Assembly (NCBI GenBank): GCA_000004985.1
Contig: GG738874.1
Strand: one strand, 5' to 3'
Length of the DNA: 64,000 bases
From: Naegleria gruberi
Lineage: Eukaryota
How positions within the stretch are numbered: position 1 is the first letter of the stretch; every line of letters begins with the position of its first letter. The translations under genes were made by a program, and so were the position numbers. The notes under the pieces were generated by a model. The model did no database searches. It was not told the origin of the DNA and saw only the letters and a list, made by a program, of their open reading frames with translations. Shown here piece after piece: positions 1-64,000 of the stretch.

Positions 1-4
1 TAAA

Positions 5-3000
5 ATGGGCCTCTACGGAAATTGGGTGTGGAAGATATTGAACTATTTAGTGACATTATCTTTGGATGATTTGCCTGATAGTGTCATGTCATATAATGCA
101 ATGATAGGTGTCTCTTCTATTTGTATTACCTTCTCAGTTTTTGGGCTTCTGATATTTTACTACTCTGCCAAACAATTTCAAATTGCTAGCAGGCATATGA
201 AATTTCTTCAATTTATAATGAGAGTTTATGGTTTTTTAACGTTTTTTGCAAGTTTTACTATGGTTTTTATTATGACCTCTTTTATTGATTGTAACTATTC
301 TAGTTCAGTAATTTTTGAAGGATTTGATCAACCACAAATGGTTCTCAATAGATTTCCATCTCAAATGTGCTTCTCTTCTACAAATATTACAATGATTGTT
401 TTGAGCTATGTCGGAATTCTTGCATTAATGTTATTGACATTCATGAGTGTTTTTACTAGAGGAGAGACACATGTAAAAGCAAGTAGTAGCCCCTTTGTTT
501 CAGAGCATGTGCTATTTCAAGTAGCAGTTTTGATAATTACCCAATTACAAATAACCCTTAACTATTCTATCCCTTTTGAATACTCGTACCTGAGAAGTAT
601 ATCTCATATAGTCTTATCACTAATTTTATTACCTATACTATTTTACTATTTACCCTTCTTTAAAAGAGTTGATAATTCAATAATGGTTGGATTATGCCTT
701 GCCAAGTCCTTCCTTGGTGTCGCACCCCTAATTTCTTTTCTTGTAAATACACAAGGAGATTGGGGGATGGGTTTAGGATTTTCTCTTTCTGGATTTGGAT
801 TTATTCTCACTGGTTTCTTGATTGGTTTTATTGTTACGGAAATATATACTAGACTTCTCTACTATAGAGCAAGAAAAATTATTATTACTGCCTTAACAGA
901 ATGTGAGGTTTTGATTATTGATTTTGATGAAAATACTAGTGATGCTGATAGATATCGTAACCTTAGATCACTTTTTGAGAGAGAAGCCTTCTCGTTATTT
1001 AAACTATTCGAAGAGAAGAAAATGATGAGACACTTGTCAATGTTTTTCAAATTTTCAATGGTGTCTGGCAATAAGGGAAACTTGGATGATAGTTTTCTAT
1101 TTTCTGATGTTGATTTAGTTGTATCAATAATCAAATCTGTGGCGCAACAGAAGAACTTTCAAAATTACCCTCAGCTGATCTTAACATCAAGCATAGTCTG
1201 TGCACATTTTTGGGACCCTGAGAAAAATGGATTGGTATCTCATACTCCTCAATCTTCATCGTATGAATACGCAGTTGCTTTACTTAAAAAGATCAAGGCA
1301 AGTCAATTAGGATTTTTGTCTGATTTAGTAATGAAAAGTTTATTGAAACAATACCATACTGCATCACAAAATGAAAGTAGTGGAAAACTATCAGAACTGA
1401 AGGGTATTATTGATATTAAGGAGTTTATTTCAAAGTTAGGAAAGAAAATGGAAGATATAACAGTACAAAGGAAAATATTTTGGAAAGAATTGATGAACGA
1501 TGTTGTAGACTATGGCAAAATAATCAACATTAACAGAACAATTGCAAAATTAACCCTAGAGTGCAACACTACATTTGAAAACTTGATGAGCTATTTCCAT
1601 AGTTATGACAAAAATCTTCTCAGATTATTTGCCAGTTTCAATGAAAAGGTTTTATTCAATCAACAAAGAGCTGATGAGTTGTATCAAGATGCATCCTTGA
1701 TAGAAGATGAAGATTCGAAAAGAATTTCAGAAAAGCAAGCTCTGACATCATCAATCAACAATACCTCAAACAGTAGTCTTCAAAGTCATAGGTTTAAACC
1801 TGGAAATAGAATTTTACCTATAAGAGTAGGAACAAGAGTTAATGTTGACCTTGAAGCCGATTCAAATAGAATATCAGCTAAAATATTCGATGGTTTGGAG
1901 AATGGAGATTTTTCGAAAGAGCTAAACGAAGATCCAACTGCACTCGATCTTGCTGAGGCTGCTGATTCCCCAGAGATTAAAAAGGAAAATTTGATAAGAA
2001 CTGCACTAACAACTCCATTGAAACCTGTTGCCATCTACTTTTCTTACATTTCTTTGATAGGACTAATTATTTTAATGTTTTCTGGAGCTGTTGCACTTTC
2101 ATTATTTACAGTTATTACCTCGACCAAGAACCTTACAGATATTAAGCAATCATGCATTCCAGCATTGGGTTCAGTTCGTTTGATTTCTGATTTAAGAGTA
2201 AACCAGATTTTTAGAACATTATATTCAGGTAATACAACCTTCTCCTCCACTCTACAAAAATTTGGATTTTCTAGTATGAATGATACTGTAAATTACCATA
2301 GAGGAAAAACTTTGGATACCATTGAAAAATTCAAGCATTTAGAAAAATTAGCTTTTAGTGGAAAATGGAGTGCTGAAATGTTTCACGATTATTCAACTGA
2401 CTCTACAGAAATGTACTATCCGGAAATTCCTCACCACAACAAGGAGGGACATTTTATTAATGCTAGACCAAGAAATATGTCTGTTTCTGGTGTTACAAAC
2501 ACTATGATTCAGACTGGAAAAGATTTACTAACCTATTCTGATTCTCAGTATAATGAAACAATAGGTTCTTTTCAGTTTATGTATCTTTGGCACAATAGAG
2601 ATACCTTACCAGATATGTACGGAAAATTCTGTAATACTATTTCGTCTAGATTCTACTTTGGTATTCAAGATATGGAGAGTGTGTATGGGTACTATTTGAC
2701 AGCTATTGCAATTGTGACAGTACTGATATTCATATTTATGATTGCAATGTTCATTTTCCTCAATAGGAAATTAAAAATGATTCTCAAATTGTTTGAGAGA
2801 AACCTTCCCAAAGATGTAATTGGAAAAGTTTTTCATGAAATCAAAGCCGATGATACAGTACATGGATCTTCTAACCATTTATTGCAAAACCCATCACTGA
2901 AGATTTCAATTCTGTTTATGCTACTGCTACTAACATTTTTAATGGCAACTATAGTATGCTTTGTAATTGTGATTTCAACCATTAATAGTGCAAAAGAAAT

Positions 3001-5110
3001 AATTGGAAATATAGATGCTTCAACCAAGATTGCCACCACTTCTCAAAGAGTTTCATTGCATATTGAGGAAATTTATATTTTTGGTATTTTGCAAACAAAT
3101 ATGTATCCCATCAACAATGAGGAATTACTCACCCCTGAACAAATTTTTGAATATCACGAAGGAATGGATCAGTTAACAATTGACTTGGATGAACTTTGGA
3201 ATCGCCTTCTGTATGGTGATATTAATACTGGAGATGCTGTTCTTGTTGGATTATATCCTGAAATAGACAAGATTATTGAGGGTTACAACTGCACCAATAA
3301 TACATCAGCCAATTGTGGAGAAAGTTTGAACGACTTGCTAAACAACCTCATACTCAAAGCAACCAAGATTAATGAAATTTATGTTGCCCTTGATAAGAAT
3401 GAGAGAATAATATTTGATGAATTTTTTTCTACAATTTACATGATTAGCAATAGAGTGACAGATTCAATGCTTAATTTCATTGATATCTATGTCTCCAGTG
3501 TTCAACGTAACGATTCCTATGTTATAGTAATTCTGTTTGGAATAGGTGGCCTTTTCATAATGCCAGTTTTGTTGATCTATATTTTGAACGTTCTTTCTGG
3601 TCAATTGAATGAAATTTACTCATTACGTCTCATTTTGAACTATGTGAACATTGATATACTTGAATCAAAGGAACAACTGAGAAACTTTATTCTTCACAAC
3701 AATCTGTCACGAGAAAAGAAAAAGAAAAATCAAGTTTCTAATAATGTAGAAGAGGACAAGGTCAGAAATATTCTAAATGCCTCTGTCGAAGGTTGTTTAT
3801 TATGTAATCATAATTATGAAATTGAAATATACAATCCAGCAGCTCAAAGGTTTGTTTTTTCTACTTTACTATTTATCTAAAACAAAATTTTAAAGAATGT
3901 TTATGAAACAAGTTAATGAAGTTATTGGATTGCCAATGTGGACTCTATTTGAAAAGAATTGCCAGGATAGAATCAAACTCATCCTTCAAAATCTAACAAA
4001 AACTACTGGTAGTATTGCAAATGGTGAAACAGCAGAACTCGATGGACTAAGAAAAAATGGAACTCTCTTCCCAGCACGTGTTAATATATTTTGGACAATG
4101 TTCGATTCTAAACCAGTATTCACTTGTTTCATTAAGGATGTAACAACAGAGAAAAAGCAAAATGCACTGTTGGCCGAAGAGAAGAAGAGATCTGAAAATC
4201 TTCTCAGAAATATTTTACCAGAATCTGTAGCAAACAAATTGAAGAATGGAGATACATTCATTGCAGAAAAACTACCAGATATTACATGTTTCTTCTCAGA
4301 TATGGTTGGGTTTACTACCATATCTAGTCATTTGAATGCTAATGAGATTGTTAAAATGTTGAGCTCCATAGTCAGTGGATTTGATAAGTTAACAGATAAG
4401 TATGAATTGGAAAAGATTAAAACAATTGGAGACAGTTATTTCTGCGTTGGAGGATTACATCAAGCGAGTGACCACCCTGAGAGAGTAGTTAGATTTGCTA
4501 TTGAAACCTTTGGAGTGGTTAGGGATTATAACAATTCACTATTTAAGGATACAGATCCCCAATCTGTTTCTCAAATAGATATTAGAATTGGTATTAATAC
4601 TGGTTCAGTTGTTGCTGGAGTTATTGGTATTAAGAAGTTTGCATATGTAAGTTAGAAATTTAGTTATTCTATTAATTGATTCCTGTTAATTTAACAAAAT
4701 AGGATTTATGGGGTGATACTATTAATGTTGCTTCGAGAATGGAAAGTAATTCTAAACCTGGCCGAATCCAAGTTTCCAGATCAACCTATGAAAGAGTTCA
4801 CGATCTAGGATTTGAATTTGAGGAAAGATCAATTGAAGTGAAAGGAAAAGGAGTAATGAGGGCCTATCTTATCCACGAAAAACACCACACAAGTGCCACA
4901 TTGACCAACAAGGATATTGAAATAGTTACGGGAGATACACAGTACTTTGCAAGTCCTTTATCTGGTAGTGAATCACCCCTTCCACCAGCCTCTAGCTCCA
5001 ACCCACCCTCAATTAAATCATCACCCAATAATAGTGAATCTAAGAGAGAAGCTATTGATCCAATGGCTTATGATCGTTTAGCAACATTTACTATTGGACA
5101 AAAGGACTAG
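5..5110 (+). CDS. Receptor-type adenylate/guanylate cyclase, copy 1. Multi-TM N-terminal region, extracellular region, TM, PAS domain, class III cyclase catalytic domain. Exons 5..3849, 3896..4646, 4703..5110. Probably 5'-partial at the window edge.
   Basis: A 1291-aa ORF is joined in frame to ORFs 3897..4655 and 4739..5110 by two GT-AG introns: 3850..3895 (gtttgt...aaag) and 4647..4702 (gtaagt...atag). The junctions reproduce the continuous paralog sequence at 42934..47802 (NPAAQR|MF... and KFAY|DLWGDTIN). Cyclase motifs: FFSDMVGFT, KIKTIGDSYF, GDTINVASRMES. PAS motif: NASVEGCLLCNHNYEIEIYNPAAQR. Stop TAG at 5108-5110. Confidence 0.8.
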
Positions 5111-5114
5111 AGCT

Positions 5115-6770
5115 TTATTTCAGTAAACCAGCATATTCATTTCTCTTCTCTAGTCTCAATTTGTAGTACAATCCTGCAATTGTAACACCAACACCACATA
5201 ACAAACCTATTGCCAGAATAACAACAATTGCAATAATTACACCAGTTGAATTATCACTGGCATAGTACTTGTCATAAACTGCTTGTACTTCGCTATTGAC
5301 TTGGTTTCTATATTTTCCAATCTTATTTACATTCTTGTCAGGATAAACTCTATTGGTCAAAAAGATTGTGAATAAATTTCTTTCTGGATCTCCACAAACT
5401 TGAGTACCAGAAAATCCTAAATGCAAGAATGTTTTCTTTGAGAGACTTCCACATGATCCATTTCCTTCAGCATTGGTATCCCTGTAATAATTAATTATTC
5501 GAATTAGTTCAGTTTTTTAACTTACCATCCTAAAGCTCTAGAGCTTTGTTGAGTGTTCTTGACAGATGTAAAAAGTGAGAAAGTTGTTGAATCAATGAAA
5601 TTTTCCCTTCTTCTGAACATTAATTCGTCCATAAAATTGTAAACATCTGGCAATGTTGAAAAAATTCCAGCCTTAAAGTGTTAATTATTTAACATGATTA
5701 TTGTCAACTTACATGTCCTGAAATACCGCCCTGTGCATAACAATTTTCATCAGAAACATATCCCTGAATCAAATCATGATGATAAACCTCGTCAAGCCAA
5801 GCAGGTGGAATATTTACATCATATCTATTTGGAATGTATCCACTATTTGACATTCCAAGTTGTTCCAAAACATGTTTCCTCACAAATGCTTCAAAATAGC
5901 AAGTTTCATGACCAGGAGCATTCAATCCAATTTGTGATACGCAATCACTTCTCAAATCATCATTTGAAATTTGCAACAGATTCATATTCTTTTTAACAAT
6001 TTGTCCAATAATATACATGAGTGAAATCATAGACAAATCACTATAGACATATTTTTCACCTATAATTATTTCTCAGTCACCCAACAAATAATATTTAACA
6101 TACCTATATTGTGAGCCAACTTTTCATTCAACCAAGAATTAAAAATCTTATTCGAACAAGTAAACACTTGTGGTGGATGATAAATCTCCGTAGCACTACA
6201 ATTAAACTCAACAGTATTATAGGTAGGATTTGGATCTGGAGCCAACCCTGAATTGTGCAATAATAAATTCTCAATAGTAATTCCACTCTTTCCATTCACT
6301 CCAAATTCAGGAAAATACTTTACAACACTATCATGCAATGAAATCAAATCCTTCTGATACAACAAGGCAACTGCTGATGTGGTCGAAATTACCTTGGTCA
6401 CCGATGCCATATCAAATTTGGTCGTATTTGTATTCATCACTCGTTGTTCATCATCATTGTAAGTAAACTTTCCAAAGGCTTTAGAATAAATTGGACCATC
6501 CTTATTGGCCACTAAAAGAACAGCACCCGGAAAAGCCTTCTCAGCAATGCCACTATTTATAATATTCTCCAGATTGTCCCAACGATGATCATTTGTTTGA
6601 CCATTCACTTCATTGAAAGTAATAAAAAGTATCAACATCATAATCATCATGAATATTTTCCTTGTCATCATCATGTTGTCGATGGAACGACAAGTGCTGC
6701 AAGAGGATCCGATTCGATTTTTGATGCTTCCTTTTAATGATGAAGAATGCAAGGATGGCAATTTGGGCAT
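5115..6770 (-). CDS. Beta-lactamase-related serine hydrolase (PBP/class C beta-lactamase fold, esterase/LACTB-like) with an N-terminal signal peptide and a C-terminal TM segment. Exons 6770(or 6674)..6104, 6059..5713, 5671..5526, 5481..5115.
   Basis: SxxK motif FDMASVTKV. Y-x-N-like motif GEKYVYSD, recovered across the 44-bp intron 6060..6103 (gtatgt...tatag). YAQGGISGH is followed by intron 5672..5712 (gtaagt...ttaag). A 146-nt middle exon is followed by intron 5482..5525 (gtaagt...ttacag). The final exon carries HLGFSGTQVCGDPE. Exon lengths keep the frame (667/347/146/367 nt). There are two candidate ATGs: 6770 (MPKLP...) and 6674 (MMMTRKIF..., signal-peptide-like). Confidence 0.72.
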
Positions 6771-6867
6771 TTTTTTAATGTTAAATATTATTTAAATAAT
6801 TATAATTGAAATAAATAAATTGTGTTTACAATGAGAGAATAATTAAATTTTTAGAGGAGAGAGAAAA

Positions 6868-8611
6868 TTAGAGATTGGATTGAAGTTGGAGGATAACAGT
6901 CTTGAGGGAAGTCCATGCCTTCATTCCCTCTTCTCCTGCTTCTCTACCAAAACCAGATTGTTTAACACCACCAAATTCGGCAACATGCAAAACATTGTGA
7001 TAATTATTGATCCAACAAACTCCACATTTGATTCTGTCAGAGAAGGTGAACATATTGTCAACATTCTTAGTGAGAATGGCAGCTGCCAAACCAAATTCAG
7101 TATTATTACATCTGGTGATAACTTCATCGAGAGTCTTCCATGGCTTCAGAATAGATTGAACTGGACCAAAGATTTCTTCTCTAGCAATACGCATATTATC
7201 ATCAACCTTATTTAAATTGAACAGAGAAAAACAAGTTAAATTATTGTGTGTTAGAATTGAGATAATTGTCAAAATAAACTTACATCATAGAAAATTGTTG
7301 GCTTGACGAAATAACCCTTAGTAGGTAAACCTTCAGAATCACCACCAATTAATAATTTAGCACCTTCCTTTTTACCAATTTCAATATAGCTCTTAACTCT
7401 GTCATATTGTTCCTTGTCAACCAATGGTCCAATATTAGTTTCATCATTCAAATTGTATCCAATCTTGAAAGTGGCGACATGTTCCTTGAGCTTTCTAACA
7501 AATTCATCATAGATATCAGCATGAACAAATGTTCTACTTCCAGCAGTACAAGCTTCACCATTATTATTGAAAATACTGAAAGCAGCAACCTTAACAGCTT
7601 CATCAACATTGACATCAGGACAAACAACAACAGGTGATTTACCACCGAGTTCCAAATGGACTTGTTTCAAATTAGATTCGGCAGCTCCCTTCATGACAAG
7701 ACGACCAACTTCAGTAGATCCTGTGAATGCAATCTTACTGACCTTCTTGTGACTGACGAGTGGAGCACCAGCATTTGGACCATCACCCATAACAACATTG
7801 TAAACACCCTTTGGAATACCAACCTTTTGACAAATGTCAGCAAGTTTGAGTGCAGTCAATGGAGTTTGTTCAGATGGCTTCAAAATGACACAGTTACCCA
7901 TAGCCATAGCAGGAGCAACATTAACCAATGAACACCACATTGGGAAGTTCCATGGAGAAATAACTAGACAAACGACTCAATTATTAAATTCTAATAATGC
8001 TACCTACCACCAACAACACCAACTGGGCTTCTTTGAGTATAAACGTGGAATTTCTTATCAGTAACACAAATTCTTCCACTCAATTTATCAATCCATCCAG
8101 CACTATATCTCCAAGTATCGGTAATACTCTACATTTCCACAAAATAATAATTAATTTTAAATTGTCATATATCCACAAAAACATTCCACAAAATAATTAA
8201 TTGAAATTAATTATATCAATACTACTCCGCATCACATCATCAACCTACTTTAATAACATAACGGTTAACTCCGATAGGTGTACCATTATTAAGTCCTTCC
8301 AACAAGGCCATTTCCTCAACTTGTCTATCCCATTCATCAGCAAGTTTATAAATAAGTTCTTGTCTCTTTTGTGGTTCCATATTTCCCCATTCTCCATTCA
8401 ATGCTTCTTCAGCAGCTTGAACAGCCAATTCAACATCTTGTGCACAACCATCACTAACACTACACAAAACTTGTTCCGTAGCTGGACAAATCAAGTCCAA
8501 CTTTTTTCCGCTCTTACTCTCCACAAATTCACCATTGATGAATTGTTTGAGTTGGGAAGGTTTGATGGCTTCAAATTGCTTCAAAACTTGTACGTGGGAA
8601 ATGTTGCTCAT
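6868..8611 (-). CDS. Aldehyde dehydrogenase (ALDH1/2-like, NAD-dependent). Exons 8611..8249, 8128..8008, 7963..7284, 7206..6868.
   Basis: N-terminus KQFINGEFVESKSGKK...INPATEQV. Motifs ITDTWRYSAGWIDK, ISPWNFPMW, FTGSTEVG, ELGGKSP, GEACTAGSR, EEIFGPV, GLAAAILT, EFGGVKQSGFGRE. Introns 8129..8248 (gtaggt...tgtag), 7964..8007 (gtaggt...ctag) and 7207..7283 (gtaagt...aaataag). All junctions restore the ALDH consensus and the exon lengths keep the frame. Confidence 0.85.
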
Positions 8612-9478
8612 TTTTTTTCAATTCAATTTAAAAATATTTTTGGATTTTTATTTTTTTATGAATATTTTAGGTTTTACGATTTAAGATAGCATTATGTATA
8701 AAACAAAAACAATACACTTTAAATTATTAATAGAAAATTTTAAGATTTTTATGAGGGAATTTTTATACAATATGTACTTCTACTTCCTTAGTTGCCTTAA
8801 TTGGTTCGAATCTATACAGGTGTATAATGGAAGTGAAGGCGCTGAAGCACGCAACGAAATGAATGAAGGAGTTAGCTGAAGAGATTTTCTCTAATGAAAA
8901 GGGAAAATCTGTTGTGTCGTAAACGATAATACGAGAAGAAGCAGCGTGCTTATTGATTTGGATATTTATAAGAAATTTCCATTTTCCAATAGGCATGATC
9001 AAATTTTAAAAACCTTTAACTCTAAAACATTTCAGAAACAGATCGTGTGAGGGGTTATTACTTAGGAATTAAATTTTAGAAAGGAAGTTGGGAATAAAAT
9101 CAGAATACAACCCTATCTCTGTAACTCTAGCGGGTTGGTCCTCTTGAGCCAGAATGAACTTTGATTCTACTAATTCTGAATGTGATACCACTACTATTGC
9201 TGATCACAAAGACAAATTCATTGGGGTTTCCATTTTCAAACAGAATTCAACCTATTTAGAAATGGTGGAGCCAAGTCGGTCCTATCGCTTCTTGTTTACC
9301 TAGAATAGAATGATCTTTATATTAAGGGAAAACGCATTCGATTATCTCTCTTTAATCTCTTTTGTTTTGGCTCCGCTTCGCTGTTGCGAATGAATCAAAA
9401 TTCGGGTTAAAAGCTTGATTTTCATTCTCTGCATACTTTTCACAAATAAAACAAAACAACTCAACAATAAGCAGTAAG

Positions 9479-9808
9479 ATGCAAAGCGTTTTTAAGGTTC
9501 AATCACAAAACTTGATGGCGGTTCAACAAATTCAAGTCTACCTCTGTACACTCATAATCTACTTGCTTAATTCAATGTATAGGTCCCTGGTGTTCGATTT
9601 GGAGGAGTTCTTCATCGTTCATCACTACTCGACATCATTGGAGATTGGCAATATTATGAACACTGAAGAGAAGCAACAATTGAGAAGATTGTCCCTTATT
9701 GATGAGCAGGGATTTATGGATGAGTTATTGTTGAGTTGCTCCGAGGATGAGCAATTTAATTGTTGTCAATGCCTCTGTGGTGCTAACAAATCACAACAAC
9801 TCTCCTAA
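9479..9808 (+). CDS. Hypothetical small protein (109 aa) with a C-terminal CCQCLCG cysteine cluster
   Basis: The ORF has a true ATG at 9479 and sits in an otherwise ORF-free 860-bp spacer. I recognise no domain. The codon usage is only weakly gene-like. Confidence 0.3.
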   Translation: MQSVFKVQSQNLMAVQQIQVYLCTLIIYLLNSMYRSLVFDLEEFFIVHHYSTSLEIGNIMNTEEKQQLRRLSLIDEQGFMDELLLSCSEDEQFNCCQCLCGANKSQQLS

Positions 9809-9973
9809 GAGCAAAATGTCTTGTTTTGGTAGGGATATGGCTCTTCCAAAAGCAAAATCAAAAACACCAATTTAACCAACAGTCGAGAACGAAGAATGAA
9901 TTGTATTTCACAATAGAGTACAGGCCGAGAAATGGCATGTCGATGAAAACAATCTATTCGATGAATAAATTAT

Positions 9974-12900
9974 TTACTTGAATACTTTTACAATTTGAGT
10001 TATTGGTTTTCTACAGGTAGGACATGATTTGTTAGTGAGCTTGTTGGCACAGCCATCACACATTATCATGTGACCACATGGAACCAAAACTACATTAATC
10101 TCCTTATCCATACAAACGATGCAGTGATTATTTTCTTCTTGCTGCTCGTGGTGATGATCAGTAGGTGTGGTGATTTGAGAAATATTGGCTGGTTCTGGAA
10201 TTCTTTCTTCCTCTGCAAGCCAATCTCTATTAGTAAAGATGGATGGGTCCTCTGTTTGGATTCTTGAATTGGATGGAGTTATTCCACTATTAGAAGAAGA
10301 GGATTGATTGTTGTTGTTTGATTGACCTGTGTGTTTTTTTCTAGTTTGTACAATTTCTCTCTTTCTCTCACCGGCAAGGAATGCAGTTCTGTTTGACTTT
10401 TTCATTCTGTAGAGAAGTGAAGAGAGTTTGTCTGTTTCTCTCATTGATGAATCATTTTCACATTGTCTCAAATCTTCATCTAGGTCTTGAGTATTGTTTA
10501 CAAATGCATTCATTTCTTCTTGCTGACCGTATGACTTGGAGACTTCTTCCAAGAGTTTGTTCATACTCAAAAGTTTCAATCTGGCATCTCTAATTTTGCC
10601 ACTTTCAGCAAGAATGGAGCTTTGTAAAACTGCATTTAAGGACAATACAGAAACATCTACATTTTCTAAGGAAACACTTCTGTCAGATGTAATCTTAACT
10701 GGTTGATTAACCACTCTCACATATTTGCATCCGTTTGATGAGGCAGTATAGTAAATTTGTGCTTGAATCAATCCCTTATCCTTCTTATCATCTTTTACTT
10801 CCATTTCAATGGTAACATCTGTCTCAGCTGTTGCACTGCTAATTGATTGAGTAACCATTGAATACTTATCCAATTTAGATACCTCCTGATTCTTTGGTGA
10901 TATTGGATTGGAGAAGAGCATTTGTACTTTAACATCGGTTGCAATAACTGGATTATCAATAATTTGTCTCATTTGCCTTCTTAATTCAACTGGTTTTACA
11001 ATGTTTGTCAAACCTCCAGTATTATCAGCGAGCTTTCCAATTAATGACAAGTTACAGTTTGAGCCCTCAACACCAAAAACATTAATATTAATGCCATACT
11101 CGCAGGATAAGTTTGCAATCTTTGTGCAACACTCTTCTTGATCCTTGATACTTTTAGCTCTCTTTGAAATTTCCTCACTAATACCAGCCAAACCTGTTGT
11201 TGCAACTCCGTCAGTGCACAGGATAATTTTGCTACCTTTTTGCTGACTTGCAATACCCAAACTAACAAGTAAGGCAGGGAACAGTGCTGTAGCACCATCT
11301 TCTGCAATTGAGTAAATATACTCAATCAAATTATCATTGGCAAGTGAAACATTGTTTAGAATAGAGGTTCTATAAGATTGTCCTAACTTGAACAATCCTT
11401 CGAAATTATCAAGTAACACAGCTGGGACACTAGCTCTAGTTTGTGATCTGGCGTCACCAATAATTTGCACATTGCTTGAGAAGGTAACAATGGCTATTCT
11501 CTTATTGGGAGATTCTCTAGCTGTTTCAGTAACTTGAATATCTAGAGCCATCTTGAGACAGTCCATTCTAGAAACATAGGATGAAGATCGACTTTCGTTT
11601 GGAAGAAATTGATTATGAACAGAAACTTCAGATTCTAATCCCAATTCTCTCAGTAAACGTCTATTCTTTTCTTGTTGGTCGGATTGTCTCAAATCCAAAT
11701 TAAGAACAGAGTAGCTTGGTAATTGCTCAGATTGACACATACTGCCAGAGATATCAATACAAAAAACTAGTAAGCCGTCATCATCATTTACAGAACTCTC
11801 TTCCAACTTGTGTTCAATCATTTCTGGAATGGATGAAACATTGGAAGGTAATACATTTTCAGTATCGCAAAATGAGCATTTCCAATGATTTCTCTTTTTT
11901 TCACCATTTAACGCAGCTTTACAATTTGAACAGGTAACAAGAGGGCCTAGAGCTTTTGGACATTCTGCTAAAAGGCCATTCATACACAAGGCAGCAACAT
12001 TGGCATCAGATTTTGGATGTTTGATAGTTTGTTCGTTTGAAAGATCAATAGAGGATGAACAAGCTTGTGAAACTGTTGAGGCAGTCTTTTTTTCACTCTT
12101 CTTGAAAAGTCTCGATAAGAAACCTCCTCCACTAGACTTTTTTTTGCTTGTGGAAGATGATACTGAGCTACTTTGGGCATCATCGAGAGGAACATTTGAA
12201 ACAACTATTTGTTTTCTATAAGAATCCTCCTAATAACATTTGTTTGAAACATGATATTCAAAGAAATTCACTTACACTATAATAATAACATTCAGTAATA
12301 TTCAAAGAAGCAACTTACATTGTTGGGTCGTATTGTTCTACGAACACATTTTGAATGAATTGTGTGCAATAAGCACTTTTTCCTACACCACCAGAGCCAA
12401 CAATAGAAAATCTGTATTCATCCAATCTTCCACACATTCTTACTAGTTCATGAATAGGTTCGTCTACATTAATCCTTTGTTTGGCACTTGTTTCAAAATA
12501 AGGAATGCCCAAACGAAGTGCAACTTCCTTAACTTGTTGTTTTGACACTATTCTCTCCTCTTCCAAATCACTCTTGTTTGCAATAAGTACACAAGGAAAT
12601 GAATCAACATCCTTTGTCCTCAAAATTTGTTCCCAAATAGTTTGACAATCTTCCAACGAACTTGAATCTGTTATCGAAAAAACAATAAGAAAACCATATG
12701 ATGTTCTATAGTATTGATCTCTCAAACTACTATATTCTATTGTTGAGTGAGTGCAAAGAGGTTAGCACACTTGTTAATAATGAGAGACAACAAAAACCAA
12801 CCTTCTTGTCCAGCAGTATCGAGTAAATCAATTAAAGCTACATGATCGGAGCCTCCAGTAGTATTACTTTCACCACCAACAGAAGAATATCCAAGCTGTT

Positions 12901-13045
12901 TTCTTCTAGAATGTGTGTATGCCTTCTTTAATGAGTGAGACTCTTCCAATAATCGGAGAGGAAAGAAATCATATTCTTCATCCTCTTGTTGGTCAGTCTT
13001 CTTCTTGTTGTGATACAATGTTTTGGTAGCCAATTGTAGAGACAT
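9974..13045 (-). CDS. cpRAS-VWA-RING protein. A circularly permuted Ras-like GTPase domain (order G3-G4-G5-G1-G2) is followed by a Ser-rich linker, a zinc finger, a von Willebrand A domain and a C-terminal C3HC4 RING. Exons 13045..12802, 12736..12319, (12276?), 12229..9974.
   Basis: Reading 5' to 3' on the minus strand the motifs appear in this order: LIDLLDTAGQE (G3), RDQYYRTSYGFLIVFSITD, LIANKSD (G4), ETSAK (G5), then in frame DEYRFSIVGSGGVGKS (G1/P-loop) and YDPT(I/M)EDSYRKQIVV (G2/switch I). Intron 12737..12801 joins QE|EYSSLRDQY. VWA MIDAS motif: LLVFCIDISGSMC. RING: CIVCMDKEINVVLVPCGHMIMCDGCANKLTNKSCPTCRKP. The junction from the G2 exon to the downstream exon is non-trivial (see findings). 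Confidence 0.6.
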
Positions 13046-13353
13046 TTTCTTTAAACTTTTTAATAAATTAAAATAATGATGATTAACATAAACATGATGG
13101 TTGTTGTACAATATCTAACAACGGGTAAAACTGAGAACTATGGTTCCATCATGTTCTAATGTAACTCTGAACAATATTTTGAAAAGTCACTATGATGAGA
13201 AGAGATATTTTATTTTTTAAAATTCTTAAAATAATTTTTAATAATTTTTAAAAAGCAAAATAATTTGTGTGAATAGGCAGAAATGAAACTACCGTTACAA
13301 ACAATACCATCTATTATTATCAACTAACTGAAAAAATATTCCTCACATCAAGA

Positions 13354-14335
13354 ATGCTAACACGAAGCAAGAGAAACAATCTGCAAAACAAGAGGAGACT
13401 CTACTCTGAAGCCATTAAATATTACTCTTCATCCGAAGAATCAGAAGAGGACGATGAAACAGAAAGTGAACAAGAAGATAACCAACCAAATAATGGTGAA
13501 AATGCTCAAGGAGATGATGAATATAATTATTCTTCACCCGAAGAAGAATTCGCATCAGATATTTCCAATGATGATGAAACACCAAATATCAAACACAACA
13601 AAAAGAAGAGAAAACGCAATTCATCACCGGAAGAGGAATCCAGGAATACTTTTGAATCACCAATTATTATTGATGATCAATCCTCTCCTATTGATTTATT
13701 AACACCTCCCACCACAACAACAAATTCAAAATCAAATTCTTCACATCATTTAGGTGATGAAACAATAATTCTCTCCGATTCATCTGAAGTTTCAGTCATT
13801 ATTGATATATCAGATTTTTCTAACAACAATAGTTCGTGCTCATTGAATCAATGTGCAGATGATCATCAACATGGTAATTCACCATCACCACCACTGAATT
13901 ATCCTCCTTCACCACCACATTTTCAAGAGATGATGGCGCAACCAACTTTAAACGAAAAGTTTGCATCATCACCATCAGCAACATGTTTGGAAAATAAAGC
14001 AGCTGAAGGTAGTGAAGATCATGAACCCCCATTGTTGGAGCCAATTGAAGAGTTTCAAGTGAATACTGAACCAGAAAGTCAATTAGAAGATGATAACATT
14101 TCTTTGGACTTTAATATCCTCAAATTGGCAGGTCAAAAGTCTTGTCACTAGCGAACTAAAACAAATTTTAGATCTGGATCCATTGGATAATGGTGAAGAA
14201 TCGAATAATGAAGAAAATGTTGGGAAGTTACTGGCTCATTTTGGGGAAACAGATAGAGAATTTCTTGCACAATATGCTAAACTAGATGACTCTAAGAAAC
14301 AGAAACTCTTAGAATATATTGCAACCCTGCAATAG
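13354..14335 (+). CDS. Hypothetical acidic Ser/Asp/Glu-rich protein. Exons 13354..14131, 14172..14335.
   Basis: A 265-aa low-complexity acidic ORF. A 40-bp intron at 14132..14171 (gtcaaaag...ttttag) joins it in frame to the downstream 54-codon ORF (...ILKLA|DLDPLDNGEE...). Stop TAG at 14333-14335. Confidence 0.45.
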
Positions 14336-14918
14336 CTTAATGATTTAGTGGAGATTGTTATCCTTCAGCTGAATTATCATTTATTGAGAGAATATACCAA
14401 CTCATAATTATTATTATCAAGATTATACTTGAATAGTGTTCAAATAAATTCATTGATGATCTATGAGATTAATGAGTGTGAAATCTTTGAATCACCTTAA
14501 CAAGTGTTGACTATTATGAAAATAGGATGCAAAACTATTGATTTTCACAGTATTTATCAAGATATAATAATTCAATCATTCATCCATATTTAAATATTAA
14601 CAAGTAAAATAAATTAGCACCACCTGCTCAGGCACTATTTAGAAACTTTATAAATTATTGCATTTCTCATTAAATACTGCAATACAATGTGATGAGGGAA
14701 TCTTCAATAGTGCATTTTCAAATAAAATTCAATTCTTCCTGTTATAGTGGATGGGATATCAGTTTTGGATCCACAGGTTTCAACTTTGAAACACTGTTCA
14801 AAATCAAATAGTGATTTCCATTTAAAAATTTGTCAAGTCAAAAAACCGTTACACATCACGTGTCAATTGAGTAAATTGTTCACTATCAATAAACTGTTTC
14901 ATCAAAACAATTAAAAAA

Positions 14919-15780
14919 ATGGGTAAGAAGGATTCGAAAGTGAAAGTAGGTTGATGTAGTAGAAAATGTCAAACTAATCTTTAATTATTCGAATTGTGTA
15001 CTAGGTAGTTGCCGTAGGAGATGGTGCTGTCGGCAAAACATGTTTATTGATGGTTTATGTAGGTGTTATTGTTTTGCACTTTCTTCAATGATTTTATTCG
15101 ATTCTTGTGGAAACTTGTCCGAATACGCCATTTCTATGATGTTGTATTTTAATGTTCGGAATATCACACTTCATCTGTATCATCATAATTTTCCTATTTT
15201 ACCAATAATATTTCATCAAAATTTTGTTTCGAATAACATAGGTAAATAATGAATTTCCAGAAGAATACATTCCAACAGTTTTTGAAAATTACGATACAAA
15301 TGTCAAACACAAGGGAAATAACATAACATTATCTGTTTGGGATACTGTACGTAATATTGTAACAACAACATTATACGAAACATCACATTGATCTATATAT
15401 TCTAAACATTATGAACTATTTAGGCTGGTCAAGAAGATTACGATGAATTGAGACATTTATCATTCACATTTTGTAATTGTTTCCTAGTTTGTTTTGCAGT
15501 TACCAACAAGACCTCATTCAACAATATCAGTACCAAGTGGATACCTGAAATTAAGAATTTTTCAGCAAAAACTCCATTCATTCTCGTTGGAACTAAGGGA
15601 GATATGAGAGGAAAGAATTCAGATGCTGATGTTGTGAGTTATGCGGAGGCTGAAAAGCTAGCTAAGGATATTGGAGCTGTTTGTTATATTGAATCATCTG
15701 CTCGTACAAGAAAGGGTGTTGATGAGGTGTTCCAAAAGGCTATTGATATTAATGTAAAGAAGGGATGCGAAATTATGTAA
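14919..15780 (+). CDS. Rho/Rac-family small GTPase with a C-terminal CAAX motif (CEIM). Exons 14919..14945, 15005..15058, 15242..15346, 15424..15780.
   Basis: The spliced product reads MGKKDSKVK|VVAVGDGAVGKTCLLMVY|VNNEFPEEYIPTVFENYDTNV...LSVWDT|AGQEDYDELRHLSF...LVGTKGDMR...ESSARTRKGVDEVF...KKGCEIM. Introns 14946..15004 (gtaggt...ctag), 15059..15241 and 15347..15423 (gtacgt...tttag). All G1-G5 motifs are present. Confidence 0.85.
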
Positions 15781-15825
15781 AATAGAAAATGGATTAAAAA
15801 ATATATGTTTGAATTTAAAAAAGGT

Positions 15826-15899
15826 TACAGCGAGCGGGGCTTGAACCCGCGACCTTAAGCGTGTTAGGCTTACGATCTAACCAACTGATCTATCGCTGC
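15826..15899 (-). tRNA. tRNA-Val (anticodon AAC)
   Basis: The reverse complement folds as a cloverleaf. Acceptor GCAGCGA/TCGCTGT. D-arm GATCAGTTGGTTAGATC. Anticodon stem TAAGC/GCTTA with loop CTAACAC. T-arm GCGGGTTCAAGCCCCGC. Discriminator A. It lies 45 bp downstream of the Rho GTPase stop. Confidence 0.8.
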
Positions 15900-16019
15900 T
15901 TACACTCTTATCATCTAAAATTTTAATACTATTCGTATCCCAATTCCTAAATTAACCAAAAACTGGAAATAGATAAGACCCATAAAACCAAATAAATCCA
16001 GAGCTTATCAAAGAAAAAA

Positions 16020-16922
16020 ATGCTCGATTTCCCAACTGACTCTGAGGACAGAACTTCAACCTACGATGAAAACCTCTCCAAGGCAACTTACTATGCAATG
16101 AAACCAACTCATTCACTCACAAATCAATCGGGAGTAAGGAAAACTCGATTTTCCTTTCGAAAACCCAATTCTCATACCCAACCGGAGGTTGTTGTGAATG
16201 GGGAAATACAACATTCTCATCATTATCAACAATCGAATCAATCGAATCTAAATTATTCGAATTACAACCATCCTTTCGGCGATCAACCAGCAATTCCATA
16301 CGAATCCTCAATGGCTGTTCTTCAGAATACTTCAGATCATCACAATCAACCTCCTATTTATTCAGATAAACCAAGTTTTCGGCTATCAGAAAGTGATGAG
16401 CAACGAAAACTCCAACAAGTTATTCGAAGAAGTTTCGTCCTCGCCATTTTGAGTTGGTTGTTCTGTGGTGGATGTTTCTACAGTTGTCTATGTTTCCTCC
16501 CTCTATATAGAAAGAATTACATCTTTTACAATGTGGAAAATTCATTTCTCGATGATACTTCCAGTGGCTACGGTCTTCGAAAGAATAACAAATCAGTTTC
16601 CAATAATGCAATGTACTATTCGAATCAAGATGAAGAAATCCAACAACAAGCAACAGCCAACGAAGACCAAATCATTGACCAAAACAATAGACAGACCAAT
16701 AATGGTGAATGGAAATATGTCATGAAAAGTTTCAAGGGAAATCGTTTCAGAGATTCTCCCTACAGAAGTATTAAGCATCGAGCTGAGAGTGCTTTTGATT
16801 GTGGATTTTGTGGATGTTTGGCGTTGAATTGTTTGTTGATGTTTTGGGTGGTGGCTTTGGGGAGTAGTGCCCTGATTATTGTCCTGTTGAAATTCTTCTA
16901 TTCTGGTTATAATAAAATGTAA
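16020..16922 (+). CDS. Hypothetical membrane protein with two hydrophobic segments that each carry a Cys cluster (CGGCFYSCLC, CGFCGCLALNC)
   Basis: A 300-aa ORF with a true ATG. Q/N/S-rich N-terminal half. Two predicted TM hairpins with a CxxC-rich motif at the membrane edge. No recognisable domain. Confidence 0.45.
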   Translation: MLDFPTDSEDRTSTYDENLSKATYYAMKPTHSLTNQSGVRKTRFSFRKPNSHTQPEVVVNGEIQHSHHYQQSNQSNLNYSNYNHPFGDQPAIPYESSMAVLQNTSDHHNQPPIYSDKPSFRLSESDEQRKLQQVIRRSFVLAILSWLFCGGCFYSCLCFLPLYRKNYIFYNVENSFLDDTSSGYGLRKNNKSVSNNAMYYSNQDEEIQQQATANEDQIIDQNNRQTNNGEWKYVMKSFKGNRFRDSPYRSIKHRAESAFDCGFCGCLALNCLLMFWVVALGSSALIIVLLKFFYSGYNKM

Positions 16923-17107
16923 AAAGTTGTGTGTGTGAGTTGAATTTCGAATATTGATGAAAATATGAAATTCGAAAGTGTATTGTAAAGTAGGATTCCT
17001 GTTAGAAAGGCAAGGAATTTGATCAATTTCTATTGGATATTGGACATTAAGAAGGAATACGGAGTTAATGATAACCTCCGTGAGCTTTTAGTTTTTTTTA
17101 TCCTAAA

Positions 17108-18373
17108 ATGAAACGTTCAAACAATAACTATTCGAATCATTCACTAAAAAAAATGATCAAACAACAAGCGCTTTTCTTCCTGTCAGTAATCATCCTGGTG
17201 CTGACTTTCATGCAAACAACAAATTGTGAAATCTTTTCAGTGCCATTCAATGTCACAGTTGGATATCCTTTCAAATGGAGAACAGAATCATTCACCGATA
17301 TTGGATATACCTTTCTAACTGAAAAGACATCTGGAGTTGCTGTTTATACAGACCTTTCAGATTCTACTGATTTTAACAGCTATTCGATTCCTTCCAATTT
17401 GAAAGGATATGATTTGTTTGGAGTTTTCCAAATTGACATGCAAAAAGTTATTACTCCACAAGGTGGTGGTGCATCCTTCTCCTTTACACATTTCTTTTCT
17501 TTTGGCATTTTGAATGTGAATCCAAAAGAGTTGTGTCTTGTTGGTGTGGACAAGGACACGAAGAAGTTTCTTCCAATTGACTTTACAACAGATTCAACAC
17601 AATTCACTCAAACAATCACTCTTCCTATCGAAACAAAAGTTTATACAATGGCCATTTTGGGTTTAGAAAGAGAAATTCCTGCATCATTTGGAGTTTCTAC
17701 TTTGGTCAACTATCGTGCCTCTCTCAAATATGAAATTCACAAGGATTTGAATCAATATTTGAGTGCTTTCATTAATAGACCTCTCACATATCCTTCCCAT
17801 GAATATATTGCTCAATTGGTTGACAATCAAATTGCCCTTCCCTCAAATCAATTAATTGAAATTGCTTCCTTCTCATTCAATCCAATGTTTGCTCAAAGTT
17901 ATCAGGGAAGAATGGTCATTAATGATTTCATGTTTAGTTTTGATCTTTCTAAAGGATTTGTCGATAGAAATGGAAAGCAAGTTGAGATTGATTTTGAATC
18001 TCTTCAATGTTTGTACATTGTCGATGAAAAACAAGGTTTCGTCCAAAGACCTCGCTCAGATGTCTTTCCTACTTGGCAAAAACTGGCGTGCTCTCCAGGA
18101 ATTGGACAGAACGACTTTTATCCAAAGTACATGACCATTGTTGCCAATCGTAAATCAGCACCTACACCTGTACCATCCAAAAGTTCAATTCCTCAACCAT
18201 TGGTTTCAAAATCCAGCTCAGAACCAATACATCCTTCATTCTCCAAGGGTGTTTCTGGGTCCACTAATCCACAAAATAGTTTCCATCCTCGAAATAATAA
18301 TCAAGCAAAGACTGTAGTCAATACTGTATTGGTTGCATTGATGATTATTTTGAGTTCCTTATTAGTTGTTTAA
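17108..18373 (+). CDS. Hypothetical type I membrane glycoprotein with an N-terminal signal anchor, a Ser/Pro-rich stalk and a C-terminal TM
   Basis: A 421-aa ORF. The N-terminal hydrophobic segment is ALFFLSVIILVLTF. Many N-x-S/T sites. The C-terminal Ser/Pro-rich region is followed by TVVNTVLVALMIILSSLLVV. Confidence 0.45.
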   Translation: MKRSNNNYSNHSLKKMIKQQALFFLSVIILVLTFMQTTNCEIFSVPFNVTVGYPFKWRTESFTDIGYTFLTEKTSGVAVYTDLSDSTDFNSYSIPSNLKGYDLFGVFQIDMQKVITPQGGGASFSFTHFFSFGILNVNPKELCLVGVDKDTKKFLPIDFTTDSTQFTQTITLPIETKVYTMAILGLEREIPASFGVSTLVNYRASLKYEIHKDLNQYLSAFINRPLTYPSHEYIAQLVDNQIALPSNQLIEIASFSFNPMFAQSYQGRMVINDFMFSFDLSKGFVDRNGKQVEIDFESLQCLYIVDEKQGFVQRPRSDVFPTWQKLACSPGIGQNDFYPKYMTIVANRKSAPTPVPSKSSIPQPLVSKSSSEPIHPSFSKGVSGSTNPQNSFHPRNNNQAKTVVNTVLVALMIILSSLLVV

Positions 18374-18482
18374 TAAATTAGTAATAAAGGAAATAAAGGA
18401 ATTCATTTTTGAATCAAAAACTTCGTTCGAATTCGAAATTGCTTAACTAAGTATAATAAACCAATTTTGCCATCCAATTTAA

Positions 18483-20540
18483 CTATTCCATGGCACTTGC
18501 TAACTTTTTCAAATCTGTCCAATCTTGCTCGGATAAACACTCACATCCAGGATAATTCTTCCATTTTTCAATATTGTCAAAAACTTTAGAATTTCTTTCA
18601 ATAGCTCTCCTCAGTAGATCCTTATTGAGAAACACTTGATAACCTGGATGACACAAATTATCTACAAAATTATCTGGTGAACTATCCCACAAATGCTCAC
18701 TGAATGCTTGACATGCTGTAATTTCCTTGATTGGAACACCCATTTCCATTGCCAGATCAATCACTTGTCTATTTTCTCTAAATGTCTGTCCAAAATACTT
18801 GTAGCAAACTTTGTTTTTCCTAATGCATTTCATGACAAAGTCTATTGGAAGATACTTATAGTATGATTGTGGATGGTAACGACTGTCCATTAACCAATCA
18901 CAGAAATCCCTATTATTTAGTAACAGGTCGTGATGTATGTAAGCGAGTGGTGTCAGTCCATGCCATTTGACTGCTTGTTTCATAAGGTCAATATCAAATG
19001 GGAATGCTTTACAAACAGCATAACAAATTGAATTACTTTCTTTCCTATAGTGATATGAAGGTGTTGTCAATATATGGGTCATTATTTCTCTATCTGAGTA
19101 ACAAGCAGAAGGAAGTTTTTCAAAATGAATATTAACCCCAATTTTAAAAAGCAGTAGCTTAACAAGAGATGCCTCTTTCCTTAGCTCATCTGATAGCTTA
19201 TAATAAAAAGAATAATTCTTACATATAAATAGTGAAGCAAATTGTAGATCGGTAATAAGTGGTGCTGCTCTGCAAAGTTCTTGGAAGTTAAAAGAGGCGA
19301 TATTGAACTCTATTTCATTCTTTAGAAACTTGTAAAATCTTATAATGGAAAATGGGTAGACTGAAATAATTTGTTTCATCAAGAGTTCTGATGATAGATT
19401 ATTCTCATCATCAACTGGAATACCGTTAGTGACAAGATATTCTTTCAATATTTCTTGGTCATTTAACAAAGCCTCTCCAATGCTAAGAATGGAAATCATT
19501 CTCTTTCTATTACTGTGTAATTGAAAATATCTCAGTACAAAATTCTTATCATTTCTCAATTCTTCTTTACATGTAATGAGACCATTTGAATGGTTTTTTA
19601 AAATGTACTTTTCTTCCTCTGTTTCCATTGAAAGATTTTCCAAATGAGGATATTTCGATTTTGTTAATTGGAGCAAATGATCTTTACAAGCACGATATTT
19701 TTCACAACATCCAATGGAAATAAATTTCAGAGCTACATTTGGATTTTCAATTGAATTAAAAAGATTGGTATGATTTCTCAAAAGGATACTTTCTTGAATT
19801 TGGAACGGAGACTTTTCAATAATTATTTTGAAATTGTTGCAAATTGAGTCAATTCTAAATTCAAGACCTCTCTCTTCCAATAAATGATAAAATTTGAGAA
19901 CCATTAGTGGTCTATTCTTCAAAATCTCTTCAATCAATTCAAAAGTATTCAATGAATCAAATCTTTCATGTCTCCACTCTTTTTCAGACATCATTCCTCT
20001 TCTCAATACTTGTGAATCGGATAATAAAGACTCTCCCACATAGTGCAGTGTGTTAAATCTTCTTCCCAACACTTTCATTACAAATTCCTTATCATTTCTC
20101 AAGTCTGAGCTGGCAAATTGTAAAGCCAATGGATTGTGTTTACATGCATCAAGAACAATCTCTCTATCATTTCTAAAATTAGTAGCTAATTGTAATGCTA
20201 AAATGTCCTTCTTGACTAATTCTGAAACTACATGTCTTATTTGGAATAATTTCTCTGGTAGTGCATTTAATGAATAATATTTAAAGTTAAACAATTGTTT
20301 GGTCAACTCGGGAGATTTTGCAAGAGCAGAAACCAAATTCACCCAATCCATTTTCGGATGAGAGCCAATAACAAACAACAAGCTCGGTTGATTTTCATAA
20401 TCTCTAAATAAATTATTAATATGATAATACATAGATTTGTAATTATTTTCAGTAAGAATTCTAACAATTTTGTCAAGTTTCTCCATTCTTTCCCAAATAG
20501 ATTCTGCTTTGTCTTTCCTTTTGACCTTTCTTTGATTCAT
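18483..20540 (-). CDS. DUF4116-repeat protein with repeated DxEIVLxAVxxNxxALQFASxxLRNDKEFV units
   Basis: A 705-aa ORF. The track start at 20600 is a TTG; the first ATG is at 20540 (MNQRKVKRK...). It contains repeats such as NDREIVLDACKHNPLALQFASSDLRNDKEFVMKVL and LRNDKNFVLRYFQ, which are typical of the DUF4116 family. Confidence 0.55.
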   Translation of the reverse strand: MNQRKVKRKDKAESIWERMEKLDKIVRILTENNYKSMYYHINNLFRDYENQPSLLFVIGSHPKMDWVNLVSALAKSPELTKQLFNFKYYSLNALPEKLFQIRHVVSELVKKDILALQLATNFRNDREIVLDACKHNPLALQFASSDLRNDKEFVMKVLGRRFNTLHYVGESLLSDSQVLRRGMMSEKEWRHERFDSLNTFELIEEILKNRPLMVLKFYHLLEERGLEFRIDSICNNFKIIIEKSPFQIQESILLRNHTNLFNSIENPNVALKFISIGCCEKYRACKDHLLQLTKSKYPHLENLSMETEEEKYILKNHSNGLITCKEELRNDKNFVLRYFQLHSNRKRMISILSIGEALLNDQEILKEYLVTNGIPVDDENNLSSELLMKQIISVYPFSIIRFYKFLKNEIEFNIASFNFQELCRAAPLITDLQFASLFICKNYSFYYKLSDELRKEASLVKLLLFKIGVNIHFEKLPSACYSDREIMTHILTTPSYHYRKESNSICYAVCKAFPFDIDLMKQAVKWHGLTPLAYIHHDLLLNNRDFCDWLMDSRYHPQSYYKYLPIDFVMKCIRKNKVCYKYFGQTFRENRQVIDLAMEMGVPIKEITACQAFSEHLWDSSPDNFVDNLCHPGYQVFLNKDLLRRAIERNSKVFDNIEKWKNYPGCECLSEQDWTDLKKLASAME

Positions 20541-20929
20541 CTTTTTATAACTCTTCAAGAATGGATATTTAAACTTGTGTAATTTGCTTGATACTATCAA
20601 AGGGAAGAAAATGTCCTCGGAAGATCAACTCTACTGATTTGTAACATTCTACAAAGGATTCGTTTAATTTCAAACGATTCTTACTCTCTTCACGAATAAT
20701 TTTCACAAATTGTTGATAATTACAATTATTGGAATAAAATTCAGCTCTTAAAGTTGCATCTCTGTTGTTGGCAACATCTAAAAGCAGCGTAACTTGTGAT
20801 GACATTTTTTATTCTAGTGGTGCAAACAGGAATTTGTGTTGGAGCAGTTTGACTGGCTTGTGCTCTCTCATAAGATGATTCCATTGAACTATAATCTTTT
20901 TACCACAACATACAGTTTAGTAAAAATTT

Positions 20930-21010
20930 CGCGGTCTACAGGATTCGAACCTGTGCGGGTCGCCCCAATTGATTTCTAGTCAATCACCTTAACCACTCGG
21001 TCAAGACCGC
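20930..21010 (-). tRNA. tRNA-Ser (anticodon AGA)
   Basis: The reverse complement reads GCGGTCTTGACCGAGTGGTTAAGGTGATTGACTAGAAATCAATTGGGGCGACCCGCACAGGTTCGAATCCTGTAGACCGC. Acceptor GCGGTCT/AGACCGC. Anticodon loop CTAGAAA. Long variable arm. Discriminator G. Confidence 0.8.
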
Positions 21011-21104
21011 TTCTCGCTTACTTTGGTTAAGGTAACGGTACAATCAATTTTTACTTTATAAGAATATGCATATTGCAAGCAAACATGAAAATTAAAATTT
21101 CAGA

Positions 21105-21185
21105 CGCAGACTGCAGGATTCGAACCTACGAAGGTTTCCCCAACAGATTTCAAGTCTGTCGCCTTAACCACTCGGCCAAGTCTGC
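21105..21185 (-). tRNA. tRNA-Ser (anticodon TGA)
   Basis: The reverse complement reads GCAGACTTGGCCGAGTGGTTAAGGCGACAGACTTGAAATCTGTTGGGGAAACCTTCGTAGGTTCGAATCCTGCAGTCTGC. Anticodon loop CTTGAAA. Long variable arm. It lies 95 bp from the Ser-AGA gene in the same orientation. Confidence 0.8.
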
Positions 21186-21301
21186 TACATCATGAATGTT
21201 TAGTAAGGCATTGGTATGGAAAAAGGTAATTCTTCATGTTCTTTTAAATTGGTGTTGTAATTTCAAATCATTTCATGAAAACTTCAGTTTATTCCAATAT
21301 C

Positions 21302-24300
21302 CTATGCCAACAATGATCTTCTCTCATCACTTGTTGAAGTCTTATCATAAGACTTTTGGAGAGCATGTTTCGAATTCTTATCCGAATTCATTCTTTCTCT
21401 CACTTTTTGGATACCGAGATTGGATCTGAGTTGTTTGTAAGGCTTCCACTTTCTCTTTTCTCTTTGAAGAAGCTTTTCTAAAATTCTACCAAACCAAGAC
21501 TTATCGTTAGCACATGTAATGGCTTTGATAAAACGTAAAATGTTGTAAATTGTAAAACCTTTGATTAATTGTCTGAAAGGAATTCTCCAAATTAAGAACA
21601 TCTCCCAAAAGTATCCAATAAAGTAGTGAGCTGCACAATATCCAAAGAGACGTAATTTGAATTCCATTGGGAAACTAATAAATTGGAATGCTGTTTTTAA
21701 ATAATGGCATGGTTCAAATAATATGTAAGTGGTAAACAAGTACAATATAGTAAGGAGCAAGACATAGATAAAGTTGTGAGTTATGAGAGGTCTCTTAAAT
21801 GGCTCACTAACACTCTGACTGACAGCTGAATTCAATACTGCAAAGCAACATGCAAGGTATGTAATAGTTGTTTCAAAACTAACAATATTGTCTTTTGGAT
21901 CTTTGTGAAGTGGAGCAGGTTTGTACCATGCTGTATCGAATAAAATTTCAAAGAAAACTCCCAACATTAAAGCAAATCCCCAGAAAATTTGACCAAGCAA
22001 ACTAACAAGAACAAATCTAGAGAAGAGAGATTCTGGTGGTTTTTCCTTATGGAGAGTTTCTGTGGCTTTGGAATTGGCCATCAATAGAACAACAGGTAAA
22101 ATAATGAACATGTCAATATACAAGTATTGTGTGTCACCAATTGTTGCATTTTGTCTATAGATGAGAACGGCCGCAAAGAATTCAAACAAGCTATACAAGG
22201 CCATGTACTTGAACATTTGGAAACTGGAAGAGAGTGCAGCTCTTCCTTCCTTAACTACATCCACAACTGATCGAATTGAATTTTGAACTGATGTAAAAGG
22301 TGCAGCAATACTTGCTTCGGCCTCTGAAAGAGAAACACCCACATGTGCTGCTTTCAAAGCCTCAACATCGTTACTGCCATCTCCACACATTACAGTCATG
22401 TAGCCCATCTTGATCAACTCTTCTACCACCTTCATTTTACCAGAAGGTGAAACTCTAGCATAGATATGGCAACATGAAAGAATAATATGGAGCAATGAAG
22501 GATTCTCAGCATCAACATACTCAATCTTATTTCCTCTTCCCATCTTGGCATTTTCATTGGTCTTTTCCACATAATCCTTGTGTGAGAAAACGATTGTGTC
22601 AAAAATCTCACCAATAATTGCCAATTCAAAGTTTTCATTTCTAAAGTCCTTTCTGATAATTTCACGTGAGGTAAGGGTAGGGGCTTTTGGATCATCAACA
22701 TTTCTCCAAATAATCTTATCATAAACTGCAGGGAGATAATGTTTCATAGGATTGCCTAGTATTGCATTATCGTTAATATCCTCATTGATTGATGGACCAT
22801 TGGTAGTTTGCACATGGTTGATGGCAAGTGCTTCCTTGCTTGCAAATTCAGCCAAATAAAGAGTCTTTCCCTTTGGAAGCATATAACATTTACGAGCAAC
22901 ACAAATTGTCGTGTATGGATTATCGCCAGTAATGACACACGCTCTCAAGTTAGCTTGGGTTAGTGTTCTAATCACAGATGGTGTTTCTGGTTTAAGTTTG
23001 TTTTCCATGCAAATTAAACCAAGGAAATCCAGTTTAGATTCAACTTCCTCTCTTGTGAGCTGGTCAGTATATTTGGCAATAAGAGGATCCACCAAGTTTC
23101 TTCCAAAAGATTCAGGTTTTTCTAGAATTTTTAACAATTCCTTATACTTGATAACTCTGCTGGCACATCCTAGAACACGATAACCCTTATGTGCATACTT
23201 GTAGAGAACCTTTTCAAAATCACCTGGAATTGTTTGAGCATGTGAGAGAGTCTTGAGCATTTCAGCGGAACCCTTAACGAAAAAGTGCAAATCTCCAGTA
23301 TTTTCGTTTTGTGCTACCACTGACATTCTTTGCAAACCAGATTTGAAATCAAAAATCTTGAGGATGATAAATGATGCAGTCTTTTGTGGTGCAGAGATGG
23401 TAATAGAGTTGGTAGACGATGCTTTCTTGTTATTTTGATTGGTACTAGCTTTATCTGATTCGACCAAATCCCAGGTTGTGGCTTCGAATAATTTAACGTC
23501 CAAAGGATCACCTGAATTAAAGTATTATTAATTTGAATTACAATTCGATTTAAAAAAACTTACCCACTAGCTTTCCAAAAACATATGACAAATTGTGACA
23601 ACAAGCCATACAATGAAGTAATGAATTGGTGGCATGCTTTAAATGATTCAACATTTCATTATCCTTAATCAAGTGTTCGAATCCCTTTGGTCCTATTGGA
23701 ACAACGCCATGCAAATCAAGACCATCTCTGGTTAGTGTATTTGTCTTATCGAAACATGCCATATTGACACGCCCACTGACATTAATTCTTGGAGGACTGA
23801 TTATTTGAGTGAATTCAACAAGCAGCGTGTAATAACTTACCTGATACAAAATATTCCCTTTTTCTTGAGTCTAGAAATAGCCATAGAAACACAAACACTC
23901 ATTGAAATAGGCAATGCAGGAGGTACAATAGTAGTTAATAAATCAAAACAAGAAATGATCATTTCACCCAATGGAGCATTCTTAACACTTTGATTGTACA
24001 AACTGTACGAAATACCAGCAATACCAAACAAGAACATCATGAATAAGAATTTCATAGAGTCACTGTAAAAAGAAAATTGGTTTGGCTTGGGATACAAAAT
24101 TGACAAGACCAATTTTCCTTTTGCTGTTTGAAAACCAGTTTGAATAACCATGGCACAAACAATCTCCTCTTCTGAGGATTCATAGAGAGCTGTTGGCTTA
24201 TTCAAAATTACTTGAGTACCAGAGAAGAGAGTATGAGTCTTATCGCGCATACAATTGTACTTTTCTGTTTCAGTTCCAGATTTTGGTATTGGAACTTTCT

Positions 24301-25708
24301 TAGTAGGAGTGCTTTCACCTGTGAGCATACTTTCATTCATAATGGTTTGTCCATGAAGCAAGACGCAATCGCAAGGTATTACCATACCATTTTCAATTTC
24401 AATTAAATCCCCAGGAAGAAGCTCCGTTGAATCAATACGATGTTTGGAAATACCTTTCCAAGAGAATGCATCATCTATTGATAAGACAGGTTCAGAACTT
24501 GATGATACTAACATTGATCTCTTTTTCTTTGCATTGGATGCATAGTGTTGATGAATACTATTGTGTTGAGAAAGTTTGTTAACTCCACAATTAAATGTTG
24601 TCATTTCCTTAAGTTTGACCATGTTTGTTCTTGTTTCATACATTGAAATAATGGATGAAATACTTGACATGACTGCAATTGCAACTGCATACACATAATA
24701 ATTTTCACTCAACCAAACACAAACACTGGCAACCTGGAAAATATAGAATGGATGTAGCACTTCATCAAGCAATAGAGAAATGATGTTTCTAACCTCAGTC
24801 TTGATGGAATTAGATCCGAAAAGCATTTGTTTGAGAGTGTTGGAGAGTGTATTGAATGCAAATTGACTGCTAATAGTGTGAGCCATTGTGTGAATATTAG
24901 CAAATGGGAAGAGAGTAAAATGGTGAGCTCTATCAAATCTATCAGTTTCCTCATTGTAAATGTAAATTAAATTTCTATATTTGAAGCATGAAATGGTAAC
25001 TTCAATTGGCTTTGGTAAGGACAAGTGTTCATCACTACTCGTCTCTAATTTACCAATCTTGTTCAAAACTTGATACAGGTTTTCATCAATTTTCAAAGTT
25101 TTCTTTTCAATCATGCAAATAGTAATTTGACCTGTTTCTCTCGCTTTGATAAACACTGCAGTAGCATTCTTGAATGATGTTCCTTTGAATATATCATTCT
25201 TTCTCAAATCATCATCAGCATTAATTTTTGCAAGATACTCTTCATGGTTTTCATTGCTGGCTACGGAGAGTCTATTGTGTTGAACTCTGTCTTTCAACCA
25301 ATCATACCAATAGCAGAATAGCAAAACCAAGCCAAGAGAAAGAATAACCGAGAGCCAAAACAAGCAAAACCAAAGCCAAGAAAATTGCAAACCAACACAA
25401 CAAGCCATTTCATGAACCTCTTCATCACCCTTTGAAATATCTGGCATGCTTGTAAAACTCTCCACAGGAGAAGAGTAATTCTTGAGAATCAATTTAACAA
25501 TTCTCTTTTCAATGTTTTCCACATCTTCCGAAGGTGTCCTCTCTTTACAACAAGAATCGAACCCTTCATTGGTTTGTTCTTGAATTACCACAGCAGATGA
25601 AGAGTCTTCAAATTTATCCAATCCTTCATCATCATAGTGGTATTGTTGTTGATGTTGTTGGGCAGCATCACCTTGTTGTTGACCAAATAGTAATGGCTTG
25701 TTTTCCAT
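21302..25708 (-). CDS. P5B-type P-type ATPase (ATP13A2/Ypk9-like). Exons >=25708..23841, 23796..23564, 23511..21302. The 5' end is uncertain.
   Basis: Motifs: TGES (MLTGESTPTKK); P5B M4 signature IVPPALP; phosphorylation site CFDKTNTLT; hinge GDGSNDVEALKAAHVGVSL. Introns 23797..23840 (gtaagt...aatcag) and 23512..23563 (gtaagt...attcag) restore ...GIFCIS|PPRINV... and ...GKLV|GDPLDV.... The first in-frame ATG is at 25708 (MENKPLLFG). About 180 nt of coding-like frame lies upstream, and an acceptor-like ttaccag sits at 25888. Confidence 0.82.
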
Positions 25709-26254
25709 TAAATTTCCCTCCGTTATTGGTGAAAATAATCGAGATGCAAAAGATGGCGACACTGTAAGGATATTCGAGAGCAGTAATAACAACACAGTAA
25801 AGATATTGCTCTCGTTTTTTTTCAAACATCCTTCAATGAAATTCTCAGCAAGGAGTTTGAATACATGTAGTGCAAGTGGTAATGTTTCCTGGTAAGTCAA
25901 ACATCAAATATTATTTTCTGTCCTGGCTTGTGAAAGTCATAGATTTTTCGGACTATAATGACAACCAGTATTTTGAAACAAAATCGAATGTTGATGATGC
26001 AAAAACATTTGGCTATGTATGTTATTAATAAGGGAGATTGTTTACGATTTTCTTAATTATATTACCTGGACAACAAATTCTCCTCTCGTCAGACTCTAAT
26101 ATTCAGCAGATAGATGCTCTCAGTTCCCATATTTGAACTACTCATCGAGTAGAGATGCTCCTTGAACTCTCAACTTTTTGATTTTCATAAAGCGCTGCCT
26201 TATTCACTTAGCATCTTGCCCTCACTTCACTTGCATCCTCTTCTTTTAAAAAAA

Positions 26255-29139
26255 ATGTTGCTTCATCGGGCAAATTCATCACCTCAACTTCTTTCCCCAC
26301 CAACTCCAACCCGCAGATCTTTTAGCATTTCCCAAGCCTCACCTCCAACAATTACCTCTCCTTCACCTCAATCACCAAATAATGTAGAATTTAATACCAA
26401 AAGACGTTCCCTCTCTATTTCTCCACTCTTTACTGATTTGCAAAAAAGTAGGCTTTCAAATCCTAATACCCTACCGCAAACACCAACTTCTCCATCTCAA
26501 TCTCTCAATTCACCAAAACAAAGTGGTGGAGCAGGCACTTTTCCCACATCATTCAAACCTCCAAATGTTGTCAGTGATAAAAAAGGATCTCTTCATATGG
26601 ACCTTGATAAGCTGGATGAGTGGCTTCAACCAGATGATATCCTTCGTCCAACTCTGTCAATACTCTCCCCTAAATCATCACCAACCACAAAACCAACATC
26701 TCCCACACCATTTGTACGTGAAAGATCTAATTCATTCACAAGATTTGAAAACTCTAATTTAGAGAGATTGTGTACCTCTCCAACATTCTCATCTCCAAAG
26801 AATAGCTCACCACTTAATAGAGTTCTTCAACAAGAGGGAGCCTCAACAACTCCGAAAGGAAGAAACAGATCGATGAGTACTATGAGTAACATCTCTGCCT
26901 TTTCAGATTTGAGTTATCGTTCCTCATTGTCTAACCTGTCTATTCAATATTTAGAACCTGAGGATGATGATTTTGAAGAGGAGGAAGAAAGTGAATCGGA
27001 AAACCTTAGTTGTCGTTCAACAAGTAATAGTAATGCGGAAGAACAACAGATTTCATCTTCGGAAAGTTCAGAATCAGAAGATGAGGAAGAAGTGATTCAA
27101 TCTGCCACAACATTTGATCAATTATTTCACAAGAAATTCACCAAATTACCGTCAGCAAACAAAGTCAGTCCTTTGGACAGTCTGTTAAAAACTACTGTGG
27201 ATGATGAATCCTCAACAAACTTTGTTGCATTCAAAGAAATGTTAAAAGCAAAACTTCAAGAGGGAAAAAAAGTTGGCTCTGCTGAAAAGAAGAATGAACA
27301 AGAAATCTTAAAGAAAAAAGGTATTAAATCTCTTTCTTGGCTCAAATCATTGATAGACAAGTTATACACATACAGTCATGATCTCTTTGTCAGCAAGGGA
27401 AATAACATTCAACAGTTGTACACAACTCCAATGATTATTTATTCAATCATGAAAACCAAATTTGTTTATAGTACAGTAACTAACATTGTAAGTTTTTGGA
27501 TGTTCTAATGGAATTTTAACTTTGGAAGAATTGGCATGATATGCTCAAATCTGCCAAAGCATACAGAAAGTATGACTTTGAGGTAGAAACATTTTACAAG
27601 TTTATGAGTGGAGAGTATACATTAGAGACCTTTGTTTGGTTTGTTTGTTCTCGTTCAGTGGCAAACAAGGCTGTTGAGGAGCTGGATAAAAAGCTAGATG
27701 ACAGTTCATTAGGCTCGGAAAATGAAACAATTGCTGAAACATCATCCATAGCACCACCTACAAAATCAGTTGTTTCAGAAATATTGGAAAAGAAGAGAAG
27801 AAAACTGCAAGCACTCGAAAGAAAAGAAGAGAATAGGCACAACATTGAAAAATCAAAGAGTTTCATCACTATGCAAAATGCAATTCATGCTGTCTGTAAT
27901 TTAGTTAACAAAAAGCTCATTCAAAATTTACCTTTTTTAGGTGTCAATGCTGTACATGACAAAGCAATAGATCCATACACATTGAAACATAATGTTGAGA
28001 ATGTGTTGATAAGAAAGTTCGGATTAATTAGATCAAAAGAATTGTAAGTCATCTTTTAATTAGTTTAAAATAATTCCAAATTTAAAAATAGGAGGAATGA
28101 GGAAGCAATATCTTTACCACAATTCTTAGGCTATGTTGTTTCCATTAAAGCAACCAAGCTCGAACTTGTTTTTCATGAATTGAAGAAATATCTTGTGGAT
28201 GAAGATCATGGAATGCTTGACAAATTCTCAGAGACTTCCTCTTCCCCACTTCCAGTAAAACCAAAGCCAAGGCGGATGAGATCAGATAGTGGAATTAATA
28301 TTTCTTCAGTTCTGGAAAAATTAACAGATATTGCTCACAGAATTGAAGATGGTGAGTCAATTGATTCCCCTAGGGAAGAAAAGAGACAACCATTTTCAGA
28401 AGTTTCCAAGAAGGAGGATATTTCAGAAAGTAGTCCTGTCACAGAACATTCTCCATCAAGAACTCCTCCTTCGTTAGAGAAGAGTTTGTCAAACCTTAAT
28501 TTAGCTGACGTTTCTAATTTCCTATGTAATTACAAGGAAAATACTCCAATTGAGGAGCCACCAGTATTGGAGGAAATTATTCAAGATTTCAAACCACCAA
28601 AGGATGAAGAGGATGTAGAAGCTAGTCTCTCCAATGAAGTTGTAAAGATGATCACAATGCTGAGTCAATTAGTAGATGATATGCCAAGAGATGAAGACGG
28701 AATTTCGGCCATTTCAGAAGTTTTTGTTCCTCATGTTGAGCATATTTTGAACTGTCTTCCTGCCTTAGGAAAAATACAAGAGCAATATGCAACTGTTTTG
28801 TTGGAAGACTTACTTTTTAACACGAGAGAATTACTTAATAATTTACCTTTCTTTTCCAACTTTGCTGCCAGTTTGATTTTCAAAATTAATGGATGGTTAG
28901 TTTCAGAATCAAAACAATTCGAATCAAGTTCTCAACCAATGGTTGCTGAACTAATCACCAAGTCAGAAGTGGATATCTCTGAAGATGTTGTAGTAAACGA
29001 AGATTGCGAACCAATCCAAACAGATATCAGATCATCATTTGAAGAACAACTTACAATGAACAAACTCAAAGATCTAATTGAAGATGAGAGTGCAGCTTCA
29101 GAATTAATGGACTTGCTTTCAGAAGTAAGGAATTTATAA
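26255..29139 (+). CDS. Hypothetical Ser/Pro/Thr-rich protein. Exons 26255..27487, 27529..28043, 28092..29139.
   Basis: Three ORFs in different frames are joined by introns 27488..27528 (gtaagt...ggaag) and 28044..28091 (gtaagt...aatag). Both preserve the frame (...STVTNI|NWHDMLKSAKAY... and ...IRSKEL|RNEEAISLPQF...). N-terminus rich in SPxx repeats; acidic C-terminus. No recognised domain. Confidence 0.5.
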
Positions 29140-29144
29140 ATTAT

Positions 29145-31235
29145 TTAAACCTTGTTGAGCAATCCGTGAGTACTTAAATATGGGGTGGATGCAGTCAAAC
29201 TTGTCTTTTTGAGCTCTTCTAATTGTTGAGCTAAATAGTTTTTCTTGGCTAATTTCTTTGCTTGTTTTGAGATTAAAAGCCAATACGAACCTTGCAGAAT
29301 TGCAATGATTGCAAGACTAAGAGTAAAACCTATCCATACTCCCAATAATCCCCAATCTAATACGAAAGCCAAAACACAACCGAAAGGAAAGCCAATAACA
29401 AAGTATCCAATCACACCAATTACAGCACAAACAAATGGCTTGTTTAAACCTCTCAGAATACCACCAAAAATAGCTTGAAAACCATCAACAATAAGGAATA
29501 TCAAACAAATAGGTAAAATTCTAATCGATTCATAAATTAGAGTTGAATCACTGGTATAAATTTTTGGTAAAACAACAATAGTACATGCCACTACAATTAC
29601 TGTTATTACCATAATGAAAGAGGAGAGTATGATATTTGCATGTGAACTGTATCTTACTGATTTGTAATCACCTCTTCCAAAACGATGAGCAATACAAACA
29701 GTACTAGCCATAGATAAACTCATAGGAATCAAATAGGCAAAATTAGAGATGGATAGAACAATACCGTGAACAGACAATTGAGTATTACCTAAAAATCCAG
29801 CAATAAAAGTTGAAAGCTCACTTCCCCAAATTTCAGAACTCATCATTATGGAACCAGGAAAAGAAATTTTCAAATGATCAAATATTCCCTTTAACGACTT
29901 TTCTTTTTTGAATGGAGTTACGTTGATAGTGGTTGGGAGTTTTTCATCTTGAGGCAATTCACCTGTTTTGGATGTGGTAGCATAGATAATCTCTTTAAGT
30001 GAGAAGTTTTTGAACATTTGTCTCATTTCCTTCTTACAAATGATTACAAATACCATCAAGATGAAAAAACCAATGAACATGAGCCATCTAGTGGACGAGG
30101 TAGCAATGGCACTTCCATAAAAACCAATACCCTTAAAATCACCGACTCCACCCACAAGGAAGAAGCTCATCAAGACATTATACACAACGCATACAATACA
30201 AACTGCAATACTAGGCCAATAAATCTTTTGAGCGACCATAAACGAATACAAACTTCTGGAATAAATGAAAGGGAACAAACCTGGAATAAGATATCTCATA
30301 AATGTTATGGTGAGTTGAGTAACAACTTGTCTACTAATTAGACCTTCTGGTGTTGTTTCAACCAACTCGAATAGCATTGCAATATAACCAGAGAAGAACA
30401 TTATAATGGAGACAGGTATCATGAATAGAGTTTGAAGAAGGAGACTTCTAATCCATTCAGCAATAATTAAATTACCATCCTTGTTACCAAAAGCTTTAGA
30501 GATCAACGGCTCTTGACCATTACCAATCAATCCAAGAACTATAATACTTAATCCATTGAATAGTGAAGTAGCTAAGGTCAAAGAAGCTAGGTATTCAGAT
30601 GTTGTGGGATAAAGTGAGGTAGAGTTGATATTCAGCGCATAATCAAATCCGTAGAGTTCTGTAAGTGCACCTGGTTGACTAAAATCTACTTGTGTAACAG
30701 TATTGTTCAGAGTGGCAAGTCCTGAACGATTTGAGTTAATGTGTCCAACAACAATCATATCCTCAAGACCGAGAATAAGAATGCACAAATTGAACACTAA
30801 AAAAGGAATACAAGTAAATATGAGTGGCAACAATTCCCTTCTCACATTGTGGAAATAATCCATTCTGTTCTTGTTTCTGAGGCGTGAATTGTTACTGAGT
30901 TGAAGATCATCACTTCCAATGCTTGATTTTCTGCTCTCACTAGAAATGTCAGAAGAGCTTTGCTTGGTAGTTGATGATGAACAGTGATCATCAACACTGA
31001 TATTGCACTCATCAATATCAGCATAGTGAATGGTCAATGATTTGTTCGAACCAGGATCAATGTAATCATACCATGTAATATCAAATACCATGGATAGATC
31101 TTCAGCATTGAGAGCAATTTGTTGATCTTGTTGGGAAGTGCTGGTAGTGGCAGTAGAAGTGGTGATCTTGATTTGTTTATCATCATCACTAACTTCCTCA
31201 ACACTTAATAATGTGAATGACTTGTTTTGATTCAT
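29145..31235 (-). CDS. MATE (multidrug and toxic compound extrusion) family transporter with a long Ser-rich N-terminal extension
   Basis: A 696-aa ORF with a true ATG at 31235. About 12 predicted TM helices arranged as two 6-TM repeats. Glycine-rich loop motifs typical of MatE (e.g. ...LGLIGNGQEPLISKAFGNKDG..., ...MASTVCIAHRFGRGDY...). Confidence 0.78.
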   Translation of the reverse strand: MNQNKSFTLLSVEEVSDDDKQIKITTSTATTSTSQQDQQIALNAEDLSMVFDITWYDYIDPGSNKSLTIHYADIDECNISVDDHCSSSTTKQSSSDISSESRKSSIGSDDLQLSNNSRLRNKNRMDYFHNVRRELLPLIFTCIPFLVFNLCILILGLEDMIVVGHINSNRSGLATLNNTVTQVDFSQPGALTELYGFDYALNINSTSLYPTTSEYLASLTLATSLFNGLSIIVLGLIGNGQEPLISKAFGNKDGNLIIAEWIRSLLLQTLFMIPVSIIMFFSGYIAMLFELVETTPEGLISRQVVTQLTITFMRYLIPGLFPFIYSRSLYSFMVAQKIYWPSIAVCIVCVVYNVLMSFFLVGGVGDFKGIGFYGSAIATSSTRWLMFIGFFILMVFVIICKKEMRQMFKNFSLKEIIYATTSKTGELPQDEKLPTTINVTPFKKEKSLKGIFDHLKISFPGSIMMSSEIWGSELSTFIAGFLGNTQLSVHGIVLSISNFAYLIPMSLSMASTVCIAHRFGRGDYKSVRYSSHANIILSSFIMVITVIVVACTIVVLPKIYTSDSTLIYESIRILPICLIFLIVDGFQAIFGGILRGLNKPFVCAVIGVIGYFVIGFPFGCVLAFVLDWGLLGVWIGFTLSLAIIAILQGSYWLLISKQAKKLAKKNYLAQQLEELKKTSLTASTPYLSTHGLLNKV

Positions 31236-32162
31236 ATTTGTTTTCTCACCAAAAGAGAATGAATAGGTGCACTTTAGAATAATCTTGATATAACTAATTG
31301 ATGAATATCAACAAAAATTAGAATTAATGCTTTTTCCAATACCAAATTATAATACAATTGACTTGTGGTAATTGCGAGTTGACTATTGAAAACACAATTT
31401 TGTTTACTGTTATTATTGGTAACAATAAATTTTGAATAGTAATAACTACTCTGGTCGTTGCAATGAAGAGATTTTGATTTAGTTGAAGAAGAATATAATG
31501 CTCCCAGCATTACTTTTCTATAATATTGTAATATTGAGTTTAAATACTATATTCTGTTATGAGAATATACTAGTTGTGATAGTATTTGTTGGTGGTTTGC
31601 AGTTGAAGTTGTTTAGTGTTTGCAGTTGAGTTGTTGAGGAAATGCAGTTTTTTTCAATCTAGTCTGTTCACCAATCTACTCGTCTTTATAAGTAACTAAA
31701 TATAGATGCTCTCCTAAAGGTCGAAAATGGTTGATTTATAATTGGTACATTCTAAAGTTAAAAGTTGGTCCGTATTTGGAAGTTTGTGTAATTAACATGT
31801 ATTTAAAACAGGTAGGTTAATTCAGAAGAGTATGTGATGCATTCGTGTTGTCCTTAGGTTTCTTATTACAATATTGTTAAAAAGTATAATATTCCTTAGT
31901 AGGGAAGACAGATATGTGGTCTCTTGGTTTTCATGACTGCATGAACAGTTCTTTTGGTCGTACAAAGAGGCAAATAATTTGTCACTGACAATCGTTGAAG
32001 TGTTTCACAACCCATCACCACCACCTGCATGAATGAGTGCACCACATTAAGCTTGTGTGAAAAATTTCAAATTGTTATTATCTTTTTTAACAGTGATGGT
32101 AATAATACACTTTTTATCATGTGAGTAACACTAGAGTGGTGGCATTGAAAATGTACTATTAT

Positions 32163-33143
32163 CTAATCCTCTTCAATAGTAATTTTAGGAGTTGTTGATT
32201 GATTATCCAGTTTCTCTAATTCTGCAACTACATTTCTAGCAATTTGTAAGAAGGAAGCAGCTCTGTCAGATTTTGGATCTGAAATGACAACAGGTCTACC
32301 TGAATCGCTAGTCTCTCTAATTTGTGTATGTAATGGAATTTCACCAATGAAATTCAATCCCATATTTTCTGCTGTTAGCTTGGCACCATCGTGACCAAAG
32401 ATGTGGTCCTTATGACCACAATTTGAACATTTGAAATAACTCATATTCTCCACAACTCCCAATATTGGTACATTCAATTTACGGAACATATTCACACCTC
32501 TCTTAACATCAATGAGAGCAATATCTTGTGGAGTACTCACAATAACAGCACCCGATAAATGTACTCTCTGACAAATTGATAATTGAGCATCACCTGTTCC
32601 TGGTGGTAAATCTACAACAAGAATATCCAATTCTCCCCAATCCACTTGATGTAATAATTGATCAACAGCAGTCATTACCATTGGTCCTCTCCAAATTGTT
32701 GGAGCATCTTCCTGTACGAGAAATCCCATACTCATTGTCTTGACACCATAATTTGATTTTGGTATGAGTTTTCTGGTGGCTTCATTCACTTGTGGCTTAC
32801 CAGATAGATTCATCATACGATGAATACTTGGTCCATAGATATCAGCATCCATGAGACCGACAGACTTTTGGCAAAAGGAGGAGAGAGCAAGAGCCAAATT
32901 AGTTGCTACTGTACTCTTTCCAACACCTCCTTTACCACTCGATACAACAATAACATCTTTCACTCCTTCAAGCTTTGGACCGAGTGTCTTTTGGTTGTTA
33001 GTGCTAAATTGTCTAGTCATATGTGTTGTAATAGATGAAGAGGAGGAGGAGAATTGTGTACAAACTCGCTTCTTGAAGGACAACATCTTCTGACCAGTTG
33101 TTGTATGAGAGAAAAGTTTATTTCTTATTGTTGATGAAAACAT
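32163..33143 (-). CDS. Mrp/NBP35-family P-loop ATPase, NUBPL/Ind1-like (Fe-S cluster assembly for respiratory complex I), with a presequence-like N-terminus
   Basis: Deviant Walker A VSSGKGGVGKST. Motifs GLMDADIYGPS, VDLPPGTGDAQLS, CSNCGHKDHIFG (CxxC). The N-terminal approx 60 aa is rich in S/T/R/K and resembles a mitochondrial targeting peptide. True ATG at 33143. Confidence 0.8.
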   Translation of the reverse strand: MFSSTIRNKLFSHTTTGQKMLSFKKRVCTQFSSSSSSITTHMTRQFSTNNQKTLGPKLEGVKDVIVVSSGKGGVGKSTVATNLALALSSFCQKSVGLMDADIYGPSIHRMMNLSGKPQVNEATRKLIPKSNYGVKTMSMGFLVQEDAPTIWRGPMVMTAVDQLLHQVDWGELDILVVDLPPGTGDAQLSICQRVHLSGAVIVSTPQDIALIDVKRGVNMFRKLNVPILGVVENMSYFKCSNCGHKDHIFGHDGAKLTAENMGLNFIGEIPLHTQIRETSDSGRPVVISDPKSDRAASFLQIARNVVAELEKLDNQSTTPKITIEED

Positions 33144-33195
33144 TTTATTTTGCTGATAATTATGAATTTTATTTTTAATTTTATATTTTAAAAAA
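33144..33195. promoter_or_regulatory. 52-bp AT-rich bidirectional promoter between divergent ATGs at 33143 (NUBPL-like, minus) and 33196 (tandem SUMO-like-domain protein, plus)
   Basis: The two start codons were verified in sequence. The spacer reads tttgctgataattatgaattttatttttaattttatattttaaaaaa. Confidence 0.4.
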
Positions 33196-34500
33196 ATGAG
33201 TGACTCTTCATCAGACTCGGACGATGATTTATTCTCTCACAAGAATGCAAAATCAGTACTTGATGTTTCATGGTCTGATATTTCAAAGAAGAAGGATCCA
33301 GTGCCAAAAGTAAAGGATAAAAAACCAAAGAAAAAGAAGAATTTACTTGATCTTGTTGAAGATGAGGAGGAAGAAAAACCAAAAGAAAAGGAAAAGAAGG
33401 AGGACGTGTTGGATGTTGATTTAATTTTGGCAAAGAATGAACTTTATAACAAGAAGGCTAGAAGAAATACTAGTAGTAGCTCCGAAGGTAAAAAAAAGAG
33501 AAAGCAGGACGATGAGGAATTTATCAAAAAACAACTGGCCGAACAACAAAAATTAGAAAAGGAAAGAAAAAGGAAAAAACAAAAACAAATGGAAATTATT
33601 CACAAGAATGATGAGGACGTTATTGATTTGGATAGTGAAGTTGTTGAGGAGTTACCACCAGTTTCTCTTCCTTCACCAGTGACATCACCACTTTTAATGA
33701 AAAAACCAATGATGAGCTTCCCATCAAAACCAACAGTAGTCAAACCAACAAAGGCTATTGATTTTAAAATTCAACTTATGGCTAGTGATGCTTTCCAAAA
33801 GTTAGAAGCTGCAGAATCTTTCACATTTGATGATCTGGAGGATGATAGTGTTCAAGAGGAATTATCAGAAGCAGAGAGAAAGAAAATTGAAGCTCAAGTT
33901 CAAAGAGAAATTGAACAACTTAACAAGAAGAAAGAGCTAGCTCCTATCACCACAGAGGATGTAGAGGAAGTTGAAGATGAAGACAAGGGAGAAAAGATCA
34001 CCATTTCAATCAGATGGAATGATAAGACAATATCTGTAAATATTCACGAGAGAGATAAATTCCAAAAACTCAAAAAGACAGTAGCAAAGAAGTTTGAAGT
34101 GCATCCTGATCAAATATCATTCAAGTTTGACGGAGCCACTCTAGATTTAAATTCCACACCAGAGGATCAAGCCATGGAAAGTGATGACATTATTGATTGC
34201 ATTGTGGATTTGAAAAAGAAAGTTTCAACAGTATCTCACACTCCTGCCACCGAAAAGGAGCCAAAAGAGAATAAGGGTGAAAAAATTGTATTGGAAGTTA
34301 GAGGAAATGGAAAGAGCATTTCAATTAATTTCTACAAGGGAGAAAAGTTTTCAAAACTTGCAAAAGGAGTAGCTAAACAATTTTCTGTAGCCCCTGAGAA
34401 GATTAAACTCATGTTTGATGGGTTGGCTTTGGATTTAAATGAAACTCCTGGCGATCAAGACATGGAAAATGAGGATATTATTGATTGCAAGTTTTTGTAA
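33196..34500 (+). CDS. Rad60/Esc2/NIP45-like protein with a charged K/E-rich N-terminal half and two C-terminal SUMO-like (ubiquitin-fold) domains
   Basis: There are two tandem ~75-aa repeats: ITISIRWNDKTISVNIHERDKFQKLKKTVAKKFEVHPDQISFKFDGATLDLNSTPEDQAMESDDIIDC and IVLEVRGNGKSISINFYKGEKFSKLAKGVAKQFSVAPEKIKLMFDGLALDLNETPGDQDMENEDIIDC. These match the SUMO-like fold pattern (F.FDG..L....TP.DL.MED.D.IDV). Confidence 0.55.
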   Translation: MSDSSSDSDDDLFSHKNAKSVLDVSWSDISKKKDPVPKVKDKKPKKKKNLLDLVEDEEEEKPKEKEKKEDVLDVDLILAKNELYNKKARRNTSSSSEGKKKRKQDDEEFIKKQLAEQQKLEKERKRKKQKQMEIIHKNDEDVIDLDSEVVEELPPVSLPSPVTSPLLMKKPMMSFPSKPTVVKPTKAIDFKIQLMASDAFQKLEAAESFTFDDLEDDSVQEELSEAERKKIEAQVQREIEQLNKKKELAPITTEDVEEVEDEDKGEKITISIRWNDKTISVNIHERDKFQKLKKTVAKKFEVHPDQISFKFDGATLDLNSTPEDQAMESDDIIDCIVDLKKKVSTVSHTPATEKEPKENKGEKIVLEVRGNGKSISINFYKGEKFSKLAKGVAKQFSVAPEKIKLMFDGLALDLNETPGDQDMENEDIIDCKFL

Positions 34501-34825
34501 ATATGCTTATAGCTATCTAGGATTTGAGACATCAGTTTTTTGTAGAGTTTCTTTTTTGACAATATGCTTTATAGGAAGATTCTTACATTCTCCTTTACCT
34601 TGGTAACGATTTGAGAGATTAAGAAGACCATTTGGGCAACTATTGACAAGATTTTCCAATAAATTATTGTCAATCTTTGCTCAATTAACCACAAGTCTTC
34701 CATTTACATTAATTGCATTATCCGTTCCTCTTACAAACTAAATTCTACAATTTTCCAAAAATGATCAGTTTATACTTTTTACAAAACGAAAAAAACGAAT
34801 CAGAACACTCCCTAAAAGCTTTCTC

Positions 34826-36991
34826 ATGTTCAACCAAGAGTTTTCATTTCCAGCAAAGAAAGTACCATCATCAACTCATGAATCTCCGAGTATTGACAAT
34901 GAGCAACAGCAACCATTCGAGAAACCTGTAAGGATGGAAAAACCACCCATTCAAAATGATATTGAAGATTATGGCCTTATTGGAAATTGCCACACAGCTT
35001 GCCTTGTTGGTATGAGAGGATCCATCGATTATTGTTGCTTTCCACAATTCGATTCTCCTCCAATCTTTTCCAAACTCATTAGTAATCAACCTGCAGAGAC
35101 TTGTGGATTCTTTTCCATTCATCCAATGCGTATTGAAGATACCACGAATAAGCAACATTACTTTCCCGATTCTAATGTATTGGTCACCAAGTTCTTGTTG
35201 AGTGAAGGTGTTGGTCAATTGGTTGATTTGATGCCTATTTGGTCTGATAGTGGTGTTCATCCACAACAAACCGAAACGATGAATGAATCATCAACAAACT
35301 GCTCAACAATTGAAACTTGTTGTCCTATTACAAAACTCTTCAATTTGTATCACGGCTTCCATAGACAATTAGTGAAAACCAATAGTTCACAGTATAGAAA
35401 TTGCATTATTAGAAGGTTGGAAATTGTGCATGGAAAGATTGAGTTTCAAATTGTTTGTAAACCAATATTCAAATATGGAGCAGAGAAACCTCATGTTGAG
35501 ATATGCTCAAACAAGAAGAGTGTCGTCTTTTCATGTTCTGACCAGGCCATTATTCTTGAATCTAATAGACCATGCTTCGAAAGCATAGATGAAAAGGGAG
35601 CAGTCATTGGTTTGATTGAAATGAGTGAAATTGATCCAGAGAAGAGTTGTGTATTCTGTCTGAGATATTTAGAACAGGGAGATATGAAGGGAAATCATGA
35701 TTGTCAGACCTTATTGGATGAAATGTGCATTAATGAAGATTTGATGCTTATCACCAATGATCTCACTATTAAGACCATTAATTATTGGCAAAAGTACATT
35801 TGTAATAGTAATTACCAAGGAATTTTCAGAGAGATGGTCAATAGATCACTTCTAGCTCTCAAACTTTTAATGTTCAACGAGACAGGAGCTATAATTTCAT
35901 CTCCAACAACATCACTTCCCAAGTCAATTGGTGGTAATAGAAATTATGATTATAGATTTTGCTGGATAAGAGATGCCACCTTCTCAGTTAATGCTTTCCT
36001 CAAGACTGGAATGATTGAAGATGCTGCAAAAATTGTTGGATTTATTGAAAAGACATTTGATTCTGAAAAATCAGATTCCAAACCACTTTCCAATATTTAC
36101 ACAATTATGGGAAAGAAATTGAGCGGTTCCATTCAAGAAATCTCCAAGTTTAGTGGTTTCAAGCAAAGTATGCCTGTACGTGTTGGAAACATGGCTTCCA
36201 ATGCAATAGAATTGGATATTTATGGTGAACTGTTGGATTCAATCTATAACTTTGACATTGTCAGACCAATTTCTTACAACTTTTGGATTAAGTTGAAAGA
36301 TGTAGTTGAATTTGTAATTGAAAATTGGAGAAATCCGGATCATTCCATTTGGGAAAAGAGCAATAATAAGTGTCACTTTGTATATTCCAAAGTCATGTCA
36401 TGGTGTTGTTTGGACAGAGCATTGAGATTGGCTGATAGAAGAAGTTTCCCTGCTCCAAATGATAGATGGCTCAAAATAAGAAATGAAATCTATGAGGATG
36501 TAATGAAGAATGGATACAATGAAAAGATGAACACCTTTGTACAATCCTATGGTTCTGAAGTTCTTGATGTTTCTCTCCTTATTATGCCAATTATTGATTT
36601 TCTTCCAATTTCAGATCCAAGAATGGTCAACACTATCAATGCAATCAATAAGAAACCAAAAGAAGGTGGATTAGTTACCTCATCCCTTGTCTACAGAACC
36701 AGTGATCATCACAAGAGTGAAAAGTCAGCCACAGAGGGCACTTATAATATGCTCACTTTTTGGCTATTGAGAGTTTTGGCCATGATGAGTGATTATGACA
36801 ATAACAAGCTCAGACAAGCCCAACTCATGTTCGAACAAATATCCACCTTTAGTAATCATGTCGATCTCTATAGTGAATTGACCTCCTTTAGTGGTCTCAT
36901 GTTGGGTAATTTTATCCATTCCAATACTCATAGCTCACTCATTGTAGCAGCTGTTGAATTGGCCAAAAGAATTGACAATACAAACCTCTAA
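34826..36991 (+). CDS. Glycoside hydrolase family 15 (glucoamylase / bacterial-type trehalase-like), intronless
   Basis: A 721-aa continuous ORF. The N-terminal domain carries DYGLIGNCHTACLVGMRGSIDYCCFPQFDSPPIF. The catalytic (alpha/alpha)6 region carries NYDYRFCWIRDATFSVNAFLKTGMIEDAAK, which fits the GH15 WxRD signature. Confidence 0.78.
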   Translation: MFNQEFSFPAKKVPSSTHESPSIDNEQQQPFEKPVRMEKPPIQNDIEDYGLIGNCHTACLVGMRGSIDYCCFPQFDSPPIFSKLISNQPAETCGFFSIHPMRIEDTTNKQHYFPDSNVLVTKFLLSEGVGQLVDLMPIWSDSGVHPQQTETMNESSTNCSTIETCCPITKLFNLYHGFHRQLVKTNSSQYRNCIIRRLEIVHGKIEFQIVCKPIFKYGAEKPHVEICSNKKSVVFSCSDQAIILESNRPCFESIDEKGAVIGLIEMSEIDPEKSCVFCLRYLEQGDMKGNHDCQTLLDEMCINEDLMLITNDLTIKTINYWQKYICNSNYQGIFREMVNRSLLALKLLMFNETGAIISSPTTSLPKSIGGNRNYDYRFCWIRDATFSVNAFLKTGMIEDAAKIVGFIEKTFDSEKSDSKPLSNIYTIMGKKLSGSIQEISKFSGFKQSMPVRVGNMASNAIELDIYGELLDSIYNFDIVRPISYNFWIKLKDVVEFVIENWRNPDHSIWEKSNNKCHFVYSKVMSWCCLDRALRLADRRSFPAPNDRWLKIRNEIYEDVMKNGYNEKMNTFVQSYGSEVLDVSLLIMPIIDFLPISDPRMVNTINAINKKPKEGGLVTSSLVYRTSDHHKSEKSATEGTYNMLTFWLLRVLAMMSDYDNNKLRQAQLMFEQISTFSNHVDLYSELTSFSGLMLGNFIHSNTHSSLIVAAVELAKRIDNTNL

Positions 36992-37103
36992 CTACTCTCA
37001 AAAACGATTCCCAACTCTATTGAAAATTCAAGATCTCAACATCACCAGACCTTCAAAGTTAGTTTCTAAAAAGTTGTACAATAAAAAAATCCTTAGAAAA
37101 AAA

Positions 37104-38777
37104 ATGATTAATGGAAATATTACTCTCCGTCGTCATCAGAGACATTTATTGGAGGAGGGCGTTAATTTGGTCCCTGATCCTAACTTGATGACTGTTCCAC
37201 CTGGAGGAGCTGGAGGTGAAAGTTTTAGTGAGGCAATGCCAACAATTTTATTAACCCCACCAAAGAGAGAGCCAATGCCTTTGAGAACACCTAAATCGGT
37301 ATCACCTGCATTGTCTAATGCATCAACTTCATCATTGTTTTTATCGGTGAATGCAACACCTCAGGGAAATAATTTTGCCTTTCCATCACCAAAAGGATTT
37401 AATAATTTGGATACCCCTAATAATTTGTTTTTAAGAAAACCTTCATCAGCCATGCAATCAAAGTCTGTTTTTGAGGGTCTTCCAGGATTTGTAAGTATTC
37501 CTTATTAAATTATTAGTATTTATTTATTTGGAATACAACAGAAAAAATGTAATCAAGAACAGTTTGAACATCATGCTCCAAAGGATGAAAAACAACAAAA
37601 GAAGAATCCAACTAAATATTCTGTAAGTTTGTTGTTGGATCTTTGAGACTAATTTTTATGGAATTAGAAAGATATTGAGGAGAGGTCAATTAATGCAGCC
37701 AAATCGTATAGATTTTTTGAGGATTCAATTTTGAGAAAACCTTCTTTAACTATTGGGCAATACAAGAGAAATAGCGTCCTGTATGAAGCTGATTTGAAGG
37801 ATTACAAAAGATTGAATATGGTTGCTGCCATGTCTGCATTGGAAGAAACTCCAATTGAAAAATATAATCGCTTAAAACAGGAAATTGAGGATTTTATTGG
37901 AGAAATGGGAAGAATGTCAGTGGAAAATCCAAAAGTAAAACTTGTTGGAGAAAATGTAGCAGTGTACTCTGAAATATTGGAGCAATCAAAAGAATTGAGG
38001 CAAAAGTTGGAAGTTGCAAAGGATACCAATACTTGCTGCTTTTTAGAATTGAATAACAAGGAGGATGAGTCAACAAATCAAATTCTTAGCCAAATTCAAT
38101 CCGAACTGGATAAGGCATTGGAAAATCAGTTAAATACTCTTGTTTCTCCTCAACAACAAACTCCAAAACTTCAAAAACCAAAGAAGGAAACTATTTCTCA
38201 GGACTCTTCAAGAGTGTTAAGATTGGAAAGAAGATTGGCTCACTTGGAGAAATTAGTTGGAACTGAGGATGAAAGGAGAAATGTCCTGCTTAATGATAAA
38301 AACTCCTCTGCCACTACGAAAAAGTATGCAAGTCTTGAAACAGCCATCAACATTTTGGAAAAGAAGGTCAACACAATTGATCCTTTCTTTATGCAATCGT
38401 TAGAGTCTAGAATTAAGAATATTTTGAAGGATTTGGAAAATATCTCCACTCTTGAAGTTGTAAACTCTTCATCAATAAGCTTTAATGGAACAAAAATTGA
38501 AAATTTATATCAAAGGGTCAGAAAGTGGGATGAGTTAACAAAACAAGTTCCTATGATTGTTTCAAGACTGCAAACATTGAAAATTGTTCATGATGAAGCA
38601 ATATATTTTGCAGGAACTGTCTCAAAATTGAAACAACAACAAGAGGAACTTTCTAGATTGTTGGATGGGAATGAAAAATTACTCACTAACATTTCCACTA
38701 ATTTTGATGATAATTTAGTGACTATTAATAAGAATATTAAATTAATCCAAACCAGGATTGAGAATATCAAAAAGTAA
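37104..38777 (+). CDS. DCTN2: Dynactin subunit 2 (p50/dynamitin). Exons 37104..37490, 37542..37622, 37668..38777.
   Basis: The C-terminal half aligns to metazoan dynamitin: LERRLAHLEKLVGTEDERRN, LYQRVRKWDELTKQVPMIVSRLQTLKIVHDEAIYFAGTVSKL, NISTNFDDNLVTINKNIKLIQTRIENIKK. Introns 37491..37541 (gtaagt...acag) and 37623..37667 (gtaagt...aattag) are in phase 0. The start ATG at 37104 is the first in frame after the upstream gene's stop. Confidence 0.75.
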
Positions 38778-38778
38778 T

Positions 38779-39579
38779 CTATAACATGATTACTATCAAC
38801 ATTGAAATCAATGTCATGACTGTAACAGAAATATTAATTACTGCTACGCTCGAAACTTGTGTACAAGCACTAACAGGAGTGGCACTATAATTGATTACAT
38901 CTCCGCTTTGTCCAACCAATCCTGCACTATTCTTCACACAGAAATACTTGAATTTCTTATCCAAATCAGTATTCAAGAAAAAGACACCCTGGTAAAACCA
39001 GTTGAAAGGATTGTAACCTCTGTCTCTGTTCCAACATCTATAAAGATGAGAATTTCCAAACTACAAATTACTTACGAATCAGTATATTTCATACATTCCG
39101 AATAACAGACAGGCAAGGCAGTATTATTAGAAGGATAACAGGAAGGAAAGTTTCTCAAACAAGAAAACCTTTTCCAAGATGTGGTGCAAGACTCGTCATC
39201 TGGTAAAAATTTAGAATTTTTCTTATAATTAGATAACAATGAAGCATCAACACTTGAATAATTGCTTGGTAGACAGCTATTTGTGGTGATTAGTTGATTG
39301 ATAGTATAAATATTGATTAATACTCTATTGATGTGATTAAATTATTGTAACATACACATATTCAGAGTCTGGTAAATGTTTGTAACACATGCCGAGTCCG
39401 GATTTATATTCACTTGATGCTTTGACGTCAGAAACGAGAAGACATTGACCATTGCAAGTTGATGTCGTCACTTGAGAATGAACATTTATAATCATCAATA
39501 AAAGAATCACAAAAGCAGTGAGAAGTTTGGGCACTGAAGTTAGAGAATGCAGTATCATCCTTTTTTTTTGATTTTTCAT
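38779..39579 (-). CDS. Small secreted Cys-rich protein with a signal peptide and a C-terminal GPI-like hydrophobic tail. The Cys spacing resembles a Frizzled-type CRD. Exons 39579..39356, 39276..39076, 39037..38779.
   Basis: ATG at 39579. Signal peptide MKNQKKRMILHSLTSVPKLLTAFVILLLMIINVHS. Introns 39277..39355 (gtatgt...aaatag) and 39038..39075 (gtaagt...tttatag). The spliced core reads CTTSWKRFSCLRNFPSCYPSNNTALPVCYSECMKYTDSC, which fits W..F.C..FP.C....P.C...C......C. The C-terminus VSSVAVINISVTVMTLISMLIVIML looks like a GPI-anchor signal. Confidence 0.55.
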
Positions 39580-39955
39580 GATGAGTGACGTTTAATTGGT
39601 GTGAAAATGGCTGCCAACGATCAACAATCCTAAACTTTCTAGATGACCTGTTGTAAGATGGGATGGAATTACATTCGATCAAACTTTTTTAACATGCTTT
39701 GTTTGAGGATAATCACTCCTAACAATGTATCCAAGGATTAAGGAAAATCCAAATCCTCTCCATTTTCCCCACACAAAAAACTCACAATATTTGAAGGCCA
39801 TTAAAAAACATTCCATCAAGTCCAACTGCACAATAAAAAATGGTCCACCTTTTTTCGGGTTGCAGCTCAACATACTGCTCATAAAGTGGGGTCAATAAGA
39901 GTGTGTTAGAACTAACTTCCAGTTTGAAAAAAGTAAAAACACAACACATAGCACG

Positions 39956-40942
39956 ATGCAGTCATCATCTTTAGCAAATTACCCATCTTCTTCATCACAA
40001 TATTATAATATTAAAACAACTTCAATGAAGGAAATTAAAGCAATGAAGGAAAAGCAAAGAGTTGAAGCAATTTTGGATGGAGAAGTAACAATCATTGACA
40101 TGTCTCCAAAAACTAATATTTTCCTCATCAAATGTAATTGGGAAGAATGTAATTCATCTTCAATTCAGAATCAGCAACCAACTTCATCAACCGATAATAA
40201 TAATAGAGACGCTCATGAAATTGAAATCTCTCACGAATCAACTCATTCCACTCCTCAAGAATCATCATCTTCCAAATATTCTCACATTAAGATTAATAAG
40301 AAGGCAAAATATATTCTGATTGATACTGGTACGAATGGACAAGAGGAAAAACTAATCAAGGTTTTAGATAAGGAACTAGGCATTACACCGAATGATCTCT
40401 CCCTGATAGTAATTACTCATGCTCACATGGATCATGCAGGTACTTGTTGGTATTTGAAAAAGCACTTCCCTCATGTGCCAATTGCTGTGCCCGATCTGGA
40501 ATATGAAATGCTCAGGAGGGGAGAACCAGCACCTAGCACACCAACTAATTTAGTAGCTAAAATTCTGTACATTCGGGGGAGTAGAAAGAAGATTTTACCT
40601 TTCGAGCCCGATTTGAGATTTAAGGGAGGAGAACATTTGGAAGAGTTTGGAGTGAAGGCTTCCATTGTTCATATGAAAGGTCATACGGAGGGCAATATTG
40701 CAGTCATGCTCGATAATAAGAAGGCTGCCATTATGAATGATGTCATGAAGGGAGGTTTCTTCTCTTATGGAAAGCCAGGTTATCATCTCTTCTATGATGA
40801 CAAGATGCAAATTTTGAAGAATATCAAATGGGCCTTTGATGAAGGATTTCAGACCTTCCTAGTAACTCATGGATATGCATTCACAAGGGAACCACTGATT
40901 ACTTGGCTAGAGAAGGAATTGAAACAAAATAAATTAATGTAA
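39956..40942 (+). CDS. Metallo-beta-lactamase-fold hydrolase
   Basis: A 328-aa ORF with a true ATG. The HxHxDH motif is present as VITHAHMDHAGT. Downstream H/D ligands lie in ...IVHMKGHTEGNIAV... and ...LVTHGYAF.... Intronless. Confidence 0.7.
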   Translation: MQSSSLANYPSSSSQYYNIKTTSMKEIKAMKEKQRVEAILDGEVTIIDMSPKTNIFLIKCNWEECNSSSIQNQQPTSSTDNNNRDAHEIEISHESTHSTPQESSSSKYSHIKINKKAKYILIDTGTNGQEEKLIKVLDKELGITPNDLSLIVITHAHMDHAGTCWYLKKHFPHVPIAVPDLEYEMLRRGEPAPSTPTNLVAKILYIRGSRKKILPFEPDLRFKGGEHLEEFGVKASIVHMKGHTEGNIAVMLDNKKAAIMNDVMKGGFFSYGKPGYHLFYDDKMQILKNIKWAFDEGFQTFLVTHGYAFTREPLITWLEKELKQNKLM

Positions 40943-41223
40943 ATTAAGGATTAACTGCAGCTGCTAGTATTATTATTAGGTTATCATAATACCCAAACCA
41001 TAGCGGTGATTATTGAATGTTGCATTCAGGAGATTGTTGAACGATTCGTGATAATTAATGCGATCTCTTCATAGTATGCTTATTGCAACTCCCGAGAAAA
41101 GGGCGTATTTTCTCCCAAAGTTAACTATTTACAATAATTTCATCCACCCTCTCTCATCACCAAATCGATTTAAAAAGGATGCATTAAATAGATCAACAAA
41201 TCAAAATCTACACACAAAAAAAC

Positions 41224-41973
41224 ATGTCCACTTCATCAAAGCTCGTCGTTATTACTGGTGCTTCCTCTGGTATTGGAGAAGCTGCAGCTGAACTTTTGCA
41301 TTCAAAGGGTTATAAATTGTTGCTCCTTGCTCGTCGTTTGGAACGTATGCAGGAATTTGTAAAGCAACATTCCATGACTGAACAAGATACTCTCATTGCC
41401 CAATGTGATGTTACTCAAGTTGATGATATTAAGAAGGCCATTGATCATGCTCAAGATCATTTCAAATTACCAGTCGATTGTTTAATTAATAATGCAGGTG
41501 TCATGTATTTGCAACAATTGGCCGATCAATCCTTACAAAGACAAGAAACCATGATCTCCACCAATGTAAATGGTATTTTGAATGGTATTAATGTTGTTCT
41601 CAAATCAATGCTCGAACGTCAAACTGGTACCATTATTAACATTAGTTCAATTGCTGGTAAGAAGAGTTTTGGAAATCACGTTGCTTATTGTGGTACTAAA
41701 TTTGCTGTTCACGGATTGACAGAAGCTTTGAGATCTGAAGTTTCTGGATCCAAGGTCAGGGTCATTGTCATAGCTCCCGGAGTCACCCAAACTGAGTTAT
41801 TGGGTCACAACGACAAGGATCAAGTAGATCCATACGAGGATTGGAAAAAGACCATGTCTTTGGGTGTCTTGAAATCTGAAGATGTTGCTGCCAGTATTTT
41901 GTTTGCCTATGAAGCTCCTCCTCATGTTTGTATCAGAGAAATTGCCTTGGCTCCAACTGAACAACGCGATTAA
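41224..41973 (+). CDS. Short-chain dehydrogenase/reductase (classical SDR, NADP-dependent; serine/3-hydroxyacid dehydrogenase-like)
   Basis: Rossmann motif TGASSGIG. NNAG motif present. Catalytic S...YxxxK as ISSIAG...YCGTKFAV. 249 aa, intronless. Confidence 0.85.
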   Translation: MSTSSKLVVITGASSGIGEAAAELLHSKGYKLLLLARRLERMQEFVKQHSMTEQDTLIAQCDVTQVDDIKKAIDHAQDHFKLPVDCLINNAGVMYLQQLADQSLQRQETMISTNVNGILNGINVVLKSMLERQTGTIINISSIAGKKSFGNHVAYCGTKFAVHGLTEALRSEVSGSKVRVIVIAPGVTQTELLGHNDKDQVDPYEDWKKTMSLGVLKSEDVAASILFAYEAPPHVCIREIALAPTEQRD

Positions 41974-42290
41974 GCTTTTATGTTCCTGCCTATTTTATAC
42001 TACCACCCAAATTCTTTCCTTCCCTCTTTTCAATTTTAAATGTTCTTGAAGCTTTGAACCTTAATAAAGAAGAACATCATGTAATCTAAGATCAAGTTCT
42101 CAGTCATTGACCAATTCCGCTCAATTAAATAAACAAGGATCCTACATTCCTGTTCAGAGTCGCTTAAGAATTTGGCGCCAATCGACAAAACCCAAATACA
42201 GAAGCGAGAAATGCCAATCTCGTCTTGTGAACGCTTTGATATGTAAATATTAATGCCAAGGCGCGTTGTGTTTCGCCTCAATGAAAAAAG

Positions 42291-45200
42291 ATGAATCCAA
42301 CCCCATCCTCATCATCGATGACACCTCACAATATTCATCATACAGCCAATAACAGTGGTGGTGGAAGTAGTAGCACACCAATAACATCAATTGGTGGAGG
42401 AGGTAATAATAATGGTGTTTTTCCATTTCTGATGAGTAGTAATTCAAATTCAAGTTACAGCAACAGCAATACGAATAATAATTGTACAAAGAATGGCCAA
42501 CAACAACAGGGAGTAGTGGTGACGAATAGTGGACAATTTCACTCCCTATCCAGTATTAATTCAATTCATTTGACTCAAAATCTTCCTCAACAAACACCTC
42601 TTTCTCCCCGAATAACAAATAATAGTAATCATCGCGAACAATTGCAATTAACAGCTGCTCTTCATACCAGTACAGTATTTTCACCATCAAGTGTTACCGA
42701 GAAGACTCATGATGGTGACAATTCTTCGATATTTAATGGATCTGCCTCGAGCACAGTTCTCTCAAAATCAGCATTCAACACTGTTGTCAATAAGGTAAAA
42801 AATCATTTCATGAGTTTTACCTTATTCATGCAAGATAATGAAAAGAAACAGAGCAAAATGGATAGAATTATGATGTTTGGAATGTATATGTATATGATAT
42901 GGGTAGGAATATGGATTTCAACATTGAGTCCTTATGATTATCATTATGGAGAGTGGGGATCATGGTTCTTTGCAGTTGTGTTATGTGGTTGTTTTCCTGT
43001 CGTGTCCAATGAGTTTTGCCATGTCCACCTTTATAGATTGCAAGTGGATCAATATGGAAGGGTTTTCTCAAACCTCCTCTACACGAATGATTCTGAATAG
43101 ATTCAATACATTTTTTCAGGAGGAGAGATATTGCTATACGAGTACCAATATTGTCTTTCTAGTGATATTTCTGGTCACACATTTTCTGTTATCACTAATT
43201 TGTGCCTTCTCCACAACTGTCCTCTCCAATTCCCACCCACTCTCAAAAACTGTTTTTGTTGCAGATGCTAGTTTTGTTCCTGCCTTAATGTTTATGAGTA
43301 ACTTGATGGAGATTTTATTTCACTTTATTATTCCATCTAATTATGCATTTGTGAGATCGATCATTCACATAATCATGGCCTTAATATTTATAATATTCCT
43401 CTTTAAAAACATTACATATATGAGGAGAACAGACAATTCGATAATATCAGGATTTGGATTTGCCAAGTTGGGAGCAAGTGTTGGAAAGCTGATATCATTC
43501 TTTGTTAATAGAGATAATGTCAATAATACTCAAAATTACAACACGTATGGAATTATCATGACATGTGTGACAATAGGATTGGTAATATTTGGGTTTATTA
43601 TAGGGTTCATTGTAATGGAAATTTACACCAGATATATTGTTTATACCATACGTAAGGTATTGGAGAATATTATTATGCTAGCTGATAGATCTCAGTACTA
43701 CGAGCAAAGTAATGATGATTTGGATATGCAAGATAATCAAGAGAGTCAAATCATTGTTTATGAGAAAATAATTGAGAGGGAAGCACCAATGTTATACCAC
43801 AAAATTGACTCTGAAAAGAGAATGAAATTTCTGGTATATTATTTGAACTTTTGTATGCATAGGAATGTCGATGAGTTGATGAATAGCTCTCACCCCTCCG
43901 CCCATAAGAAGGTTTCCAGAATTGAATCAATTGGAATGACAGATACACATGTCGCTTTATGCTTTATCAAGGGTCTTTTTGGAGGTTCTACTTCGATTGT
44001 TACAAATGTCGGCCTCATGTTAACTTGTAGCTCACTTGTTGCTTACTACTGGCCTTCTTCAGCAGAGTCAGTTAACACAACATTATTTGCAAATAGCTTG
44101 TTAAGAAAAGCTCTCAAAAAGCAGCCATCATTTATTCAAAGATTCTTGATAGGTATCAAGATTAAGGAAATTGAGGTGAACGCTGATGAGAAAACTCGAC
44201 TCATGTTTGAGGCGAAACATCTGGTGTCAAAGTTAGAAAGAAGACAACAAGAGTTGAAAGCTCTTCATAGAAATTTCTGGAAAGAACTAACCCATGAAGT
44301 GGTCAATTATGAAAAAATTGAATCAATCATATTAAGGGCAAGTGAATTATCAAGTAAATGCGAAACTCACTACGAAAACCTCAGGCTTACATACCGTCAT
44401 GATAAATCACTATTGAGATCACATGCCCAATTCCTTGAGACCTGTAGATTTGATCCAGATATTGCTCACGAAATGTACAACGAAGCAAGCCTTATGGAGG
44501 AAGAAGATTCTGCCAACCATGCAATGAAATCCAAAAGTAACTTGATGGCAACGGTCAATATTGCAGAAAGAAGGAAAATGTGGAGGGATCAAGCAAAAAA
44601 CAGACCTAACAATAGAGGAATGGCTAATGGAAATGTGAAAGTGGTTCCAGTGAATGGAAATAAGGATATGGTAAGAGGTGATTCCACAAGCTCCATCGAG
44701 GGAAAAGAGGGACAAGAAGAATATGGACACCACTTTGAAATGATAGACCCAAGAACATCGCTCAGTTATTCAGATCAGTTACCATTCGATGGTGTTGAAA
44801 ACTTTGGAAATGTGCGAAAGGAAACAATATTTAGAACTTCACTTTCTGTACCTCACAGACACACTTTTCAACTTGGTGGATTTATTGCTTTCTTTATCTT
44901 GTCTGTATGTCTTTTAATATCTTCATCCATTCTGAGTGGTCTGATATCCTATGAGGTTACGGATGATTTACAAATTGTAAAGACAGGATGCATTCCAACT
45001 TCCTCTATAGTTCAAATGATTACAAAATTGAGATCCCTCAAGTTTGCTAATAGTCTTTACTCTCAAAAATCTTGGCCCACTGAAATGACATCGCTTGGGT
45101 TTAAAAACTTGACCGATTTCAATACCAAGATGTGGACAGATTTTAAACAATATTATTCATATTTTATTGCTCTAAGAGATATGAGTATGAAAGATAGAGT

Positions 45201-47802
45201 CCTAACACCAACCATGTATGATGAGTTCCATGAAAGATACTACCCAATGCTGACACCTGAAATATCATCTGGAAGCGAAATTATATTATACAATTCTACC
45301 AAGGCAGTCAATATTTCAATTGCTGATATTACCAACTTGGTAATCAAGTACTCTGAAGACTTGATAAGAACTCGTGATTCAGATCATACGTTTACTAATT
45401 ATGGCTTTATGTTCTTTTATGATAACCATGATTACATTACCAAAGCTTTTAGCCAATTTTGCTCTGTTCTTATTGATGAATCCAAACATGAAGCTTCACA
45501 GGTAGATATCGCTTATATGGCCTTCCTTATTGTAGCCCTTGTGGTTTATCTTCTCTACGGAACTGGTTATATCATTTACACTCACATTTCCCTTAAATTT
45601 GTCAAGTCACAAATCAAACTCATTGAGCATGAAATTTCTAAAAACATAGCTGGTCGTTTATTCCATGATTTAGAAAAGAAAGTGAGTGATGACGTAACTG
45701 TTCGTCTTCCAAAATCCAAGTTATTGAGACCAAAGAATATCATTATCATGCTGAGTATTTCATTAATGATTTTAATGGCCGTATGTGCTGGATTGCTTTA
45801 CTTTGGAAATAGATACAATGCAGAAAAGATTGCTTCCTCTTTTATTTCATTTAGACATGCCACAAACAGTATGTTTTATGTCCAGAGAATAGCCTTTGCT
45901 GTCACTGAACAATTTACAAATAAGGTTTTGGGAGGTTCATTGCAATCAAGTGAAGAACTATATTTAATGAACCAAGATTTAGAGGAGAATGTTCAAAGTC
46001 TGAGAGAGAACTGGAATTTGTGTTTATACGGTGACTCAAAAGAAGTTTATACCTCCATAATGAATAGAGGAATTTTAGGCCTGTTTTCTGAAGTAGATAA
46101 TCTAATAATTGGAGAATCTAACTGTACATTCTCAGAATTCAGGTATTCATATAATGTTTCTTCAAAATGTTTCCTTAGTTTGAATTCTCTCCTCACCGAT
46201 TACATGTCTTTGTCTACTCAGTTCAACAGTGTGTTAAAAGTCAAAAATATCAATAGCAGTGACATGGACATTGTGGATCAGTATGCTCAAGCTACATTCC
46301 TCTCCAATATGATAACAATGGATGTAGTCGAGATTTCCTCTGTAATTTCAGAAAATTACTCTAACCCAGCTTTTGAAATATTGATCACTTTCTCTATTGT
46401 TGGATCTGTGTCCATTTTGCTATTCTCGTACTTGATACATTTGTATCTTACAAAATATTGGAATTCCATTCAAGAAATGAGATTATATTTCAATTATATC
46501 AGTGTGGAAACACTTGATTCAAATGAAGCATTGAGAAATTATTGTATCCACCATTTGGTTAATGACACCTTCTTGCTAAAGAGGAGAAATATGAACAATA
46601 CATCCCTTCAAGATTCCAAAGTGAGAAGCTTATTGAACGCTTCAGTAGATGGTGCAGTCATGTGTTCTGGGCAAACCTGTGATATTGATATTTTCAATCC
46701 TGCTGCTCAAAGAATGTTTGGTTACAATCAAACTGAAACTGTGGGAAGGCCACTTTTTGATTTGTTTGATTCGTTGAGTCAGCAATCTATTAGGAAAATG
46801 GTATCAGATATGCTTCAAGGGGCTTCTGAAGCTCAATCAAAAGGAGATGCTCTCGATGCTGAATGTGTAAGAAAGAATCAAACAACTTTCCCTGCAAGAG
46901 CCAATATTTTCCTAACCAAACATGATAACAAACCAATCATTACCATATTTATCAAGGATATAACATCAGAGAAGAAACATTTAGCCCTCATTGCTGAAGA
47001 AAAGAAGCACTCTGAAGAACTGTTATTGAACATTTTGCCTGATGCTGTGGCTTCTAAACTCAAATCTGGTGAAACATTTATTGCAGAAAAGTTTGCTGAT
47101 ATCACTTGCTTCTTTTCTGACATGGTAAACTTTACAAGAATTAGTTCTGACATGAATCCTTCTGAGCTAGTTTTGATGTTGAATTTTATTGTAAATGGTT
47201 TTGATGAATTGATAACCAAGTATAATTTAGAAAAGATCAAGACCATTGGTGATGCTTATTTTGCTGTTGGAGGTCTTCATGGTCTGAATGCACAATCAGA
47301 TCACCCCGAAAGAACTCTTAAATTTGCAATTGATACCTACCAAGTTGTCTCCAATTATAATTCCAAGAGTGGAAAACCAATGAGAGAACAAATTAACATT
47401 AGAATTGGAATGCACACTGGAAGTGTTGTGGCAGGAGTTATTGGAAAACTCAAGTTCGCTTACGATTTATGGGGAGATACTATCAACATGGCATCAAGAA
47501 TGGAATCGAATTCAGTGAATGGAAGGATTCAAATTAGTAGAACGACCTATGAAAGAGTGTATGATCTTGGTTTTTCATTTGAAGAGAGAACGATCAATGT
47601 TAAGGGAAAGGGAGAAACTTTAGCTTATTTGTTAGATTCCAAACATCATACCTCAGCTATTGTTAATCATGAGGTGATTGAAGACAGTGAGGAGATTGAA
47701 TCGGTTGTCTTACCTCCAAGGGACACTCTTGAAGTTATTCCACTGAGAGAATCAGCTTCCAATCACACAGACCTTGTAGATTTAGCTCCCTCCACTCCTT
47801 AA
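42291..47802 (+). CDS. Receptor-type adenylate/guanylate cyclase, copy 2 (paralog of 5..5110). N/S/Q-rich N-terminus, multi-TM region, PAS domain, cyclase domain. No introns at the positions where copy 1 has them. There is an apparent +1 frameshift near 42950.
   Basis: A 1622-aa ORF (42934..47802) with PAS motif NASVDGAVMCSGQTCDIDIFNPAAQRMFGY and cyclase motifs FFSDMVNFT, KIKTIGDAYF, GDTINMASRMES. About 65% identity to copy 1 across the catalytic domain. The upstream ORF 42291..43100 (frame 0, true ATG) ends in TM-like sequence (MIWVGIWIST) that resembles copy 1's MIGVSSICIT. It overlaps the main ORF (frame 1) around 42934-42960. Confidence 0.75.
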
Positions 47803-47882
47803 TGCTAACACTCGGAAGAGTTGGAATGCTTTATGAATTAGCATTTGCTTTTAAAAGTTTGATTTATTATCAGAGAGCGTGT

Positions 47883-49330
47883 TTAGAAAAGTGTAGCCAA
47901 AACAAAAAGTACCATAAAGCTTAACATTCCAATCATGTTACTTGATGGAGCCGCATTTCTTGCTGGCAAAATGGCAGAATCATAGACAGAGTATGAGCTC
48001 AAACTGACACCATCCATATCACCCTTTGTGGCAATTCCAGCATCAACCCATGATTTTCTGAGACATGAATAGTATTTGCTGTAGGCATATCTACATCTAG
48101 TAAATAATGAGCTGTCCTCATCAACATATTGATATGAATCAGTTCCAACCATATCAGAACTTGCTGAGACACCCAAATTATAGATACATGCATATACATC
48201 ATAAAAAGACCCGTAACACTTGGCAGCACATTTTCCACCACTTGTTGAGCTAATTGCCTTTCCACCACATGCACAATAACTTCCTGTAGGACAAGAAACT
48301 GTATCAGAGCATTTCAAACCAGACGCATCAGCACATTTACCCTCAGAGGAACAGTAAGCACTGTAACATTCTGTATCCTTCTTACAACTTCCACCCAATG
48401 AAGTTCCATAAAGTCTTTTACACTTATTATCAATACAATCAACCATACCTGAGCTAGTGTAGGCGCAATCACTTGCAACAATACAGAATTCACCATAGGT
48501 AGCAATTCTTTGACAGGTGGTTGAAGTATCACCATTAGAAACTTGACGACAAACCAATCCAGAAACACAAGGAACGAAATCAGAACTAATTGCAGATTTA
48601 ACACAAGGTTGACTATATTGAATTTGCTCAACACAAGTAGCAATAGTCAATGAAGTATATTTACAATACAATCCATTATCACACACAACCTTCTTTGAAG
48701 TATCAGACAATGCACAATTTTCTCCTTTTTTAGCAATAACTTTTTGAATACATTTACTGGTACCTAAAATACCAGAGCAAACACCATCACTATAAAGAAG
48801 AAGAAATTACAACACCATTCTAACAACCACACAAAAACAAAGAATATAACTTACTTATTACAATCATAGAAAGTCTTGGAATTTGAACCAGAATCTTCAA
48901 ATTGACAATTTTCACCAACTCGTCTCGATTTCTCATATCCATAATAAGTACACTTGCTATTGATACATTTTGGACCGTATAATTGTGCAACATTTGCTGA
49001 AGGAAGACTTTCTCCAAGACACTGACTATCACTCACACACGAATCTCCAACCATTCTAAACTTTGGAGTACATTTCTGATTATAACAATCCATGGAACCA
49101 AAGATACAATCCTTGCTAGTGATACAAGTAGTACTCGATCTCTTTTCCTTGTATAAAGTTGAGAATAAATTACACTTGTTATTGTAATTGACCCAGGCAA
49201 CTGGACATTGTCCACTAGTTGGAATGTAGGTTTCAGTTTCAACGTACAAGTTGCTGGTACATGATTCTTGCACGGAGAGTGATACTAGGCAGAGCAGAGC
49301 TGCTATTGTGAAAAGATGGAGTGTTGACAT
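47883..49330 (-). CDS. Secreted modular Cys-rich protein with a signal peptide and a C-terminal hydrophobic anchor (GPI/TM). Exons 49330..48855, 48789..47883.
   Basis: ATG at 49330 (MSTLHLFTIAALLCLVSLSVQ). Intron 48790..48854 (gtaagt...tttatag) joins ...TFYDCN|NDGVCSGILG... in frame. There are repeated units ending in DC(Y/I)(N/D)(Q/N)KC. Many Cys throughout. C-terminus MIGMLSFMVLFVLATLF. Confidence 0.55.
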
Positions 49331-49850
49331 TTTTTTTTTGTTAAATAAAAAGACTTGCTTGACATGATGACATTTTGAGTTCAATATATATCATAGAATA
49401 GTAAAATGGAGGGTGTTAGGGATATTTGAAGGTCATGAGACTTTTTTTGATTGTTTGTCGTTAGAAAAGGTAACCCAAGATTCGAATCGAATTTACAAAC
49501 TCTTTCTGTTACTCACTGTGAGAATTGAATTTACAGTTTTTGTTGAAGCAAATTTTCTTGACAATGAATACCAACTACGATTAAGTTGCAGATGAAGAAG
49601 GATGACCTTGTGGAATTTTATTTCAAAAAAAAATTAGCACAAATTAGGGAACTTGCTTGGAATATTTCTATAAAAATGGTGTAGAATTAAACTCCAAGAA
49701 TATGATTTTGAATCCATTCCTTATATTATTTCAAAACATTTCACATTGTGTGAAGTATTTTGGAACTTTTAAGAACTGTCATCCATCATCAGATGATAAA
49801 AAAATTAAAAATCAAATCAAAAAAATAACAATAATCTGTAAAACAACAAA

Positions 49851-51737
49851 ATGAATTTCGATACTGAATTTTCCCTTTTATTTGCAGAATTAATTCAAAA
49901 GATGCGTGAAATTGACTGTGATATCTACAAGGTTGATGACACCAGACAACCCAATGAAGGTAAAATTCCCATTCACCAAGTTGATTCCACACTCATGAAT
50001 ATTTCCTACAAGATGAGAGATGAAAACATTTCCAACTATCAGAAAATGACATTTGTAGCATCAATGGCCAATTCCAATGTTGAATTATTGTTTACTTTCT
50101 TTCAGGGAGGAAAACCAGGATCACATCCAGGATACATGTCATCGAATATGATGTGGAGTTTATTTAGAGATGTTTTGGTGGGGGCAAAGAAGAGTCCTTC
50201 GATTACTGATGGTGGAATTATGTTATTTGCAATGGTTAGTTCAATGTTGAGCTATTCAACTGATCGATTTATTTATCATTTTCCTGAGGTTTTGTTTGAT
50301 TTGATTTTGGCACCTCCTCGTGTGATAAAATCAGGAACCACAACTGAGTTTTCTAAATTTGCACTCAGTGATGATATTGCACGTATGTATGAAGTGGAAA
50401 ATGCAATTGGTTTGGGAAATTCCATTGCACAGAATATCATTTCCTGGTATCAAATTGCTTTGGAAAATAAGAAGGAGAAGGCAACAATATTCTCATGTGA
50501 TGTGGAAACTTTTGAAATGATTTTGAAATTGACAAGAGATCGTATTTTCATCTTTGTTGTGGAAAATTTAAAGAGATGTAAGAATGATAGAATGATGTCT
50601 GGAGTCTTTTTGGACTCGTTCAATGATTTGATGGGTACAATGAGATTGAATGAGAGAGAGGATTTCCTGTTGGGTATTAATGTTGAGAGAAGCTTTGAGG
50701 AGTCCAAAGGTTCGAGTTTCTCTGAGGAAGTTGAGGGAAGAATGTCCTTTTTGAAACACGTTTTCATGAGTGATCAGAATACAAGAGAAGAACATGTTAA
50801 TTTTATTATTGAAACATTTTCTAATCATCCATCGAAGAAGATTAGAGATACCATTACAACGGTATTGGGTCAACATTTGGTTAGAAAGATTAAGAAACGT
50901 ATTCAGGAGAAGAAATTGAGTGAATTGAAAGCAAGCTCACTCTCTCATCAAACAGAATCCAATCAAGAGGAATATTTGCTCTTAATTTGTGAATTTGGTG
51001 GCAGGAAGAGAAAATTCATCCTCGACAATGTTCACTCCGTTGTAGATGTGCAGGAATATTTAACAAAGGCCTACACTGAGAGAAAGAGAAACTCTGAGGC
51101 CATTTCTACAAAGGAAGACCAAGAAAAAATTGTTTCCAATTCATTGCAATTGTTCTTGCCAGCCAACCAGCTTAAAGTTGAAGAAGGAGCAACCCCTGTA
51201 GGAGATTGGGTTGACTTGGACGATTTTAACGTGTTGCAACTTTCATACAGAGATATCAACACAAAGAAAGTCCTCTCTGAAAAGATCAATCAATTGAAAT
51301 TTGTTAAGAAAGTCACCACTAAGGAGAGTACCACCAAGAACAGCTCACTGGAAGGAGGTTCCTTTGTTTCCAACTCTTTCGTTCCATCAACATTCGAAGA
51401 GGATGAAAGTGCTCTTGCCACTAAGGGAAGTGCTGGTTTCACACAAGCTCAACAATTCTCAGGAGAAAAGACCAATTCATTATTGCCATCATCCTCTGGA
51501 GCATCAAGTCTCAACTCTGGTAAGATATCTGCATTAGATAGTGCCTATTCAGCCGAAGTTAAACCACAAGGAACTAGTGAGATGAGTGGAGTAGAAATGA
51601 GTGGCATTGAAATTAGCAGTATTGATGGAATTTCAGTTTTGGAAGATTCACAACCTCCTCAATTCTCAACCATTGAGGGAATGTCCTATGTGGAAGGAGG
51701 TGCCAATTACTTCTCTTCGGATGATGAACAAGATTAA
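49851..51737 (+). CDS. Hypothetical protein (628 aa) with a central ubiquitin-like/Ras-binding-like segment and an acidic Ser-rich tail
   Basis: A continuous ORF with a true ATG. The segment KFILDNVHSVVDVQEYLTKAY...LQLFLPANQLKVEEGATPVGDWVDLDDFNVLQLSY resembles a beta-grasp (RA/RBD-like) fold. No confident family assignment. Confidence 0.4.
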   Translation: MNFDTEFSLLFAELIQKMREIDCDIYKVDDTRQPNEGKIPIHQVDSTLMNISYKMRDENISNYQKMTFVASMANSNVELLFTFFQGGKPGSHPGYMSSNMMWSLFRDVLVGAKKSPSITDGGIMLFAMVSSMLSYSTDRFIYHFPEVLFDLILAPPRVIKSGTTTEFSKFALSDDIARMYEVENAIGLGNSIAQNIISWYQIALENKKEKATIFSCDVETFEMILKLTRDRIFIFVVENLKRCKNDRMMSGVFLDSFNDLMGTMRLNEREDFLLGINVERSFEESKGSSFSEEVEGRMSFLKHVFMSDQNTREEHVNFIIETFSNHPSKKIRDTITTVLGQHLVRKIKKRIQEKKLSELKASSLSHQTESNQEEYLLLICEFGGRKRKFILDNVHSVVDVQEYLTKAYTERKRNSEAISTKEDQEKIVSNSLQLFLPANQLKVEEGATPVGDWVDLDDFNVLQLSYRDINTKKVLSEKINQLKFVKKVTTKESTTKNSSLEGGSFVSNSFVPSTFEEDESALATKGSAGFTQAQQFSGEKTNSLLPSSSGASSLNSGKISALDSAYSAEVKPQGTSEMSGVEMSGIEISSIDGISVLEDSQPPQFSTIEGMSYVEGGANYFSSDDEQD

Positions 51738-52018
51738 CATTCAATAAAAGTAAGCTTTCCCTAATCAAGATTACAATATCTGAGTTTTGACCTTTTCATG
51801 ATATGAAGAGGTGTAAAGGGAATGAAATTTCCAAACAAGGATGACCGTAACTATTACACTGGGCATGCTCAATAGAAAAATCAATTCACGCATTTTTTAC
51901 AAAAAGATCTTTAAGGATTTAGGGCGTGCAGTAATTGCCAAGATTTAGAACTTTGTAAAAAAAACAATAGATCATTAATCTTTATAATTTACAAGATAGT
52001 CTGACTTTTTACAATAAC

Positions 52019-52795
52019 TTATGGAGCTCCTTCAAGAGTGAGCATTGAAAGAGGATACATTGGTTTTCCTTCATGAACATATTTAAACCATTGGAATGGT
52101 TCCATTCCTCTCAGTTTCTTTGTTCTCTTCTGGAGAAAATCATTTTCAAATTCCTCATATGAAAACCATTTAGCACATACACTTTCAAAATCAGGAATTG
52201 ATTTCAAAACTGGATCTTCTTCCAATGGTTCAGCATAGAAAATGACTCTTGATCTAGCACCTCCATCGTGATAAGGAGAATACTCAAATCTCAAAATATT
52301 TTTCAATTCGACATGAATTCCAGCTTCTTCCAAAGTTTCTCTCAGAGCTGCTTGTTGGAAAGTTTCACCAGGATCCACTCTACCAGCTGGTAACCACCAA
52401 CCCTGTGAACAGCCCTCCTCAACCAATAGGAATTTACCACTCACTGGATTTCTAATAATCACCAAAGCAAAAGAATAGGTTGGCTTTAAAGAATTCTGAT
52501 AATCGATTTCATCCTTCTTTCGTTGTTCTGGTGTAGCCTTAAAACCATGCTCATTGTAAATGTGAGTCGAGAATCCCCATTGCCTAGATCCCTTCAATGA
52601 GTCATCAAGATCCCTCTTGAGACAAATTGGACAAACCTGTTTGGTATTCTCTCTGCAGTGGACTTGCAAACAGTGAGTAATTAATTCATCTTCGGAAAAT
52701 GTCTGACCAGAATGAGTGCAAGATTCATAGGAACATTTGAATCTTTCTGGTTGTTGAGTGAGGCCTTTGGTTTTGTTCATGAGTGATGAAAACAT
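52019..52795 (-). CDS. Nudix hydrolase with an N-terminal C2H2-like zinc-finger region
   Basis: Nudix box GRVDPGETFQQAALRETLEEAGI. The N-terminus carries paired Cys/His: FKCSYESCTHSGQTFSEDELITHCLQVHC and VCPICLKRDL...HIYNEHG. True ATG at 52795. Confidence 0.72.
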   Translation of the reverse strand: MFSSLMNKTKGLTQQPERFKCSYESCTHSGQTFSEDELITHCLQVHCRENTKQVCPICLKRDLDDSLKGSRQWGFSTHIYNEHGFKATPEQRKKDEIDYQNSLKPTYSFALVIIRNPVSGKFLLVEEGCSQGWWLPAGRVDPGETFQQAALRETLEEAGIHVELKNILRFEYSPYHDGGARSRVIFYAEPLEEDPVLKSIPDFESVCAKWFSYEEFENDFLQKRTKKLRGMEPFQWFKYVHEGKPMYPLSMLTLEGAP

Positions 52796-53198
52796 TTTTT
52801 TAATTGATTTGTTTTTAATAATTGTCTTCTAGGGTTTGATAATAATAAACGAATTGATGTTGTTCCAAGTTCAATGTTTGAGGAACTTTAAGAAATTGAT
52901 GAAAAATATGAAATTTCAAAACCTGAAAAAACTGTTAAAATTCAGTTAAAATTAGAATCATTCTATCGCGATTATTATTAAGGTATGATTACAAAAGTAT
53001 CACGTGGAGAAGAAAATAATTTTCGATTGATCAAGTCATCATAATGACCATTCATGGAAAAGTTTCAAAAAATTGTCTAGATTGATACTTGATTATTTGC
53101 TTTTTAATTCTCTCTCTGATCATCATACAATTTTAATATTAATTGAAACTGACAAATTGTGTGATATATATCCAATATAAATTAAATTATAATACAAC

Positions 53199-54317
53199 AT
53201 GGAACGTGATGATGAAAAAATCCCTTCCGAAGTGTGGCAACATCTCATCTTTCCCTTCATTGATGGGTTTTCATTGATGAGAGGATGTTTTTATGTTTCA
53301 AAGAATTGGTCACTGATGGTTTCAGAGATGAGGAATTGCAGTTTAATTGTAGATAAGAAGAATGTGCATAATCGAATCTTGAAAAGAATTTGTAATCATT
53401 TGCCAATCATGCATGTTACCGCTTTGGATATGTCATACAATATTTTCGATAAGAATAGCATTGAAACTTTGAAGAATGGAAAGAATCTGAAATTGGAACA
53501 ATTGAATTCCTTGCATTTGGTGTATAATAATATAGGATTGGAAGTATTAACCCCATTGTTGGAATGCAATGTATTGAATAATTTAACTCGATTGAATTTG
53601 GACTCTAATATTGTACATGATGGCCTGAAATACTTGTTGGAGTGTAAAAATTTGAGAAATTTAGAATATCTAATTGTGAAGAACAATGCCATGACCAATA
53701 TTCGTAAAACACAAATAGAATCAAATAATAATTTTCCAAAATTGACCTACCTGGATATTTCCTCAAATACCATTGGAGCATATGGTACCAAACTTTTATC
53801 AGATTCTGGAATACTCAATAATTTACAAACACTCAATATTTCATACAATTTACTAAGAAATGGTGCCAAGTATTTGGGTAGAAATTCTACATTTATGGAG
53901 AACGTCACCCACTTGGACTTGAGTAATAACAATTTGAAAGTGGAAGGATTAACACAACTACTTAAATTTCTCAAATCTAGCAAACTGAAGATACTAAACC
54001 TCTCAAACAATAATATTGGAAATGATGGAATTTCAAAATTAATCGAGTGCACTCATTTAAAGAGTTTGGAAAAACTATCACTCATTGAAAATGATATTGG
54101 TGCTCAAGGAGTTAACCTACTTGCCAATACACCATTCGAAAATCTGACCTTCCTCAATCTGAATAGAAATCCAATCAGCCACAATTCAAGAAATCTCTTT
54201 CAACCAAACAATTTTCCCAAGCTCAAAGAAATCAAACTTTCCAAAGAAGTTGCGATAAAACAAGCTTCAAATTATGAATCCTATGCATTCATTTATTCAA
54301 GAAATAAATACCGATAG
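53199..54317 (+). CDS. Leucine-rich-repeat protein (RNI-like LRRs)
   Basis: 372 aa. About 10 tandem 24-28-aa repeats of the form L..L.L..N.I...G...L. Confidence 0.7.
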   Translation: MERDDEKIPSEVWQHLIFPFIDGFSLMRGCFYVSKNWSLMVSEMRNCSLIVDKKNVHNRILKRICNHLPIMHVTALDMSYNIFDKNSIETLKNGKNLKLEQLNSLHLVYNNIGLEVLTPLLECNVLNNLTRLNLDSNIVHDGLKYLLECKNLRNLEYLIVKNNAMTNIRKTQIESNNNFPKLTYLDISSNTIGAYGTKLLSDSGILNNLQTLNISYNLLRNGAKYLGRNSTFMENVTHLDLSNNNLKVEGLTQLLKFLKSSKLKILNLSNNNIGNDGISKLIECTHLKSLEKLSLIENDIGAQGVNLLANTPFENLTFLNLNRNPISHNSRNLFQPNNFPKLKEIKLSKEVAIKQASNYESYAFIYSRNKYR

Positions 54318-55043
54318 CATTTCTTCTATTTGAGTATTCTCTTGTTTTTTCCAAATCAAAACCTGAATTTATTGAGAATCACTTTTACCGCCAAAATTAT
54401 TAAAGAATCAAGTGAAAAGAAAAATTGCAACAACTCATCATCACCAGGTTGTGCTGTTTTTATAATGCTGCTATCCTGAAGATCTGTAGCGTTGACCATT
54501 ATGAATTTAAATTATGGAAAGCAATATCACATTCATCACAATGTAATCTATTCATTATCCGTCTTATAAAGGATAACAATCAAGCCAAGTTTGTGGTTTG
54601 AACAAAAACAACAAGATAACAATGATAACCAATAACATCAAGCCGATTAACATTTTCGATACGCAGTATTAATTTCATCAGCAAAAACCTTTTGTGGCAT
54701 ATTGACCACAATATCGGTCCAACAAACAGTTGTTTATCATTTAAAATTTACACTAAATATAATTGTTGATACAATCCGTGCTCTGTGCTCAGTACAGAGG
54801 AGCATATTGTATATTGTACAGCGTAATAACAATTAACCACATAACGCACTTAGTTATTGTGTCTACTACAACTCATCATCTTTTTCTCTGGTTCAACTTG
54901 CTTGCATTGAATTTGCCCATAACAAGAAAAAAAATTACTTGTCTCTAACGAAAAACCGGTTGTTAATCGACAATCATCATAATTGTATTTTCATCATCAA
55001 CCTAACGAAATTTTCGTTCATCAATTTAGACGAATATAATACA

Positions 55044-56765
55044 ATGTTTGATCCTAGCGATATGAGCAATATTCCTCTTGCTGGGACAGTTTATCCAACA
55101 GAAGAAGAATTTAAAAATCCAATAGAATATCTTGAATCTGTAAGACATTTAGGAGAAAAGTATGGTATTCTTAAAATTGTACCACCTGAAAAGTATAAAT
55201 TAGACCCTGCTGAAGACTTTGACGACCTTCAGGTAAAAGCCAATGCTTTTAAATTTATTTGCAAAATACAGAATATTAACCAACTTCAATTCAGAAATAA
55301 GAAACAAAAGTTAGAATTTGAAAATAATATTAAATCGGAGGTGGATGAATCATCATCTTTAGAAAATTCATTAAAGAGAAAAGCTGAAAATCTTTCAGAT
55401 TCGCCACAGAAAAGACTTAAAGATAACTCTGACAAATCCTTCAAACCAATAATTACATCTATGGGTGGTGATGATAGTTTTGGCTTTGAAAGAACCAAGA
55501 AGGAAATATCTCTTAAGAAATACAAGGAAATGGCTGATGAATTTTCAAGACGTCATCTCAAGTCTATACAGAAACAATTATCCCCTTCCTCACCTGAAGA
55601 GAAGAGACTCAAGACTTGTGAAAATGCAAAATCATCGACAAACTCTTCCAATCTTGATATGACTAGTCTTAGTGATGATGAAATTGAAAAAGAATATTGG
55701 AGAATTGTGAATAATCACGAAGAAACTGTAACTGTACAATATGGAAACGATTTACCTGTTTCTGATTATCAAACCTTTTTCCCAGCCAGTTGGAAACAAG
55801 GATGGGATGCAAATTTATTGCCTAAACTTCCTGATTCACTGCTATCTTTCCTTAATATTGATATTCCTGGTGTGAATACTCCAATGTTATATGTTGGTAT
55901 GCTTTTCAGTTCTTTCTGTTGGCATGTTGAAGATCATTTCATGTATGCCATGAATTTTATACATCACGGTGCTCCAAAACAATGGTATGGTATTCCAGCA
56001 TCAGGGGCAGATAAGTTTGAAGAGGTGTTTCGTAGAATGTTCCCTAATCTCATGGATGGGCAGCCTGCTATTTTACACATGCTTGTAACACAAATAAGCC
56101 CAGCCATTCTTGCACGCGAAGGTGTTCCTGTCTATAGAATTGTACATGAACCTGGTACTTTTATCATTACATTCCCTAGAGCTTACCATGCTGGCTTCAA
56201 TCAAGGTTTTAATATTGCCGAATCTGTAAACTTTACCTCAACATCATGGCTTCCTTATAACCGTTTGGCTCTTTCCAAATATTATGAATGCAAGAGAGCA
56301 ACCACTTTCCCTTACGAACATCTAATTCTCTCAGCTGTTACATCGATAATTTCTGGCAAGTCCAACCCTTCAACTTCTAAATACACATTTTCAACACGAG
56401 AATCACTCAAAGATGAGTTATCATACATTTCAAAGGATGAGAAGGAATTAAGAGAATGTTTAGCAGCACTCCTAACAGATAAAACGCCAAGACAAATGCC
56501 ACAAATATCAAATAGAAATATTGAAAAGTTAAGAACATGCTCCAAGAAGGATAATAACATCAGATGTTGTCAATGCAATTCTGATTGTTACATATCTGCT
56601 GCTGTTCTTAAAGGAAGAAAGAAGGAAGATAACTTTTGTTTAAGGTGCGCCATAGAAAAGGCAAAAGAAAGTGAAGACTTTGCTAAGAAATGTTACATGA
56701 TTGAAAGAATGACTTTGAAAGATTTAGAAATCTTGATAGAAAAGTTCGAAAAGGTGTTAGCTTGA
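55044..56765 (+). CDS. JmjN + JmjC domain histone lysine demethylase (KDM4/KDM5-like) with a C-terminal C5HC2-type zinc finger
   Basis: JmjN: TVYPTEEEFKNPIEYLESVRHLGEKYGILKIVPP. JmjC Fe(II)/2-OG site: MLYVGMLFSSFCWHVEDHFMYAMNFIHHGAPKQWYGIP...TFITFPRAYHAGFNQGFN. The C-terminus has CCQCNSDCY...FCLRC. The track start at 54939 is a TTG; the first ATG is at 55044. Confidence 0.8.
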   Translation: MFDPSDMSNIPLAGTVYPTEEEFKNPIEYLESVRHLGEKYGILKIVPPEKYKLDPAEDFDDLQVKANAFKFICKIQNINQLQFRNKKQKLEFENNIKSEVDESSSLENSLKRKAENLSDSPQKRLKDNSDKSFKPIITSMGGDDSFGFERTKKEISLKKYKEMADEFSRRHLKSIQKQLSPSSPEEKRLKTCENAKSSTNSSNLDMTSLSDDEIEKEYWRIVNNHEETVTVQYGNDLPVSDYQTFFPASWKQGWDANLLPKLPDSLLSFLNIDIPGVNTPMLYVGMLFSSFCWHVEDHFMYAMNFIHHGAPKQWYGIPASGADKFEEVFRRMFPNLMDGQPAILHMLVTQISPAILAREGVPVYRIVHEPGTFIITFPRAYHAGFNQGFNIAESVNFTSTSWLPYNRLALSKYYECKRATTFPYEHLILSAVTSIISGKSNPSTSKYTFSTRESLKDELSYISKDEKELRECLAALLTDKTPRQMPQISNRNIEKLRTCSKKDNNIRCCQCNSDCYISAAVLKGRKKEDNFCLRCAIEKAKESEDFAKKCYMIERMTLKDLEILIEKFEKVLA

Positions 56766-56886
56766 AAATAAATAGCTGCCAGATTCGAAAAACCAGTTAA
56801 TATGGGTCTGTAGTAAACACAGGTTATTCTAATTTTTATCTAAATATAATTTAACATAATGAGTATATTTTCAATATGAATAAGAT

Positions 56887-56958
56887 TCCCGTGTAGTCCA
56901 ATGGCTAGGATACCTGGCTTTCACCCAGGAGGTCCGGGTTCAATTCCCGGCATGGGAG
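56887..56958 (+). tRNA. tRNA-Glu (anticodon TTC)
   Basis: Sequence TCCCGTGTAGTCCAATGGCTAGGATACCTGGCTTTCACCCAGGAGGTCCGGGTTCAATTCCCGGCATGGGAG. Acceptor TCCCGTG/CATGGGA. Anticodon stem CCTGG/CCAGG with loop CTTTCAC. T-arm GGGTTCAATTCCC. Confidence 0.8.
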
Positions 56959-57043
56959 GATAATTTTGCATTCAATAATAATTTAAGTTAATAAATATTT
57001 CTAACTTTATTTACAGGTAATAGAGAAAAATTTGTTAACTATT

Positions 57044-58015
57044 TTACAAGGATGGTTTGACGACTGGCTTTGATGGCTTCTTACATGTCTTTCTCTTTAA
57101 GCAAATCTTCTTCTTAATTGACTTGCAACACTTCTTCTTTCCACCCACTAATTTAAATTTCTTACAAATCTTCTTTCCCTTTGAACGTTTCAAACACTTC
57201 TTATAGTACTTCTTCTTGATACATCTTGGTGGAATGACAATAAACTTGGCACAATACTTCTTCTTTTGATATTTGACACATTTAGACAATGTCTTTCTAT
57301 GCTTACAGAACTTGATGGTCTTATGCTTGGCACAGAAGAATTTTTTCTTAATGAGACAACACTTCTTAACTGATTTTCTTTCCTTACAGTATTTAACCTT
57401 CTTATACTTGGCACATTTCTTTGCCCATGAAACAATCTTACACTTTTTAACATATCTACATTTGGAGACCTTCTTATTGTAGGAATCAACAGTGTACTTG
57501 TCACAGACCTTCTTCTTTTCACACTTCTTGATTGGAACCTTCTTGAATTTCTTACAGACCTTCTTATATCCCTTCTTGAAACACTTGTTGATAATCTTGT
57601 GCTTGGCACAGAATTTCTTGAAACCCTTCTTGATGCAAATCTTCTTAGTTCCATAAGAATCACAAACTTTCCAATACTTCTTCTTGGCACATCCAACAAT
57701 CTTGTATGCATGCAAGACACACTTCTTTGTTGGCTTGCTATACTTGTCACATTTGGAATATTTCTTATGTTTGAGACATTTACCAGCACCGACAATGGCG
57801 TATTGATCACAGACCTTCTTTTGACCAACGAGTTTGTGTTTCAAACACTTCTTAATCCACTTGTGCTTTAAGCATTTTCTCTTACAATGCTTTGGCTTGT
57901 GATACTTGTCAACTACAACGACTGGAGGTTTTGTTTGATAGCTGTCAGTTGCTTGAACTGAGAGGATTGCAAGCAAGAGAAGAAGTGCAATTGAAAAGAA
58001 AAGATTTGCTTTCAT
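57044..58015 (-). CDS. Secreted, extremely Lys/Cys-rich repetitive protein (323 aa) with a signal peptide
   Basis: ATG at 58015. Signal peptide MKANLFFSIALLLLLAILSVQA. The rest is roughly 35% Lys and 12% Cys, with repeated units such as KCLKHK, KFCAKHK and KKCxKYKK. Cys recurs every 7-12 residues. No acidic residues to speak of. The overlapping ORFs on both strands are low-complexity artefacts of the same repeats. Confidence 0.55.
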   Translation of the reverse strand: MKANLFFSIALLLLLAILSVQATDSYQTKPPVVVVDKYHKPKHCKRKCLKHKWIKKCLKHKLVGQKKVCDQYAIVGAGKCLKHKKYSKCDKYSKPTKKCVLHAYKIVGCAKKKYWKVCDSYGTKKICIKKGFKKFCAKHKIINKCFKKGYKKVCKKFKKVPIKKCEKKKVCDKYTVDSYNKKVSKCRYVKKCKIVSWAKKCAKYKKVKYCKERKSVKKCCLIKKKFFCAKHKTIKFCKHRKTLSKCVKYQKKKYCAKFIVIPPRCIKKKYYKKCLKRSKGKKICKKFKLVGGKKKCCKSIKKKICLKRKTCKKPSKPVVKPSL

Positions 58016-58353
58016 TTTTTGTTTTGTTGGACAGGATAGTTCAACAATGGTGCTAATTTAAACCATTTCGAATAGTTTTTCATTTGGAACAAACTCAAAA
58101 AGTTGGATGTAAGGTTCCAAATTTGGATAGAAAACTGATTCGATATACTACTATTCAAATATCAACTCATCTTTCCAAAACTATTCCTGGTTCTTGCATG
58201 ATTTACTTATAATCAATAGAAACCTCAAAGAACTGGTTCTTTCATGTTTTACAACCTTTCATTTTGTTAAGGTAAATTAGTAATTTGACTTGTGAAAGAT
58301 AGATGCATCTTGTCTTGGTACAGAACCACCGACAAGAATGACTCTTCCTGGAT

Positions 58354-58809
58354 ATGTTTGAAACAGAACAATTATTCACATCCCACACAATTTTATTAAG
58401 ACTTTTATTTGTGTTATTTTTAGATAATCACCAAAGTTCATCTAAAAAAAATACACACATGTTCGTCTCCATCAAACGAAAGAATACCCATTCACAAGAT
58501 CAAGCTGCACAACAATTTCAACTCGATGAAGGAGAACCCATTGTTTCCTTTGTCGAAGGTCCTGTTACTTTCACCTTGCAAGTAATTTTCCATCATCAAG
58601 ATGTGAATGCTAATCCTCTTCGGGATGCAACTGTCAGAATCACACAAAAAGGAAATACAAAGCAAAATACTGGACAAACTGAAATGTGTGAGGCTGTTGT
58701 TAATGTTTTGGATAGGAATGATCCGAATTTTTATGGAACAGTTTTAAAGGTGGGAAGTAGAACATTCTTGGCAAAGTGTTTCAGGTTGGATGAAGTAGAG
58801 GATTGGTAA
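58354..58809 (+). CDS. Hypothetical small protein (about 115-151 aa)
   Basis: An isolated ORF. The probable start is the internal ATG (MFVSIKRKN...). No recognisable domain. Weak call. Confidence 0.3.
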   Translation: MFETEQLFTSHTILLRLLFVLFLDNHQSSSKKNTHMFVSIKRKNTHSQDQAAQQFQLDEGEPIVSFVEGPVTFTLQVIFHHQDVNANPLRDATVRITQKGNTKQNTGQTEMCEAVVNVLDRNDPNFYGTVLKVGSRTFLAKCFRLDEVEDW

Positions 58810-58944
58810 GAAATTTAGTAGACTGTTTGGAATTTTGGAAATGAAGAGGAATTTAAAATTATCTGAATCTTATTGATTGGAATATTTATCATAATAACAA
58901 TTAACAAGACAGGATATTAGATTTGAAGATCTTAAACAACACAT

Positions 58945-61689
58945 TTAATGTTCCAGTGCAACAGACAACTTTTTGTCTCCCACCAAAACCAAATCTGTAC
59001 TAGGGGCCCCCTTTCTAATCTCGTCAAAATTGTTAAAATCAATCATTCCCAAAGCACCACATTTTTGTTGTTCCTTAAAAATCAATCGTTGTTCCCTTAA
59101 AATCTTTTGAGTATTATCCAATGCTCCAAATCGAATTGGCTTTGGAAGTGGTGCTCTCGCATCAACAACTGGTAAGGCATTATGAGGGATTCGTTTTGCA
59201 GGAAGAATAACCTTTACATTCTTATCTTTACCACTTGTCAGCATGACTGTTTTGTTTGTTTCATGTGAGTAAAACATTGTTGGAACATTTGCAGTCTTGA
59301 TTGAGGGATTGTCAGGGGCAACTAGCTCAGCATCAGAGGGTTTGTAAGATGACACATATGGAATTGCCTTCTTTGATTTTGAAAAATCATAATATCTCTT
59401 GGTGTCTCTGGATTTTGGTAACTTGATGTGATTGTCCATTTCCGTGGCAACACTTGAAAGTGTCTCTTCCTGAACATCTTTGTAAGGTATTGGAGAGCTT
59501 TCCAAATTCATCAACTCTGTATCATCGAAACTTATATCTGCTACAATTTCCTTCTTCTTCTCAGGTGATCTGAAAATCGATCTAGTAGGAGAAACAATTC
59601 TGTTGGATAAATATGACTTTCTTGAATAGGGCACAAGATTAATGGTTGGTGTGTATTTCAGATCAAATCTGTTGGATGAGGGCGAATCCTTATCTCCAAA
59701 GGTAACAAACAAGAATTGGCGAGGTTGATCATGATATTGCAAGTGCTCAGCCATATCTTGCTTTGGTTGAAATTTGGGTTTTTTCAGAAATTCGTATTTT
59801 GCTTCCCTTTCGGAATACATTTGATTATTTTCTGAGGGTTGATGAGCATGGGGAGCATCAGTCAGATGGTGTGAAACAATGAATAATCTTTCATTCTCTG
59901 AAAATGAAACAATAAAATCAAAAACAGGAAATGAAAGGTCCTGGCAATCATGTATAGTTATTCTCAAATGCTGATTGAGAACTGATTTAACAGTGCTTTC
60001 GTTTAGCCATGGTAAACATTCTACGCACGCAAAAATACAATCGTCAGAATGGTATTCTGGAACAATATAGCCTAGCTCATTAACCTACAAAATAGTTTCA
60101 ATACAAGTAATTAAGTAAATATACATACTGGTTGATTATATAATGTTACAAATAAATTAGAATTGAAAGTATCAATGTGGATATAGTGAGGGGAACGGAG
60201 TTGGGAAATACTAATGTTAAACCTAGATTTCAATAATTTATATTCTGATGTGGAATAATTTACAAGCCTCATCTGAAAAAGATTAATTAAACTATGTGAA
60301 ATGGTAAAAATACTTACTCTAAATACATAGAATAGTGGGTGGTGTGGATCGAGTTGAGAAATGTTAGTGTTTTTCAGAAAACCCAATTCACTTCTTTTCC
60401 TTTTTAGCATATCTTCATCAGGAGTTATGGATAGAGGAGGAAACTCTCTACTATTAGTATTCAGTCTATTATTCATGGATGATAAACTCTGAAATACGGA
60501 GGGTATTTGAGAGAGTGACATATCATGTGTTTGAGAATGGCCATTGTGACCATATCGTCTCATGTTTTCCTTATGTTTTTTGGAGACCTCCTTCTCGATT
60601 TGTTCTCTCGTTTTGATATCTATATTTACAACTTGATCAAATAAGCTTGGTTGTTTTGAGCACATGTCGGGCTTCTCAATAATTTTTGGCTCTGTCTTTC
60701 TTTTCGTAAGTTTGCTTCTTGGAGTCCCTGTTGCACTGCCAGGATCTTGAACAGGTGTCTTTGGAGAGGCAACTTCTGATCTATCAGTACTTGGAGGGTC
60801 AGAGGAGAGAGCTGCCAACTCTTCGTTTTTTTTCTCCCTCACATAGGCAAGATATTCTCCCAATGATAAATCATAGGGAAGATCAATTACTGACTCTGAC
60901 ATTTCTAGAACTGGAATTGTACGAGTCGATTTTTCTGGTGTCTTTTTTACACCTCTCAGAGCTGCAACAGGGGAAGGCAATAACAGACCAGCTCCAGATG
61001 TAATTTTAGGTTTGTACAACTTAGCCTTTCCAAACATTCTGAATCTGTAACCAACAGCAATTTGTTGCTCCTCCTCTTTCCTCAAATCCTTCTTTTGTTT
61101 TTCAGCCCTGACAAGATTTTTCTCAATCAGGACGAATCTAGTGTTACAATCATCCAAATGACTCAAATCTTTCCAAAATCTATGAATTGAAAATTATTTC
61201 AATTAAAATTAATTACCATTTTAAAGACACAACCTACCTGTGTCTCACCCTTAAGGGTATTGAGGATTTTGTCACCTCTCCTTGATTTTCACTATCCAAA
61301 TGCTCCTTAATAGCTTTAAGAGTAGTAGAAACTCCATCAACTTCATACTTTTTAGAAATGGATTGATGCTTCTCCTCTACTCCTCTCCACTGCCTGTCAA
61401 CTTCCCTAAAATTAATAGGCAACGAATGGTCATCATTTTTCAAATATTTTTTACTATTCTTTACAAATAATTCCAAACTTTCATCAGCACTCGCCTTAAC
61501 ATTCACTTGCTTATTTGTAGCACTCGCAGATCCTCTTCTTTTCTTTTTTTGTGATGACAAAATTGACCTCCTCTCCAATTCACTCCTCCTATTTTCACCT
61601 ATTGAATCCTCATCCAACTCACTCACATTTCCAATTATCCTCACTGTTGAAGTGGGAGAAGTAACCGTGGTCGGACTGATGGATTGCAT
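58945..61689 (-). CDS. Hypothetical protein, 3 exons: 61689..61238, 61180..60318, 60084..58945
   Basis: Introns 61181..61237 (gtaggt...ttcatag) and 60085..60317 (gtaagt...ttttgtag) join three minus-strand ORFs in frame (...RVRH|R|FWKDLSHLDDC... and ...LFYVFR|VNELGYIVPEY...). True ATG at 61689 (MQSISPT). The product is Ser/Lys-rich with a possible C2-like beta-sandwich segment. No confident family. Confidence 0.5.
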
Positions 61690-61800
61690 CCTTTTCTCTG
61701 CTACGGTACAATGAGTAGGAATATATTCGTTGTTCTTTCTAGTTGTTGTTGCTTATTTTTTTTAAAGTATTTTAAATTGTACCGTGCAGAGATGGCGGTT

Positions 61801-62032
61801 TTTTCAAGCATGATATCTTTGTTTTCTGTAGACAATAACATTGATAAAAACCGTTGACAGCAAGGTTTGAAAATTGGGACAATTGTGTTTCATGAGGTAT
61901 CGTAAATATTATTTGGAATGGTTGCACAAATTCACTCTTCTAAAGTTCCTTTGTATGGATTTCGGGATGTAATGTATTTCTTGCTGCAAACATTTTCCAA
62001 GTAGAAATAAACCATTTCTGATCCTCTCAATA
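61801..62032. repeat. Direct repeat copy A (about 230 bp), homologous to 63291..63437
   Basis: Shared blocks: ttttcaagcat(tt)gatatctttgttttctgtagaca.aacattg, then ...atttggaatg..., then ttccaagtagaaataaaccatttctgatcctctcaataacc versus ttccagtagaaatgaaccagttctgatctcctcttaacaatc. Copy B has an internal deletion of about 85 bp. Confidence 0.6.
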
Positions 62033-62037
62033 ACCAC

Positions 62038-62717
62038 ATGCTTCATATGCTACAAAGGGATAGTCTCGGCAATGAGAAGGAAGCATTTGCCTTGCTCACA
62101 TCACCTAAGAGCGAAGGAGGTCTAGGAATTGAAAGGGAACGATTAAATAGATTTGAGGGAAATTGGCAACTTATCCTATTCAACATTATTGAAAATTTAG
62201 AAATTGGTGGGGTAAGACTTAGCAAAGATTTTGATGGGAACAAAAGAAGAAAATGAGAGAGAGGTTAGTCCACCTACAGGAATTGTGAAAATCAAGTTAT
62301 GCTCGCTTGGCCTTGAGGGTGAAGATAACATGAATCGTTTCTCTGATGGAATTTATCATTGTTTGATAATGCCACATTACCCAAGAAGTTTGGCTCTTTT
62401 GGAAAAACTATTAACTCCAGAAATAATACTGAACGAGGGGAAGAACATTTATGGAGCCTCTTAAATTTATCCACAAAAAAGGAATGGTTCATATGGATGT
62501 AAAACCTGCTAATATATTTGTTAGTACTGAAGATGACTGGTTTTTAGGAGATTTTGGTTCTTGTGTCAAGATTGGAGAAGCAATGGTTGGTTATGATTTT
62601 TTCATGTTGGCTGTGAGCAAGATCAAAATCAGATTTTGCAAGATGAATTGCTGTTTGAAATTGTTTATTCAAAAGTTGTTAAACAAAGCCAATTTGGAAA
62701 AAATAGAAGAATTATAA
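62038..62717 (+). pseudogene. Protein-kinase-like fragments in at least two frames (subdomain V-VII motifs). Probably a decayed kinase gene, or a gene with unresolved splicing.
   Basis: YHCLIMPHYPRSLALLEKLL (subdomain V-like) sits in one frame. MVHMDVKPANIFV (HRDLKPxN-like) and LGDFGSC (DFG) sit in the next frame after a stop. There is no Gly-loop/VAIK region and no APE motif downstream. Confidence 0.35.
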
Positions 62718-63290
62718 AACCAATAATTGGATTAGTTCAGTTTCCGATAATTCTACTTTCCCTACATGCTGGGCAGTAAAACTTAGTAGAGTACTAATAC
62801 TTTGAATGTATGACATGAGTCTACGCTTGTACTCCTCATGAAATTACTCAGTTAATATTTGAAATAAGCACTCTGATGCTCATATGGTTGTATGACATAC
62901 ATCTATCTGTAACAAGTACTTCTGGCAAGAAGACAACTTATTAATAAGGCTCCACAATTGGTCACTGTATAAAATCATCCAAATCTATGGATATGATGAT
63001 AATTCTAAATGAATATATTTTTAAAAATACATAAATGTACATCTTCTAATGAATCATTAATGCAAATCCAATAGTAAATAAATAATTCAATAAATTATTA
63101 ATATTAATAGCATTAATAATAAATAAATATTATTCGGAACGATATTTCCTAAAATTTTCATCCTCAAACAACTTCAACTTAAATTTCCGATTATTAATAG
63201 GCCAATAATTCACCAATTTAATCCAACTACAATTCAAATACTTTTGTTGTGATGATATTGCGACAGAATAGTATTTTTTTAAGTGTTGTT

Positions 63291-63437
63291 ATCTTTTCAA
63301 GCATTTTGATATCTTTGTTTTCTGTAGACACAAACATTGCAATATCATTTGGAATGTCTTTGGATTTCAGAACAGATTTATATTCCTTGATGGTAACATG
63401 TATTTCCAGTAGAAATGAACCAGTTCTGATCTCCTCT
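63291..63437. repeat. Direct repeat copy B (about 150 bp), homologous to 61801..62032
   Basis: See copy A. Same orientation, about 1.5 kb apart. The two copies bracket the kinase-like fragments. Confidence 0.6.
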
Positions 63438-63789
63438 TAACAATCTTGCAGCCATAATGGTGTTGACCAATCACTTTTTTTCATGGACGTTAATCAATCA
63501 CTTCTTTTTCCAAATTTTCCAATGACAGGCAATCATTTAATGACAAGTGCTTGCTTTTACAACTTGTTATTTTTTCATCAGCTTTGAAAGCTCTCGCAGT
63601 ATGTTGTTGTTCCTTTCCACATCACACAAAAATCAATTTTCACAAACAAAAAATATCAGTCTCGCATAACGGACGTGTCTTTGTTAGCGGATCAGATTTA
63701 AATTTTAAATAATATATCCATTATTTACATCATCATCAACAACAACAAGGAGTTTACTCACATTATAACAAAATATATTTTCTGTAAAA

Positions 63790-64000
63790 ATGTCCCAATT
63801 ATCTACTGATGAAACTCTTCGTATTGTTAGACATTTCCTCTTGAGTTCTCCACCTGGACAATTCGAGGATGTTCTCTTTGATATCAGAGATCTTGTTTCC
63901 AATGATCAACTCTTGAACACTGGTGCTTTTGATATCTTCCGTACTTACAATGTTGAACAATTAATTCCTGTTGAAGTACCAGAAAAAAGCTACAAGGTTA
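63790..64000 (+). CDS. F-actin capping protein alpha subunit (CapZ alpha), 5' part; the gene continues past the window end
   Basis: ATG at 63790. MSQLSTDETLRIVRHFLLSSPPGQFEDVLFDIRDLVSNDQLLNTGAFDIFRTYNVEQLIPVEVP aligns with the CAPZA N-terminus ([34 protein letters not shown]...AFAQYNMDQFTPVKIE). The codon usage is GC3-biased relative to its neighbours, which is typical of a highly expressed gene. The ORF track did not list it because it runs off the end. Confidence 0.8.
   Translation, partial: MSQLSTDETLRIVRHFLLSSPPGQFEDVLFDIRDLVSNDQLLNTGAFDIFRTYNVEQLIPVEVPEKSYKV

What the first reader, a model, noticed from the sequence alone, without database searches (positions are those of the whole stretch)
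5..5110. Paralogous PAS-cyclase genes differ in intron content (two introns in copy 1, none at the same sites in copy 2 at 42291-47802)
Copy 1 needs introns at 3850..3895 (inside the PAS domain, after AAQR) and at 4647..4702 (inside the cyclase domain, after KFAY). Copy 2 reads through the homologous codons with no interruption (NPAAQRMFGY and KLKFAYDLWGD). Both junctions in copy 1 were located purely by alignment to copy 2 and have canonical GT..AG ends. This is a clean case of intron gain or loss between dispersed paralogs (about 65% amino-acid identity, 38 kb apart, same strand). The intronless state of copy 2 could reflect retroposition.
Basis: seen in the sequence. Interest (0 to 1): 0.5.

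Follow-up and report, generated by a model that had tools for sequence, protein, structure and literature searches.

The report
Two short introns private to one Naegleria cyclase gene
One of two distantly related PAS-cyclase genes of the amoeba Naegleria gruberi carries two small, real-looking spliceosomal introns that no sampled relative has, which points to ordinary lineage-specific intron gain and not to the other gene being a retrocopy.

Summary
Copy 1 (window 2..5110, cut by the window's 5' edge) reads as a PAS + class III cyclase protein only if 3850..3895 (46 nt, phase 2) and 4647..4702 (56 nt, phase 0) are removed. Both are GT..AG, 17-20% GC, not multiples of three, and hit stops on read-through. 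Excision restores a gap-free alignment. An independent contig (99.3% identical) carries both, and its differences in exons 2+3 are 10 synonymous to 1 non-synonymous in the spliced frame. Copy 2 reads through both sites.

The window is Naegleria gruberi. The copies are ancient paralogs: 33% identity overall, 59% in the PAS-cyclase part, not 65%. Copy 1 groups with N. fowleri and N. lovaniensis genes (bootstrap 100), which lack both introns but have others elsewhere. Eight sampled relatives lack both introns in their genomic DNA, and in the PAS-cyclase part seven different positions occur, shared only between orthologs. Gain in the N. gruberi copy 1 lineage is the most parsimonious reading. Copy 2 shows no retrogene hallmarks. 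Its stated span, 42291-47802, is not one ORF: there is a frame break near 42975 and about 60 residues are missing. No transcript evidence was available. This is ordinary intron turnover and of low interest.

The parts
2..3849 (+). Copy 1, exon 1. It is incomplete: the gene runs off the 5' edge of the window, and the ATG at 5 is internal. It encodes the multi-pass membrane region, TPR_TmcB and the start of PAS.
   Evidence: Open frame from base 2. 'KMGLYG' aligns to about residue 113 of the N. lovaniensis and N. fowleri orthologs. Pfam TPR_TmcB and PAS_9.
3850..3895 (+). Copy 1 intron A: 46 nt, phase 2 inside the Arg1282 codon (AG|A), GTTTGT...AAAG, GC 17%.
   Evidence: Read-through hits a stop, the length is not a multiple of 3, and excision restores a gap-free alignment. 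Identical in the independent contig L004. GC.
3896..4646 (+). Copy 1 exon 2: rest of PAS, the linker, and most of the cyclase domain.
   Evidence: ORF and Pfam. 6 synonymous and 0 non-synonymous differences from L004 in the spliced frame. Equals the ENA ORF P0013.
4647..4702 (+). Copy 1 intron B: 56 nt, phase 0 between Tyr1532 and Asp1533 (KFAY|DLWG), GTAAGT...ATAG, GC 20%.
   Evidence: Read-through hits a stop (KFAYVS*), the length is not a multiple of 3, and excision restores KFAYDLWGDTINVASRMES. Identical in L004.
4703..5110 (+). Copy 1 exon 3: end of the cyclase domain, the C-terminal tail and the stop codon.
   Evidence: 4 synonymous and 1 non-synonymous difference from L004.
42291..43100 (+). 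Copy 2, upstream ORF in frame 0. It has a low-complexity N-terminus followed by the first membrane segment, and is homologous to relatives up to ...YHYGEWGSWFF.
   Evidence: blastp against the N-termini of P0004 and P0001-3 gives E = 1e-7 to 6e-5.
42960..42990 (+). Copy 2 frame break, frame 0 to frame 1. About 60 residues (roughly two membrane helices) are missing relative to all relatives. No plausible intron bridges it.
   Evidence: Alignment. Every GT..AG candidate that would fix the frame has exon-like GC (29-46%), and apart from a few of 34-61 nt within the overlap of the two frames they would remove conserved coding sequence.
42934..47802 (+). Copy 2, long uninterrupted ORF in frame 1 (1622 codons): membrane region, TPR_TmcB, PAS and cyclase. 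The public N. gruberi model P0007 covers only 43675..47799.
   Evidence: 100% identity over 1375 aa.
46711..46714 (+). Site in copy 2 homologous to intron A (CAAAG^AATG, junction between 46712 and 46713). Uninterrupted.
47461..47466 (+). Site in copy 2 homologous to intron B (TAC^GAT, junction between 47463 and 47464). Uninterrupted.

Best explanation
Copy 1 is a functional Naegleria gruberi membrane PAS-adenylate/guanylate cyclase gene. It is the N. gruberi ortholog of N. fowleri FDP41_003313 and of N. lovaniensis C9374_012303 and C9374_011659. Its transcript must lose two short U2-type GT-AG introns to be translated: 46 nt, phase 2, in the PAS domain, and 56 nt, phase 0, in the cyclase domain. 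That much is shown from sequence, apart from splicing itself, which is inferred. The inferred history is that both introns were inserted in the N. gruberi copy 1 lineage after it split from the N. fowleri/N. lovaniensis lineage. That lineage independently acquired introns at two other positions of the same gene. The uninterrupted state of copy 2 at these sites is therefore simply the ancestral state of the family and not the result of retroposition. The insertion mechanism is unknown, because no trace of a donor sequence is visible.
For: The introns look real. They have GT..AG ends, lengths that are not multiples of 3, stops on read-through, and their excision restores the frame and alignment exactly. 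Their GC is 17% and 20% against 33% in exons. A heuristic scan finds other putative introns in the window with the same size and 5' consensus. Both introns are identical in an independent 99.3%-identical metagenome contig. That contig's 32 coding differences are 22 synonymous to 10 non-synonymous in the spliced frame, and 10 to 1 in exons 2+3, with P = 1.8e-6 and 9e-9 against neutrality.

Orthology. Copy 1 groups with Nfow P0003 and Nlov P0001/P0002 at 100% bootstrap, and copy 2 with N. gruberi P0015 at 99%. Full-length identity is 46-48% to the orthologs and 33% to copy 2.

Both introns are private to copy 1. Neither site is interrupted in copy 2, Nlov P0001 and P0002, Nfow P0003, the Nlov paralog L006, Willaertia L007, the Naegleria-like contig L005 or the single-exon Acrasis kona gene L008. 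Uninterrupted ORFs called on environmental contigs also read through one or both sites: P0016, P0017, P0018, P0024, P0026, P0028 and P0031.

Intron positions differ between family members. In about 330 codons there are seven positions: A, Y, W, B', B, Z' and Z. They are shared only between orthologs (Y, plus X in the membrane part, in Nlov and Nfow). An all-loss history would need an ancestor with about 7 introns per kb in an intron-poor lineage.

The PAS-cyclase module is about 40% identical to cyanobacterial proteins of the same architecture, which is compatible with an intron-free ancestor.
Against: No transcript evidence could be obtained, and no spliced product of copy 1 is in the protein database. 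Only 8 relatives were examined at the DNA level, out of a family that papers put at 81 to more than 100 members. DNA of the other N. gruberi paralogs, including P0014 (the nearest N. gruberi relative of copy 1) and P0015 (the nearest of copy 2), could not be retrieved. Parsimony can mislead if intron loss is much more frequent than gain. Neither intron shows a trace of a gain mechanism, meaning no repeat family and no duplicated flank. Two near-intron pairs (B and B' 9 nt apart, Z and Z' 4 nt apart) could instead reflect old introns that slid.
Confidence: 0.6

Rival explanations
1. Both introns are ancestral to the family, or at least to the copy 1 clade. They were lost precisely in copy 2, in the N. 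fowleri/N. lovaniensis orthologs and in the other sampled paralogs, for example by recombination with reverse-transcribed mRNA.
For: Intron loss is generally thought to dominate in intron-poor protists, and N. gruberi retains many positions shared with other supergroups (PMC3174169). Introns lie close to site B in L005 (9 nt upstream) and close to each other at Z and Z', so old introns may have slid. Only a small part of the family was sampled.
Against: It requires at least 4 interleaved losses between orthologs: N. gruberi keeping A and B while losing X and Y, and Nfow/Nlov doing the reverse. It also requires independent losses in every other lineage sampled. No position is shared between non-orthologous members. 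The single-exon A. kona outgroup gene lacks them all.
Confidence: 0.3
2. Copy 2 is a processed retrocopy of an intron-bearing cyclase gene, which explains its lack of introns.
For: A 4.9-kb ORF without any recognisable intron.
Against: There is no poly(A) remnant after the stop. The next gene converges about 80 nt downstream. Flanking direct repeats are no longer than chance. Copy 2 is only 33% identical to copy 1, and its nearest relative in the tree is a different N. gruberi gene. Most genes of this genome are expected to be intron-poor anyway, and all relatives lack these two introns. At this divergence any hallmarks would have eroded, so the idea cannot be shown.
Confidence: 0.05
3. Copy 1 is a pseudogene, and the two segments are insertions that disrupt the frame rather than spliced introns.
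For: No transcript evidence was found, and no N. gruberi protein model for copy 1 was found in the database.
Against: Canonical GT..AG at both segments, with excision restoring the frame and conserved motifs exactly. There is a strong excess of synonymous differences in exons 2 and 3 in the spliced frames between two isolates. There are no other stops in 5 kb.
Confidence: 0.04

Closest known systems
Lineage-specific presence/absence of spliceosomal introns between paralogs and orthologs (ordinary intron gain and loss)
   Same: Short GT-AG introns at positions not shared by homologous genes. Coding sequence is precisely continuous at the empty sites. Orthologs in sister species share their own introns (Y and X in N. 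fowleri and N. lovaniensis).
   Different: Nothing in kind. The local detail is the density of different positions: seven in about 330 codons across eight genes, with two near-intron pairs, in an intron-poor heterolobosean.
Naegleria membrane PAS-adenylate/guanylate cyclase family (N. fowleri FDP41_003313; N. lovaniensis C9374_012303 and C9374_011659; N. gruberi 'predicted proteins' P0004, P0007, P0014, P0015)
   Same: Same architecture: multi-pass membrane region + TPR_TmcB + PAS_9 + Guanylate_cyc. Copy 1 is colinear with these proteins over about 1600 residues.
   Different: No public N. gruberi protein model for copy 1 was found in the database. The public model for copy 2 (P0007) is truncated to 1375 aa.
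Processed retrogenes
   Same: Copy 2 is a long ORF without recognisable introns.
   Different: It has no poly(A) tail, no target-site duplication and no close parent. The intron-free state at the two sites is shared by the whole sampled family.
Introner-like elements (intron-generating repeats described in some algae and fungi; recalled from my own knowledge, not tested against a reference set)
   Same: They would produce recent, lineage-specific short introns.
   Different: The two introns show no similarity to each other or to anything else in the 64-kb window beyond chance 9-12-mers. A genome-wide test was not possible.

Membership tests
U2-type spliceosomal intron | GT at the 5' end and AG at the 3' end | tested here: met
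   GTTTGT...AAAG and GTAAGT...ATAG.
U2-type spliceosomal intron | Removal restores the reading frame and homology to uninterrupted relatives without a gap | tested here: met
   The spliced CDS is 5004 nt with no internal stop. The alignment is gap-free across both junctions with 5 relatives.
U2-type spliceosomal intron | Non-coding character: stops on read-through, length not constrained to multiples of 3, and composition unlike exons | tested here: met
   Stops on read-through and lengths of 46 and 56 nt. GC 17% and 20% against 33%. Similar to other putative introns in the window.
U2-type spliceosomal intron | Branch-point motif upstream of the 3' splice site | tested here: inconclusive
   CTAAA and TTAAC-like motifs lie 10-20 nt upstream of the AG, but no Naegleria consensus was available to score against.
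U2-type spliceosomal intron | Absent from mature mRNA | not testable with these tools
   No transcript data. No spliced product of copy 1 is in the protein database. Indirect support comes from purifying selection downstream in the spliced frames.
Processed retrogene (copy 2) | Poly(A) tract at the 3' end of the copy | tested here: not met
   Only an AAAAA about 100 nt downstream of the stop, in the region of the converging minus-strand ORF.
Processed retrogene (copy 2) | Flanking target-site duplications | tested here: not met
   The longest shared word between the flanks is 7 nt. The mean in shuffles is 8.2 and the maximum 12.
Processed retrogene (copy 2) | Identifiable intron-bearing parent gene that is its closest relative | tested here: not met
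   Copy 1 is 33% identical and sits in a different clade. The nearest relative of copy 2 is N. gruberi P0015. The gene structure of P0015 could not be retrieved.
Introner / repeat-derived intron | Many similar copies of the intron sequence elsewhere in the genome | tested here: inconclusive
   None in the 64-kb window. The whole genome was not searchable.
PAS-domain class III adenylate/guanylate cyclase | PAS domain followed by the Guanylate_cyc catalytic domain, above Pfam gathering scores | tested here: met
   Copy 1: PAS_9 65 bits, Guanylate_cyc 179 bits. Copy 2: 56.5 and 174.5 bits.

The most novel reading that the evidence does not exclude
The cyclase family of Naegleria and its relatives is a hot spot of recent, recurrent intron insertion. 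Every intron in the PAS-cyclase module (seven positions in about 330 codons, including two pairs only 4 and 9 nt apart) was gained independently after the paralogs or species diverged, in a module that may have entered heteroloboseans without introns. Introns A and B of copy 1 would then be among the youngest datable intron gains in an excavate.
Probability: 0.35. Interest if true: 0.4.

Novelty: new member of a known kind. Interest (0 to 1): 0.2.

Why it matters
It matters mostly for annotation. No public protein model was found for copy 1, a full-size PAS-cyclase gene of N. gruberi. The public model for copy 2 is truncated, and copy 2 carries a frame break in its membrane region. For intron evolution, the family offers a compact test case for gain versus loss in an intron-poor free-living excavate: many paralogs, several sequenced species, and intron positions that differ between nearly every pair of non-orthologous members. 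The phenomenon itself, paralogs that differ in intron content, is commonplace.

Tried and rejected
1. Introner or repeat origin. blastn-short of both introns against the window and against each other found only chance 9-12-mers.

2. Tandem-duplication origin. Neither intron is similar to its flanking exons.

3. Retrogene hallmarks of copy 2. No poly(A) and no target-site duplication.

4. A missed intron in copy 2. A scan for AT-rich GT[AT][AT]GT..AG segments bridging open frames finds the two copy 1 introns and six other candidates in the window, but none in copy 2. An exhaustive list of GT..AG pairs that could repair the frame break near 42975 contains only candidates with exon-like GC (29-46%), nearly all of which would delete conserved coding sequence. 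The break is therefore not a normal intron.

5. DNA of other N. gruberi paralogs. P0004 and P0007 are 'not on record', so N. gruberi gene structures outside the window could not be surveyed.

6. Transcript-derived proteins. None was found for copy 1 in two database searches.

7. Apparent extra 'introns'. The breaks in L005 (about 1300), L006 (about 7840) and L007 (about 7912) turned out to be 1-nt frameshifts, not introns.

8. The Cell 2010 N. gruberi genome paper is not held, so genome-wide intron statistics are not cited.
Full report
**What the window is.** The sequence has about 34% GC. The long ORF of copy 2 is 100% identical over 1375 residues to an NCBI 'predicted protein [Naegleria gruberi]' (P0007). 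The window is therefore N. gruberi nuclear DNA. Both genes have the architecture membrane region + TPR_TmcB + PAS_9 + Guanylate_cyc. This is the membrane PAS-cyclase family that is expanded in Naegleria; PMC9928731 counts at least 81 cyclases in the genus.

**Checking the observation.**
- In copy 1 the frame open from base 2 ends in a stop shortly after ...NPAAQR. A second frame is open from 3896 to a stop just after ...KKFAY, and a third carries DLWGDTINVASRMES... to the stop at 5108-5110.
- Removing 3850..3895 (46 nt, GTTTGT...AAAG, phase 2 in Arg1282) and 4647..4702 (56 nt, GTAAGT...ATAG, phase 0 between Tyr1532 and Asp1533) gives a 5004-nt CDS with no internal stop.
- That CDS aligns without any gap across both junctions to copy 2 and to four Naegleria proteins.
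- The segments have 17% and 20% GC against 33% in the exons.
- A heuristic scan for AT-rich GT..AG segments that bridge open frames recovers exactly these two. It also finds six other candidates of 44-103 nt with GTAAGT or GTATGT starts elsewhere in the window, so their size and consensus look typical for this genome.
- Copy 2 reads through both homologous sites.

**Independent support that the introns are real and the gene is functional.**
- A 4801-nt contig from an unrelated ENA metagenome (L004, ERZ929261) matches window 498..5298 at 99.31%, with 33 substitutions and no indel. Both introns are present and identical.
- In the spliced reading frame the 32 coding differences are 22 synonymous and 10 non-synonymous. 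In exons 2 and 3, whose frames are only reached by splicing, they are 10 synonymous and 1 non-synonymous.
- About 21% of random changes would be synonymous, so this gives P = 9e-9 and P = 1.8e-6.
- The exons downstream of each intron are therefore under purifying selection in the frames that splicing produces. This argues against a pseudogene with insertions.
- Direct transcript evidence was not obtainable. No spliced copy 1 product exists in the protein database.

**Corrections to the description.**
- Copy 1 and copy 2 are 33% identical over their full length and 59% over the PAS-cyclase part, not about 65%.
- The ATG at base 5 is not the start. 'KMGLYG' aligns to about residue 113 of the orthologs, so copy 1 is cut by the window edge.
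- Copy 2 is not one ORF from 42291. The frame-0 ORF 42291..43100 is homologous to the N-terminal membrane segment of relatives up to ...YHYGEWGSWFF (E = 1e-7 to 6e-5). Homology then continues in frame 1 from ...VVVFLSCPMSFAMSTFIDC, and about 60 residues present in all relatives are missing.
- No GT..AG pair that would repair this looks like an intron. All have exon-like GC of 29-46%, and nearly all would remove conserved coding sequence. It is best read as an out-of-frame deletion or an assembly fault. The public model avoids it by starting at 43675.

**What the two genes are to each other.**
- A neighbour-joining tree of the PAS-cyclase part puts copy 1 with N. fowleri P0003 and N. lovaniensis P0001/P0002 (bootstrap 100), with N. 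gruberi P0014 as their sister (97). It puts copy 2 with N. gruberi P0015 (99).
- Full-length identities agree: 46-48% to the orthologs and 32-35% to the other clade.
- The duplication that separates the copies is therefore older than the divergence of these Naegleria species. The right comparison for polarity is the orthologs and the wider family.

**Intron map of the family.** I located introns in genomic DNA of the relatives. Positions are given in copy 1 numbering.

| Label | Position | Phase | Found in | Length (nt) |
|---|---|---|---|---|
| X | ...KMTR^LT in the membrane part | 2 | Nlov P0001, Nlov P0002, Nfow P0003 | not measured |
| A | Arg1282 | 2 | N. gruberi copy 1 only | 46 |
| Y | KLKN\|GETF | 0 | Nlov P0001, Nlov P0002, Nfow P0003 | 173, 177, 73 |
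| W | FFS-D^MVGF | 1 | Willaertia magna L007 | 46 |
| B' | GTKK\|FAY | 0 | Naegleria-like contig L005 | 54 |
| B | KFAY\|DLWG | 0 | N. gruberi copy 1 only | 56 |
| Z' | ASR^MES | 2 | N. lovaniensis paralog L006 | 134 |
| Z | ASRM\|ES | 0 | N. lovaniensis P0001 only | 89 |

- Copy 2 and the Acrasis kona gene (L008, single exon) have no intron in this part.
- ORFs called on environmental contigs also run uninterrupted through A (P0028, P0017, P0018) or B (P0016, P0017, P0018, P0024, P0026, P0031).
- Positions are shared only between orthologs.
- B and B' are 9 nt apart and Z and Z' are 4 nt apart, but the paired intron sequences are not visibly similar on inspection.

**Interpretation.**
- The fewest events are needed if A and B were inserted in the N. 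gruberi copy 1 lineage, and X and Y in the N. fowleri/N. lovaniensis lineage. That is four gains between the orthologs.
- If all four were ancestral, each lineage would have lost an interleaved pair, and every other sampled lineage would have lost all of them.
- Extended to the family, a loss-only history needs an ancestor with about 7 introns per kb in a lineage of moderate to low intron density (PMC3174169).
- The PAS-cyclase module is about 40% identical to cyanobacterial PAS-cyclases of the same layout. [quoted passage not shown]
- I put gain at about 0.6 and ancestral presence with multiple losses at about 0.3. The main weakness is sampling: 8 relatives at DNA level. DNA of the other N. 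gruberi paralogs was not retrievable.
- No gain mechanism is visible. The introns match nothing else in the window, and they match neither each other nor their flanks.

**Retroposition.**
- Copy 2 has no poly(A) tract after its stop. A converging gene ends about 80 nt downstream.
- No flanking direct repeat exceeds chance.
- No close intron-bearing parent was found.
- Every sampled relative also lacks A and B, so the empty sites need no special explanation. The idea is not supported, and at this divergence it could hardly be shown.

**Verdict.** This is a correct observation of two genuine-looking short introns. They are private to one gene of an ancient paralog pair in a sequenced organism, and are most simply explained by ordinary lineage-specific intron gain. 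It is a new instance of a well-known kind. Its value lies mainly in annotation: a copy 1 with no protein model found, and a truncated and possibly damaged copy 2. It also offers a small, tractable case for studying intron turnover in Heterolobosea.

Noticed in passing
window 1-20: Copy 1 runs off the 5' edge of the window. The ATG at 5 is internal: 'KMGLYG' aligns to about residue 113 of the N. lovaniensis and N. fowleri orthologs, so roughly 110 N-terminal residues are missing.
   Followed up: yes
window 42900-43100: Copy 2 changes from frame 0 to frame 1 near 42975 and lacks about 60 residues (about two membrane helices) that all relatives have. No plausible intron bridges the break. It is probably an out-of-frame deletion (an N-terminally truncated or decaying gene) or an assembly fault.
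   Followed up: partly
window 2-5110: No N. gruberi protein model for copy 1 turned up in the protein database. Only a prokaryote-style ORF of exon 2 from an ENA metagenome (P0013) matches at 100%. The gene may be unannotated in the public proteome.
   Followed up: partly
window 43675-47802: The public N. gruberi model for copy 2 (P0007, 1375 aa) starts at an internal Met and omits the whole membrane region that the ORF encodes from 42934.
   Followed up: yes
L004 (ENA ERZ929261 contig k127_67272) = window 498-5298: A metagenome contains DNA 99.3% identical to this N. gruberi locus, with 33 substitutions and no indels. A close N. gruberi strain was therefore present in that sample.
   Followed up: partly
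L006 about 7840 (N. lovaniensis); L007 about 7912 (Willaertia magna); L005 about 1300: Single-base frameshifts in related cyclase genes. In L006 and L007 the frameshift, or the adjacent intron, coincides with a split of the public annotation into a PAS-containing model and a separate cyclase-only model of about 210 aa. These may be assembly errors or pseudogenes.
   Followed up: partly
L005 1921-1974 versus window 4647-4702; L001 8318-8406 versus L006 8360-8493: Two 'near-intron pairs' in the cyclase domain of different family members, 9 nt and 4 nt apart, with no visible sequence similarity between the paired introns. They could be independent insertions at preferred sites or intron sliding.
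   Followed up: partly
window 3780-4900 and 46640-47650 (PAS-cyclase modules): The PAS-cyclase module is about 40% identical over about 335 residues to cyanobacterial PAS-adenylate cyclases of the same layout (for example Allocoleopsis, Okeania, Dapis). Thousands of bacterial hits score better than most eukaryotic ones. A possible bacterial origin of the module was not tested.
   Followed up: no
window 28044-28091 (+), 60085-60128 (-), 23512-23563 (-), 12216-12318 (-), 7207-7283 (-), 6060-6103 (-): Other putative short AT-rich GT..AG introns (44-103 nt) that bridge long open frames in neighbouring genes. They come from a heuristic scan and are not verified by homology.
   Followed up: no
window 42291-42790: The upstream ORF of copy 2 begins with about 165 residues of low-complexity Ser/Asn/Gly/Gln-rich sequence that has no counterpart in the relatives.
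   Followed up: no

Follow-up and report, generated by a model that had tools for sequence, protein, structure and literature searches.

The minus strand of the 64,000-nucleotide stretch of Naegleria gruberi DNA analysed here (contig GG738874.1; hereafter the window) is predicted to encode a 972-residue protein, in which a circularly permuted Ras domain precedes a zinc finger, a Sec23/24-like core and a C-terminal RING. The reading frame runs from an ATG at position 13045 to the last stop-codon base at 9974. The spliced product is identical at 972 of 972 positions to the published, corrected NgrCPRas sequence, and the locus is very probably (about 0.9) the single-copy CPRas gene of N. gruberi published under that name in 2008. 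The architecture that defines the family, a cpRAS domain, a linker, a 4-Cys zinc finger and a VWA/Sec23-24 trunk in about 840–970 residues, is found here in 972 residues. The initial annotation of this DNA had proposed a cpRAS-family protein fused to a zinc finger, VWA and RING, which the motifs, the Pfam matches and the identity to NgrCPRas bear out.

The protein, its permutation, the zinc finger, the VWA domain and the RING are not new for N. gruberi. Elias and Novotny (2008; Biol Direct 3:21, PMC2430557) defined cpRAS, included NgrCPRas among the members, and noted its cpRAS domain, 4-Cys zinc finger, VWA/Sec23-24 trunk and RING, the last of these known then only in Naegleria. Because all of these parts were published for the same gene, the locus carries low weight as a discovery. 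The present analysis adds a clade of RING-bearing proteins, the whole Sec23/24-like C-terminal body and a probable one-nucleotide exon. The 2008 paper is silent on how the Ile of the TIE motif is encoded and on the beta-sandwich and helical domains, and its authors left the function of CPRas “completely open” (PMC2430557). In the searchable literature we found no biochemical or genetic work on any CPRas, cpras1 or CPAS1; apart from the 2008 paper, the names appear there only in passing, in annotations. NgrCPRas belongs to a family in which no member has been characterised, and it combines a Ras switch, a Sec23/24-like core for ligand binding and an E3-type RING in one chain, which makes it a worthwhile experimental target.

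Gene structure and integrity of the fusion

The splice model consists of the following elements, all on the minus strand.

9974..13045, minus strand: CPRas gene, ATG to stop (splice model; 972/972 identity to corrected NgrCPRas)
12802..13045, minus strand: exon 1, poorly conserved N-terminus, beta3 and G3 (splice model, motif coordinates)
12737..12801, minus strand: intron 1, 65 nt, GTTGGT..TAG, phase 1, between DTAGQE and EYSS; splicing restores DTAGQEEYSSLRDQY, as in HRAS
12319..12736, minus strand: exon 2, G4, G5, the alpha5-beta1 junction, G1, YDPT and the first two bases of the Ile codon (ORF 12315..12725 uninterrupted)
12277..12318, minus strand: mini-intron A, 42 nt, GTAAGT..TAG (resembles mini-intron B; 3-nt indel in metagenome contig L001)
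12276..12276, minus strand: putative one-nucleotide exon (T), third base of ATT, Ile221 of the TIE motif in G2 (splice model)
12230..12275, minus strand: mini-intron B, 46 nt, GTAAGT..TAG (splice model; contig L001; resembles mini-intron A)
9974..12229, minus strand: last exon, EDSYRKQ (rest of G2, beta2), Ser-rich linker, zinc finger, Sec23/24-like core, disordered spacer, RING and stop (ORF and AF2 model)

The initial annotation placed the motifs in one minus-strand frame. Instead, three frames are joined by GT..AG introns: exon 1 contains G3, exon 2 contains G4, G5 and G1, and the last exon contains everything from EDSYRKQ on. Antisense ORFs within the locus are all 94 residues or shorter.

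We considered whether the fusion is an artefact, either of separate Ras and VWA-RING genes or of a misassembly that puts the G1 exon after G5. The automatic JGI model has been flagged as an incorrect prediction, and a prokaryote-style gene caller finds only a 669-residue ORF (P0001), as this explanation would have it. The initial annotation had itself named a break between G5 and G1, a misassembled G1 exon and two separate genes as ways in which the fusion could prove false, and each is contradicted. G4, G5, alpha5, beta1 and G1 share the single ORF 12315..12725, so the junction of alpha5 with beta1 and the P-loop is not a product of exon ordering. An independent metagenome assembly is colinear with the locus, and the genomes of Willaertia and N. 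lovaniensis keep the same domain order. Single complete transcripts containing Ras, VWA and RING are present in four other protists: Physarum (P0007), Heterolobosea sp. BB2 (P0009), Pharyngomonas (P0013) and Stygiella. Splicing, moreover, leaves no in-frame stop in the coding sequence. An artefactual fusion is effectively refuted by these data, and we give it almost no credence.

The permuted G domain

The GTPase motifs and the elements around the permutation lie at the following positions.

12820..12803, minus strand: G3, DTAGQE
12578..12567, minus strand: G4, NKSD
12494..12480, minus strand: G5, ETSAK
12467..12423, minus strand: alpha5, VDEPIHELVRMCGRL, running directly into beta1
12422..12387, minus strand: beta1, DEYRFSIVGSGG, adjoining alpha5 in one ORF
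12398..12375, minus strand: G1, GSGGVGKS
12332..12209, minus strand: G2, YDPT-I-EDSYRKQ

All motifs were thus recovered in the order G3-G4-G5-G1-G2 and close to the places that the initial annotation had given for them. Its claim that alpha5 leads directly into beta1 also stands, with VDEPIHELVRMCGRL-DEYRFSIVGSGG contiguous in one ORF. The HMM searches it had suggested returned Pfam Ras in two stretches (E=1.6e-45) and zf-C3HC4_3 (E=2.7e-16). At the level of sequence, the motif and domain matches at the locus are far above chance. BLASTP against HRAS aligns query residues 71–181 with HRAS 52–161 (53% identity, 2e-34) and query residues 186–232 with HRAS 1–46 (48% identity, 5e-14), the two segments being in swapped order. 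GSGGVGKS, T220, Q80 (HRAS Q61), NKSD and SAK are all present, in columns at least 90% conserved across an alignment of 102 homologs, from which all conservation figures given here derive. The predicted nucleotide-binding and catalytic motifs of the permuted domain are each intact.

For structural comparison, the full-length model is that of the Willaertia ortholog (46–50% identical; pLDDT 86.7, pTM 0.83), and the last-exon product of N. gruberi was modelled separately. In the Willaertia model the elements are ordered beta3-alpha2-beta4-alpha3-beta5-alpha4-beta6-alpha5-beta1-alpha1-beta2, consistent with a cpRAS break between beta2 and beta3. Rap1b, the best match by structure, superposes on this model at 0.7 Å over about 100 residues. 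The domain is predicted from these comparisons to be a Ras-family G domain permuted at the beta2-beta3 hairpin (beta3...alpha5-beta1-alpha1-beta2). The initial annotation had suggested structure prediction as a check for such a fold with duplicated elements at both ends. The model of the Willaertia ortholog supports the permuted fold; its N-terminus reads E-E-E-H-H, which is not beta1-alpha1-beta2. Neither this model nor BLASTP against HRAS reveals a vestigial beta1-alpha1-beta2 at the N-terminus such as a possible duplication origin of the permutation might have left, and BLASTP finds no second HRAS-like segment in the N. gruberi protein at E<10.

The YRG/YlqF/YjeQ GTPases likewise contain a naturally permuted P-loop GTPase domain. 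They differ from CPRas in their break point (G4-G5-G1-G2-G3), in belonging to a non-Ras family, and in being universal and ancient. The weak match to Pfam RsgA_GTPase (E=4e-4, below cut-off) reflects the shared motif order and nothing more. Membership in the RAS family is supported by the 53% and 48% identities to HRAS and by the Rap1b match; the Ile of the TIE motif is present only if the putative exon at 12276 is used.

A putative one-nucleotide exon

The dot that the initial annotation left in YDPT.EDSYRKQ reflects a genuine interruption of the coding sequence in the genome. In the TIE motif, the Ile codon seems to be completed by the single T at 12276, spliced as a one-nucleotide exon between the two mini-introns, and the mature mRNA most likely requires the removal of both adjacent introns. 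This is the only canonical GT-AG splicing that preserves the G2 motif. The predicted spliced junction is ...CCAACAAT/T/GAGGAT..., with the slashes marking the boundaries, and the predicted cDNA is CCAACAATTGAGGATTC, equally CGACCCAACAAT-T-GAGGATTCTTATAG. Two other arrangements were rejected: with one 89-nt intron (12318..12230) the frame is shifted and runs into a stop, and retention of either mini-intron introduces in-frame stops.

Only one other canonical GT..AG intron from the 12318 donor to a nearby acceptor keeps the frame. It is 103 nt long (12318..12216), and its predicted cDNA is CCAACAATAAAACAAATAG, equally CGACCCAACAAT-AAAACAAATAG. The product would read YDPT-I-KQIVV, without the EDSYR of the effector loop and the start of beta2; the G domain would be crippled or non-switching, and the codons for EDSYR would survive only as a relic inside the intron. 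The extreme rarity of one-nucleotide exons speaks for this solution. As of 2026 only those of Arabidopsis APC11 (PMC4674806) and Fusarium CYP621A (PMC12940212) have been reported, both with transcript proof. A metagenome and metatranscriptome scan for transcripts across the G2 junction, using a pattern that fits either splice outcome, gave no match; the spliced intron-1 junction, scanned as a control, likewise gave none. However, E222, D223, S224, Y225 and R226 are at least 90% conserved in the 102 homologs, and their codons are intact directly after the AG acceptor. The inferred introns elsewhere in the window are 38–65 nt long, with GTAAGT donors and TAG acceptors; mini-introns of 42 and 46 nt match this pattern, whereas an intron of 103 nt falls outside it. 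The related metagenome contig L001, from a second strain, retains a perfect TAG/T/GTAAGT around 12276 even though both mini-introns carry changes. The authors of the published corrected model also kept the Ile and EDSYR. We consider the 103-nt intron quite improbable.

Ile221 is itself at least 90% conserved in the 102 homologs, and mini-introns A and B are similar to each other. The T at 12276 is probably a genuine, constitutively spliced one-nucleotide exon that arose by tandem duplication of a short intron, a reading that we hold with some reserve. As in APC11 (PMC4674806) and CYP621A (PMC12940212), one base between an AG and a GT is needed to hold a strongly conserved motif in its reading frame, and the intervening sequence as a whole is roughly double the length of an ordinary intron. 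The CPRas case differs in that it is putative and known from genomic sequence alone, in that the flanking introns resemble each other, and in its organism, which represents a third supergroup of eukaryotes. Should it prove real, only two other nuclear single-nucleotide exons would be known beside it, both from plants or fungi and neither with an origin that can still be seen. It would also explain why automatic gene models fail at CPRas.

The zinc finger and the Sec23/24-like core

Four consecutive regions of the last exon precede the disordered spacer.

11867..11932, minus strand: 4-Cys zinc finger (C321, C324, C339, C342), CxxC pairs (weak Pfam zf-Sec23_Sec24 match at 319–350)
10955..11773, minus strand: VWA/Sec23-24 trunk, residues 374–646 (weak Pfam Sec23_trunk and VWA_2; Foldseek Sec23/24)
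11755..11741, minus strand: MIDAS DISGS (D380-x-S382-x-S384) within the trunk, plus T535 and D561
10694..10948, minus strand: beta-sandwich domain, residues 649–733 (weak Pfam Sec23_BS at 653–734; AF2 strands; Sec23/24 structural alignment)
10325..10681, minus strand: alpha-helical domain, residues 738–856 (AF2 helices 517–635 of the exon product; Sec23/24 alignment, 610–640 columns)

The Cys-rich zinc finger and the VWA domain with an intact MIDAS motif, both described in the initial annotation, were confirmed, with all motif residues found and conserved. The four zinc-finger cysteines and W337 are at least 90% conserved among the 102 homologs, as are D380, S382 and S384; T535 and D561 are invariant. 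The VWA domain carries a complete predicted MIDAS metal site.

The kinship of this region with Sec23/24 emerged by fold comparison; when the large ORF was searched against PDB sequences, the RING alone found matches. The AF2 model of the N. gruberi last-exon product (pLDDT 82.7, pTM 0.79) matches Sec23/24 in Foldseek with E=1.5e-21, and the model of the Willaertia ortholog does so with 3.9e-23. The weak Pfam matches to zf-Sec23_Sec24, Sec23_trunk and Sec23_BS fall in the expected order, and together with Foldseek they recover the Sec23/Sec24 succession of zinc finger, trunk, beta-sandwich and helical domain. What had been called the “VWA” region is, as modelled, a complete Sec23/24-type core that lacks the gelsolin domain. 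There is no Pfam Gelsolin match, and in the Willaertia and last-exon models only a disordered stretch and the RING follow the helical domain. In the Sec23-Sar1 structure the gelsolin domain of Sec23 supplies an arginine finger to Sar1. CPRas, which has no gelsolin domain, therefore lacks a Sec23-type arginine finger and should not be filed as a Sec23/24 paralogue.

The domain order of the core is that of the COPII inner coat proteins Sec23 and Sec24, and in both systems a GTPase partners the core, in cis in CPRas. In contrast to Sec23/Sec24-Sar1, the GTPase of CPRas belongs to the Ras family and is covalently fused, and the MIDAS residues are conserved. Sequence identity between the cores is only 11–15%.

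The RING and its distribution

Two features mark the C-terminus.

9995..10132, minus strand: C3HC4 RING of the IAP/MDM2 type, residues 921–966, followed by the tail IVKVFK (Pfam zf-C3HC4_3, 59.5 bits against a cut-off of 27)
10123..10013, minus strand: RING C3HC4 motif (regex match at the C-terminus)

The C-terminal C3HC4 RING of the initial annotation is upheld by a Pfam score above the curated threshold and by PDB matches to active E3 RINGs. The best PDB sequence matches are cIAP2 (7.9e-12), cIAP1, XIAP, MEX3C, MYLIP, MGRN1, MDM2 and MUL1. CIVC has its hydrophobic residue, CPTCR has an Arg following the last Cys, and the tail VKVFK has Phe as its last residue but one; similar tails occur in the RING-bearing homologs. 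Residues typical of E2 contacts are present in the RING. With the IAP, MDM2, MUL1 and MGRN1 E3 RINGs (zf-C3HC4_3) it shares the C3HC4 spacing, the extreme C-terminal position, CPxCR at its end and a short tail in which the last residue but one is aromatic, whereas the substrate-binding body to which it is attached is entirely different. The plant proteins RGLG1/2 combine a copine-type MIDAS VWA with a C-terminal RING of the same Pfam type and act as substrate-binding E3 ligases. They have no GTPase domain, zinc finger, Sec23/24-type beta-sandwich or helical domains, and were absent from the matches of all searches run on CPRas.

Among 120 CPRas homologs listed, 13 have a RING by Pfam columns and RING regex. 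These 13 group together with the N. lovaniensis protein in a neighbour-joining tree; the RING of the latter is encoded in the genome and missing from the annotation. The named RING-bearing members come from Heterolobosea, a jakobid and Physarum. The predicted RING is confined to one subclade and is not general to the CPRas family. RING-bearing CPRas proteins are not peculiar to Naegleria but form a clade with members in both Discoba and Physarum.

Other cpRAS-VWA proteins, named “circularly permutated Ras protein 1” at NCBI, include Dictyostelium CPRas1 and members from Acanthamoeba, Capsaspora, Monosiga, sponges, echinoderms and molluscs. What they have in common with NgrCPRas is the permuted G domain, the zinc finger, the VWA with MIDAS, the beta-sandwich and the helical region, and they are 26–37% identical to the N. 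gruberi protein over about 80% of the length. They differ in lacking a RING: a short conserved tail follows the helical region and ends the protein. Since most members lack a RING, E3 activity is not the core function of the family.

Possible functions of NgrCPRas

The chain would comprise, in order, a permuted Ras G domain, a low-complexity linker, a Sec23/24-type core, a disordered spacer and an IAP/MDM2-type RING. In one scheme the G domain would cycle between GTP and GDP states, and this cycling would gate one of two steps, the capture of a ligand by the MIDAS/Sec23-24-like core or access to the RING. The latter domain would in turn recruit an E2 and ubiquitinate the bound partner. We propose tentatively, as a possibility somewhat short of even odds, that CPRas is such a self-contained, GTP-switched RING E3 ligase.

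Alternatively, CPRas may be a coat- or adaptor-like machine, in which cpRAS in the GTP state docks on the Sec23/24-like core as Sar1 does on Sec23, possibly at a membrane, and the RING would be an accessory particular to one lineage rather than the main output. Over about 610–640 columns the core aligns with Sec23 and Sec24 chains, including the Sec23-Sar1 entry 1m2o_A, and the pTM of 0.83 for the full-length Willaertia ortholog suggests a defined domain arrangement. The RING is missing from most CPRas proteins, and the conserved function must therefore, on this argument, reside in cpRAS and the core. However, the gelsolin domain, the source of the arginine finger in Sec23, is absent, with only the disordered spacer and RING beyond the helical domain, and the G domain is Ras/Rap-like rather than Arf/Sar-like. 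A coat- or adaptor-like role appears unlikely to us, and the conserved MIDAS points instead to ligand binding of the integrin/VWA type.

A permuted Ras domain in a single, previously published gene

Ras GTPase motifs occur in permuted order across the ORF translations of the minus strand from 13045 to 9974. After reading the genomic DNA, we spliced the ORFs together at canonical GT..AG sites, which yields a 972-residue product from the following elements.

13045..12802, minus strand, exon 1 of the GT..AG gene model
12801..12737, minus strand, intron 1 (65 nt, phase-1)
12736..12319, minus strand, exon 2 of the GT..AG gene model
12318..12277, minus strand, mini-intron A (42 nt)
12276, minus strand, lone T between the mini-introns, putative one-nucleotide exon
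12275..12230, minus strand, mini-intron B (46 nt)
12229..9974, minus strand, last exon of the GT..AG gene model

No in-frame ATG lies upstream of the start ATG at 13045, and this start lines up with the N-terminal ends of the Willaertia and N. lovaniensis proteins. Motif positions in the initial annotation agree with the mapped coordinates to within ~20 nt. It had described one reading frame; the three coding blocks lie in different frames, but the alpha5-beta1-P-loop junction is indeed inside one ORF. Helix alpha5 (VDEPIHELVRMCGRL) runs directly into beta1 and the P-loop (DEYRFSIVGSGGVGKS) in a single uninterrupted ORF (12315..12725), so neither exon order nor assembly accounts for the permutation. 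Pfam Ras matches the protein in two stretches (E=1.6e-45), the best of which aligns residues 66-182 with profile positions 44-159. BLASTP against human HRAS likewise gives two segments: residues 71-181 correspond to HRAS 52-161 (53% identity, 2e-34) and residues 186-232 to HRAS 1-46 (5e-14). All G motifs are conserved or invariant across 102 homologs.

Elias & Novotny 2008 (PMC2430557) defined both the cpRAS domain, with its motif order G3-G4-G5-G1-G2, and the architecture cpRAS-zinc finger-VWA; reviewer L. Iyer pointed out there the RING of NgrCPRas, the corrected N. gruberi protein. Our independently derived model is identical to NgrCPRas at 972 of 972 positions; the window is therefore DNA of N. 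gruberi, and the gene is the already published CPRas gene. The initial reading of a permuted Ras domain with zinc finger, VWA and RING is correct, and the finding is already known. A search for functional studies of CPRas found none in the searchable literature.

The same architecture is found in relatives. Database searches identified a Willaertia magna protein (P0002; 969 residues, 46-50% identical) that includes the RING. Single complete transcripts encode this architecture in Physarum polycephalum (P0007), Heterolobosea sp. BB2 (P0009), Pharyngomonas kirbyi (P0013) and the jakobid Stygiella incarcerata (P0022). The annotated Naegleria lovaniensis model (P0003, C9374_008334; 799 residues; PYSW02000034.1, locus 4001-7059) is truncated: it omits the zinc finger and ends before the RING, which tblastn places at 6754-7059. 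Metagenome contig L001 (run ERR1078381) is nearly identical to the window and colinear over exon 2, both mini-introns and the last exon. Together, the same-architecture relatives, the single transcripts and the independent colinear contig effectively rule out both two separate genes and a misassembly. This environmental contig (L001/L002, project PRJEB11402) differs from the window by a few substitutions and a 3-nt intron indel, and presumably comes from another N. gruberi-like strain. Prokaryote-style gene calling on it recognised only the 669-residue last-exon ORF.

The core resembles Sec23/24

Weak Pfam matches occur in the correct order for zf-Sec23_Sec24 (319-350), Sec23_trunk (445-632) and Sec23_BS (653-734). 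We predicted two structures, the full-length Willaertia ortholog (pLDDT 86.7, pTM 0.83) and the window's own last-exon product (751 residues; pLDDT 82.7, pTM 0.79). In the ortholog model, the G-domain elements follow the order beta3-alpha2-beta4-alpha3-beta5-alpha4-beta6-alpha5-beta1-alpha1-beta2, exactly the predicted permutation, and Foldseek superposes Rap1b on this domain at 0.7 A over ~100 residues. The top Foldseek matches of both models are Sec23 and Sec24 chains (E=3.9e-23 for the ortholog, 1.5e-21 for the last-exon product; 610-640 aligned columns), followed by Toxoplasma pre-conoid-ring Sec23/24-like proteins, a bacterial VWA protein and the archaeal ArnA/B 'Sec23/24 core'. The zinc finger and VWA domain of the initial annotation are both there; on these models, the region is therefore predicted to be a complete Sec23/24-type core, with zinc finger, trunk, beta-sandwich and helical domain. 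MIDAS residues D380, S382, S384, T535 and D561 and the four zinc-finger cysteines are conserved or invariant in the 102 homologs. Unlike Sec23/24, CPRas lacks the gelsolin domain; in both models the helical domain is followed by a disordered spacer and then the RING. CPRas is best not classed among the Sec23/24 paralogues.

An IAP-type RING marks a subfamily

The RING (Pfam zf-C3HC4_3, E=2.7e-16, residues 921-966) matches in the PDB the C-terminal RINGs of active E3 ligases: cIAP2 (7.9e-12), cIAP1, XIAP, MEX3C, CGRRF1, MYLIP, MGRN1, MDM2 and MUL1. It has a hydrophobic residue in CIVC, an Arg directly after the last cysteine (CPTCR) and a short C-terminal tail, VKVFK, with a penultimate Phe; RING-bearing homologs have similar tails. 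In IAP and MDM2 RINGs, the equivalent hydrophobic residue, Arg and tail Phe serve E2 contact and dimerisation. These sequence features suggest that the CPRas RING has E3 activity.

The RING is not general to the family. Precomputed PF13920 matches occur in 13 of the 120 best homologs, and a RING regular expression picks out these 13 again from the alignment of 102 sequences, each time at the extreme C-terminus. In a neighbour-joining tree without support values, built from 759 well-occupied columns that leave out the gappy RING columns, all RING-bearing sequences and N. lovaniensis form one group, separate from the sequences of metazoans, dictyostelids, Acanthamoeba/Balamuthia, Capsaspora and basidiomycetes. 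The RING is thus the mark of a subfamily, with Heterolobosea, one jakobid and Physarum as its named members; in 2008 only Naegleria was known. Because P0007, P0009, P0013 and P0022 group with the Naegleria protein, the RING form dates further back or occurs more widely than that single case.

One polypeptide thus holds a Ras-family G domain with all catalytic motifs intact, a MIDAS-bearing Sec23/24-like body and an IAP-type RING. We propose, with a probability of roughly 0.4, that CPRas is a GTP-switched E3 ligase, in which the nucleotide state of the G domain would control ligand capture or RING output. Alternatively, the conserved function could be a Sar1/Sec23-like pairing in cis of G domain and core, with the RING as an addition specific to its clade. 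In favour of this reading, most family members have no RING; against it, the gelsolin/arginine-finger domain is missing and the GTPase is of Ras rather than Arf/Sar type, and we consider it unlikely.

A putative one-nucleotide exon

Around the G2 motif the genomic DNA, with slashes at putative splice sites, reads ...CCA ACA AT/GTAAGT...(42 nt)...TATAG/T/GTAAGT...(46 nt)...TTATTAG/GAG GAT TCT TAT AGA... A single 89-nt intron comprising both mini-introns and the T shifts the frame into a stop, and retention of either intervening part yields stops. Only the lone T at 12276 restores ATT (Ile) and the family-wide YDPTIEDSYRKQ; I221, E222, D223, S224, Y225 and R226 are each at least 90% conserved in the 102 homologs. 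The T, within 12318..12230, is thus a candidate one-nucleotide exon completing the Ile of TIE. This Ile is present in the published NgrCPRas; how it is encoded receives no comment there (PMC2430557). In N. lovaniensis and Willaertia the G2 motif is uninterrupted, and an intron lies instead ~10-15 codons upstream.

A scan for ORF continuity across the entire window points to a typical intron length of 38-65 nt, with GTAAGT donors and TAG acceptors. By this measure both mini-introns have an ordinary size, and an intron of 89 or 103 nt would be atypical. The latter length bears on the remaining rival, one in-frame 103-nt intron (12318..12216, minus strand) that gives YDPT-I-KQ and deletes EDSYR; such splicing could yield a second isoform or could simply mislead gene prediction. 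Relative to the window, L001 has a 3-nt insertion in mini-intron A and a substitution in mini-intron B, the TAG/T/GTAAGT core is unchanged, and the exon differences checked are synonymous. Two scans of metagenome and metatranscriptome contigs found no spliced junctions. The mini-introns share TTCTTTGAATAT and AATGTTATTA, with an alignment score reached by only 4 of 2000 shuffles, and this similarity suggests that the exon arose through tandem intron duplication.

A search of the window for micro-exons of 1-6 nt, built on the logic of the ORF-continuity scan, yields only this locus and a questionable 2-nt case near 30254. In that region (30366..30203, minus strand), a candidate 2-nt exon 'AA' between putative 111-nt and 51-nt introns connects two long ORFs, perhaps spuriously. 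A 2026 paper lists just two single-nucleotide nuclear exons reported until then, those of Arabidopsis APC11 and Fusarium CYP621A; the CPRas T is a candidate. We regard it as a modest lead, separate from the published CPRas finding.

Neighbouring genes

Nothing suggests a functional linkage of CPRas with its neighbours. The divergently oriented ORF that begins at 13354 encodes a Ser-, Asn- and Glu-rich product without a Pfam match. Downstream of CPRas are fragments of aldehyde dehydrogenase and beta-lactamase-family genes. The neighbouring regions (6069..7940 and 18486..20600, both minus strand) include genes for a beta-lactamase-family protein, a protein with DUF4116 repeats and an aldehyde dehydrogenase (Pfam E=6e-85) that seems to be interrupted by short introns. 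The aldehyde dehydrogenase adjoins CPRas on the metagenome contig as well.

What the first reader, a model, noticed from the sequence alone, without database searches (positions are those of the whole stretch)
12230..12318. Possible 1-nt micro-exon / nested (recursive) intron exactly at the Ras DPT|I|EDSY junction
The G1/G2 exon ends ...CCA ACA AT|gtaagt (phase 2). The downstream exon must begin at ttattag|GAG GAT TCT TAT AGA AAA CAA (E D S Y R K Q) because a TAG sits immediately upstream in frame. A simple donor-to-acceptor join gives ATG AGG ATT ... TAG, which terminates prematurely. Inside the 79-nt interval there is tattatag|t|gtaagtgaa. Removing gtaagttg...tattatag (12318..12277) and then gtaagtga...ttattag (12275..12230) leaves a single T at 12276. 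That T makes ATT (Ile) and restores the canonical Ras sequence YDPTIEDSYRKQ exactly. It would be a zero/one-nucleotide ratchet-point exon, as in recursive splicing. A single-base sequencing error is the alternative.
Basis: seen in the sequence. Interest (0 to 1): 0.6.

Follow-up and report, generated by a model that had tools for sequence, protein, structure and literature searches.

The report
One-nucleotide exon in Naegleria CPRas
In the Naegleria gruberi gene for a circularly permuted Ras GTPase, a single T between two tiny sister introns most likely acts as a one-base exon that completes an invariant isoleucine codon; this would be a rare third case of the smallest possible exon, the public annotation misses it, and no RNA data could be reached to prove it.

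Summary
On the minus strand, exon 2 ends ...CCA ACA AT. It is followed by a 42-nt GTAAGT...TATAG unit (12318-12277), one T (12276), a 46-nt GTAAGT...TTATTAG unit (12275-12230), then GAG GAT TCT TAT... The window is Naegleria gruberi NEG-M and the gene is CPRas, a circularly permuted Ras with zinc finger, VWA-like region and RING. Of all canonical one- and two-intron solutions, only removal of both units with the T kept gives YDPTIEDSYRKQ, a motif gapless in 113 of 113 homologues. An independent sample 99.2% identical has the same layout, so a sequencing error is excluded. The last exon shows 9 synonymous to 1 non-synonymous change, so it is translated in that frame. The two mini-introns are diverged copies of one another. 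It deletes EDSYR, equivalent to Ras residues 37-41. Elias and Novotny (2008) published the corrected protein without describing the exon. No transcript data could be reached. Nuclear 1-nt exons are documented only in Arabidopsis APC11 and Fusarium CYP621A, so this is a probable new member of a known, very rare kind.

The parts
12802..13045 (-). Exon 1 of N. gruberi CPRas (ATG at 13045-13043), ending in the G3 motif DTAGQE
   Evidence: The model built with this exon and the 103-nt intron matches XP_002676121.1 exactly, so the start codon and intron 1 agree with RefSeq.
12737..12801 (-). Intron 1, 65 nt, GTTGGT...CAATAG, phase 1
12319..12736 (-). Exon 2: G4 (NKSD), G5 (ETSAK), G1 (GSGGVGKS) and the start of G2 (YDPT + AT)
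   Evidence: No differences from the independent sample over the 399 nt compared.
12277..12318 (-). Mini-intron A, 42 nt (45 nt in the second sample), GTAAGT...TATTATAG, 24% GC, no internal AG
12276..12276 (-). Proposed single-nucleotide exon: T, third base of the ATT codon for the residue equivalent to Ras Ile36
12230..12275 (-). Mini-intron B, 46 nt, GTAAGT...TGTTATTAG, 24% GC, no internal AG
9974..12229 (-). Last exon (751 codons plus TAA): EDSYRKQ..., zinc finger, VWA/Sec23-trunk-like region, C-terminal RING
   Evidence: 9 synonymous to 1 non-synonymous difference between samples.
12216..12229 (-). GAGGATTCTTATAG: codons for EDSY(R). The public annotation treats these as the 3' end of a single 103-nt intron (acceptor TTCTTATAG|A).
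12298..12309 (-). TTCTTTGAATAT, repeat block 1 in mini-intron A
12254..12265 (-). TTCTTTGAATAT, repeat block 1 in mini-intron B, at the same offset from the donor within 1 nt
12283..12292 (-). AATGTTATTA, repeat block 2 in mini-intron A
12231..12240 (-). AATGTTATTA, repeat block 2 in mini-intron B

Best explanation
The T at 12276 is a constitutive one-nucleotide exon of the Naegleria gruberi CPRas gene. It is flanked by two very short, independently recognisable U2-type GT-AG introns, A (42 nt) and B (46 nt), which are diverged copies of one ancestral intron. Shown: the sequence; that it is real in two samples; that this is the unique canonical route to the invariant motif; that the downstream frame is under purifying selection; that A and B are related. 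Inferred mechanism: Naegleria introns in this window are mostly 44-65 nt, so splice sites are probably paired across the intron (intron definition), and each GTAAGT donor pairs with the first downstream AG. The 3' splice site of A and the 5' splice site of B are 1 nt apart, so two spliceosomes cannot be assembled on both at once. The introns must therefore be removed one after the other, in either order. A first leaves ...ACAATT|GTAAGTGAA. B first leaves ...TATTATAG|TGAGGAT. Both intermediates are ordinary substrates. The mature mRNA reads CCA ACA ATT GAG GAT TCT TAT AGA and encodes YDPTIEDSYR, the switch I effector loop and the start of strand beta-2. Pairing donor A with acceptor B skips the T and gives a stop eight codons later, so that product would be unproductive. 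Inferred origin: a copy of the intron arose 1 nt from its parent, either by exact intron-copy insertion or by tandem duplication plus a 1-nt change. A pure tandem duplication of (T + intron) cannot derive from an in-frame ancestor.
For: Frame arithmetic. Exhaustive enumeration of 26 single and 59 double canonical solutions, with only 12318-12277 plus 12275-12230 giving YDPTIEDSYRKQ. 113 of 113 cpRas homologues with a G1-G2 region carry DPTIEDS[Y/F] with no gap and an invariant Ile. Both heterolobosean orthologues encode PTIEDSYRKQ uninterrupted. Gapless alignment to Rap1b/HRas puts the T in the Ile36 codon. The product is identical to the published corrected NgrCPRas. The same layout occurs in an independent 99.2%-identical sample, with variants only inside A and B. 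Exon 3 shows 9 synonymous to 1 non-synonymous change, P = 7e-6 under neutrality. A and B match other inferred introns of the window in length, composition and lack of internal AG. A and B share colinear exact blocks of 12 and 8-10 nt; 0 of 20,000 shuffles reach the 20-nt total. The Ras HMM scores the G1-G2 segment 40.2 bits, against 38.2 for the Met variant and 33.6 for the annotated deletion. Precedents show spliceosomes can process 1-nt exons: Arabidopsis APC11 by mutagenesis and cDNA (PMC4674806) and Fusarium CYP621A by RNA-seq reads (PMC12940212). In short-intron fungi the sites defining the smallest intron are used first (PMC7138796).
Against: No cDNA, EST or RNA-seq evidence could be reached. 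The 972-aa product is absent from the 15-billion-protein collection. No transcript-derived fragment spans the junction. The spliced-junction pattern was not found in metagenome contigs. A canonical in-frame alternative, the 103-nt intron, exists and is the public annotation. At 42 nt, intron A is at or slightly below the shortest well-supported introns in this window (44 nt), and those comparison introns were inferred by joining open frames, not from transcripts. Only two closely related samples carry the arrangement, and no sister species was available to show long-term conservation of the T and its flanking sites. Global alignment of the A and B cores is not significant by itself (p = 0.30).
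Confidence: 0.8

Rival explanations
1. The public annotation is right: one canonical 103-nt intron (GTAAGT at 12318 to TTCTTATAG| at 12216) is removed. This gives a 967-aa protein reading YDPTI-KQIVV, and the EDSYR codons are an intronic relic.
For: GT-AG with a perfect donor and in frame. It is exactly XP_002676121.1 / EFC43377.1 / D2VIL5. It needs no unusual exon. It could well exist as a minor isoform.
Against: It deletes five residues (Ras 37-41) that are gapless in 113 of 113 homologues, while G1, G3, G4 and G5 remain perfect and the gene is under purifying selection. It must skip two well-placed upstream AGs, each the first AG after a GTAAGT. The TATAG acceptor is simply the codons TAT AGA, also present in Willaertia. 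A and B have diverged to 20 of 37 matching inner columns, yet the 15 nt encoding EDSYR are still intact and in frame, which is unexpected for neutral intron sequence of the same age (inference). The Ras HMM score is lower, 33.6 against 40.2 bits. Elias and Novotny flagged this model as an incorrect prediction.
Confidence: 0.08
2. Donor A is spliced directly to acceptor B (89 nt), so the mRNA is frameshifted (PTMRILIENK*). The locus would then be a pseudogene, or would make only a truncated GTPase.
For: Both sites are strong and canonical, and it is the simplest single intron. Some such skipping probably does occur.
Against: A 751-codon open frame follows in the EDSYRKQ frame. It shows 9 synonymous to 1 non-synonymous change between two samples, P = 7e-6 under neutrality, so that frame is translated.
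Confidence: 0.04
3. A single 88-nt intron with one non-canonical boundary (GT...TA or TA...AG) is removed, giving PTMEDSY.
For: It restores the frame with one splicing event (sequence arithmetic).
Against: It needs a non-canonical dinucleotide although perfect canonical sites are available. It replaces the Ile that is invariant in 113 of 113 homologues with Met. It ignores the improbable internal TAG-T-GTAAGT. The HMM score is slightly lower.
Confidence: 0.03
4. A sequencing or assembly error of one base, with the real gene having one ordinary intron; or RNA-level recoding such as ribosomal frameshifting or nucleotide insertion editing.
For: One-base errors are common in draft genomes in general.
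Against: An independent sample assembled twice (ENA and Logan) has the same structure while differing at 0.8% of positions elsewhere. No slippery heptamer is present at the junction (read from the sequence). Nuclear insertion editing is not known in Heterolobosea (general knowledge, not tested).
Confidence: 0.02

Closest known systems
Single-nucleotide exon of Arabidopsis thaliana APC11 (Guo and Liu 2015, PMC4674806)
   Same: One base flanked by canonical AG and GT. It is required for the reading frame and was missed by the reference annotation. The proposed mechanism is intron definition with sequential removal of the two introns.
   Different: There the base is an A lying 333 nt into a 422-nt interval, and the case was proven by cDNA sequencing and mutagenesis. 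Here the flanking introns are 42 and 46 nt, are paralogous to each other, and no RNA evidence is available.
Single-nucleotide exon of Fusarium CYP621A P450 genes (Nelson and Syed 2026, PMC12940212)
   Same: It was inferred in the same way: two exons whose phases cannot be joined, an intronless homologue as length marker, a conserved motif (PKG there, PTIEDSY here) restored by one base in an AG-N-GT context, and a total interval about twice the usual intron length.
   Different: That case is conserved in 20 orthologues and confirmed by SRA reads. The Naegleria case is seen in two near-identical samples only and is absent from the two available orthologues, so it looks like a lineage-specific gain.
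Zero-nucleotide recursive splice sites (ratchet points) of Drosophila and vertebrate long introns
   Same: A 3' splice site immediately followed by a 5' splice site, with obligatorily stepwise removal.
   Different: Ratchet points leave no nucleotide in the mRNA and subdivide very long introns. Here one base is retained and the whole interval is 89 nt.
Spliceosomal twin introns (stwintrons) and complex intervening sequences of fungi (PMC5587772, PMC7138796)
   Same: Two U2 introns in one short interval are removed by consecutive reactions, with the smallest-intron-first rule. Origins by local duplication of intron elements have been proposed, and these structures are linked to 1-nt intron shifts.
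   Different: In a stwintron the internal intron interrupts a splice signal of the external one, which exists only after the first reaction. Here all four splice sites are intact in the primary transcript, and the units are side by side with an exonic base between them.
cpRAS / CPRas proteins (Elias and Novotny 2008, PMC2430557)
   Same: This is the N. gruberi member itself, with G3-G4-G5-G1-G2 order, zinc finger, VWA and C-terminal RING. My translation equals their corrected sequence.
   Different: Their paper corrected the protein but did not describe the gene structure that yields it.

Membership tests
Single-nucleotide spliceosomal exon | One base bounded upstream by a canonical acceptor (AG) and downstream by a canonical donor (GT) | tested here: met
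   TATTATAG|T|GTAAGT at 12278-12270 on the minus strand. The same is seen in the independent sample.
Single-nucleotide spliceosomal exon | The base is required to join the flanking exons in frame and to reproduce the conserved protein | tested here: met
   It is the only canonical solution giving YDPTIEDSYRKQ. The motif is invariant in 113 of 113 homologues.
Single-nucleotide spliceosomal exon | The genomic sequence is correct (re-sequencing) | tested here: met
   Two assemblies of an independent sample, 99.2% identical, share the arrangement.
Single-nucleotide spliceosomal exon | The base is present in mature mRNA (cDNA or RNA-seq) | not testable with these tools
   Tried by exact protein look-ups, a junction-peptide search and a spliced-junction DNA pattern. 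Nothing was found either way.
Single-nucleotide spliceosomal exon | Each flanking intron is a plausible stand-alone intron for this organism | tested here: met
   42 and 46 nt against 44-65 nt for other inferred introns in the window; similar GC; GTAAGT donors; first-AG acceptors. The comparison introns are inferred, not annotated.
Recursive splicing ratchet point (zero-nt exon) | Juxtaposed AG|GT with no nucleotide retained, regenerating a 5' splice site within a long intron | tested here: not met
   One T is retained and the interval is 89 nt. Only the sequential logic is shared.
Stwintron (spliceosomal twin intron) | An internal intron interrupts the donor, branch point or acceptor of an external intron, which becomes functional only after the first excision | tested here: not met
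   Both donors (GTAAGT) and both acceptors are intact in the unspliced sequence. The one nested parse tried by hand (internal intron starting at GTGTAA) hits a stop, and the only two-intron solution giving the conserved motif is the side-by-side one.
cpRAS (circularly permuted Ras) protein family | GTPase motifs in the order G3-G4-G5-G1-G2 | tested here: met
   DTAGQE, NKSD, ETSAK, GSGGVGKS, YDPT in that order. The Pfam Ras model matches in two stretches, the first covering profile positions 44-159.
cpRAS (circularly permuted Ras) protein family | Type-1 architecture: cpRAS, four-Cys zinc finger, VWA domain (plus RING in Naegleria) | tested here: met
   RING 2.7e-16; Sec23 trunk, VWA_2 and zf-Sec23_Sec24 weak hits. 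The sequence is identical to the published NgrCPRas.

The most novel reading that the evidence does not exclude
The locus is a preserved snapshot of how a one-base exon is born: an intron made an exact copy of itself one nucleotide away from the parent copy, by reverse-splicing-type insertion or by local duplication with a compensating change. This turned one intron into two and stranded a codon's third base between them. Because donor A can also pair with acceptor B, inclusion or skipping of the single T would act as a built-in on/off switch (productive against premature stop) for the only CPRas GTPase of the organism.
Probability: 0.3. Interest if true: 0.75.

Novelty: new member of a known kind. 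Interest (0 to 1): 0.55.

Why it matters
The searchable literature documents only two nuclear one-nucleotide exons, one in a plant and one in a fungus. The 2026 Fusarium paper calls itself the second example. A case in a heterolobosean amoeba would suggest that splicing around a single base is a general capacity of spliceosomes that define short introns, not a lineage oddity. This case also has a feature the others do not report: the two flanking introns are recognisable copies of each other. That ties the origin of such an exon to local intron duplication and gives a concrete model for intron gain and one-nucleotide intron shifts. In practical terms, the RefSeq and UniProt entry for the N. 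gruberi CPRas (XP_002676121.1, D2VIL5) lacks five residues of the Ras effector loop, and gene predictors will keep producing such errors unless 1-nt exons are allowed.

Tried and rejected
1. Transcript evidence was sought without success. The exact look-up of the 972-aa product found it absent, while the 967-aa product is the RefSeq entry. A junction-peptide homology search found no N. gruberi fragments. A look-up of the NEG-M 669-aa downstream ORF found nothing on record. A DNA pattern matching any of three spliced forms gave 0 hits in metagenome contigs.
2. Closer relatives in JGI metagenomes: none found, so the ancestral single-intron state could not be seen.
3. RNA structure across the interval: none beyond chance, z = 0.27.
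4. Similarity of A or B to the introns of the N. lovaniensis or Willaertia orthologues: chance level, longest shared words 5-6 nt, so there is no sign of a moved intron.
5. Other micro-exon candidates in the window: all lie inside continuously open ORFs and are artefacts.
6. The second AG-N-GTAAGT, near 60320 on the minus strand, lies within coding sequence of a long ORF.
7. AG|GTAAGT at 23841/23840 is an ordinary exon end in a P-type ATPase gene.
8. A nested (stwintron-like) parse was tried by hand and hits a stop; the enumeration found no other route to the motif.
9. A pure tandem duplication of (T + intron) was rejected as the sole origin, because its ancestor would be out of frame (reasoning from the sequence).
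10. The global alignment of the A and B cores is not significant alone (p = 0.30). The paralogy claim rests on the colinear exact blocks.
11. Literature searches for the accession numbers, the sample identifiers, and Naegleria together with micro-exons found nothing.
12. Structure prediction of the two products was considered and not run, because conservation already discriminates better than a model would.
Full report
**Observation.** The minus strand of the window between 12340 and 12200 reads ...TAC GAC CCA ACA AT | GTAAGTTGCTTCTTTGAATATTACTGAATGTTATTATTATAG | T | GTAAGTGAATTTCTTTGAATATCATGTTTCAAACAAATGTTATTAG | GAG GAT TCT TAT AGA AAA CAA.... Joining the first donor to the last acceptor gives PTMRILIENK followed by a stop. 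Removing only one unit, or neither, also meets a stop. Keeping the T gives ...VEQYDPTIEDSYRKQIVV... and a 972-codon open frame.

**What the gene is.** The model is exon 1 (13045-12802), a 65-nt intron, exon 2 (12736-12319), the interval in question, and a 751-codon last exon (12229-9974). It encodes a Ras-like GTPase with motifs in the order G3 (DTAGQE), G4 (NKSD), G5 (ETSAK), G1 (GSGGVGKS), G2 (YDPT). A four-cysteine zinc finger, a VWA/Sec23-trunk-like region and a C-terminal RING finger follow. Homology searching places it in the 'circularly permutated Ras protein' family. The closest named relatives are Naegleria lovaniensis (51% identity) and Willaertia magna (46%). The 972-aa translation is identical, residue for residue, to the 'corrected version of jgi|Naegr1|68720' that Elias and Novotny published in 2008 as the N. 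gruberi CPRas (PMC2430557 supplement). The window is therefore N. gruberi strain NEG-M. [quoted passage not shown] The word intron does not occur in its main text, so the one-base exon implied by their protein was never described.

A systematic scan for introns joining open frames showed that the donor at 12318 can also pair with the acceptor TTCTTATAG| at 12216. This gives a canonical 103-nt intron that is in frame and yields YDPTI-KQIVV, deleting EDSYR. An exact-sequence look-up showed that this 967-aa product is precisely the public annotation: EFC43377.1, XP_002676121.1, UniProt D2VIL5. The 972-aa product is absent from a collection of about 15 billion proteins. The real question is therefore which of two canonical solutions the cell uses.

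**Not a sequencing error.** Two assemblies (ENA and Logan) of run ERR1078381 contain the locus at 99.2% identity over 4.8 kb, so they come from a different isolate. The junction has the same architecture. The only differences in the interval are a 3-nt insertion inside unit A and a G>C change inside unit B. All four splice sites and the T are unchanged.

**The downstream frame is translated.** Between the two samples the last exon carries 10 substitutions, 9 synonymous and 1 non-synonymous. Under neutrality 79% of changes would be non-synonymous, so P = 7e-6. This excludes a pseudogene and excludes the frameshifted simple join as the main product. Variant density is about six times higher in A plus B (2 events in 88 nt) than in the exons (10 in 2,652 nt). 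That fits intronic status, but the sample is small (Fisher p = 0.055).

**Choosing between the 1-nt exon and the 103-nt intron.**
- Family conservation: all 113 homologues with a recognisable G1-G2 region carry DPTIEDS[Y/F] with no gap and with Ile invariant. The two heterolobosean orthologues encode PTIEDSYRKQ on uninterrupted DNA.
- Position on Ras: the segment aligns without gaps to Rap1b and HRas. The T completes the codon of the residue equivalent to Ile36, and the annotated intron would delete residues 37-41, which are the end of switch I and the start of strand beta-2 (residue roles from established Ras knowledge).
- Uniqueness: among 26 single-intron and 59 two-intron canonical solutions that keep a frame open, exactly one gives YDPTIEDSYRKQ. 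That solution is 12318-12277 plus 12275-12230.
- Splice-site logic: A and B contain no internal AG, so each GTAAGT is followed by its acceptor as the first AG. The 103-nt intron would have to skip two well-placed AGs. Its acceptor TATAG is simply the codons TAT AGA, which Willaertia also uses.
- Age argument (inference): A and B have diverged to 20 matches in 37 inner alignment columns, yet the 15 nt encoding EDSYR remain intact and in frame. That is unexpected if those bases had been neutral intron sequence for as long.
- Profile scores: the Ras profile scores the G1-G2 segment 40.2 bits with IEDSYR, 38.2 with a Met variant and 33.6 with the annotated deletion.

**Are A and B credible introns?** Other introns inferred in this window are 44, 44, 44, 48, 52, 56, 58, 65 and 65 nt long, 17-37% GC, mostly start with GTAAGT, GTATGT or GTAGGT, and have few or no internal AGs. 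Willaertia has a 43-nt intron in the orthologous gene. A (42 nt, or 45 nt in the other sample) and B (46 nt), both 24% GC, sit at the short end of this range. These comparison introns were inferred by joining open frames, not taken from transcripts. GTAAGT occurs only 24 times on both strands of the window, and AG-N-GTAAGT twice (about 1.3 expected). The chance of such a site inside this 89-nt gap is therefore about 1e-3.

**A and B are copies of each other.** Beyond the splice signals they share TTCTTTGAATAT at the same distance from the donor (within 1 nt) and AATGTTATTA next to the acceptor. A 12-nt common word arises in 0.06% of shuffles, and the longest word shared among other introns is 9 nt. 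The colinear two-block total of 20 nt was reached by none of 20,000 shuffles. A global alignment of the cores is not significant on its own (p = 0.30), so the middle parts have diverged. The orthologues' introns are unrelated to A and B and lie elsewhere. Willaertia has one at phase 1 at AYT|V (L004 3584-3626). N. lovaniensis has one at phase 0 at LQF|IQG (L003 3634-3704). Acanthamoeba and Balamuthia share a phase-1 intron inside the Asp33 codon. Dictyostelium purpureum has a phase-0 intron between Thr35 and Ile36. Capsaspora has none at this motif. The N. gruberi pair is therefore a lineage-specific gain. A pure tandem duplication of (T + intron) would require an out-of-frame ancestor. The simplest history is an exact intron copy placed 1 nt from its parent; the alternative is a duplication plus a 1-nt change. 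This is inference.

**Mechanism (inferred).** With introns this short, splice sites are paired across the intron. Work on fungal complex introns shows that the sites defining the smallest possible intron are chosen first and that such sequences are removed in consecutive reactions (PMC7138796). The acceptor of A and the donor of B are 1 nt apart, so both cannot be occupied at once, and the two introns must be removed one after the other. Either order leaves an ordinary substrate. This is the model proposed for the Arabidopsis APC11 one-base exon (PMC4674806). No RNA structure stands out in the interval (z = 0.27). Pairing donor A with acceptor B would skip the T and create an early stop. Whether that happens, and whether it is regulated, is unknown.

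**Comparison with what is known.** Nuclear one-nucleotide exons have been documented in Arabidopsis APC11 (proven by cDNA and mutagenesis) and in Fusarium CYP621A (20 orthologues, RNA-seq reads; described as 'the second example'). The present case was detected by the same logic as the Fusarium one. It differs in the tiny size and the paralogy of the flanking introns, in its host lineage, and in lacking RNA proof. It is not a zero-length recursive ratchet point, because a base is kept and the interval is 89 nt. It is not a stwintron, because all four splice sites are intact before any splicing and the units are adjacent rather than nested. No paper in the searchable library links Naegleria with micro-exons or cites this locus.

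**What could not be done.** No transcript data were reachable and no closer relatives were found. The claim therefore rests on comparative and population evidence.

**Verdict.** I put 0.8 on the one-base exon being the productive splice form, 0.08 on the annotated 103-nt intron as the sole productive form (it may coexist as a minor isoform), and small values on T-skipping, non-canonical splicing, and error or recoding. This is a probable new member of a known and very rare kind, and the public annotation is probably wrong. Interest is 0.55.

Noticed in passing
window 12216-12318 (minus strand): The RefSeq/UniProt model of this gene (XP_002676121.1, EFC43377.1, D2VIL5; 967 aa) uses a single 103-nt intron and so lacks EDSYR, equivalent to Ras residues 37-41. 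The 972-aa form published in a 2008 supplement is not in the protein collection searched.
   Followed up: yes
window 9974-13045 (minus strand): The Ras domain is circularly permuted (G3-G4-G5-G1-G2) and fused to a zinc finger, a VWA-like region and a RING finger. The finding calls it simply 'Ras'. It is the known N. gruberi CPRas.
   Followed up: yes
L003:3634-3704, L004:3584-3626, L005 about 1920-2042, L006 about 2120-2218 and about 2250 onward, L008 about 1279-1348: Introns around the switch I coding region sit at a different position in almost every cpRas gene examined: phase 1 in Asp33 in Acanthamoeba and Balamuthia, phase 0 after Thr35 in D. purpureum, further upstream in Willaertia and N. 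lovaniensis, and none at this motif in Capsaspora. This short stretch looks like a hotspot of intron turnover.
   Followed up: partly
L003:5551-6059: The annotated N. lovaniensis orthologue (P0003, 799 aa, ends at L003:5602) lacks the C-terminal part. Yet open frames downstream encode the conserved ...RMKKANMTNFLAGARKRDIV... segment and a RING finger (CVVCMDREINVVLIPCGHLIMCESCANQL...). The model is probably truncated by missed introns or by frameshifts in the assembly.
   Followed up: no
window about 60312-60320 (minus strand): This is the only other AG-N-GTAAGT in the window (TTTAG A GTAAGT). It lies inside a continuously open frame upstream of a 44-nt intron (60128-60085) and appears to be coding sequence, not a splice element.
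   Followed up: partly
window 23797-23840 (minus strand): An ordinary 44-nt GTAAGT...AATCAG intron in a P-type ATPase gene (...GIFCIS|PPRINV...CFDKTNTLT). The upstream exon ends in AG, giving AG|GTAAGT, but there is no zero-length exon.
   Followed up: yes
whole window: GTAAGT is not enriched overall (24 observed against about 22 expected on both strands), although seven of the inferred introns outside this junction, plus mini-introns A and B, begin with it. Donors GTATGT, GTAGGT and GTTGGT also occur, and exonic positions next to the splice sites show no obvious consensus.
   Followed up: partly
L001/L002 against window 7920-12717: A metagenome run (ERR1078381, PRJEB11402) contains an N. gruberi-like genome 99.2% identical to NEG-M. 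Differences are concentrated in intergenic sequence downstream of the gene (28 of 42 variant positions). The nature of the sample could not be traced in the literature.
   Followed up: partly

Follow-up and report, generated by a model that had tools for sequence, protein, structure and literature searches.

The convergent dynamitin and Frizzled-like genes of Naegleria gruberi, with stop codons one nucleotide apart: a probable product of passive compaction

Background

Overlapping transcription reportedly occurs in compacted eukaryotic genomes such as those of microsporidia and nucleomorphs, where, as intergenic DNA is lost, the ends of transcripts come to lie in adjacent genes, a side effect of compaction rather than a designed mechanism. 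Naegleria gruberi, a free-living amoeboflagellate, has a genome that, at about 41 Mb, is much larger than those of microsporidia or nucleomorphs. A second comparison is offered by Saccharomyces cerevisiae, in which convergent protein-coding genes lie on opposite strands with their 3' ends facing one another; the published accounts put more than 20% of yeast genes (645 pairs) in convergent arrangements with overlapping 3' untranslated regions (UTRs), and describe the formation of duplexes between them as needing short spacing (PMC3900390, PMC6993858). The third, that of the ultrashort UTRs and dual-use stop codons of Giardia and N. gruberi, concerns our own organism and the very machinery that forms its 3' ends. 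For N. gruberi, direct RNA sequencing put the median length of the 3' UTR at 39 nt; the principal signal, AAUAAA, precedes the cleavage site by 15-20 nt, with UGUA upstream and a U-rich sequence downstream. About 11-13% of stop codons overlap AAUAAA, and at these sites the median UTR is 22 nt (PMC11529991).

The locus described here lies in a stretch of 64,000 nucleotides of contig GG738874.1 (assembly GCA_000004985.1), which was analysed as a whole and is called the window below. A plus-strand gene for dynamitin (DCTN2, dynactin p50) and a minus-strand gene for a protein with a Frizzled-like (Fz-like) CRD converge so closely that one base separates their stop codons. As in the yeast pairs, these are protein genes on opposite strands with facing 3' ends, and by its geometry the dynamitin/Fz-like pair belongs with tail-to-tail, 3'-overlapping pairs. 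It differs from them in having essentially no intergenic DNA (1 nt), so that each UTR would lie inside the coding exon of the partner; furthermore, mature yeast mRNAs are known to be complementary, while the Naegleria pair is known from geometry and we infer the overlap of its RNAs. The likeness to microsporidia and nucleomorphs is that here too transcript ends appear to have been pushed into the neighbouring gene as intergenic DNA was lost, but the window still has spacers of 80-281 nt at other convergent pairs, and tight and ordinary spacing therefore coexist. With overlapping coding genes the locus shares the closest possible packing, except that here the coding sequences do not overlap. 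Our preferred reading, to which we assign a probability of about 0.75, is that a conserved convergent pair has undergone passive compaction, with a 3' antisense overlap that would be obligatory and probably incidental.

Results and discussion

The window belongs to the NEG-M strain of N. gruberi: a GH15 open reading frame (ORF) at 34826-36991 is identical to XP_002676041.1/EFC43297.1 and a short-chain dehydrogenase ORF at 41224-41973 to XP_002676044.1, both being single-exon, while a MatE ORF at 29145-31307 has 100% identity to a third N. gruberi protein. A ciliate-type code, under which these stop codons would not be stops, was rejected on two grounds: ORFs of 700-1600 codons stay open when read with the standard code, and ORFs of the window match N. 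gruberi proteins exactly. Read directly, the plus strand at 38766-38787 is ATC AAA AAG TAA T CTA TAA CAT. The dynamitin ORF (plus strand, 37668/37731..38777) closes with TAA at 38775-38777, the Fz-like ORF (minus strand) closes with TAG at 38779-38781 (CTA on the plus strand), and the T at 38778 is the only base between them. An earlier note on this DNA had reported convergent dynactin p50 and Cys-rich genes with stops 1 nt apart, and its coordinates are exact, the bases at 38770-38785 being AAAAG TAA T CTA TAAC.

Exon 1 of the dynamitin gene (37104..37490, plus strand) is a continuous ORF ending at a GTAAGT donor at 37491; exon 2 (37542..37622) contributes 27 codons, and the terminal exon runs from 37668 to 38777, stop included. 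The introns, at 37491-37541 and 37623-37667, are both of the form GTAAGT...AG, and the spliced product aligns unbroken, over both junctions, to the annotated dynamitins of N. lovaniensis and N. fowleri. Exon 1 encodes an S/P-rich N-terminal extension and then the conserved SKSVFEGLPGF, with in-frame candidate starts at ATG 37104, 37188, 37236, 37275 and 37452. The start can be placed with less certainty than the stop; it is probably ATG 37104, which would give a protein of 525 aa, since a comparable S/P-rich extension precedes SKSLFEGLPGF in the orthologues of N. lovaniensis and N. fowleri and the frame is open upstream here. The identification of this gene as dynactin p50 is confirmed by Pfam: the terminal ORF scores 156 bits (E 2.4e-45) for Dynamitin (PF04912), whose cut-off is 31.8, over profile positions 88-395 of 396, and the match ends at residue 345 of the 348 in that ORF. 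Identity to Naegleria proteins bearing PF04912 is 43-46%. Its final residues, IQTRIENIKK, align with LQERI(K/R)NLEKK in the two orthologues, the N. gruberi end being shorter by one residue.

The Fz-like gene begins on the minus strand at ATG 39579 with an exon (39356..39579) that encodes a signal peptide; a 79-nt intron (39355-39277, GTATGT..TAG) is followed by exon 2 (39076..39276), a 38-nt intron (39075-39038, GTAAGT..TAG) and the terminal exon (38779..39037), the last being supported by alignment to N. lovaniensis and Willaertia magna and encoding the conserved CWNRDRGYNPFNWFYQGVFF block and a hydrophobic C-terminal tail. The model gives 227 aa with an N-terminal hydrophobic signal, 12 cysteines and the hydrophobic tail, an architecture shared by the orthologues of N. 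lovaniensis (56% identity) and W. magna (43%), to which the alignment is continuous over both splice junctions. From the DVI(N/D)Y motif to the stop there are 40 residues in N. gruberi and 42 in N. lovaniensis. The protein is hydrophobic only at residues ~15-35 and 203-227, the tail reaching the final residue, and the small residues that precede it (SACTQVSS) form a pattern kept in the N. lovaniensis and W. magna orthologues. Thus the claim that the minus-strand gene encodes a Cys-rich secreted protein holds: its product carries 12 cysteines and a signal peptide, and the hydrophobic tail closes the C-terminus.

Several observations bear on a candidate Frizzled-type fold. Pfam Fz (PF01392) gives 26.3 bits, below its cut-off of 32.1 (E 1.2e-5), over residues 94-146 only, while the N. 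lovaniensis orthologue has a precomputed PF01392 match and bears the UniRef name 'FZ domain-containing protein'. In an AlphaFold (AF2) model the core comprises residues 41-140 at pLDDT 78-94, and in a Foldseek search of the PDB the best 36 matches are all Frizzled-type CRDs (Fz8, MuSK, Smoothened, sFRP3, ROR2), with E values of at least 0.076, probabilities of at most 0.97 and TM scores of about 0.3 when normalised to the query and about 0.5 when normalised to the target. When the PDB was searched with a sequence profile built from the Fz-like alignment, no significant match came out. A Cys-rich, probably GPI-anchored, Frizzled-like CRD protein is a fair label for what is, formally, a candidate member of the Pfam family with an anchor predicted from sequence.

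Both members of the pair are real genes with correctly placed stops, as seen from the Pfam match that extends to the profile end, the ends of the orthologues and the canonical introns. A mis-called terminal exon, which the earlier note had named as the finding that would overturn its claim, was looked for and is absent: the orthologues in N. lovaniensis, N. fowleri and W. magna end within 1-2 residues of the N. gruberi proteins, and neither stop is therefore mis-called. A related explanation is that the arrangement is an artefact, whether of a mis-called terminal exon, of a decaying pseudogene or of an assembly deletion that removed the true spacer. One observation might be taken to favour it: a collection of 5.8 billion proteins returned no N. 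gruberi entry for dynamitin or for the Fz-like gene, although the neighbouring GH15, short-chain dehydrogenase and MatE proteins are present there at 100% identity. Set against this are two intact frames, canonical GT..AG introns, end-to-end alignment with orthologues, the conservation of 12 cysteines and two other, independent pairs in the window with gaps of 4-5 nt, which make a single local assembly error unnecessary; we regard an artefact as extremely unlikely. The absence of both genes from a collection in which their neighbours are present suggests that they may be missing from the public gene set.

The order GH15, dynamitin and, facing it, the Fz-like gene is kept in N. lovaniensis and N. 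fowleri, for the latter also in an independent Logan assembly. The stop-to-stop spacer measures 67 nt in N. lovaniensis, 73 nt in N. fowleri and 1 nt in N. gruberi, while the N. gruberi proteins are shorter by only 1 (dynamitin) and 2 (Fz-like) residues; since the protein ends shift so little, the difference between species lies in the non-coding spacer itself. The contrast among three species fits either a loss in N. gruberi or a gain in the other lineage. Under passive compaction, a spacer of about 70 nt like that of the sister species would have been reduced to 1 nt while the protein ends moved by no more than 1-2 residues. Outside the genus the partner changes. In W. magna the Fz-like orthologue has another convergent neighbour, an alpha/beta-hydrolase gene with its stop 8 nt away, and a second convergent pair at that locus has a 6-nt gap; W. 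magna and an environmental heterolobosean-like contig together supply gaps of 6, 8 and 11 nt between other gene partners, and an environmental MatE homologue (50% identity, a candidate orthologue) abuts a PGI gene. Because relatives show tight gaps with unrelated partners, the tightness looks genome-wide rather than specific to this pair. An exact 24-mer spanning the junction had no match among metagenome contigs, and a profile scan of these returned a single distant relative (24% identity, on a 1.3-kb contig), which is uninformative.

These comparisons bear on the possibility that the overlap is functional, and that dynamitin and the Fz-like gene regulate one another reciprocally through their 3' ends, either by transcriptional interference and collision or by mRNA-mRNA duplexes that feed RNA decay or RNAi. 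Dynamitin and the CRD protein might then be in opposite states, for example in the amoeba as against the flagellate or the cyst. Such coupling would draw on the sense-antisense complementarity that the 1-nt geometry forces, and the convergent orientation is indeed kept in three Naegleria species; in the published yeast work, mRNA duplexes are described specifically for convergent genes with short spacing, and UTR overlap as a mediator of interference (PMC6993858, PMC3900390). However, the partner is not kept beyond Naegleria, where the W. magna Fz-like gene abuts the unrelated hydrolase gene and the MatE homologue the PGI gene, and within Naegleria the length of the spacer is not conserved (1 against 67-73 nt). 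We consider functional coupling unlikely, and a dedicated regulatory device appears less likely than passive compaction.

How unusual the arrangement is can be judged from the rest of the window. Pairs were sought among stop-to-stop ORFs of at least 80 codons after the removal of shadow ORFs, with coding potential scored by a codon model derived from long ORFs and with several partners confirmed by Pfam. Eight reliable convergent pairs emerged, spaced by 4, 109, 5, 1, 80, 281, 278 and 135 nt. Besides the dynamitin/Fz-like pair, the tight ones are a cyclase-family and a beta-lactamase-like gene (5108..5117; stops TAG at 5108-5110 and 5115-5117, 4 nt apart), and a 356-aa ORF and the MatE transporter (29137..29147; stops TAA at 29137-29139 and 29145-29147, 5 nt apart). 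Among called genes in relatives, 8 pairs have gaps of 67, 73, 328, 6, 165, 8, 212 and 11 nt. The rarity implied by the earlier note is thus unsupported: three of the window's eight pairs have gaps of 1-5 nt, and the near-abutting arrangement is common in the N. gruberi genome. The dynamitin/Fz-like pair is one case of a common state in these genomes and is unremarkable by itself.

An exponential model of spacing, which is an arbitrary null applied to a small sample, gives P ~0.09-0.13 for one gap of 1 nt or less among 8 pairs, against P ~0.002-0.007, under the same arbitrary null and from the same small sample, for three of 8 gaps of 5 nt or less. Near-abutting pairs are therefore enriched as a class, while the single 1-nt case is not. 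No overlap of coding sequence was seen, 0 of 16 convergent pairs (8 in the window, 8 in relatives) having a negative gap, as would be expected if the stop codons set a hard limit; together these values suggest that spacers shrink down to the stop codons and then halt.

The excess of near-abutting pairs over the exponential expectation also counts in favour of functional coupling, and, with the inverted repeat described below, it could point beyond passive compaction to a more organised arrangement. It might be argued that convergent stops some 1-11 nt apart are not the tail of a spacing distribution but a distinct, selectively maintained heterolobosean class, although we think this distinctly unlikely. 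Were it true, each last coding exon would double as the 3' UTR, poly(A) region and terminator of its partner, expression of both genes would be coupled through the obligatory complementarity of their RNAs, and the palindrome over the stops (38773-38794) might help some pairs.

Passive compaction, which we prefer, has a direct consequence for 3'-end formation. With no non-coding DNA left between the genes, cleavage and polyadenylation must fall inside the partner's last exon, and any UTR longer than 1 nt must be antisense to the stop and coding sequence of the partner. Given a 1-nt gap and a median UTR of 39 nt, the mRNAs should run antisense into the last exon of the partner. The 3' ends of the two mRNAs would then be complementary, probably over some tens of nucleotides, and two UTRs of median length would give roughly 80 nt of complementarity. 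The proposal that each 3' UTR is antisense to the other coding sequence is accordingly supported by the gap and the published UTR lengths, as a prediction from both. The same gap argues for the proposed overlap of the UTRs themselves; it does not require that the polyadenylation signals overlap, as had also been claimed, but only that the transcribed regions do.

A search around both stops for AAUAAA, AUUAAA and common variants, together with UGUA, found no AAUAAA or AUUAAA within ~170 nt downstream of either stop, on both strands. The only AUUAAA near the junction, at 38737-38742, lies inside the dynamitin coding sequence 33 nt upstream of its stop and would therefore direct cleavage about 15 nt before the stop, within the coding sequence. 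The absence of these hexamers was rejected as a special sign, many other gene ends in the window being also without them. Neither AAUAAA nor AUUAAA overlaps the dynamitin or the Fz-like stop, and so the pair is not an example of dual use; that solution is employed at the 5110/5115 pair, where the minus-strand stop of the beta-lactamase-like gene ending at 5115 sits inside AAUAAA, and not at 38775-38781. The W. magna Fz-like gene has an AAUAAA within its coding sequence, 9 nt ahead of the stop. Tight pairs hence appear to solve the 3'-end problem differently, with a stop inside AAUAAA in one case, AAUAAA before the stop in another and neither of these here. Under passive compaction, deletions would be tolerated right up to the stops because Naegleria 3'-end signals are short and A/U-rich and can sit in coding sequence.

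The same signals raise the question of whether the UTRs could be close to zero in length, each transcript being cleaved right after its stop under the direction of signals inside its own coding sequence, with hardly any overlap. Ultrashort 3' UTRs and stops that double as part of the signal are known from N. gruberi (PMC11529991), and the positions of AAUAAA in the W. magna Fz-like gene and in the gene ending at 5115 are of the kind that this explanation needs. However, even dual-use sites have UTRs with a median of 22 nt (PMC11529991), neither stop of the pair overlaps an AAUAAA or has one shortly before it, and the sole AUUAAA would cut before the stop. Near-zero UTRs are therefore very unlikely at this locus.

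The junction also carries a perfect 7-bp inverted repeat, AGTAATC-N8-GATTACT (38773..38794), which spans both stop codons and is present in the centroid fold of both strands. A hairpin could form from it in either transcript, although its significance is doubtful: a 141-nt plus-strand segment folds better than 200 of 200 shuffles (z -3.26), while the minus strand of the junction segment does not fold better than shuffles (z -0.85). The window has 1.2 inverted repeats of this sort per kb, which together account for 1.9% of its length; the 21 other gene ends checked had none of the same kind. A role as a bidirectional terminator was set aside on these grounds, namely the coverage of the repeats, their absence from the other ends and the folding of one strand only. 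The repeat is probably there by chance, and we record it as unexplained. Rfam gave no match at the junction, its matches in the window being four tRNAs elsewhere.

Taken alone, the pair matters little beyond showing how far a eukaryotic genome can squeeze convergent genes without touching coding sequence. For annotation, gene callers that reserve space for UTRs or penalise abutting models could drop genes of this kind. Should the excess of near-zero gaps extend to the whole genome, Naegleria, being free-living, would be convenient for the study of poly(A) signals placed in antisense coding sequence, and would also suit the question of whether forced 3' complementarity regulates. A 2024 preprint that works from predicted proteomes places dynactin among the classes that Naegleria lacks, and an earlier genome-level survey recorded a single dynactin2 in Excavata and, for N. 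gruberi, neither dynactin1 nor dynactin3. Despite the listing in the preprint, the dynamitin gene is, to judge from its sequence, unambiguously present in N. gruberi.

Convergent gene pairs with nearly abutting stop codons

The closely opposed stop codons of the dynamitin gene (DCTN2/p50, plus strand, 38775-38777) and the Fz-like gene, which encodes a cysteine-rich protein with a Frizzled-like domain (minus strand, 38779-38781), have counterparts elsewhere in the window. A cyclase-family gene and a beta-lactamase-like gene converge at 5108-5117 with 4 nt between their stops, and a 356-aa ORF meets a MatE transporter gene at 29137-29147 with 5 nt between them; with the dynamitin/Fz-like pair included, there are three near-abutting cases among the window's eight reliable convergent pairs. 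At the first of these junctions an AAUAAA motif (5115-5120) contains the minus-strand stop, such that the same bases serve as stop codon and poly(A) signal.

Similarly tight arrangements are found in relatives, with other partners. In Willaertia magna (locus L004) the Fz-like orthologue converges on a hydrolase gene 8 nt away, which is not its partner in N. gruberi; the orthologue's own coding sequence includes an AAUAAA 9 nt upstream of its stop codon, and the stop of the hydrolase gene itself overlaps an AAUAAA. The same locus has a second pair with a gap of 6 nt, and the junctions of both pairs (6740-6790 and 290-320) are short A/T palindromes, TAAATATTTA and TAAATTTA. On an environmental contig (ERZ27315067 k141_1385141, 5837-5849), a MatE homologue with 50% identity to that of the window is convergent with a PGI gene, the called gene ends lying 11 nt apart; in N. 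gruberi the convergent partner of MatE is another gene.

An inverted repeat at the dynamitin/Fz-like junction

Both stop codons are spanned by a perfect 7-bp inverted repeat, AGTAATC-N8-GATTACT (38773-38794), and a 141-nt fold at this site gave z-scores of -3.26 on the plus strand and -0.85 on the minus strand. Nothing comparable was found at 21 other gene ends. The repeat is probably a product of chance.

Structure and annotation of the two genes

Upstream of the conserved N-terminal motif of dynamitin the frame is open for 166 codons between position 36954, where the ORF begins, and the ATG at 37452 (region 36954-37508). This stretch is rich in serine and proline, and a similar N-terminal extension is annotated in the dynamitins of N. 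lovaniensis and N. fowleri. The probable start is the ATG at 37104, only 112 nt downstream of the stop (36991) of the adjoining glycoside hydrolase gene, GH15. One spliceosomal intron of the Fz-like gene is very short, at 38 nt (39038-39075, GTAAGT...TAG); it is confirmed by an alignment to orthologues that continues unbroken over the junction.

A search of a large protein collection returned no N. gruberi protein for either dynamitin (37104-38777) or the Fz-like gene (38779-39579), while adjoining N. gruberi proteins were found there at 100% identity; the public gene set may lack both genes. Dynactin is given as a class missing from Naegleria in a 2024 preprint (10.1101/2024.01.08.573270).

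Other genes in the window

Four tRNA genes are present: tRNA-Val-AAC (15826-15899), tRNA-Ser-AGA (20930-21010) and tRNA-Ser-TGA (21105-21185), the latter two in tandem about 95 nt apart, and tRNA-Glu-TTC (56886-56959), which lies between two convergent genes (56765/57044), within their 278-nt spacer. Two large genes encode adenylate/guanylate cyclase catalytic domains (2-5110 and 42928-47802), the second together with PAS and TPR-like domains, in agreement with the large cyclase family reported from Naegleria.
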